Shown: in pieces, positions 1 to 20,000 of the stretch
How the letters are laid out: every line of letters starts with the position of its first letter
Numbering within the stretch: position 1 is the stretch's first letter
Source of the DNA: an uncultured virus (IMG/VR IMGVR_UViG_3300005512_000016)
Taxonomy: Duplodnaviria; Heunggongvirae; Uroviricota; Caudoviricetes
Reading direction: 5' to 3' (one strand)
Length of the DNA stretch: 20,000 bases
Virus record (IMG/VR): IMGVR_UViG_3300005512_000016
Coordinates: 52,077 to 72,076 of that record
Position numbers and translations under genes: made by a program
Notes under the pieces: model-generated
Told to the model about the DNA's origin: nothing
What the model saw: only the letters and a program-made list of their open reading frames with translations
Databases searched by the model: none

Positions 1-553
1 GAAAAGGAATATATTCTTTTTTATCATAGTTAATTCGGTATACAGAATCACTTTGAGTATCTCCCACAATCTCTGCGAATCTTAAAGGTATATCTACAGG
101 CCAAGATCTACCTTCACCTTGACCAGCTGGATTACCGTTAGAATTAGGAGGATACCACTCACCTGGATAATATAGAGAATAAAGTCTAACAATCTGATTT
201 TGAGTGAAAGCATTTTTTTCAGCAATAAATGGTGAGTTTGATATTGAAGATATTGTTGTACTAGCAACGGTAGTATTACTTGAAAACGTATTAGCCTGGA
301 ATGGTAAACTAGTAGTGGCTAACGCTCCATTAGCACTAGTAGACATCACTGTGCCTATATCTTGTAACGTTTCTCCAGATGAGAACTCTCGAGATACATT
401 ATCAACTTTTACTTTTATCGTATTTGATGCTGCATCTACATTAGCAATAACAGCTTGTGTAGTTGACGTGGCACCAACTACTGTATTACCGTTTCTAAAG
501 CCTGTAGCATCGGCAACAGTTAAAATAAAGTCATATGTTCTTACTGTGGGCAT
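1..553 (-). CDS. Lambda gpL-like minor tail (tail-tip) protein with an N-terminal extension; runs off the window (3'-partial); absent from the supplied ORF track
   Basis: ATG at 553 overlaps the upstream TAA (TAATG). Manual translation is open to position 1: MPTVRTYDFILTVADATGF...NQIVRLYSLYYPGEWYPP...DIPLRFAEIVGD...RINYDKKEYIPF. The 'VRLYSL..LRF..INY...YIPF' pattern resembles the gpL N-terminus, and the gene directly follows a gpM-like gene. Confidence 0.65.
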   Translation of the reverse strand, partial: MPTVRTYDFILTVADATGFRNGNTVVGATSTTQAVIANVDAASNTIKVKVDNVSREFSSGETLQDIGTVMSTSANGALATTSLPFQANTFSSNTTVASTTISSISNSPFIAEKNAFTQNQIVRLYSLYYPGEWYPPNSNGNPAGQGEGRSWPVDIPLRFAEIVGDTQSDSVYRINYDKKEYIPF

Positions 554-2136
554 TAATCAAATGTTTCCTGTAATTTAAAACTAACAGTATAAAAGTTATC
601 TCTCAAGTTTGAAGAGGCACCTAATACTTGAGTAACATTCAGAGGGCCATCAAAACGTACGGTAGCAGTTCCAGATTCATTTATGTGTCCTAAATCAAAA
701 GTAAATGACTCGAACTCTCCACTTCTAGCAGTATAAAAGTCATCAATTGCTCTTTTACCTATACCGTGTAAATTTGTGTACTGAAGATCGTATTGTCTTT
801 TTGACCTTCTTGATTTCAGTCTTCTTTTTTCATATCCTGCTTGGCTTTGAAAGATAGTAGTATCAAAGGCTCTAGTAGAAGAAAAGCCTACGTCTGGTCT
901 TCTATCCGCCATTGAAGTAAATCTATCATCTTTTTCAACAGTGCCTTGATATACTCTGATATCTAAAGTGTCTTGATTATCAACTGCACCTAAAGCTCCT
1001 CCTCCTAGTTTGGTAGGAGCAGAGGTCATTGCTTCCGTGCCTAAGCCACTATATTTAGATGACCTTGAAAATCTTACAGCATCAACCTTGCCATCAAAAA
1101 ATTCTCCTGTATTGAATCTACCTATATTAACATTTCCACTAACCGTGTTACCAAATACTTTTTGCCCTACCGCCACTCTCGCGTTATTAACATAAAGACT
1201 AGCGGTCTCATCATCTCTTGAAACACTTAATGCAACATGATAAAAAGAACCTGTGTTAATAGTGCCACCATATAATTCATGTATAACACCTTCTATAGCA
1301 GATACATATCCAATTGTATTATTAGAACCAACTGTCCTAACAACTATGTAGTTGTTTGTGGCTTGATAGCGAGAAAATATAGTTCCATTTGCGCTTAGAG
1401 AGTCTGGATTAACAAAAGCTTCAAACGTGAAATCGTCACCATTTAAATCAAATATAGCTTTATCACCATAATCTAAGAAATGAGAACTTCCGTTTAAGTC
1501 TACAGACTTAGAACCAAAAGCTGCTGTGCTTGAGTATGTTTTAGTAGTAGAATTTAGATCTGTTTGCGCAATATCAGACTCATCTGTAGCATTTTCACTC
1601 TCAAAGTTAAGTAGCAGTTTTGTGGCATCATCTGCAATATCTATTCCAGAAGTACCTAAAGTTACACTTGGAAATGTAAATGCTGATGATTGCTGTAAAA
1701 CACCTGATAAAAACACTAAGAGAGAATTTGCATCGCTTACGTTAGACCCGACAGGTAATGCAAAACTCTCTTGATCTGCATTTACTAAGTAGGTGTTACC
1801 GTCAACTATTGTAGCTGATGTATTACTATAAGTGACTGCACCAGTAACTTCTGTTTTTCTACTTATCTGAAAGCGTTGTGGGAGACTAATAGTTTTTAGT
1901 TGTAGAGTAGTCGCATTAGGAGCTGTGACGAAACTTACAGTGGCACCTGCGTTTGTGACTGCATAAGTAGTAGTATCTTGTACGGCACCGTCAATTGAAG
2001 CTATAACTTCGCTCTCACGTGTTACACTTGAAGGTAAATTAAAATCTGTTGTAGAGCCTGTGCTACTAAAAGTAGCCGTTGCTAAAACAGCAAACTCTGA
2101 AGTATTAGCTGTGGCATCATTTGGATACGTTGCCAT
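553..2136 (-). CDS. Distal tail protein (Dit): C-terminal lambda gpM/DUF2460-like domain, N-terminal beta-rich domains and an inserted LamG/ConA-like domain
   Basis: Lies directly after the tape measure gene. The C-terminal ~120 aa (FDTTIFQSQAGYEKRR...YDLQY...IDDFYTARSGEFESFTF) are gpM-like. aa ~170-376 carry LamG motifs (KLLLNFE, FGSKS, DFTFEAFV, FYHVALS, LYVNN, FDGKVDAVRFS). Confidence 0.75.
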   Translation of the reverse strand: MATYPNDATANTSEFAVLATATFSSTGSTTDFNLPSSVTRESEVIASIDGAVQDTTTYAVTNAGATVSFVTAPNATTLQLKTISLPQRFQISRKTEVTGAVTYSNTSATIVDGNTYLVNADQESFALPVGSNVSDANSLLVFLSGVLQQSSAFTFPSVTLGTSGIDIADDATKLLLNFESENATDESDIAQTDLNSTTKTYSSTAAFGSKSVDLNGSSHFLDYGDKAIFDLNGDDFTFEAFVNPDSLSANGTIFSRYQATNNYIVVRTVGSNNTIGYVSAIEGVIHELYGGTINTGSFYHVALSVSRDDETASLYVNNARVAVGQKVFGNTVSGNVNIGRFNTGEFFDGKVDAVRFSRSSKYSGLGTEAMTSAPTKLGGGALGAVDNQDTLDIRVYQGTVEKDDRFTSMADRRPDVGFSSTRAFDTTIFQSQAGYEKRRLKSRRSKRQYDLQYTNLHGIGKRAIDDFYTARSGEFESFTFDLGHINESGTATVRFDGPLNVTQVLGASSNLRDNFYTVSFKLQETFD

Positions 2137-5100
2137 TATGCGCCTCCTCTCATAGATTTACGGATTGGGCCATTATTTCTTAAGTCTCTGGTCACAATAT
2201 CTATAACAATAGCATCAACATCCATACGTGGTGTAGCAGTTGTTGCCTCTTGTGGAGTGCCTTCATTTTTGACTTGAACCTTAATATTCGGCATACCTCC
2301 AGCATTCATAGCTTGTAAGTTGCTGTTTCCAATATTACGAGCAGCACTACGTTTCAGTACAAACTCACCAGGCTCTAGGAGTGCGGGAACTCTATCACGT
2401 CCTCCTGCATAACCGCCAACTGCCATTTTTCTGATTCCTGGTACTATACCTCCAGAAGCAGCTCCTATTACCCCAGCAGGTAAATCTGTGGGAATACTGC
2501 CCTTTAGTATTTCTCCACTACCACCACCAAAGGCATTGCTTAACATTGAAAATATACCACCGCCTCCGCCAGAACCGGAAATGCTTTTAAGTATATCACT
2601 TACAAAACTACCTATACTATTAAAGGAGCTTCTGCCTTTTTCAACCAACTCATCTAAGAAACTACTAAATTTAGAGCCAAGTGTTTCTGTCTTTTTATTA
2701 GCTCCATCAAGTGAGGATTGCGCATCATTTGCAAATGAGTTAACAATTCCTTTACCACCTTTTTCAACAACAGGCACATTTCCAGACTCTAATTTTAGAT
2801 CTTCAATTCCTCCTGACATATCTACACCAAGTAAATTCCCAATTTCACTAGTTAAAAAATTGGATACGGGTTTAGCAATTGTCTCTTGAAAAAACGCTTG
2901 TTGAACTTTCTTCACTGTTTCACCAAGAAAATCGGTTAAACCCTCTTTAAAGTTTTTCGCGTTTAGTGTGCCGTTAATTAGTGCATCATTTAACTCTTTC
3001 AAACCTGCAGCAAATTGTCCTCTTAACACAGTACCCACTTCTCTAATTCCATTACTAAAAGTATCATTTGCTTTTTTAGTTATGTCTGCTAAATTGCTGA
3101 CTTTATTTGTAGAGCCTACTAAGGAATTGTTTAGATTAGTTAATCCTGTAGATAAATCTATTCCAGATATCTTGAGTTTATTCTGTAAATCTTTTAATTT
3201 TTCACTGGCTGCAGCGAGTTCTGATATGAGTTTTGCATCACTTCGATTTTCGGCTAGTTTTTTATTAGCATTCGCAACATCAGTTATAGCTTTTCTAATA
3301 GTTGCAAAATCTTTTGCATCTAATTCATCTTTTAATTTTTTTAATTGATTTGAGACTTGAATAGCAACTTTTGATTTTTCAATATCGAGAAGAACTTTTC
3401 TAAACTCTTCAACGGTACCAAAATTACTACTGCTAAAACTAACGGCACCACGGGGCCCAACTGTTCCACCAAATCTTTCTACAGCACCTCTTGCAACTGT
3501 GCCTTGGGCACCACCTGCTTGAATTGCTTTAATAAGTTCTTGAGTGAAAGAACGTCTAGCTAAACTTTCATCCGATTCTCCAGGCAAGCGTCTAGATTCG
3601 TTTGCAAGTATTTTTCTTTCAACTATATCATTAGCTAATACTTGTGCTATACCGTCGATATGAGTTTTAAAGTTTTCTAATTCTTGAATTAAAAGTTTAT
3701 TTCTCTCCTCTAGGATACTAAGATCTTTTAAAGCTGCTTTTTCATCTGCGTTAATTTTATCAAGCTGAAGTTTTTTCTCAGCTTGAATACGTTTTTCAAT
3801 TAAACCAGTAAACTCTCCTGTGCTTATAAGTTCTTGTTGTTGAGCTATTTGTGCCTCTAAGATCTTTTGCTCTGCTTTTTGGTTTTCTATTAAGGCTTTT
3901 TTCTGTTCTTTAATTGATTCTTCTAATCTTTTTAATGATTCTCTTTCAAGTTTTAGTGTTAAATCTCTTTTATCTCCTTCACTTAAAAAAGGATTCATTT
4001 TAATTAATTCTTCTGTTAATTTACGTTCACTTTCTCTAACTAAGTCAACACTCTTCAATCTCGCTACTCTTAGGTTCTCATTAGCTTTAGCTAAATCATC
4101 AGTTCTTTTAATCTGATTTGTCAATTCTTTAGTTTGTTGATCTAAGGAAGCAATTGCATTTTGAGCTTGAGTAATTTTTATTTGTTGCTGGGCAATCTGT
4201 AAACGTTTCTGTTCCTTGTCTAATATTTTTCCAAGAGTTATATCAAGATCTCTTGCCGCTTCAAAACTTTTTACAAATGTTCCTATTAACGCTTTTTCTG
4301 CGTCACGTGCCAACATGGCTAACTGCTTTTGAATAGGAGTTAAGTCTTTCGCTCCTGCTCTTTGCCGCTCTAAGGCTCTTGAGCCTAGTTCAAAGTTTTT
4401 TTGTAGTTGTGCAGTTTTAGATCTCTCAATATCACGTTGACTTGTAGCAACTTTTAAACTGTCTAAATTAAGTTCATTATCTAATATAAAAAACTTATTA
4501 AGGTTATCTGCAGCTTTAATTTGCGCTGAAAACTCATTTCTTAGTTTTTTTCGTGTATTTAAAATAGCTACTTGTTGTTGAACTTGAAAATTTAATATAT
4601 CAAGTTCTTTTTGAAGATTATCAGCAGTTTTTTTATCTCTCTCATCTTCACTTTGTTTAAGATTGGCTATCTTAGTTAAAACAGCTCCACGTCTTTTATC
4701 AATTTGTTCAAGCGTAGCAGCCCCTCCCTCAAGAGTTTTTTGTAATTTAGCTGCAACTTGTAAAGATTGAACTATATTAACTTGTACAGCATTTCGAGCC
4801 TCAAATTTTCTTAACATTTCTCCTTCCATTCGTGACGTATCAACGAATAAAATTCTGTTTTTAGATAATGGGCCAGTCAAATCAGCAGCTTCTTTGACTT
4901 TTACTAAGCCTTGTCTTGATATTTCAATCTGTTTTATTACCTTTTGAAAACTCTGACCAGTTGCATCAGCGATAGATCTAACTGCTGCTGCGCCGAAATC
5001 TTGATTTGATTGCTGACTTCTTCCTCCTAAATTTGGGTTATCAGCTCTTATTTGTCTTTGCTCTCTTGCTTCCTTCGTTATATCAAGCAAGATACCAGCT

Positions 5101-6584
5101 CTTCTAAGTAAATCATCAATAAATCTAGATATTGGTTCTAAAAAACCAAAAGCATCAAGTATTGCGCTACCGACAGCTGTGATTATGGATGCAAATGTTA
5201 TAAAAGTAGTAATTTTTCCTAAAAGTCCAGCAACGAACCTACCTGCAAAAGCAAGTCCAACAGCAAATCCCTTGACACCAGCAGTAGCAAGTCTTAGGGC
5301 TTTGTTTGTAGAATTTATCCTAGTGTTAGTTATTGCTACTACTCTATTAAAAGATTTCTGTCTAGCTTCGAGTCTTGTTAATTCAATTTCCTGTGCTTTA
5401 GTGCGTTTTTGTAAAGCATTAAGTTGATCAATTTTTATCTGATTAATGCGTACTTCTTGAAGAGATAATTGGTTTAGTCGTTTAACCTCTCCAAAACTTA
5501 TTTCTTGAGCTCTGGCTTTTTTAATTAAAGTATTAAATTCTTCTTTATTAGCTATACTAGCTCTAGTAGATGCTAGACTTAACTTTTGAGTCTCTGTAGT
5601 CATTTGAGCCGCAGCTCTTCGTGTTCCTTGTAATCGTCTTCCTATTTTTTCAGTTAGAGTATCCCCAAGTGAATTAGCTGTAACTGTAAAATCTTCAGCA
5701 CTCTTTCCAAGCTCCCTAATAGCTGATCCAAATACTGTTTTAGCTAAAATACCAAAAGTAGCGATGGCCGTTACAGGTGCTCCAAGAGCTTTTACAAGAG
5801 GTTGAATTACATTTGCTATTAATACTCCAGCTTCTCTTGCAATATCACTTAGAGTTGCTACCAATTTTTCTAAACTTGAGGCTGCAGTCTCTACAGTGCT
5901 ATCTACATCTCCAAATTTATCTAAACCCTCAGATATAGCCTCATTAGCAAAAGCTTGTCGTTTTTCAAATGCTGTCAAAGAGCTTGCAACTTTACCGATT
6001 GATGCAGCATATTTTTCTGCTGCAGGCTCAATTCTAGTAAAAATTCCTAATTCGTCTAATAGTTCAGGTTCTAATTTTGCTACACCACGTAATAATCTTT
6101 GCACTGAGTCAGTTAAATCTCTTCCAAGAGCTCTAGCCGCTTTTACACCGACTGTTGCTAAACCCTCAATTTGATCAATATTAAAACCAGAAGATAAAGC
6201 GATATTAGCTAATTCAGCTGATTGAACTAGTGACAATTGACCATTAGTAATTTCTTTAAGTCGCGCTAAAACTTTAGGACCTTGTTCACCGATAGAAGCT
6301 GCTAGGGCATTTACTCCTGCAATAGTTTGTTCGGATCTTGCTGCTGCATTTAGGGCACTAAAAGCTTGTTGTAAAGCAAATATAGTAGCAGCTGCACCAG
6401 CATAAGCAGCCACTAATCCCCCTAAGCCTTGTGCTTGTGAAGAGAAAGAACGACCTGCTGAAGCAGAGCTTTGACCTAATCTAGTTTGAGCTTTACCTAT
6501 ACGTTGGGTATCACCTTCAACTTTTTTAGCGCCTCTAGTTACAAATTCAGTTTGGACAGTGTTCTTAATTTTACTACCAGCCAC
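2136..6584 (-). CDS. Tail tape measure protein (T5 pb2-like N-terminus)
   Basis: 1482 aa, Ala/Leu/Lys/Gln-rich helical and coiled-coil composition with hydrophobic segments (GFAVGLAFAGRFVAGLLG...). Has the C-terminal motif DRVPALLEPGEFVL, follows the chaperone pair, and starts at GTG preceded by AGGA. Confidence 0.93.
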   Translation of the reverse strand: MAGSKIKNTVQTEFVTRGAKKVEGDTQRIGKAQTRLGQSSASAGRSFSSQAQGLGGLVAAYAGAAATIFALQQAFSALNAAARSEQTIAGVNALAASIGEQGPKVLARLKEITNGQLSLVQSAELANIALSSGFNIDQIEGLATVGVKAARALGRDLTDSVQRLLRGVAKLEPELLDELGIFTRIEPAAEKYAASIGKVASSLTAFEKRQAFANEAISEGLDKFGDVDSTVETAASSLEKLVATLSDIAREAGVLIANVIQPLVKALGAPVTAIATFGILAKTVFGSAIRELGKSAEDFTVTANSLGDTLTEKIGRRLQGTRRAAAQMTTETQKLSLASTRASIANKEEFNTLIKKARAQEISFGEVKRLNQLSLQEVRINQIKIDQLNALQKRTKAQEIELTRLEARQKSFNRVVAITNTRINSTNKALRLATAGVKGFAVGLAFAGRFVAGLLGKITTFITFASIITAVGSAILDAFGFLEPISRFIDDLLRRAGILLDITKEAREQRQIRADNPNLGGRSQQSNQDFGAAAVRSIADATGQSFQKVIKQIEISRQGLVKVKEAADLTGPLSKNRILFVDTSRMEGEMLRKFEARNAVQVNIVQSLQVAAKLQKTLEGGAATLEQIDKRRGAVLTKIANLKQSEDERDKKTADNLQKELDILNFQVQQQVAILNTRKKLRNEFSAQIKAADNLNKFFILDNELNLDSLKVATSQRDIERSKTAQLQKNFELGSRALERQRAGAKDLTPIQKQLAMLARDAEKALIGTFVKSFEAARDLDITLGKILDKEQKRLQIAQQQIKITQAQNAIASLDQQTKELTNQIKRTDDLAKANENLRVARLKSVDLVRESERKLTEELIKMNPFLSEGDKRDLTLKLERESLKRLEESIKEQKKALIENQKAEQKILEAQIAQQQELISTGEFTGLIEKRIQAEKKLQLDKINADEKAALKDLSILEERNKLLIQELENFKTHIDGIAQVLANDIVERKILANESRRLPGESDESLARRSFTQELIKAIQAGGAQGTVARGAVERFGGTVGPRGAVSFSSSNFGTVEEFRKVLLDIEKSKVAIQVSNQLKKLKDELDAKDFATIRKAITDVANANKKLAENRSDAKLISELAAASEKLKDLQNKLKISGIDLSTGLTNLNNSLVGSTNKVSNLADITKKANDTFSNGIREVGTVLRGQFAAGLKELNDALINGTLNAKNFKEGLTDFLGETVKKVQQAFFQETIAKPVSNFLTSEIGNLLGVDMSGGIEDLKLESGNVPVVEKGGKGIVNSFANDAQSSLDGANKKTETLGSKFSSFLDELVEKGRSSFNSIGSFVSDILKSISGSGGGGGIFSMLSNAFGGGSGEILKGSIPTDLPAGVIGAASGGIVPGIRKMAVGGYAGGRDRVPALLEPGEFVLKRSAARNIGNSNLQAMNAGGMPNIKVQVKNEGTPQEATTATPRMDVDAIVIDIVTRDLRNNGPIRKSMRGGA

Positions 6585-6592
6585 GGGGTTTC

Positions 6593-6925
6593 CTATCTAC
6601 TACGTGATTTAGCTTTTGACATTGCATCTCGTTCTTTTTGTTTTTGAGCATAATATTTACTAGCCTCAGCTTCAGCTGCTTTGAGTAAATGAAACACATC
6701 TTTTCTATTATCCATATCATAGATGTCCATAATGTCCATTAAACCGCTATAGTCTTTACCCATCCAGCTTCCACTCATACCTTCCCAGTTATCTGGTAAG
6801 GCATTGAATAGAATTAGTGCGCATTGAGCTTCATAAGATAAAGAATCAACCTCTAAAGGTATATCTTCCTCTCTCGGTTCCCAACCCATTTGATCGCACA
6901 TAAGCAAATATTGTTCAGTTGACAT
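6593..6925 (-). CDS. Tail assembly chaperone, gpT-like part (T5 p138-like); probably expressed mainly as a G-T frameshift fusion
   Basis: Sits between the G-like gene and the tape measure gene. Its reading frame is open upstream to the slippery site at 6964-6970. Motifs QYLLMCDQMGWEP and W.G..G.W.GKDYSGL. Confidence 0.8.
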   Translation of the reverse strand: MSTEQYLLMCDQMGWEPREEDIPLEVDSLSYEAQCALILFNALPDNWEGMSGSWMGKDYSGLMDIMDIYDMDNRKDVFHLLKAAEAEASKYYAQKQKERDAMSKAKSRSR

Positions 6926-6970
6926 ACCTCCGCTAAAAAACGCATTACGAAGGTATTCAATTAGTTTTTT
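6919..6970 (-). promoter_or_regulatory. Programmed -1 ribosomal frameshift signal (A AAA AAC plus downstream hairpin)
   Basis: mRNA reads GAA AAA AAC UAA. The -1 frame reads LIEYLRNAFFSGG-MSTEQ, in frame with the 6925 ATG. The stem AUACCUUCG/CGGAGGUAU (6956-6948 with 6932-6924) begins 7 nt after the heptamer. Confidence 0.85.
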
Positions 6971-7392
6971 TCGTTTGTCTCGGCTTTAGTTTTTGAAAAC
7001 TGCTCAAAATCATTCATAGCATCTGTTATAAATTGATCAAACAGTGTAGAATTTTTTAATAATTCTAACGCCTCTTCTGGGCTATATTCGATCTCTTCTT
7101 CACCATTAACGCCAGATATATCAGCTGGAAATAGCAGTGGTAAGTTTTTGTATCTAAGACCACTCCACCCTTTAATAGCTTTTTCTGAGTATGCTTCTAA
7201 AAACTTATCATTGTCAACTTCTTCTTCTCGTTGACGTGTGCGTTTATTAAATTTGAAAGTTAATGATCTATTTCTAATTTTCATTAACTCATCTCGATTA
7301 AGATAGACTAAATCAACCATAAATCCATCAATTTCTGGAAATTCAACTGTAGTTACAGTTTCTTTAGCCATTAAACTTTTTATTTTACTCAT
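6961..7392 (-). CDS. Tail assembly chaperone, gpG-like (T5 p139-like)
   Basis: 143 aa, acidic, with motifs VEFPEIDGF and AIKGWSGL. Lies between the major tail and tape measure genes, has SD GAGGGG at 7400-7405, and ends in a slippery site. Confidence 0.85.
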   Translation of the reverse strand: MSKIKSLMAKETVTTVEFPEIDGFMVDLVYLNRDELMKIRNRSLTFKFNKRTRQREEEVDNDKFLEAYSEKAIKGWSGLRYKNLPLLFPADISGVNGEEEIEYSPEEALELLKNSTLFDQFITDAMNDFEQFSKTKAETNEKN

Positions 7393-7398
7393 TATTTT

Positions 7399-7513
7399 TC
7401 CCCTCTATAAGTAAAAAGCGCTATCGGTATATCTGCTACTGTTGGGTGAGGGGAGTCCCATTTCGCAAACCGATAGCGCCATCTGTAAACCTTTATCCCC
7501 CCTCAAAGATAAA
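7399..7513 (-). promoter_or_regulatory. Structured intergenic RNA element (terminator/attenuator-like, with alternative anti-SD pairing)
   Basis: Perfect 11-bp inverted repeat 7418-7428/7469-7479 followed by UUUUU (7413-7417) on the mRNA. Inner stem UGGG/CCCA with loop ACUCCCCUCA. Separate upstream hairpin at 7492-7513. Confidence 0.7.
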
Positions 7514-8797
7514 TTAAGACTTTTTAGCAAATATTGTTATTTCACCGCCATCACCTCTTGTAGCTGTTGGCTCTTGTGCAACAAAATTTACTGACATACT
7601 AATTACATCCTCTGTAGCTAGTGTTGGAAATTCAAACTGAACTGCGTCCATTTGAAATGCTACATAAGGTGCTGTAGTGCCACCAATAATTAAGTTAGCA
7701 TTAGATGTCTGTGCTGAACTAGTTCTTGTATCTTGAGATATATTTCTTAAAAATCCAGCAGATTCTAAGTCATCAGATCTTAAATACATACTTGCGGAAC
7801 CTGTTACAGCTCTTGTACCTGTAAATTGACCAATAGGAGAGTTCAATGTTGAAAGCTCTTCTGGTGTTAGGTATGTAATATTATTATTATAATCAAAACT
7901 TAGAGCAGTTACTGGAAAAGTAAACTTTTCATCAGCTGCACCAGCTGTAGCTTTATGATGAAACTCAATTGTACTAAGTCTGTTTTTAATAAATGCGTTT
8001 GTAGCAACGCTTCCCGCAACGTTCATAGAACCGTATGGGTGATAGGCTTGTGCCACTGCAGATAGTGTAGCAGTTGCATTTGAGTTAGCAGTTACACTTG
8101 TTCCAGCGTTTAATATTCCACCAAACACTGAAATAGCTTTGTCTCTATCAGCACCTGTAAGTTCTTTTAAGTCTGTTCCAAAACCTGCCCATGTAGTTGT
8201 TGCAATTTCTTCAATACCTGCATCAACAGTGGCTTGATTAACAGTAGCATTACCAACTTGATATACCACATTATCAAGTTTAAAATATAAGTGATTTTCT
8301 TGAGCAGTTGAAAAGTTAGTCGCCGTGGCTGCTTTACCTACTGCAGCTGCAACAGTTGTACTTCTTAGCTTTCCACCAGTTTCCCAACCTGATCTACTAT
8401 CAGTTGTTGAAGCGGGTTTTGTAGATGTAATCATTGACTGCCACAAAAACCAATCAGCCACTGGCATAGAATTACCATTATCTGTAGTTCCAGCCACTGT
8501 ACCAGGTGATTCTGAGTCAGCTGTAACTTCAACGCCAGTTGGTCGTAAATAAGTCTGAAAGTTCCAATCTACAGGGTTAATTGCAGTATTAAATCTTTGC
8601 TGAGATCTATCTGGAGTAGTTCCAGATTCCAATGAAGTAATATCAGTTGTAGCAGCACTTGATGTTAATGCAAAACCAGCTAGTACTTCGAGTTTCCAGG
8701 TGTTACTTGGTGTCATTGCAGTAGCGGCTCCTCCGCCTGCTAAATCAATGGTTGAAAAGAACACTTCTGAATTTCTTTGTAAATTTAAAGAAGGCAT
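7514..8797 (-). CDS. Major tail tube protein, T5 pb6-like, without the C-terminal Ig-like domain
   Basis: N-terminus MPSLNLQRNSEVFFST...NTWKLEVL...TDITSLESGTTPDRSQQRFNTAINPVDWNFQTYLRP, plus NNNITYLTPEEL and FTGTRAVTGS, match T5 pb6 as recalled. Strong SD AAGGAG. Confidence 0.92.
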   Translation of the reverse strand: MPSLNLQRNSEVFFSTIDLAGGGAATAMTPSNTWKLEVLAGFALTSSAATTDITSLESGTTPDRSQQRFNTAINPVDWNFQTYLRPTGVEVTADSESPGTVAGTTDNGNSMPVADWFLWQSMITSTKPASTTDSRSGWETGGKLRSTTVAAAVGKAATATNFSTAQENHLYFKLDNVVYQVGNATVNQATVDAGIEEIATTTWAGFGTDLKELTGADRDKAISVFGGILNAGTSVTANSNATATLSAVAQAYHPYGSMNVAGSVATNAFIKNRLSTIEFHHKATAGAADEKFTFPVTALSFDYNNNITYLTPEELSTLNSPIGQFTGTRAVTGSASMYLRSDDLESAGFLRNISQDTRTSSAQTSNANLIIGGTTAPYVAFQMDAVQFEFPTLATEDVISMSVNFVAQEPTATRGDGGEITIFAKKS

Positions 8798-8808
8798 TTA
8801 TTTTCTCC

Positions 8809-9264
8809 TTAATCCTCTAATCTGTACTCTACGGTTAGAACAATTTCTGCTAGACCTAATGGCTCTGCAAGTCCTTCATCAGTAGAAACATTGTCTATTT
8901 GTATATTCAAGATTCCCTTCTCTGGACTACCTGCTAAGTTATAGATAACGTGTTCGATATCTTGTACCAACTCATCAGCTTTTGTTTGAGAATCGTCCTC
9001 TCCGTATACGTATGCTCTTATAGTAACGTCTAACGTTGCAACCGTCAAACTTTTAGTATTAAAATCTCGGATTTCGGTACCCGCGTTAAGATAAAGTGCA
9101 GGAAAGTCATTAACTTCATCTAGAAACTTAATTTTTCTATAAACATTATTAAATATGTTTGTAGTATAGGTATATGAACTATCAAATCCAGATTGTTGAC
9201 CGTCTATCTCTTTAAGGTTGGAAACCAAAAAATCAATTATATCTGTGCGTCTTGATTGTGGCAT
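8809..9264 (-). CDS. Tail tube terminator protein, T5 p142-like
   Basis: Motifs NNVYRKIKFLDEVNDFP, GTE, LVQDIEHVI and VSTDEGLAEPLGLAEI match T5 p142 as recalled. Lies immediately upstream of the major tail gene. Confidence 0.88.
   Translation of the reverse strand: MPQSRRTDIIDFLVSNLKEIDGQQSGFDSSYTYTTNIFNNVYRKIKFLDEVNDFPALYLNAGTEIRDFNTKSLTVATLDVTIRAYVYGEDDSQTKADELVQDIEHVIYNLAGSPEKGILNIQIDNVSTDEGLAEPLGLAEIVLTVEYRLED
9020..9048 (-). promoter_or_regulatory. Candidate sigma70-type promoter inside the p142-like gene, facing the major tail gene
   Basis: TTGACG (9048-9043), 17-nt spacer, TACTAT (9025-9020); about 220 nt upstream of the major tail ATG. Confidence 0.5.
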
Positions 9265-10649
9265 TAATTACCCCTCACTATGTTAAACTTTCGTGCATAT
9301 AGACCTTGTACAACTTCTCTTATTGTATTAGTTACTAGTATATCTGGATTACGTTGACTTTCAATTAAGCTTTTATATATAGGGTCGTAAAAAAATCTAA
9401 TAACGTTAGCTTTATAACTAGGTAAAACTGCAACACTACTTCTAAATCTTCCAGTTCTCTCAGTAAGTATGGTTGGAGATAGGGGAGGTCCTCGCTCAGG
9501 TCCTTTAGGCATTATCGCTCCAAGTCTTCTTTGGACTAGAGCAGATAGTTGAGCGCCAGAAATAAACTTTTGTACAGAGTCTTTCTTAGCTTTTCTCTTC
9601 CTTACTGCTGTCATTCCAAAATTTTGTTTACTAAATCGTGGAGATTCTACAACAGTGCGAATAGTAAAAGGTGTTAACCCCCCTTTTTCAAATTCCTTAG
9701 CAAAGGCAACTATCAAGGATAAGTATTCATTTACCGCATTTGTTTTTTTAACCTCATTCGGTATTTCTTGGACTATTAAATAGTTTAATAGCCCTTGTGA
9801 AAATTTTATACCATTTGCTTTTAAATGAGCTTCATTAACTTTTTGAGTTAAGTCTCTAACACCTTTTTCCATGTCTGCAAAAAGTTCTGCAGTAGGTTTA
9901 ATTTCAATTCTATATTTATCAGCGGCACTAGATGAACTTTTTATTTTTATGGATATTTGAAAGTATCTTGAAAATATCTTTTGATCTTTAAAAACATTTG
10001 ATGAAATATTTTGAAGTGGATTTGTAATAAACTTAAATATAGGTTTATTTTGTTTTTCAATATCAGCAGTATCAACTACTAATAAGTTTGCAAACTTAAC
10101 TCTAGCATTTAAAAATAATAAGTTTCTAAAAGGAGTTAGCTCCTTACCAAATAGTGCATTGATAGCATCTTGACCAAAAAGTTGTTTTCCTCCAACAGCT
10201 GATTTAATAAGTTGACCCTCTGGCTTATTTAAACTTCTACTAATAGCTGTAATTGCAGGCTCGGCTGCTCCACCAACACCTTTAACTTTAGTTTCATAAG
10301 CACTTGGTAACGTTATCTTCTCTCCAGTATTAGATTTAAGCGCATTTATCTCTGAAAGTCTAAAACCTGCAGTAGCCTCAAATTCATCAGCATCAACAAT
10401 AGCATCAGCTATAGCTCCTCCTGATACTCCGACAGACTCAAATATTCTTCTTGCACCAGATTTTGCATCTTTAGGCATACCCAGCCCAATACCCATTTGC
10501 TCTGATATGTAATCAGATACACGACCAATTAAAGTATTTCTTAGTTGCTTAAGTTCTTGTGCTTTTTTACTACGAAGTCCAAAATTTTCATCTACTTTAC
10601 CGTTAGGAAAGGTAGTCTTTACAATACCAAGGTTAAGATTAGGAGCCAT
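9264..10649 (-). CDS. Tail completion/neck protein, T5 p143-like C-terminus with an enlarged N-terminal part
   Basis: Synteny between the head-completion and tail-terminator genes. The basic C-terminus (LTERTGRFRSSV...YDPIY...RNPDILVTNTIREV) resembles p143-family proteins. Confidence 0.7.
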   Translation of the reverse strand: MAPNLNLGIVKTTFPNGKVDENFGLRSKKAQELKQLRNTLIGRVSDYISEQMGIGLGMPKDAKSGARRIFESVGVSGGAIADAIVDADEFEATAGFRLSEINALKSNTGEKITLPSAYETKVKGVGGAAEPAITAISRSLNKPEGQLIKSAVGGKQLFGQDAINALFGKELTPFRNLLFLNARVKFANLLVVDTADIEKQNKPIFKFITNPLQNISSNVFKDQKIFSRYFQISIKIKSSSSAADKYRIEIKPTAELFADMEKGVRDLTQKVNEAHLKANGIKFSQGLLNYLIVQEIPNEVKKTNAVNEYLSLIVAFAKEFEKGGLTPFTIRTVVESPRFSKQNFGMTAVRKRKAKKDSVQKFISGAQLSALVQRRLGAIMPKGPERGPPLSPTILTERTGRFRSSVAVLPSYKANVIRFFYDPIYKSLIESQRNPDILVTNTIREVVQGLYARKFNIVRGN

Positions 10650-11986
10650 TAGATAACAATCCTATAAAGGTCCAATATACGTCTAATATGTGGGGGAAAG
10701 TTTCCTGCAAGATTAAACTTATCTCCTCGTTCTCCCTCAAAACTAAAACCTTTTTTATCTTGATCTTGTTTATGAAATAATTTAATCATATCAAGAGTAG
10801 CAACTTGAAGATCATAAGGAACTTGTCCTGATTCATATCCTCCACGATATGTTACTTTAACTCCGCTAGGATAAGGTTGAAAAGTAGGTGGCCCACTTAG
10901 TGTAAGTGATGGATAAGATCTATTAACAGTTGGATAATTACCTGTAATGCCTATGTCACCTGTATCTCTAGTAATTTCTCCACTGTCTCGTGAAAAACTG
11001 TATTGATTTATTGCAGCGCTAACATCTTTAGCTTCTGTATCTCCATTTTTACCATCAAAATGAATTAACATTCGTGTTTGTTCATCAGGTCTAAATCTTT
11101 GTGATGGGGGAGTAAAGTCTCCTGAATATCTTGCAGTATCGCTAATTCTTAATTCGTCAATATACCCTGCAAAGTCGTTACCTATAAGCACGTTTGTTGT
11201 AAAAGTATTGTTATTTACAGCAAATGTTTCACCACTGGCTCCTGTAATATTATTCCCATTATAAGTTAAAAACATTCGTTGAGAAACACTATTAAAAGAT
11301 GCAGCTACATGTGCGAACTCTCGTTGTCCAAATTGCTGTGTTTGAATAAGTGTGTTAGCACCAGTAACTGTTGTTGTGCTTCCACTAATTGTGCCATCAA
11401 TTTTTAAACCACTTGTTCCATTTGTAGAAAATTTTAAAGAATTTGTCGCGTCTGTGTTAATTGAAAACAGCTCCTGTACAGGTAAACTCGAGTCATTAAC
11501 ACGAATAAACATCTCAATGGTAAAATCACCCTCTTCAAATTTTATATCTTCAGATACTGTACCTTCTACAAAGTCTGCGGATGCCACCTCTAAACTAGAT
11601 TTTCCAAATCTTTTAACTCTTGAATTAATATGAGCGTCATTCTTAAAGGTAAGAGTTACACTATCATTATCTTGAACATTAGGCATACCATTAGTCGCGG
11701 GATCGTCAAGAGTCATATGCTCTATACCATTAAACTCTGTTACTTCGTAGACATTACTAAGAGGCAATCTATTAACAAAAACGCTTGTTTCGCCTCCGTC
11801 AAAAACTTCAACATAATCATTAGCTAAGACTTGTTGTCCGATATAGTGTTCAACAACTCCTGTGGCATAACTTATGATATTACTAAGAGTACCATCATGA
11901 GTAGTGCTATTAATACTTAAATAACTTTTTACTTGTGGCAACGTTACATACGGATAACGACCAAGCCCCTCTTCATGTCTATCCAT
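10649..11986 (-). CDS. Head completion/head-tail adaptor (T5 p144 / HK97 gp6-like) with an inserted LamG/ConA-like domain
   Basis: N-terminal YVTLPQVKSYLSI...IISYATGVVEHYIG and C-terminal GVKVTYRGGY..VPYDLQVATLDMI...FPPHIRRILDLYR are adaptor motifs. aa ~110-323 are LamG-like (RFGKSS, GDFTIEMFI, FAHVAAS, FAGYIDELRISDTARY). Confidence 0.85.
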   Translation of the reverse strand: MDRHEEGLGRYPYVTLPQVKSYLSINSTTHDGTLSNIISYATGVVEHYIGQQVLANDYVEVFDGGETSVFVNRLPLSNVYEVTEFNGIEHMTLDDPATNGMPNVQDNDSVTLTFKNDAHINSRVKRFGKSSLEVASADFVEGTVSEDIKFEEGDFTIEMFIRVNDSSLPVQELFSINTDATNSLKFSTNGTSGLKIDGTISGSTTTVTGANTLIQTQQFGQREFAHVAASFNSVSQRMFLTYNGNNITGASGETFAVNNNTFTTNVLIGNDFAGYIDELRISDTARYSGDFTPPSQRFRPDEQTRMLIHFDGKNGDTEAKDVSAAINQYSFSRDSGEITRDTGDIGITGNYPTVNRSYPSLTLSGPPTFQPYPSGVKVTYRGGYESGQVPYDLQVATLDMIKLFHKQDQDKKGFSFEGERGDKFNLAGNFPPHIRRILDLYRIVI

Positions 11987-11997
11987 CTATCAATCCC

Positions 11998-12219
11998 CTA
12001 TTTCTTAATAGTAATTTTTTTAACAGATTTTTTTACTTCTGGTTTAATTGTTGTGGCAACTATAGGTGCTGGAGTAGCTTTAGGTGCAGGAGTAGCCATA
12101 GCATCCCAAGCTTCTTTTTGTTGTTCGATAAGCCCAGGACCCCAACCATGTTTAGAAAGCCATTTCTCAGCTTCATCCCATGATTTCATATCTTTAATTT
12201 CTGTTACAATAGTAGTCAT
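11998..12219 (-). CDS. Small hypothetical protein with a Pro/Ala linker and Lys-rich tail
   Basis: 73 aa, strong SD AAGGAG, and it fills the gap between the capsid terminator and the adaptor gene exactly. Confidence 0.75.
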   Translation of the reverse strand: MTTIVTEIKDMKSWDEAEKWLSKHGWGPGLIEQQKEAWDAMATPAPKATPAPIVATTIKPEVKKSVKKITIKK

Positions 12220-12231
12220 ATCTATTCTCCT

Positions 12232-12265
12232 TAAATAAAAAGGGGAGGCTATCCACCTCCCCCTT
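12232..12265 (-). terminator. Rho-independent terminator after the major capsid gene
   Basis: mRNA AAGGGGGAGG-UGGAUAG-CCUCCCC-UUUUUAUUU: GC-rich 7-8 bp stem plus U-tract, about 27 nt after the capsid stop. Confidence 0.88.
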
Positions 12266-12291
12266 GATTAGTTCTACATTATTAGTTAAAA

Positions 12292-13698
12292 TTAACCAGT
12301 AATGTTCATAACTGCGTAAGAATACTTAGCTGCATCTAGTGCGTTATTTGAGTTAGTTGTTAACGGTCTAAAGTCAAAACGTGTGCTCATATACATTGCT
12401 GTAACTTGCTGTCTTGGCTCGTACTCGCTCTCGATCTCCATACCACGTCTTTCAGCGATTAAGAATCCAGGCTTATACACTAGCATACCAATATGTCTGC
12501 TAGATCCACCAACTACGTCTAAGAATTCAGTGATCTGGATTGGTATACCATACACTGCACCAACAGAACCTGTTAGGTAAGTAGCGTTTGGTCCAAATTT
12601 ATCAACTGTTCTAAAGTCTGAAGTTTGAACTAAGTTATTATAACCTTCAATAGTGGTTAGATATACTAACTGGTCACCAAGTTGAAGACCATATTTACCC
12701 ATTGAACTTCTTGCACCTGCGATATCAGTTGGGTCAACTTTATCGTTAGCACCGCCAGTTGCTACTGTAAGAGAAGCATCTGCTGCTAAGTTAGTTAAAC
12801 CTTCGATAACTGAAGCATAACCTGTACCTGCAGTAATTGCGTTAGTAGGTGATGCTGTGAAGCCAGTTAATGCGCCTGTACCTCTAAGTATTGATTTATC
12901 AATAGCTCTTGCAAGACGTCTAGTAGCTGCTGCTCTTAGGAAGTCAAGCAATGGAAGAACTGTATCTTCCTCTTCATCTTTTGCAAGATGAGTAGTTGCC
13001 ATAAACTTATGAGGTGTGAAGGTAACAGCTGAGATTGTATTTTGGTTTGTAGTAGGTACGTTAGATGCATCTGCAATACCTGTTGCAAATGTGCCTGACT
13101 TAAACTGTGCTACATCTCCGTCTGTATCTTCATCAGCTACTGGTACTCTAAAATTTCTAGCATCCACTGCGATTCTTTCGAACATTGGAGCAATAATTAA
13201 TTGCTGCTCCATCTCAGTGTAGATGTTTGAAGAAAAGTTAGAAAGGAACTGATCTACAGAAGTGATCGCCTTCATTCTTGAACCGTATTTAGTATCAAAT
13301 ACGTCTCGCTTATTCATGCACTTGGCAAGTAAATAAGCATTTGCCATTTCTTTCTCTGAGAATTGAGAAGTTTTACGACTATTTTCTTGATAAGTCATTT
13401 TAGATTCAGTTAATGATTTAATCTGATCCTTAAATGTTGAGATCTGAGCCTTAAGTTCATCAACTTCCGCTGATTCCTTAGGTGTATACGCAGTCTCTCT
13501 TCTGTCTTGAGCGTCAGCCTCTTTCATCATTGCTTCACCAGTTTTCTCCACTAGCTTAGCAACTTCTGGCTCTGACACTTCTGCTTTTACAACTGGTTGC
13601 TCTTGAGCTTTAGTTGCTTCAGCTTTTTCGATCTCTTTCGCTGCACCTTTTGATGCGGACGTAAGGTCAATAGGAGTATCGATATCCTGGTTTGCCAT
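12292..13698 (-). CDS. Major capsid protein precursor (468 aa, HK97 fold with delta domain) from an internal in-frame start at Met399
   Basis: AAGGAGG (13713-13707), 8 nt, ATG (13698). Size is close to T5 pb8 (~458 aa). VFDTKYGSRMK/AITS matches the pb8 maturation-site region as recalled. HK97-fold motifs RRLARAIDKSILRG and GSVGAVYGIPI. Confidence 0.8.
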   Translation of the reverse strand: MANQDIDTPIDLTSASKGAAKEIEKAEATKAQEQPVVKAEVSEPEVAKLVEKTGEAMMKEADAQDRRETAYTPKESAEVDELKAQISTFKDQIKSLTESKMTYQENSRKTSQFSEKEMANAYLLAKCMNKRDVFDTKYGSRMKAITSVDQFLSNFSSNIYTEMEQQLIIAPMFERIAVDARNFRVPVADEDTDGDVAQFKSGTFATGIADASNVPTTNQNTISAVTFTPHKFMATTHLAKDEEEDTVLPLLDFLRAAATRRLARAIDKSILRGTGALTGFTASPTNAITAGTGYASVIEGLTNLAADASLTVATGGANDKVDPTDIAGARSSMGKYGLQLGDQLVYLTTIEGYNNLVQTSDFRTVDKFGPNATYLTGSVGAVYGIPIQITEFLDVVGGSSRHIGMLVYKPGFLIAERRGMEIESEYEPRQQVTAMYMSTRFDFRPLTTNSNNALDAAKYSYAVMNITG

Positions 13699-14892
13699 TT
13701 TGGTTTCCTCCTTGTGGGAATTTTCGTGAAGCTGAGAGGTTTCGCTCTTAATTTCTTCACCTTTTGATTTTTTAATGTTGTTAACGTCAACATCTAACGT
13801 ATTATCACAACTATTTCCGTCAGCGTCAACCTCTAAAAATTTAAAAGTTGGCGATTGGTCGGTTGCAATTTTAGTCACTTTGTAGGTTTTTCCGTTTAAT
13901 TCTACAGTTGCACCATTTTTGACTAATTCTGGTTCTTGCTCTAAAAGATTGATAAATGGAATCTCTGCATTAGGATCTCTAATCTCAAGTTCTTCTTCAT
14001 CATTTTCTTTTTCAGCTTCAGTTTCTAAATCGGTTTTTTCTTCCGAAATTACCTCTTCATTTTTATTCTCTGTAACCTCAGCACCTCTTGTTTGAGAAGC
14101 CATTTCTTCAGAAGGACTTAAAGGTCTTTCGTCAGAATCTTCTTCAGCCATCTCTACAGATGAGTCATGCACAGCAACAGCACTAACTGTCATAGAATGT
14201 TTATGACCTTTAGCTTCCATTATCTCATACCCCTCTACTTTATGAGAGTGGTTTTCCATATGAGAAGCATAAGTTGTAATTCCATTACCATTCTCATCTA
14301 CTTCTAAAGTATGATAATGGCCATCAATCATATCAGTTATGCCTGCTTTTATGTATGCTTTAGTTTGTTCTTTGTCCTCAAACTGTTCAAGAAAAGATTT
14401 TCTCTCATCATCTGAGTTAAAACTTTTGCTAATGCTAAATAATGAATCTTGATTACAAGGCACACTAACAACACTAATCTCTAATAATTCAACATCAGTT
14501 ATTGTCATTGTATCGTCTTCGCGATTATATTTACCATCTTTAACTTTAAAACCAACGCTGAAACTTTTTAAGGCTCCATCCTTGATAAGGGTCTGTACCC
14601 CGTGATTCTTCTCTGCTGCTTCACTGACGGAAGCTTCAACAAAAATACCTTTTTTATCAACTTGTATTTTGTTAACATTACCTATTGGGCAATCGTGTTT
14701 ATGTTGATAGAGAAGAACAGGATTACGTCTAAAGTTATCTACGCCTTTAGCCCATGCATCTGCAGTTATAACATCACCTGCACGGTCTTTAGCAGTAGTA
14801 TTTGCATAGCCAGCAATTTTAATTGACTTAGTCTTTTTATTAAATGACTTAGCTTCTAAAACGCTATTTAAATAAAACTTTTTATCGTTCAT
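12292..14892 (-). CDS. HK97-type prohead protease (peptidase S78) fused in frame, through a ~240-aa linker, to a T5 pb8-like major capsid protein
   Basis: Protease motifs IAGYAN..KDRAGD, NPVLLYQH64, KSFS112VGF and LLE138ISVVSVPCNQDS. No stop codon before the capsid part. SD AAGGAGG at 14902-14908. Confidence 0.92.
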   Translation of the reverse strand: MNDKKFYLNSVLEAKSFNKKTKSIKIAGYANTTAKDRAGDVITADAWAKGVDNFRRNPVLLYQHKHDCPIGNVNKIQVDKKGIFVEASVSEAAEKNHGVQTLIKDGALKSFSVGFKVKDGKYNREDDTMTITDVELLEISVVSVPCNQDSLFSISKSFNSDDERKSFLEQFEDKEQTKAYIKAGITDMIDGHYHTLEVDENGNGITTYASHMENHSHKVEGYEIMEAKGHKHSMTVSAVAVHDSSVEMAEEDSDERPLSPSEEMASQTRGAEVTENKNEEVISEEKTDLETEAEKENDEEELEIRDPNAEIPFINLLEQEPELVKNGATVELNGKTYKVTKIATDQSPTFKFLEVDADGNSCDNTLDVDVNNIKKSKGEEIKSETSQLHENSHKEETKMANQDIDTPIDLTSASKGAAKEIEKAEATKAQEQPVVKAEVSEPEVAKLVEKTGEAMMKEADAQDRRETAYTPKESAEVDELKAQISTFKDQIKSLTESKMTYQENSRKTSQFSEKEMANAYLLAKCMNKRDVFDTKYGSRMKAITSVDQFLSNFSSNIYTEMEQQLIIAPMFERIAVDARNFRVPVADEDTDGDVAQFKSGTFATGIADASNVPTTNQNTISAVTFTPHKFMATTHLAKDEEEDTVLPLLDFLRAAATRRLARAIDKSILRGTGALTGFTASPTNAITAGTGYASVIEGLTNLAADASLTVATGGANDKVDPTDIAGARSSMGKYGLQLGDQLVYLTTIEGYNNLVQTSDFRTVDKFGPNATYLTGSVGAVYGIPIQITEFLDVVGGSSRHIGMLVYKPGFLIAERRGMEIESEYEPRQQVTAMYMSTRFDFRPLTTNSNNALDAAKYSYAVMNITG
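13801..13829 (-). promoter_or_regulatory. Candidate sigma70-type promoter inside the fusion linker, facing the internal capsid start
   Basis: TTGACG (13829-13824), 17-nt spacer ending in TGn, GATAAT (13806-13801); about 100 nt upstream of the internal ATG. Confidence 0.65.
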
Positions 14893-16153
14893 CTACTGTT
14901 TCCTCCTTTGGATTATCAGACTCTTCTTCAGGAGGTCTGCCTCCTTGAGTAGCGTCAGTCGCGCTACCTGTAATATTTTGTGGTACCCTAATGCCATCTT
15001 CTCCCTCGATTCTGGGTAACCTTAAACCTTTTCTAGCTTCATTAGGTGTCATAATGCCTGTGTTTACTAATTGTGCATAGTAAGTAGACTCTGTTCTCAT
15101 CTCTGGTCTTAGAGCAGGAATGGTCATTTTATCAGGTCTTATTTCTACTCCACCGTTAAAAAAATGCATGAAAGCGCTACAAAACTGATTTAATATCGGT
15201 AATATTGTGTGCTGATAAAAAAGCTTTTGATTAGCATCTATATTAGCATTATTACCAGATTTTAAAAGCACGTAAGGAACTCCAATTGCTTTAGCAATAT
15301 CTTGTTGGATTCTTTCAACACTATTTTCAAAGTCTAGTTCATCAAATTTCACATTTGAAAACTGATCTATCTTTAATCCTCCATCTAGTATAGCTGGATT
15401 TCTCGCGTTGTCAAAAATAGTTGTGTAGGAATTTCTCCAGCTCTCTAAAAGTCGCTCTTTTACTCTTTTACTTAAAATACTGTCTGTTGTCAGTACGAAT
15501 CCTGGAACTGCGTTGTTTTTGAAAAATTGCCTCTGAAAGTTGATAAGATAAAAGTAAACCTCAAGTAAACGTTTAATAGACTTAAGCTTACTAGTTCCTC
15601 TAAATATGCTTAGCTCATTCTCATTCATTACATGTATTATTTCATAAGGTTCAAAAACTATTGATTCACTTTTTGTGGTAGTTTTATTAAAATTGTAAAA
15701 ATCTTGAGATTGCTGGTTTGAAATTAGATAATTGTACTGCTTAACAAATGCTCGTTCATCAGGAACAACTTCAACATCATTAGCTGGTAATAGATATAGA
15801 TCATTTCTATCATAATAGAAAAATACATTACCATCTAGAAAAAAGTCTAAAAAAGCTCGTCTAAATAACCTAGCTCTATCCTCAAAAGGATTAGGTCTAT
15901 AGTTAAGTAACTTATTAATTTTTTTACTAGGAGAACCTCCCTCTACTAATAATGGAATTTCGGTTAAAGCGTTAATGCACATCTCAATTGATCTATTTAC
16001 TATCTCAACTTCACGATACGCTTGTTCAAAGTCATGAGTATTTTCAGGACTTGCATATGGTTCTAAAGCAGCAATAGATGGCTGAGCAGGATTTAGTTTT
16101 TCAGATAACCATTCTCTCCACGCGGGCACTTGTTTTTGTTGATTATTTGCCAT
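14882..16153 (-). CDS. Portal protein (HK97 family, T5 pb7-like)
   Basis: Motifs EKLNPAQ, LLNYRPNPF, DFFLDGNVF, FFKNNAVPG, IAKAIGVP and LVNTGIMTPNEAR; 423 aa; synteny. Confidence 0.95.
   Translation of the reverse strand: MANNQQKQVPAWREWLSEKLNPAQPSIAALEPYASPENTHDFEQAYREVEIVNRSIEMCINALTEIPLLVEGGSPSKKINKLLNYRPNPFEDRARLFRRAFLDFFLDGNVFFYYDRNDLYLLPANDVEVVPDERAFVKQYNYLISNQQSQDFYNFNKTTTKSESIVFEPYEIIHVMNENELSIFRGTSKLKSIKRLLEVYFYLINFQRQFFKNNAVPGFVLTTDSILSKRVKERLLESWRNSYTTIFDNARNPAILDGGLKIDQFSNVKFDELDFENSVERIQQDIAKAIGVPYVLLKSGNNANIDANQKLFYQHTILPILNQFCSAFMHFFNGGVEIRPDKMTIPALRPEMRTESTYYAQLVNTGIMTPNEARKGLRLPRIEGEDGIRVPQNITGSATDATQGGRPPEEESDNPKEETVDER
15387..15414 (-). promoter_or_regulatory. Candidate sigma70-type promoter inside the portal gene, facing the protease-capsid ORF
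   Basis: TTGACA (15414-15409), 16-nt spacer, TATACT (15392-15387). Confidence 0.4.
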
Positions 16154-16523
16154 TTTTTTCCTTTTGAATATCTAACCAATTTTTAATTTTAGAGGCTAGA
16201 TAGTTTGGATACCTTTGTCCATATAATGTATGCAGTCTTATGTGATGAGTTTTACAGAGAGTGTATAAGTTTTTATTTGAAAGGTTATCTTTTTCATCAG
16301 TTGCAAATTTTTCTCTAAGCTGATTAATAGTTTCAACATTATCAATATCACTAATCTTATTAGAAATACACCATTTATCAAATAATTCACTCAAGCCGTA
16401 AAGATGATGAAGCTCTAAAGTTTCTTTACTGCCACACACGTAACACTCGTCACGAATTTTGTAATCTTTTTTAATAAAATCTCTAATGTATTTTATTGGA
16501 AATCTTTTTAATGATGTCATCAT
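16143..16523 (-). CDS. HNH endonuclease (T5 nicking-endonuclease / terminase-associated HNH-like)
   Basis: CYVCG....LELHH and TLCKTHHIRLH zinc/HNH motifs; positioned between terL and portal as in T5. Confidence 0.85.
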   Translation of the reverse strand: MMTSLKRFPIKYIRDFIKKDYKIRDECYVCGSKETLELHHLYGLSELFDKWCISNKISDIDNVETINQLREKFATDEKDNLSNKNLYTLCKTHHIRLHTLYGQRYPNYLASKIKNWLDIQKEKNGK

Positions 16524-16539
16524 ACCTTACTTTGTTATC

Positions 16540-17184
16540 TTATGTCCAACCTAATTTTTTAAAGTTTTCTATAACCTGCCACCTAAGTTTAAAATGGTCA
16601 GATTGCCTATTTAAACCTACTTCATATTCTGGTAAAGCAACATAAGAACCGTCAATGGTCGGTAAATAATCTAATTGAAATCGATGCTTAATTAAGTAAC
16701 TTACTATAATATCGTCTCCTCTTTTAGGTAATCCATATTTTAATAGTTCTTTTTTTATAATATCAAGGGAACTTTGTCTTACACATATAACAGACCCTAC
16801 CAGAAAATCTACTCTCCCTCTTTCATTCCAAAATCTTTCAAGTTCAAAATAATTTCTACTTCTATTCACACTACTATAACCAAAAATACCGACAATGTGA
16901 ACACAATTATTAATTAATTTTTTAACTGTTCTTGGATTTATAAGTATATCGTCATCAAGCACAATTTTAAAGGGTTCTTTGTATTCATAACATCGTAACC
17001 AACGTTCCATACAATATCTATTTGAATCATTATTAATAACTTCAGCATTCTCATTTGAATATGTATGTCCTGCTAGATTATTAATAACAGTAATTGGGTA
17101 ATACTTATGAAGTGCTTTTACAATAAGATTAACGTTACCCCATCGTTTATAGCATAAAATTATTATTCTAACCTGTGAAGACAC
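16540..17184 (-). CDS. GT-A fold glycosyltransferase (GT64/EXTL-like or GT2-like)
   Basis: IIILCYKR N-terminal strand, VINN, DxD motif in IVLDDDILI, IVGIFG, RGDDIIVSYL, and C-terminal H...R....F...G. GTG start overlaps the end of terL. Confidence 0.78.
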   Translation of the reverse strand: MSSQVRIIILCYKRWGNVNLIVKALHKYYPITVINNLAGHTYSNENAEVINNDSNRYCMERWLRCYEYKEPFKIVLDDDILINPRTVKKLINNCVHIVGIFGYSSVNRSRNYFELERFWNERGRVDFLVGSVICVRQSSLDIIKKELLKYGLPKRGDDIIVSYLIKHRFQLDYLPTIDGSYVALPEYEVGLNRQSDHFKLRWQVIENFKKLGWT

Positions 17185-18412
17185 TTATTGCACTCATTTT
17201 TTGATGTGTATATATGGCATATCTAATTGCATCACATGGATGAGAACACCAATCATGAACTGGCTTAGGATTATCGGTATTAGGATTCCATTTATAACTA
17301 CTCATTGCAGAAAATGAGTGAGCTCCTCCTTCAGTATCAAATAGTAACCTATCTTGTTCTATTAAGGCTTGTAAAGAAGATATACCATCATTAACTGACT
17401 TTATAGCATTTTCACAATATATATCGTAGTCATAAGCAAAATCCGCTTTTGTTTGTTGAGCCGCCGAATCAATATAAATAGAATCAATACTCCACTCTTC
17501 TTGTTTTTCTCTTACAATTTCAGCTAACTCTGAAGTAGTAGATTCTCTAGAAACATACTCATCTACCACATAATAGTTTATACCATCAAATCCAACCACA
17601 ACAAAACAATTTTCATCTCTATAACCTACATCTAATCCGCCTATAACTTCTATGAAACGCTCACCAACAAAATCATTTATATGTTTTTCTTCATTCAAAC
17701 CTTGATAAATCTGATCTTCAGTGGTAGTCCATTCACACTCATATTCTTGCAGATACATAGCTTTTGTGATCGTACGTTTAGCCTCTTCAATATCTTTTTC
17801 AGACAATAAGGGGTTTGATCTCCAGGTGTGTAAAGTGCTACCCCAATCAGGATATTCATCATCTACCCCTCTATTATAGTAGGTAAATAGATAATTACCT
17901 TTACCTCTAGGAGTAGATATCCATAAACAACGAGAATCCTTAAAAGTAGAAAGCGCAGGTCGAAGATCTCTAGTAAAATACTCGTCGTTTGAGATAATGG
18001 CTGCTTCGTCTACTATTAGGAGATTTGCAGCACGACCCACTAAAGAGTCTCTGTTGTTTGCCGAAAGTAATCTAAAAGTACTGCCGTTAATTAGTTTAAC
18101 CACTTTATCTTTTTGGTTAAAACGATCGACTTCAAGTTCCATCTGTTTAACTAAGTCAGTAACATAATCCCAGATAATGGACGATAAAGAGAAGTTTGGT
18201 GCAACCACCATTACTTGTTGTTTTGGTTCTAGTAATTTAGCGAAAGCAAGAATCGCAGCAGCATATGATTTGCCAGTTCTTCGAGCGGAGATTGTTACAA
18301 AAAAACGATTATTCTCTAACCCCTCAACCATAGACCTTTGAGCTTCATTAAACTGAACGGGTGTAGGTAATTTAGAACATAATTTATCAATATTTAATTT
18401 AAAAAAACTCAT
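17168..18412 (-). CDS. terL: Terminase large subunit (T5-like)
   Basis: Walker A SARRTGKS, Walker B LLIVDEAA, coupling motif ISTPRG, QEYECEW, nuclease motifs GLDVGYRD and HPCDAIRYA. Confidence 0.97.
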   Translation of the reverse strand: MSFFKLNIDKLCSKLPTPVQFNEAQRSMVEGLENNRFFVTISARRTGKSYAAAILAFAKLLEPKQQVMVVAPNFSLSSIIWDYVTDLVKQMELEVDRFNQKDKVVKLINGSTFRLLSANNRDSLVGRAANLLIVDEAAIISNDEYFTRDLRPALSTFKDSRCLWISTPRGKGNYLFTYYNRGVDDEYPDWGSTLHTWRSNPLLSEKDIEEAKRTITKAMYLQEYECEWTTTEDQIYQGLNEEKHINDFVGERFIEVIGGLDVGYRDENCFVVVGFDGINYYVVDEYVSRESTTSELAEIVREKQEEWSIDSIYIDSAAQQTKADFAYDYDIYCENAIKSVNDGISSLQALIEQDRLLFDTEGGAHSFSAMSSYKWNPNTDNPKPVHDWCSHPCDAIRYAIYTHQKMSAISVFTG

Positions 18413-18693
18413 CTAGGAAAGAAGCTATAAACTGTGTAAGCAAAGGCCATAAAACCTCCCGTTATAGCACCAACATACCAAAGAGTTCTGATAGAACTTT
18501 TGCCACTTGTTGCAAGAGTTTCTAAATTTGAAATCTTCTCGTGCATAGTGTTAAGAGTCTTCATGATATGTTCGTGTCGTTCAAGAGAGAGGGCATCTAG
18601 AGTAGCAATAGAAACTTTATTCTCATTACTACGTTTTTGAATTTCATCTAATTCTTGTTGTATCTGGTCAAGTTCTCTAGTATTATCCGCCAT
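18409..18693 (-). CDS. Small coiled-coil protein with a single C-terminal transmembrane helix (XhlA/holin-like architecture)
   Basis: N-terminal heptad pattern (LDQIQQELDEI...) and hydrophobic C-terminus LWYVGAITGGFMAFAYTVYSFF. ATGA overlap with terL. Confidence 0.6.
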   Translation of the reverse strand: MADNTRELDQIQQELDEIQKRSNENKVSIATLDALSLERHEHIMKTLNTMHEKISNLETLATSGKSSIRTLWYVGAITGGFMAFAYTVYSFFPR

Positions 18694-18700
18694 AACATAC

Positions 18701-20000
18701 CTACGTCTTTATAATGTACTGAACCACTTGGTTAGGAAGAGTAGTGTTTACAGAAAAATTATCGACTGTCAAAGCAGGGATACTTAAAGCTGGTATTGAT
18801 AACGCAGGTATTGACAGTGCAGGTACTGATAGCGCAGGTATAGTATGAGCGTGACTATTTACTGTAAGCGATGGTACGCTATGAGCATGATTGTTTACTG
18901 TAAGCGAGGGCACGCTATGAGAGTGTGCATTGACTGATAGTGATGGAATAGTCAAAGCTGGTACACTTAGTGCAGGAACGCTTAACGCAGGCACTGATAG
19001 TGCTGGAATGCCATGAGAATGGTTTGGTATACTCAGAGCTGGAATACTATGACTGTGGTTTGGTATACTCAGAGCAGGAATTGATAATCCAGGAACTGAT
19101 AATCCAGGAACTGATAGCCCTGGTATATTATGAGTGTGGTCGCCTACAGTATGTGTATGTCCACCAACAGATCCACCAGAGATAACTGCAATGTTACCAG
19201 AAGTATCTTTACCACCTATAGAAGCAGTACCTGCGCCACTTGCTGTAAATGTAGGTACTGTTGAACCTGTGTTAATATTAGCATTTAAATTACCAGTATC
19301 ACTAGCTGCAGTTGTTCCAGTTCCAGTAGTGCCTGTTCCAGTAGTGCCTGTTCCAGTAGTTATTACAGCATTTTGGTTACCAGTATTACCAGTTCCAGTA
19401 GTTATTACAGCATTTTGGTTACCAGTATTACCTGTTCCAGTATTACCTGTTCCAGTATTACCAGTACCTGTGTTGCCAGTTCCAGTTACTACAGCAGCAT
19501 TATTTAAGGCATTATATCCAACAGTGTTTGCGCCTGCGTTACCAGTATTAGCTGCTACAGTGTTTGCGCCTGCATTACCAGTATTAGACGCTACAGTGTT
19601 TGCGCCTGCATTGCCTGTACTACTACCAGTCCCAGTATTACCTGTTCCCGTGTTGCCAGTTCCAGTGTTGCCAGTTCCAGTATTAGAAGCTCCTGTGCCC
19701 ACTCCTGATTTAGTTGCAGAGGCCATAACAGCTGAGGCTGCTGCACCTGTTGTTTCAGCACCTAAACTACTATTATTAGTGCCTACACCTAATGGAACTC
19801 TATCTCTAAAGTCTGGCACATTAAAAGTTGTGCTTCCATTGCCTGCTCCATAAGTAGTTCCTATAACTGCAAACAGCCTAGCATAAGTAGTTCTACTTAC
19901 TGCTGTGTCGTCACATTTTAACCAACCTGCGTTTGATGGGAGTGTAGTAGAGCCATACGCAACAATAGTACCTGCAGGTATAAGCTCAGCACCTCCAGCA
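18701..20000 (-). CDS. Tail fibre / needle-like receptor-binding protein with a phage tail-collar domain (5'-partial; the true start lies beyond the window)
   Basis: The frame is open to the window edge: AGGAELIPAGTIVAYG...GWLKCD..AVSRTTYARLFAVIGTTYGAGNGSTTFNVPDFR is a classic tail-collar motif. C-terminal PNQVVQYIIKT closes the collar. Seven HxH motifs. Confidence 0.9.
   Translation of the reverse strand, partial: AGGAELIPAGTIVAYGSTTLPSNAGWLKCDDTAVSRTTYARLFAVIGTTYGAGNGSTTFNVPDFRDRVPLGVGTNNSSLGAETTGAAASAVMASATKSGVGTGASNTGTGNTGTGNTGTGNTGTGSSTGNAGANTVASNTGNAGANTVAANTGNAGANTVGYNALNNAAVVTGTGNTGTGNTGTGNTGTGNTGNQNAVITTGTGNTGNQNAVITTGTGTTGTGTTGTGTTAASDTGNLNANINTGSTVPTFTASGAGTASIGGKDTSGNIAVISGGSVGGHTHTVGDHTHNIPGLSVPGLSVPGLSIPALSIPNHSHSIPALSIPNHSHGIPALSVPALSVPALSVPALTIPSLSVNAHSHSVPSLTVNNHAHSVPSLTVNSHAHTIPALSVPALSIPALSIPALSIPALTVDNFSVNTTLPNQVVQYIIKT
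18764..19140 (-). repeat. Coding tandem repeats: 15-nt P(A/G/S)L(S/T)(I/V) units with interspersed HxH units
   Basis: Degenerate 15-nt and 36-nt repeats, e.g. two 36-nt units starting at 19002 and 19038 that are 31/36 identical. Confidence 0.9.
19290..19700 (-). repeat. Coding tandem repeats: 15-nt (N/T)TGTG units, 36-nt TGNAGANTVAxN units and 42-nt NTGNQNAVITTGTG units
   Basis: Near-exact 42-nt tandem duplication at 19350-19433 (41/42 identical); three 36-nt units at about 19520-19625. Confidence 0.9.

Follow-up and report, generated by a model that had tools for sequence, protein, structure and literature searches.

From a single operon, tailed phages have to produce hundreds of tube subunits but just a few molecules of chaperone and tape measure. 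To our knowledge, the control of such ratios is understood mostly for the G/GT frameshift and not for the step from tube to chaperone. The window, a stretch of 20,000 nucleotides, comes from an IMG/VR virus record of 72,076 nt (34% G+C, completeness about 64%), and the gap between its tube and chaperone genes covers 121 nt (7393–7513), read as mRNA from the minus strand. The original prediction had placed there an RNA switch and leaky terminator, in which one loop has two mutually exclusive partners, and which sets the ratio of the tube protein to the chaperone and tape-measure proteins.

All genes called in the window are on the minus strand; together they make up a siphophage late structural module:

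17168–18412, minus strand: large terminase
14882–16153, minus strand: portal, about 35% identical to the portals of Epseptimavirus phages
12292–14892, minus strand: protease-capsid fusion, an 866-aa ORF with Peptidase_S78 at residues 21–155 and an HK97-type capsid domain at residues 552–847
within the module, minus strand: head-tail proteins, from gene calls
8809–9264, minus strand: tail terminator
7514–8797, minus strand: major tail (tube) protein, 427 aa, phrog_3575 (E 8.4e-48), stop codon TAA at 7516–7514
6961–7392, minus strand: tail assembly chaperone, 143 aa, phrog_313 / phrog_3914, start codon ATG at 7392–7390
6593–6925, minus strand: second tail assembly chaperone ORF, 110 aa, a −1 frame continuation
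2136–6584, minus strand: tape measure

At about 30% identity, the tube protein is related to its counterparts, the major tail proteins, in T5-like Vibrio phages. Together with the identity of the portal, this points to a distant T5-like phage, uncultured and aquatic. A DNA similarity search of 50,697 phage records gave no match, and no prophage relatives were found among 185,579 species genomes. Protease and capsid are fused in one ORF in this phage, whereas they are separate genes in phage smaug. Laminin_G_3 (concanavalin-like lectin) domains are present in two structural proteins (553–2136 and 10649–11986, minus strand); one of these domains lies within the distal tail protein, past the tape measure, and the other is inserted in a head-tail connector or head-completion protein. 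At its 3′ end, the 143-aa chaperone ORF reads GAA AAA AAC TAA and contains the heptamer A AAA AAC (6970–6964, minus strand), which is of the classical −1 slippery type. Past it, the −1 frame stays open into the ATG of the 110-aa ORF, and the two ORFs probably represent the G / G-T chaperone pair that siphophages usually have.

The RNA of the gap can be divided, in the order of transcription, into the following parts:

7492–7513, minus strand: hairpin H1, UUUAUC (7513–7508) paired with GAUAAA (7497–7492), loop 7507–7498
7497–7505, minus strand: G-motif UGAGGGGGG, Shine-Dalgarno (SD)-like, in the H1 loop, core GAGGGG
7481–7491, minus strand: linker between H1 and P2, A/U-rich and single-stranded, as judged from sequence and fold
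7469–7480, minus strand: P2 5′ arm GGCGCUAUCGGU, pairs with 7417–7428
7465–7468, minus strand: P3 5′ arm UUGC, pairs with GCAG (7436–7433)
7443–7460, minus strand: hairpin P4, UGGG (7460–7457) paired with CCCA (7446–7443), 10-nt apical loop ACUCCCCUCA (7456–7447)
7433–7436, minus strand: P3 3′ arm GCAG, from sequence, fold and covariation
7429–7432, minus strand: AUAU bulge at the P3–P2 junction, on the 3′ side only
7417–7428, minus strand: P2 3′ arm ACCGAUAGCGCU, pairs with 7469–7480
7413–7417, minus strand: U-tract UUUUU abutting P2, candidate intrinsic termination site
7399–7405, minus strand: chaperone SD GAGGGGA, with 7 bp of complementarity to the P4 loop

Re-reading the minus strand showed that the helices and coordinates of the original prediction are correct base for base. 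H1 begins at the first base past the tube stop codon, with 7513 directly adjoining the TAA. The perfect 11-bp G+C-rich helix that had been described is P2 (GCGCUAUCGGU, 7479–7469, with ACCGAUAGCGC, 7428–7418), which contains seven G-C pairs, extends to 12 bp once G7480-U7417 is counted, and is followed by UUUUU. The P4 loop (7456–7447) carries the anti-SD-like C-motif CUCCCCUCA, which can form 9 bp, one of them G-U, with the H1 loop (7505–7497) and 7 perfect bp with the chaperone SD (7405–7399), as proposed; its CCCCTC occurs nowhere else on the mRNA strand of the window. The gene context of major tail and chaperone was equally accurate, and the list of ORFs confirms that the gap is the longest non-coding one in the window. 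The minimum free energy fold of the gap contains H1 and the P2/P3/P4 stack at −36.9 kcal/mol, with a z-score of −1.98, and 5 of 200 shuffled sequences fold equally well. Given this modest z-score, the single sequence is weak evidence for structure, and it is the comparison with relatives, all of which hold the element and which display covariation, that lifts it above chance.

Relatives were collected by IMG/VR protein searches, which confirmed 188 relatives of the tube protein and 112 of the chaperone, and 80 loci were kept from each. Two further searches, seeded by distant members, added 31 and 69 loci, and a scan with a motif pattern contributed more. Both genes could be placed in 275 loci, which reduce to 112 distinct gap sequences of 119–159 nt, and in all 112 the word GAGGG occurs with CCCTC downstream of it. 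The element is thus universal among the 275 related loci holding a tube and a chaperone gene, which answers the call for a conservation check across homologous gaps.

A covariance model built from 55 main-clade sequences found one copy in the window, at 86.2 bits, the next best hit reaching 13.1 bits (E 0.27), and no second copy in the window or the genome. The pattern scan for three motifs returned 123 loci; when the model was run on 100 of them, 33 matched with E < 0.001, and two more were listed at E near 1. Each of the nine model matches checked for context, the weakest included, lies between tube and chaperone homologues. Six loci with pattern matches on both strands were read and attributed to chance: four of them are in G+C-rich DNA (63–67%), and the other two, at 45% G+C (L177 and L184), are one sequence in opposite orientations. 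No comparable gap exists in the two cultured T5-like phages that were checked, Vibrio phage Luma and Salmonella phage smaug, in which the minor tail gene starts about 10–15 nt after the tube gene.

The nested helices are supported by compensatory changes in three analyses. RNAalifold, applied to 66 sequences, predicts H1, P2, P3 and P4, with compensatory changes in 21 of 23 pairs. In a plain MAFFT alignment of 55 sequences with a structure of 28 pairs, 95.8% of the cells are paired, compared with 88.6 ± 0.3% after shuffling and 40–54% in slid controls, and double changes occur at 19 of the 28 pairs, a number that none of 500 shuffles reaches. By helix, all 12 counted pairs of P2 and six of the eight pairs of H1 covary, while P3 is invariant at three of its four pairs and shows no double change within this main clade. 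A third alignment was fitted to the covariance model (100 distinct rows; 100 loci with 101 matches, one spurious antisense match of 16.8 bits being retained). There, double changes are seen at all 28 nested pairs, with 95.8% of the cells paired against 72.8% in shuffled data, although these counts lean towards the model structure, to which the alignment was fitted. In H1 (8/8), P2 (11/11, with 99.3% of the cells paired) and P3 (4/4), every pair is double-changed, the changes in P3 appearing once distant clades are included, and P4 covaries too.

In the same model-fitted alignment, P2 contains 53 G-U cells and only 8 non-pairs, which places the fold on the mRNA strand. These strand-specific G-U pairs speak against a DNA-level element, such as a cruciform or a protein site, and this reading was rejected. 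In other clades, an A/U-rich bulge, read directly from the sequences, occupies the same 3′ position. The element is a real, conserved and well-defined structured RNA.

The two most conserved blocks of the gap are found in hairpin loops. GAGGGG in the loop of H1 and CCCCUC in the loop of P4 are exact reverse complements of each other, and both are invariant in all 102 rows of a tree of the adjacent coding sequences. Next to this 6-bp core, a U-A pair is kept in 97 of the 102 rows. The following position outward is variable, being G-C in 59 rows, G-U in 18, A-U in 17, U-A in one and unpaired in seven, with 22 state changes on the tree; in the plain alignment it is G-C in 34 sequences, A-U in 15, G-U in five and otherwise in one. 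Across the 74 distinct haplotype pairs of the two loops, the core always anchors a contiguous helix of 7–14 bp. Native partners form 9.47 bp on average, whereas shuffled partners form 8.47 ± 0.11 bp and reach the native value in 0 of 5000 trials, haplotypes being mutually related; with Watson-Crick pairs only, the means are 8.54 and 7.68 bp. Several clades have outer matches of their own, namely GGGGGAAC with GUUCCCCC, GGGGAAA with UUUCCCC, GGGGGCAAA with UUUGCCCCC, and GGGGGU with ACCCCC. Two haplotypes match CGAGG with CCUCG, and in three others CGAGG or AGAGG stands opposite CCUCA, a mismatch at the outer position.

Few independent events lie behind this covariation. The plain alignment has two contact pairs with double changes, which is not above shuffled data (493 of 500 shuffles), and an underpowered test of independent pairs, with only six contrasts, assigned about 2.5 to changes in the same direction, 0.2 to the opposite one and 3.3 to no change (median p 0.5). 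It is mainly the invariance and exact complementarity of two displayed loops that make the loop-loop contact likely, and the kissing pairing of the original prediction is preserved in every variant. Clades whose H1 has a long stem confine the contact to the loops, which makes it a true kissing interaction. In main-clade sequences, the helix continues for about 5 nt into the 3′ arm of H1, and full H1 and the full contact helix therefore compete.

Of the leaky terminator that had been proposed, the stem and the tail behave as in a conserved hairpin of the terminator type. P2 comprises 9–17 contiguous bp in all 112 variants, and the 8 nt past it hold at least four U in 99 variants, at least five in 81 and at most three in 13; an uninterrupted run of at least four U follows P2 in 68. 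In 111 of the 112, GAGGGG is separated from P2 by 16–30 nt. A textbook intrinsic terminator is a simple hairpin with a loop of 3–8 nt. In the window, P2 encloses 40 nt (7468–7429, comprising P3, P4 and the bulge), far from so short a loop, and the hairpin of the gap is not listed by a terminator consensus scan of the window. The largest clade has a U-tract that is interrupted or displaced by one or two bases, as in GUAUUUUA.

The same scan listed 11 sites, compared with 10.6 in shuffled sequences, which is no excess. Its top match is a plain hairpin at another junction:

12239–12265, minus strand: plain hairpin AAGGGGGAGG...CCUCCCCUU with U-tract UUUUAUUU

This hairpin is located 26 nt past the protease-capsid gene and directly before a strong AAGGAG ribosome-binding site, so both abundant structural genes precede a G+C-rich hairpin with a U-tract.

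Our preferred reading, to which we give a probability of roughly 0.55, is that the gap encodes a cis-acting attenuator of the terminator type, about 120–130 nt long, in the late tail mRNA and pseudoknotted through a kissing loop. Its body would be a terminator-type hairpin formed by the G+C-rich P2 and the U-rich tract, the top of which is elaborated into P3 and P4. The P4 loop, CCCCUCA, would form the kissing helix with the H1 loop, UGAGGGG, often extending into the H1 3′ arm. RNA polymerase would stop at the U-tract with partial efficiency, and the folded 3′ end would protect the abundant tube mRNA, both of which would leave less message for the chaperone and the tape measure than for the tube. 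On transcripts that read through, the G-loop of H1 would occupy the anti-SD-like loop, so that the weak, G-rich ribosome-binding site of the chaperone stays usable. Most likely, then, the element attenuates and stabilises transcripts in such a way that the tube message exceeds the chaperone and tape-measure message, and the G-loop probably keeps the anti-SD-like loop off the chaperone ribosome-binding site. Termination, read-through and transcript stability are all features that we infer from the sequences and their predicted folds.

The chaperone SD, which had been named as the second of two mutually exclusive partners of the P4 loop, behaves differently from the H1 loop across the family. 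Its best helix with the P4 loop measures 4–10 bp (mean 6.3), with at least 6 bp in 92 of the 112 variants and at most 5 bp in the other 20. Native helices are not longer than shuffled ones (6.24 against 6.39 bp, the observed value being reached by 299 of 300 shuffles). In the plain alignment, the loop flank does not covary with the SD (79.9% of the cells paired and a score of 0.036, against 78.9% and 0.033 in shuffled data), and 35 of the 55 sequences have no pair with the SD at the loop position that tracks H1. The mean energies of the isolated duplexes are −19.1 kcal/mol for the P4 loop with H1, −13.1 for the loop with the SD and −8.2 for H1 itself, and the duplex with H1 is stronger than that with the SD in 103 of the 112 variants. 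Of the original claim, the pairing with H1 is thus retained throughout, whereas the pairing with the SD does not covary and shrinks in a minority of variants; with the duplex energies added, mutual exclusivity is a possibility at the level of sequence only.

The chaperone SD itself contains GAGG in 106 of the 112 variants, GGGG in 76, GAGGGG in 71 and AGGAG in 2. The SD of the tube gene has the canonical AGGAG (UAAGGAG) in 42 of 43 distinct upstream regions. GAGGGG is found in one of 44 tail-terminator SDs and at two of 71 crudely called ORF starts across the genome. The type of SD therefore contrasts systematically between the two genes, being canonical for the high-copy tube gene and atypical and G-rich for the low-copy chaperone gene.

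These features bear on the strongest alternative, a translational switch, in which the P4 loop acts as an anti-SD on the chaperone site, the G-loop of H1 acts as an anti-anti-SD, and ribosomes that finish translating the tube gene unfold H1, alter the loop's choice of partner and thereby gear chaperone translation to tube translation. We regard a true ribosome-driven switch as possible, a live minority reading. The 7-bp complementarity in the window, its persistence at 6 bp or more in most variants and the atypical SD are in line with it; the extra Gs of this SD pair with the loop and would add nothing to canonical anti-SD pairing. In one clade, the SD is AGGGGGAA and still forms 8 bp with UUCCCCCU. 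H1 starts 0–13 nt past the stop codon (92 of 109 variants have it at a distance of at most 9 nt, and in the remaining three of the 112 no hairpin was found at this position), which is suitable for a terminating ribosome but could simply reflect a compact genome. The frequent extension of the contact into the 3′ arm of H1 supplies the competition that a switch would use, and a third partner constrained by the ribosome would be the easiest account of the invariance of both loops. Against these points stand the missing covariation and the unexceptional length of the SD helices. Moreover, whole clades with the SD GAGAGGAAA have at most 5 bp of pairing with the loop, which is invariant regardless, and the loop:H1 duplex is not only the stronger one but also transcribed first.

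A plain attenuator leaves unexplained why two loops are invariant while every stem drifts, which counts against our preferred reading. One elaborate form of the switch, rather unlikely as a whole, is a ribosome-sensing gearbox. A ribosome at the tube stop codon would melt H1 and free the SD-mimicking strand to capture the anti-SD loop over 8–14 bp; the captured loop would in turn release the chaperone's own G-rich SD, so that, with each tube protein synthesised, chaperone and tape-measure initiation across the structured 120-nt gap would be licensed with a small, fixed probability. If true, such a gearbox would amount to long-range translational coupling of a new type, housed within a terminator.

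Another explanation, which we consider improbable, is that the fold serves RNA stability or processing instead of termination, as a compact, nuclease-resistant 3′ end of the tube mRNA, as a processed small RNA from the 3′ untranslated region whose C-rich loop would target G-rich ribosome-binding sites in trans, or as a site bound by a protein of the phage or the host. The compact knotted architecture, the invariant loop sequences and the conserved positions of bulge and linker would fit such a role, and Gram-positive bacteria are known to have small RNAs that recognise G-rich SDs through C-rich loops. In every variant of the element, however, the G-loop masks the C-loop in cis, an odd arrangement for a seed that acts in trans, and there is one copy per genome, at a constant gene junction.

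It is highly improbable that the gap holds just a plain intrinsic terminator, with loop complementarities that are by-products of SD and anti-SD words in an A+T-rich genome. Such a view would account for the G+C-rich stem with UUUUU and for the modest z-score of the single-sequence fold. It is contradicted by the covariation of H1, P3 and P4 and by the reverse-complementary loop blocks, which all 112 variants retain despite full divergence of the stems; the hairpin after the capsid gene, in addition, manages with none of these parts.

Scarcely credible, and rejected here, is a leader peptide or small ORF that starts from an ATG at the foot of P2 and mediates attenuation by the ribosome: the window does have such an ATG (7482–7480), which opens a 25-aa frame (26 codons) ending in a TAG just before the SD, and 50 of the 112 variants have an ATG near the start of P2, but it is missing in the other 62, including every one of the 12 variants that have the commonest loop pair and the clade with a GAGUGCC stem except three (for example L029, with the ATG 2 nt inside P2), while frames, lengths and peptides are unconserved. 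Given its distance from P2, the G-motif is too far upstream to be the SD of that ATG. An AUG positioned 2 nt ahead of P2 (AUGG...) recurs in several unrelated clades. An antiterminator pairing between the region of the G-motif and the 5′ arm of P2, sought by eye, was also discarded, being unconserved between clades.

Returning to the kissing-loop attenuator, the original prediction had not recognised the element as a named RNA family, and this is borne out by the scans with Rfam 15. An E-value scan of positions 7000–8000 gave four matches, all with E of at least 1.7 and none in the gap, and a scan of seven diverse relatives at the gathering thresholds gave none. In the texts reached by full-text literature searches, no description of the element was found. 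The closest resource among them lists 8495 candidate RNAs from IMG/VR intergenic regions, of which 1241 contain a predicted terminator (PMC10690425). It shares with the present element both the source of the data and the kind of evidence, namely covariation in phage intergenic regions, and the passages seen do not discuss function or a tail-gene context (PMC10690425). The element may already be present, unnamed, among the DNAVirus_N models of that collection.

The element is an abundant RNA, with 275 loci and 112 variants, that combines a terminator-type stem with an invariant contact between an SD lookalike and an anti-SD lookalike and has no Rfam entry. It offers a compact and testable model of how attenuation, RNA tertiary structure and possibly translation termination could jointly fix protein stoichiometry, and it could also be used to mark tail modules when uncultured T5-like phages are annotated.

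Three kinds of known systems can be compared with it. Rho-independent terminators and 3′ stabiliser hairpins follow major structural genes in the late operons of phages, as does T-phi of phage T7 past gene 10. The element resembles them in its G+C-rich stem and U-tract, placed past the most abundant tail gene and before low-copy genes. Unlike them, its stem encloses a conserved, branched insert of about 40–50 nt, its apical loop pairs with an upstream hairpin, and its loop sequences are invariant, whereas ordinary terminators need no tertiary contact and keep no invariant loop sequences.

Platforms of SD, anti-SD and anti-anti-SD segments are known from the thiM riboswitch and from the long-range interaction between the coat and replicase genes of MS2. 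As in these systems, there are three segments, of which the middle one is complementary to both others and one is a ribosome-binding site, and the possible trigger, a ribosome on the upstream gene, is shared with MS2. The element differs from platforms of the thiM type in that no ligand-binding aptamer is evident, and from SD platforms in general in that its anti-SD:SD pairing does not covary and is lost in some clades, its anti-anti-SD pairing being the stronger one in most variants.

Kissing complexes, finally, are known from RNA I and RNA II of ColE1 and from the L2–L3 contact of purine riboswitches. The element shares with them two hairpin loops joined by a strictly conserved, complementary core of 6–7 G/C-rich nucleotides. 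In contrast to both, its contact would link, in cis, a hairpin of the 3′ untranslated region of the tube gene to the tip of a terminator stem, through a helix that often reaches 8–14 bp and continues past the loop into the stem of H1.

Follow-up and report, generated by a model that had tools for sequence, protein, structure and literature searches.

In T5, the protease pb11 and the capsid precursor pb8 are encoded by adjacent, separate genes. In lambda C/Nu3, Mu I/Z, and herpesvirus UL26/UL26.5, the long product carries an N-terminal protease, and an internal in-frame start yields a shorter and more abundant product; the C-terminus common to both products brings the protease into the procapsid. 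The UL26.5 promoter is located within UL26. In retroviruses, a minority capsid-protein chain (Gag-Pol beside Gag) brings the protease into the particle at a ratio fixed by gene expression. For Gifsy-2, Effantin et al. reportedly described a "tripartite capsid gene" in 2010. For the archaeal virus HFTV1, nesting of gp17/gp17.5 was established with ribosome profiling, initiation-arrest profiling, and LC-MS/MS, and the same report, in its part on nesting, names lambda and HSV-1 as other nested protease/scaffold cases (bioRxiv 10.64898/2026.09.13.751334). The content of that part fits the remark of the first-pass annotation of the present DNA that nested starts in protease genes yield scaffold, not capsid. 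Furthermore, protease-capsid fusion genes were annotated in Arthrobacter phage clusters AM, AU, and AN and in Rhodococcus phage RRH1 (PMC5513430), and an S78-MCP fusion was found in thaumarchaeal proviruses (PMC6563490). The passages of these two papers that deal with the fusions describe a single fused gene and mention neither an internal start nor a promoter.

We analyzed a 20,000-nucleotide stretch (the window) of a 72,076-bp record of an uncultured virus. The best cultured relatives of its head gene were T5-like phages (Demerecviridae), of which 1150 records matched, all at less than 60% identity; none of these records covered at least 80% of the 866-aa query in one piece. The capsid precursor and protease of Klebsiella phage Sugarland were 27% and 49% identical, respectively, to the corresponding parts and colinear with them end to end. 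Sugarland and the window have in common the order of portal, protease, and capsid and a terminator after the capsid gene. However, protease and capsid are two genes in Sugarland, 13 nt apart and without a linker or fusion, and also two genes in the other listed Klebsiella phages, whereas they form one frame in the window. The clade studied here combines a ~110-kb genome and a T5-like head module with a linker of 220-330 residues (220 in the window) that contains folded modules.

The protease-capsid reading frame

The full-length ORF lies on the minus strand (12292..14892), as do the other parts and signals of the gene given below, and comprises 866 codons for a prohead protease, a linker, and a major capsid protein precursor, ending with TAA at 12292-12294. 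Translation of the window showed no stop inside this frame, as the first-pass annotation had stated. The Peptidase_S78 profile (PF04586; cut-off, 21 bits) matched residues 21-155 with 77.1 bits (E 2.3e-21), PHROG 80 (head maturation protease) matched at 1.1e-33, and the Phage_capsid profile (PF05065; cut-off, 24.2 bits) matched residues 552-847 with 51.5 bits (E 1.3e-13). The prohead serine protease domain (14365..14823; residues 24-176) represents a whole T5-like protease, and its 49% identity to the 198-aa Sugarland protease extends over the entire length. H64, H66, S110, and S112, candidates for the catalytic His and Ser, were invariant in 28 relatives, and the equivalent His/Ser columns were invariant in alignments A3 and A4.

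Three parts were distinguished in the linker. A His-rich beta module (14179..14358; residues 179-238) has nearly invariant residues in the pattern GHYHT...H..NH.H...GH.H and was modeled by AF2 on a 38-sequence alignment with pLDDT of about 87-95; it gave no Pfam or fold match. The following acidic part (13963..14178; residues 239-310) varies in length among relatives and was modeled with low confidence (pLDDT 33-73), indicating that it is probably disordered. Next comes a small four-stranded beta domain (13774..13926; residues 323-373), whose codons contain the internal promoter described below. Its pLDDT was 75-90, with strands at 151-154, 157-163, 171-177, and 183-191 in the linker model numbering, and its SH3/KOW-like fold matches were weak (best E 0.38).

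The remainder is a nested ORF for a 468-aa capsid precursor (12292..13698), which starts at Met399 and has the same frame and stop as the long ORF. It consists of a putative scaffold-like N-terminal delta domain (13258..13698; approximately residues 399-545, the end being approximate) and an HK97-fold capsid domain (12352..13239; residues 552-847). Residues 399-550 aligned with the N-terminal region of the T5-like precursor and were predicted to be helical, with pLDDT below 60. Residues 399-866 were colinear end to end with the 460-aa stand-alone T5-like capsid precursor, residue 30 of the one lying opposite residue 29 of the other. Since the capsid part is colinear with a stand-alone precursor and the protease part with a whole protease, Met399 is the ancestral capsid start. 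Codon bias differed weakly between the two halves of the ORF (Nc 41.2 vs 38.8).

Both Pfam domains were contained in one protein in all 120 listed relatives, which were the best 120 of 773 matches (64-100% identity, 766-979 aa). Among the 78 related viral loci fetched, 62 had an ORF with 800 or more codons, and most of the remaining ones were interrupted by contig ends. Four more loci, which seemed to encode the protease only, also proved to be fused. A stop before 13698 was looked for in the relatives, and only one contig, L034, has one, a single in-frame TGA in the linker that divides the ORF into 420 and 602 codons. If this TGA is real, the tether between protease and capsid would be dispensable. 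A representative search further showed that the protease-capsid layout is very common among relatives of the 866-aa protein. The protease and capsid domains are thus in one ORF and kept as such across relatives, and comparison of the sequences indicates that the fusion is real and old.

Candidate signals for a nested capsid unit

A putative sigma-70-type promoter was present in the linker at 13801..13829, where the first-pass annotation had placed a TTGACG-N17-(TGn)GATAAT site. The -35 hexamer TTGACG (13829-13824) is followed by a 17-nt spacer and the TG-extended -10 element TGTGATAAT (13809-13801), and the A/T-rich stretch TTTAAATTTTTAGA is located immediately upstream. Transcription would start near 13794. 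The host search found no relative among 185,579 species genomes; the use of sigma-70-type promoters and Shine-Dalgarno (SD) sequences is suggested by the phage's own gene starts. A consensus scan of 11500-16500 gave 13 promoter-like sites vs 16.1 +/- 4.5 in shuffles, indicating no enrichment. The strict pattern TTGAC-N15-17-TG-N-[TG]ATAAT occurred once in the 72,076-bp record, namely at the internal promoter site.

The element was found in every one of the 69 loci reaching far enough upstream, as TTGAC-N18-GATAAT in 65 and as TTGACG-N17-AATAAT in four. Its spacing was constant while the spacer and some of the encoded residues changed (V355 to I; C362 to R, L, V, G, or S), and the promoter codons L353, D356, D363, and N364 showed zero codon entropy. 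As a control, a promoter-like site of the portal gene (15414-15387; 11 of 12 consensus matches) was kept in only three of the 16 representatives checked. Because the promoter overlaps a folded and conserved beta domain, part of the conservation is at the protein level, and the DNA-specific part is confined to the signal at synonymous sites.

The internal SD, AAGGAGG (13707..13713; codons K394, E395, and E396), is separated by eight nucleotides from the ATG of Met399 (13698-13696), as had been annotated. Eight copies of AAGGAGG occurred in the 72,076-bp record, five of them before the start codon of an ORF of at least 40 aa. Met399 was present in 63 of 63 aligned sequences, and [A/G]AGGAG-N9-ATG in 74 of 74 loci containing the junction. 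K394 was always encoded by AAG and E395 always by GAG; these codons account for 37% of Lys and 33% of Glu, respectively, in these genes. The full-length ORF starts at ATG 14892-14890 behind the SD AAGGAGGAAAC (14898..14908), and the same 11 nt recur at 13713-13703. The identity of the two ribosome-binding sites to which the first-pass annotation had drawn attention is therefore true for the window, but it is limited to its close clade and not conserved; among the remaining 23 representatives, the SD of the first start was weaker and variable. In 23 of 24 representatives, the internal SD exceeded that of the first start in strength (mean -9.2 vs -6.5 kcal/mol, the first-start SD of relatives being weak and variable), whereas the two were about equal in the window itself (first-start, -11.6; internal, -11.4 kcal/mol). 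Any excess of the short product would here have to stem from the promoter and from coupling. The first 11 nt of the full-length ORF lie within the 3' end of the portal gene (14882-16153), and overlap with or abutment to the portal stop codon was common in relatives. This overlap suggests that its translation is probably coupled to that of portal.

The putative 5' leader of the nested transcript (13699..13794, ~95 nt) also belongs to the open frame and encodes part of the linker. GTGAAG (13760-13755) and CTTCAC (13731-13726) within this leader are able to pair and were both present in 19 of 26 representatives, and the predicted fold of the leader had -23.3 kcal/mol (z -2.19); the pairing received no support from covariation. 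An intrinsic terminator (12229..12265), composed of an 11-pair hairpin (12265-12239) and a T-run, follows the stop codon as described in the first-pass annotation, and the SD and ATG (12219) of the next gene come directly after it. All 25 representatives with downstream sequence kept a G+C-rich hairpin and T-run after the stop codon, with changes in both stem arms.

Selection and alternative readings

Alignment of orthologues showed strong conservation of the promoter, of the internal SD, and of the fusion itself, with synonymous variation collapsing on the nested elements. The synonymous scan covered 26 representatives (61-90% DNA identity) in 778 windows, with a mean synonymous difference of 0.483. 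The 7-codon window of the SD/ATG (codons 393-399) showed 0.083 and ranked first of 778 (z -4.3), the -35 window ranked second (0.113), and the -10 window ranked fifth (0.146). Thirty-nine of the lowest 40 windows fell within residues 340-402 or 1-9, which correspond to the promoter, the SD/ATG, and the ORF start. Only 11 of 404 conserved-residue degenerate codon columns showed zero codon entropy, and seven of these were Q346, L353, D356, D363, N364, K394, and E395. The stretch from the -10 element to the ATG was hypervariable and indel-rich (34-137 codons), and its frame was open in 26 of 26 representatives vs 0.8 expected from base shuffles, in which the mean probability of staying open was 0.031. 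Chance within the window alone was undecisive, and it is by conservation in relatives that the promoter, SD, and start rise above chance. These comparisons indicate that, among relatives that have diverged, selection maintains both the internal signals and an uninterrupted long frame. We consider it quite probable that one head gene is read in two ways, giving a long protease-capsid chain and a nested capsid unit.

The nesting could also be translational only, with initiation at Met399 on the long mRNA and with the TTGAC...GATAAT block acting as another element or constraint, not as a promoter. We regard this reading as unlikely. More distant relatives bear both on it and on the reading of the gene in two ways, whose generality they support. 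Among distant fusions of ~640 aa (29-38% identity), 38 of 39 representatives had an in-frame ATG leaving 400-500 aa, and this junction ATG had the strongest SD among the internal in-frame ATGs in 31 of the 38 vs 6.0 expected. In 44 long-linker relatives (~50% identity), the SD of the junction ATG ranked first in 24, second in 18, and third in two. The SD/ATG is thus universal across three families, as translational nesting would predict. The promoter motif was found in 32 of the 44 long-linker relatives and was missing or degenerate in 12, and in the clades of 960-1030 aa an extra domain of ~95 residues lies between promoter and ATG, the leader being 384-411 nt, so that the promoter-to-ATG distance leaps from ~100 to ~400 nt between clades. 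These points also favor a purely translational nesting. However, the hexamers and the 17 nt between them agree with the sigma-70 consensus, as does the TG extension in most clades, and they are synonymously fixed while the spacer varies. Furthermore, the sole strict promoter match in 72 kb is at this site, a conserved terminator closes the unit, and the chance promoter-like site nearby was not conserved.

A second alternative, which we find very unlikely, is that both products are made but the long chain does not serve as a shell subunit: it would release the protease by cleaving itself ahead of assembly or outside it, or enter via delta-domain contacts alone, and the fusion would serve for co-expression and not for covalent delivery. 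The linker stop of L034 would agree with a dispensable tether, and HK97 offers a precedent, in that the C-terminal tail of its free protease serves for targeting. Against this, the frame was kept open through the hypervariable stretch in all 26 representatives, and it is difficult to see why continuity would be selected in this way if covalent attachment to the capsid precursor had no importance.

It is highly improbable that only the full-length polyprotein is made and that the promoter, SD, and ATG inside the gene persist as relics from an ancestral separate capsid gene. With Met399 as the ancestral start, leftover signals would be expected soon after fusion, and annotations treat such fusion genes as one product, as in the part of PMC5513430 on these genes. 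However, relics decay, whereas the present signals are synonymously invariant though the lineages differ at 48% of synonymous comparisons elsewhere. In addition, the ancestral intergenic gap has become 220-330 residues of linker, and the junction signal is found again in a family of only ~33% identity. An open frame that arose as an assembly or sequencing artefact by loss of a stop, with two genes in reality as in T5, has a negligible probability and is refuted for practical purposes, as the frame is uninterrupted in hundreds of contigs, assembled independently, and protein clusters of several sources, and the linker encodes conserved and confidently folded modules, the in-frame TGA of L034 being the one point in its favor.

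Proposed expression of the gene and its known counterparts

Reading of one head gene in two ways would proceed as follows. The long reading from 14892 would give an 866-residue chain composed of the S78 protease, the 220-residue linker, and a complete T5-like capsid precursor. The short unit would comprise the promoter (13829-13801), the ~95-nt leader, the SD/ATG (13713-13696), the common stop, and the terminator (12265-12229), and its reading would give the 468-residue capsid precursor alone as the bulk shell subunit. Most shell protein would then probably be made alone, and few copies would carry the protease. The long chain, as a minority subunit, would co-assemble via its capsid part and carry the protease into the prohead, with its N-terminus directed inwards. 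The protease would then remove the delta domains, the linker, and itself, and the number of protease copies per head would be set by the ratio of the two initiations. We judge as evenly balanced between right and wrong the fuller proposal that a capsid expression unit is embedded in frame, its hexamers doubling as beta-domain codons, that the protease is delivered covalently in a Gag-Pol-like manner, and that nesting at the junction is a general rule for S78-protease-capsid fusions. If this is true, the fusion genes of hundreds of tailed-phage lineages, now annotated as single-product genes, would have nested initiation.

The proposed scheme can be likened to lambda C/Nu3 or herpesvirus UL26/UL26.5, and its stoichiometric logic to Gag/Gag-Pol. 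As in the nested protease genes, a predicted start lies in frame inside the long ORF behind an initiation signal of its own, with a C-terminus common to both products, and the signal appears to be under synonymous-site selection. A promoter belonging to the nested gene, as in UL26.5, is proposed for the window, where the promoter match is unique in the record and kept at synonymous sites, though it is absent in 12 of the 44 distant relatives. The types of protease differ, being S78 in the window, ClpP/S49-like in lambda C, and assemblin in herpesviruses. In lambda, Mu, herpesviruses, and HFTV1, internal initiation yields a free scaffold, and the capsid protein has a gene of its own, whereas in the window the nested ORF encodes the capsid precursor itself (delta domain and HK97 fold, 468 aa). 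The long product would consequently be a shell subunit carrying the protease. Nevertheless, the nested product starts with a scaffold-like delta domain, which brings the logic nearer to lambda C/Nu3 than the first-pass annotation implied. In Gag/Gag-Pol, frameshifting or read-through on the 3' side determines the ratio, whereas the window would use alternative initiation with an N-terminal protease; the two are likened in the way they work, with no homology. The actinophage, thaumarchaeal, and Gifsy-2 fusions have an N-terminal protease and a C-terminal major capsid protein in one ORF, as in the window, the actinophage and Gifsy-2 genes being likened to it by gene layout, not by sequence relatedness. 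Fusion of protease and capsid genes and nesting of scaffold within protease genes are both already known, and the gene of the window differs in having the capsid precursor as its nested product.

The fused protease-capsid gene and its open frame

The source record is linear, 72,076 bp long and judged 64% complete, and the window is its final 20 kb. The structural module is of the siphovirus type, and all genes of interest are located on the minus strand. Their order was large terminase, two small ORFs (one HNH-like), portal (14882-16153, minus strand), the protease-capsid gene (12292-14892, minus strand), a 73-aa ORF, a 445-aa adaptor-like protein and a 461-aa ORF, tail terminator, major tail protein, two chaperones, and a 1482-aa tape measure. 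The small ORF at 16143-16523 (minus strand), between the terminase and portal genes, showed weak similarity to HNH endonucleases. The 445-aa protein (10649-11986, minus strand) contained a repeat or Ig-like "virion structural" region at residues ~105-327 and a C-terminal head-tail adaptor domain (PHROG 442); this protein is an adaptor that carries a large extension at its N-terminus.

The protease-capsid ORF is uninterrupted over 866 codons, and its Pfam matches were Peptidase_S78 (residues 21-155) and Phage_capsid (residues 552-847). The first-pass annotation had described in this gene an internal promoter, an internal Shine-Dalgarno (SD) sequence with its ATG, and a terminator after the stop codon. 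The ORF and each of these signals were found where it had placed them, confirming the observation of nested capsid signals in a fusion gene. We then searched for related fusions. A word-indexed protein search gave 773 hits, and both Pfam domains were found in each of the 120 proteins listed, which were 766-979 aa long and shared 64-100% identity. From a scan of viral contigs, which returned 281 relatives, 78 loci were kept; 62 of the 78 had an ORF of at least 800 codons, and contig ends cut most of the others. An exhaustive search of 1.84 billion representatives gave 12,259 hits, 192 of them at E <= 1e-30. Fused proteins dominated the best 150 of these 12,259 hits and were of two sorts, namely a long-linker sort (15 proteins, 787-1006 aa, 49-66% identity) and a large short class (mostly 577-753 aa, 29-38% identity). 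As judged from sequence comparison, the protease-capsid fusion is real.

The segment between the -10 hexamer of the internal promoter and Met399, the internal start, was 34-137 codons long and hypervariable, and it was stop-free in 26 of 26 representatives. Base shuffles of this segment stayed open at a mean probability of 0.031, so that only 0.8 open frames would be expected. Because all 26 were open in such a hypervariable segment, the frame is kept open by selection and not by chance. One related locus, L034, had a single in-frame TGA directly after the -35 hexamer (TTGACTGA; L034:4124-4131, corresponding to window 13829-13822), where its nearest relatives have TTA. Its gene was split into 420 and 602 codons, and promoter, SD, and ATG were retained. 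The stop could reflect either a sequencing error or a naturally split form of the gene; if it is real, the tether between protease and capsid would be dispensable.

Conservation of the putative internal promoter, SD, and start codon

Next, we analyzed the conservation of the internal signals among orthologues, as the first-pass annotation had proposed. All 63 aligned sequences had Met399 (ATG, 13698-13696), and [A/G]AGGAG-N9-ATG, which in the window includes the SD at 13713-13707, was found in all 74 loci containing the junction; the remaining 4 loci begin downstream. Lys394 was always encoded by AAG and Glu395 always by GAG, codons that account for 37% of Lys and 33% of Glu codons in these genes. 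The promoter (13829-13801, minus strand) was found as TTGAC-N18-GATAAT in 65 loci and as TTGACG-N17-AATAAT in 4 (the L046-L049 clade). No locus lacked it, and 5 loci end before it could be seen. Its hexamers and spacing were fixed; the spacer sequence and some of the encoded residues varied.

Codon entropy was calculated for the 404 columns of the alignment in which the residue is conserved and degenerate. Zero entropy was observed in 11 of these columns, seven of which were Q346, L353, D356, D363, N364, K394, and E395. D356 is located in the -35 hexamer, D363 and N364 in the -10 hexamer, and K394 and E395 in the SD; L353 was TTA, from a six-fold codon family. Synonymous differences were then scanned in 7-codon windows (778 in total) over 26 representatives with DNA identities under 90% (as low as 61%, with a median of 67%). 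Against a mean of 0.483 per window (sd 0.093), the SD/ATG window showed 0.083 (rank 1 of 778, z -4.3), the -35 window 0.113 (rank 2), the -10 window 0.146 (rank 5), and the portal-overlapping ORF start 0.183 (rank 13). As many as 39 of the 40 lowest windows were within residues 340-402 or 1-9. Recombination was ruled out as the cause because the stretches between the conserved elements were the most variable of the gene.

A promoter-like site in the portal gene (15414-15387, minus strand; TTGACA-16-TATACT, 11/12 matches) served as a control. It scored better than the conserved promoter and was retained in only 3 of 16 representatives, the three closest. The strict promoter pattern occurred once in the whole record, at 13829-13801. 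All 25 representatives with downstream sequence had a G+C-rich hairpin and T-run after the capsid stop codon, and both arms of the hairpin had changed. At 12219-12240, the SD (AAGGAG) and ATG (12219) of the next gene start inside this T-run; therefore, the downstream head-completion genes would need terminator read-through or re-initiation. The orthologue comparison thus found SD, ATG, and promoter conserved, with constraint at synonymous sites. Because the promoter is located within a conserved folded domain, the DNA-specific part of its signal consists of synonymous sites only. These alignments show selection on the fused frame and on the internal promoter, SD, and ATG at once.

Relative strength of the two starts and features of the linker

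The start of the long ORF overlaps the end of the portal gene by 11 nt, and in relatives, too, the portal stop was on or beside that ATG. SD strength was scored against a generic anti-SD; a host search via prophage relatives gave 66 pattern matches in 185,579 species genomes, with no relatives among them. The SD of the first start was variable (mean -6.5 kcal/mol), and the internal SD was nearly fixed (mean -9.2 kcal/mol) and stronger than the first in 23 of 24 representatives. The exception was the window's clade, in which AAGGAGG precedes both starts with equal strength. The previously described 11-nt identity between the two ribosome-binding sites is present in this clade; it was rejected as a conserved functional feature because it is restricted to that clade. 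A codon-bias shift between the gene halves was in the expected direction, small and weak, and was dropped as support.

An RNA structure upstream of the SD was also rejected. RNAalifold gave only a 4-pair CUUC:GGAG helix (-0.5 kcal/mol) with no covariation. GTGAAG (13755-13760) and CTTCAC (13726-13731), both found in 19 of 26 representatives, could form a 6-bp stem just 5' of the internal SD. This pair was discounted as evidence for an RNA element because the Leu-His encoded by CTTCAC belongs to a protein motif, L-x-L-(H/Y/F)-G-(Y/H), which is kept in distant relatives. Similarly, a second linker start at Met264 (14101-14103) was rejected for this phage; only 17 of the 63 aligned sequences had Met there, and the site showed much synonymous variation (ranks 651-749 of 778). 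In several clades (L174-L224), a Met264-type ATG after a conserved "RPLSP.EE" motif had a very strong SD (GAGGAGG) that outranked the junction start.

The linker was modeled by AF2 on a 38-sequence alignment (mean pLDDT 69.8). The model contained a confident His-rich beta module (residues 179-238), an acidic stretch of low confidence between the folded modules, and, at residues 323-373, a beta domain of four strands predicted with confidence. A model of the full-length protein was poor (mean pLDDT 41.2) and was used for secondary-structure hints only. A fold search against PDB gave nothing for the linker at E <= 0.001 (best E 0.38, with weak SH3/KOW/Sm-like rows), and an ESM Atlas search with the linker gave no usable hits. 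The His-rich module (14179-14358; GHYHT ... H..NH.H ... GH.H) was nearly invariant and confidently predicted to fold as a small beta unit. It resembles a metal-binding site and matches no known family. In clades with 960-1030-aa proteins (L011, L016, L017, L019, L022, L027, L030, and L033), an extra domain of ~95 residues was located exactly between the conserved promoter and SD, extending the presumed leader from ~100 nt to ~400 nt.

Distribution, proposed mechanism, and comparison with known systems

The same signals were then analyzed in more distant fusions. With a profile of ~50%-identical proteins, 44 complete long-linker relatives were fetched. Among internal in-frame ATGs, the junction ATG, equivalent to Met399, ranked first by SD in 24 of the 44, second in 18, and third in 2; where it was outranked, the stronger SD was at an ATG further up the linker. 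A promoter motif was present at most 520 nt upstream in 32 of the 44 and absent from 12. It was degenerate or missing in the clade L165-L169 and L225, as well as in L187, L193, and L207, and L185 had the variant TTGACC-N17-GAAAAT. For the fusion class of ~640 aa, 58 complete ORFs (54 unique) were reduced to 39 representatives. An in-frame ATG leaving 400-500 residues was found in 38 of the 39, and its SD was the best among the internal in-frame ATGs in 31 of these 38, compared with 6.0 expected by chance. GGAG, GGAA, or GAGG was kept in this class though the encoded residues differed (KE, LE, QE, ME). Since the junction signal also occurs in a family only ~33% identical, the comparison suggests that the nested translation start is general for S78-protease-capsid fusions. 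The nested promoter, on the present alignments, is a feature of this long-linker lineage.

That a phage head receives only a few copies of the maturation protease alongside hundreds of shell subunits is usually explained by separate genes or nested protease/scaffold genes. We propose that the inner expression unit would make the 468-residue capsid precursor as the bulk product, and that the long-chain start, probably coupled to the low-copy portal gene, would yield a minority subunit. The capsid part of the long chain would join the shell, with its N-terminal protease-linker hanging inside; in HK97-type delta domains, the N-terminus points inwards. After assembly, the protease would remove the delta domains, the linker, and itself. 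The conservation data support, at the level of sequence, the first-pass reading of a nested capsid unit with a rare tethered protease form, and selection is shown, as far as alignments indicate, to keep the fused frame plus a complete inner expression unit. Counting against this reading are the equal strength of the two SDs in the window, the missing promoter motif in 12 of 44 distant relatives, the ~400-nt leader of some clades, the weak codon-bias shift, the promoter's location in a conserved folded domain, and the L034 stop, if real. The signal is unusually clear and lends itself to testing, and the gene illustrates well how promoter and protein-coding sequence can share the same DNA under dual constraint. 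It is also relevant to capsid engineering because the N-terminal tether would point into the prohead.

No near-identical or similar DNA was found in cultured phages. By protein, the best cultured relatives were T5-like Klebsiella phages (Demerecviridae); all 1150 matching cultured-phage records were below 60% identity, and none covered 80% of the query in one place. In the records listed, the match was split over two features, variously named protease and capsid. In Klebsiella phage Sugarland, protease and capsid are two genes 13 nt apart, in contrast to the single fused frame of the window. Residues 24-176 correspond to the whole 198-aa Sugarland protease (49% identity). The whole 460-aa capsid precursor aligns colinearly with residues 399-866 (27% identity; query residue 30 opposite subject residue 29), and therefore Met399 is the ancestral capsid start. 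The linker of ~220 residues between the two parts is without a T5 counterpart.

Fused protease-capsid genes seem paradoxical, as each subunit would come with its own protease, and annotations treat them as single-product genes; selection on both frame and internal signals resolves this paradox on paper. Hundreds of S78-protease-capsid fusion genes probably hide a second product in annotation. Gifsy-2 reportedly has a "tripartite capsid gene", a fused case. Fused genes are annotated in Arthrobacter phage clusters AM, AU, and AN and Rhodococcus phage RRH1 (PMC5513430), in thaumarchaeal proviruses (PMC6563490), and in several genome announcements. Within its partial coverage, a full-text literature search gave no report of a nested capsid start or promoter inside such a fusion. 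Lambda and HSV-1 have known nested in-frame protease/scaffold genes, and ribosome profiling together with LC-MS/MS recently demonstrated such a pair in the archaeal virus HFTV1 (bioRxiv 10.64898/2026.09.13.751334). The gene described here combines these two known kinds, the fused protease-capsid gene and the nested protease/scaffold pair.
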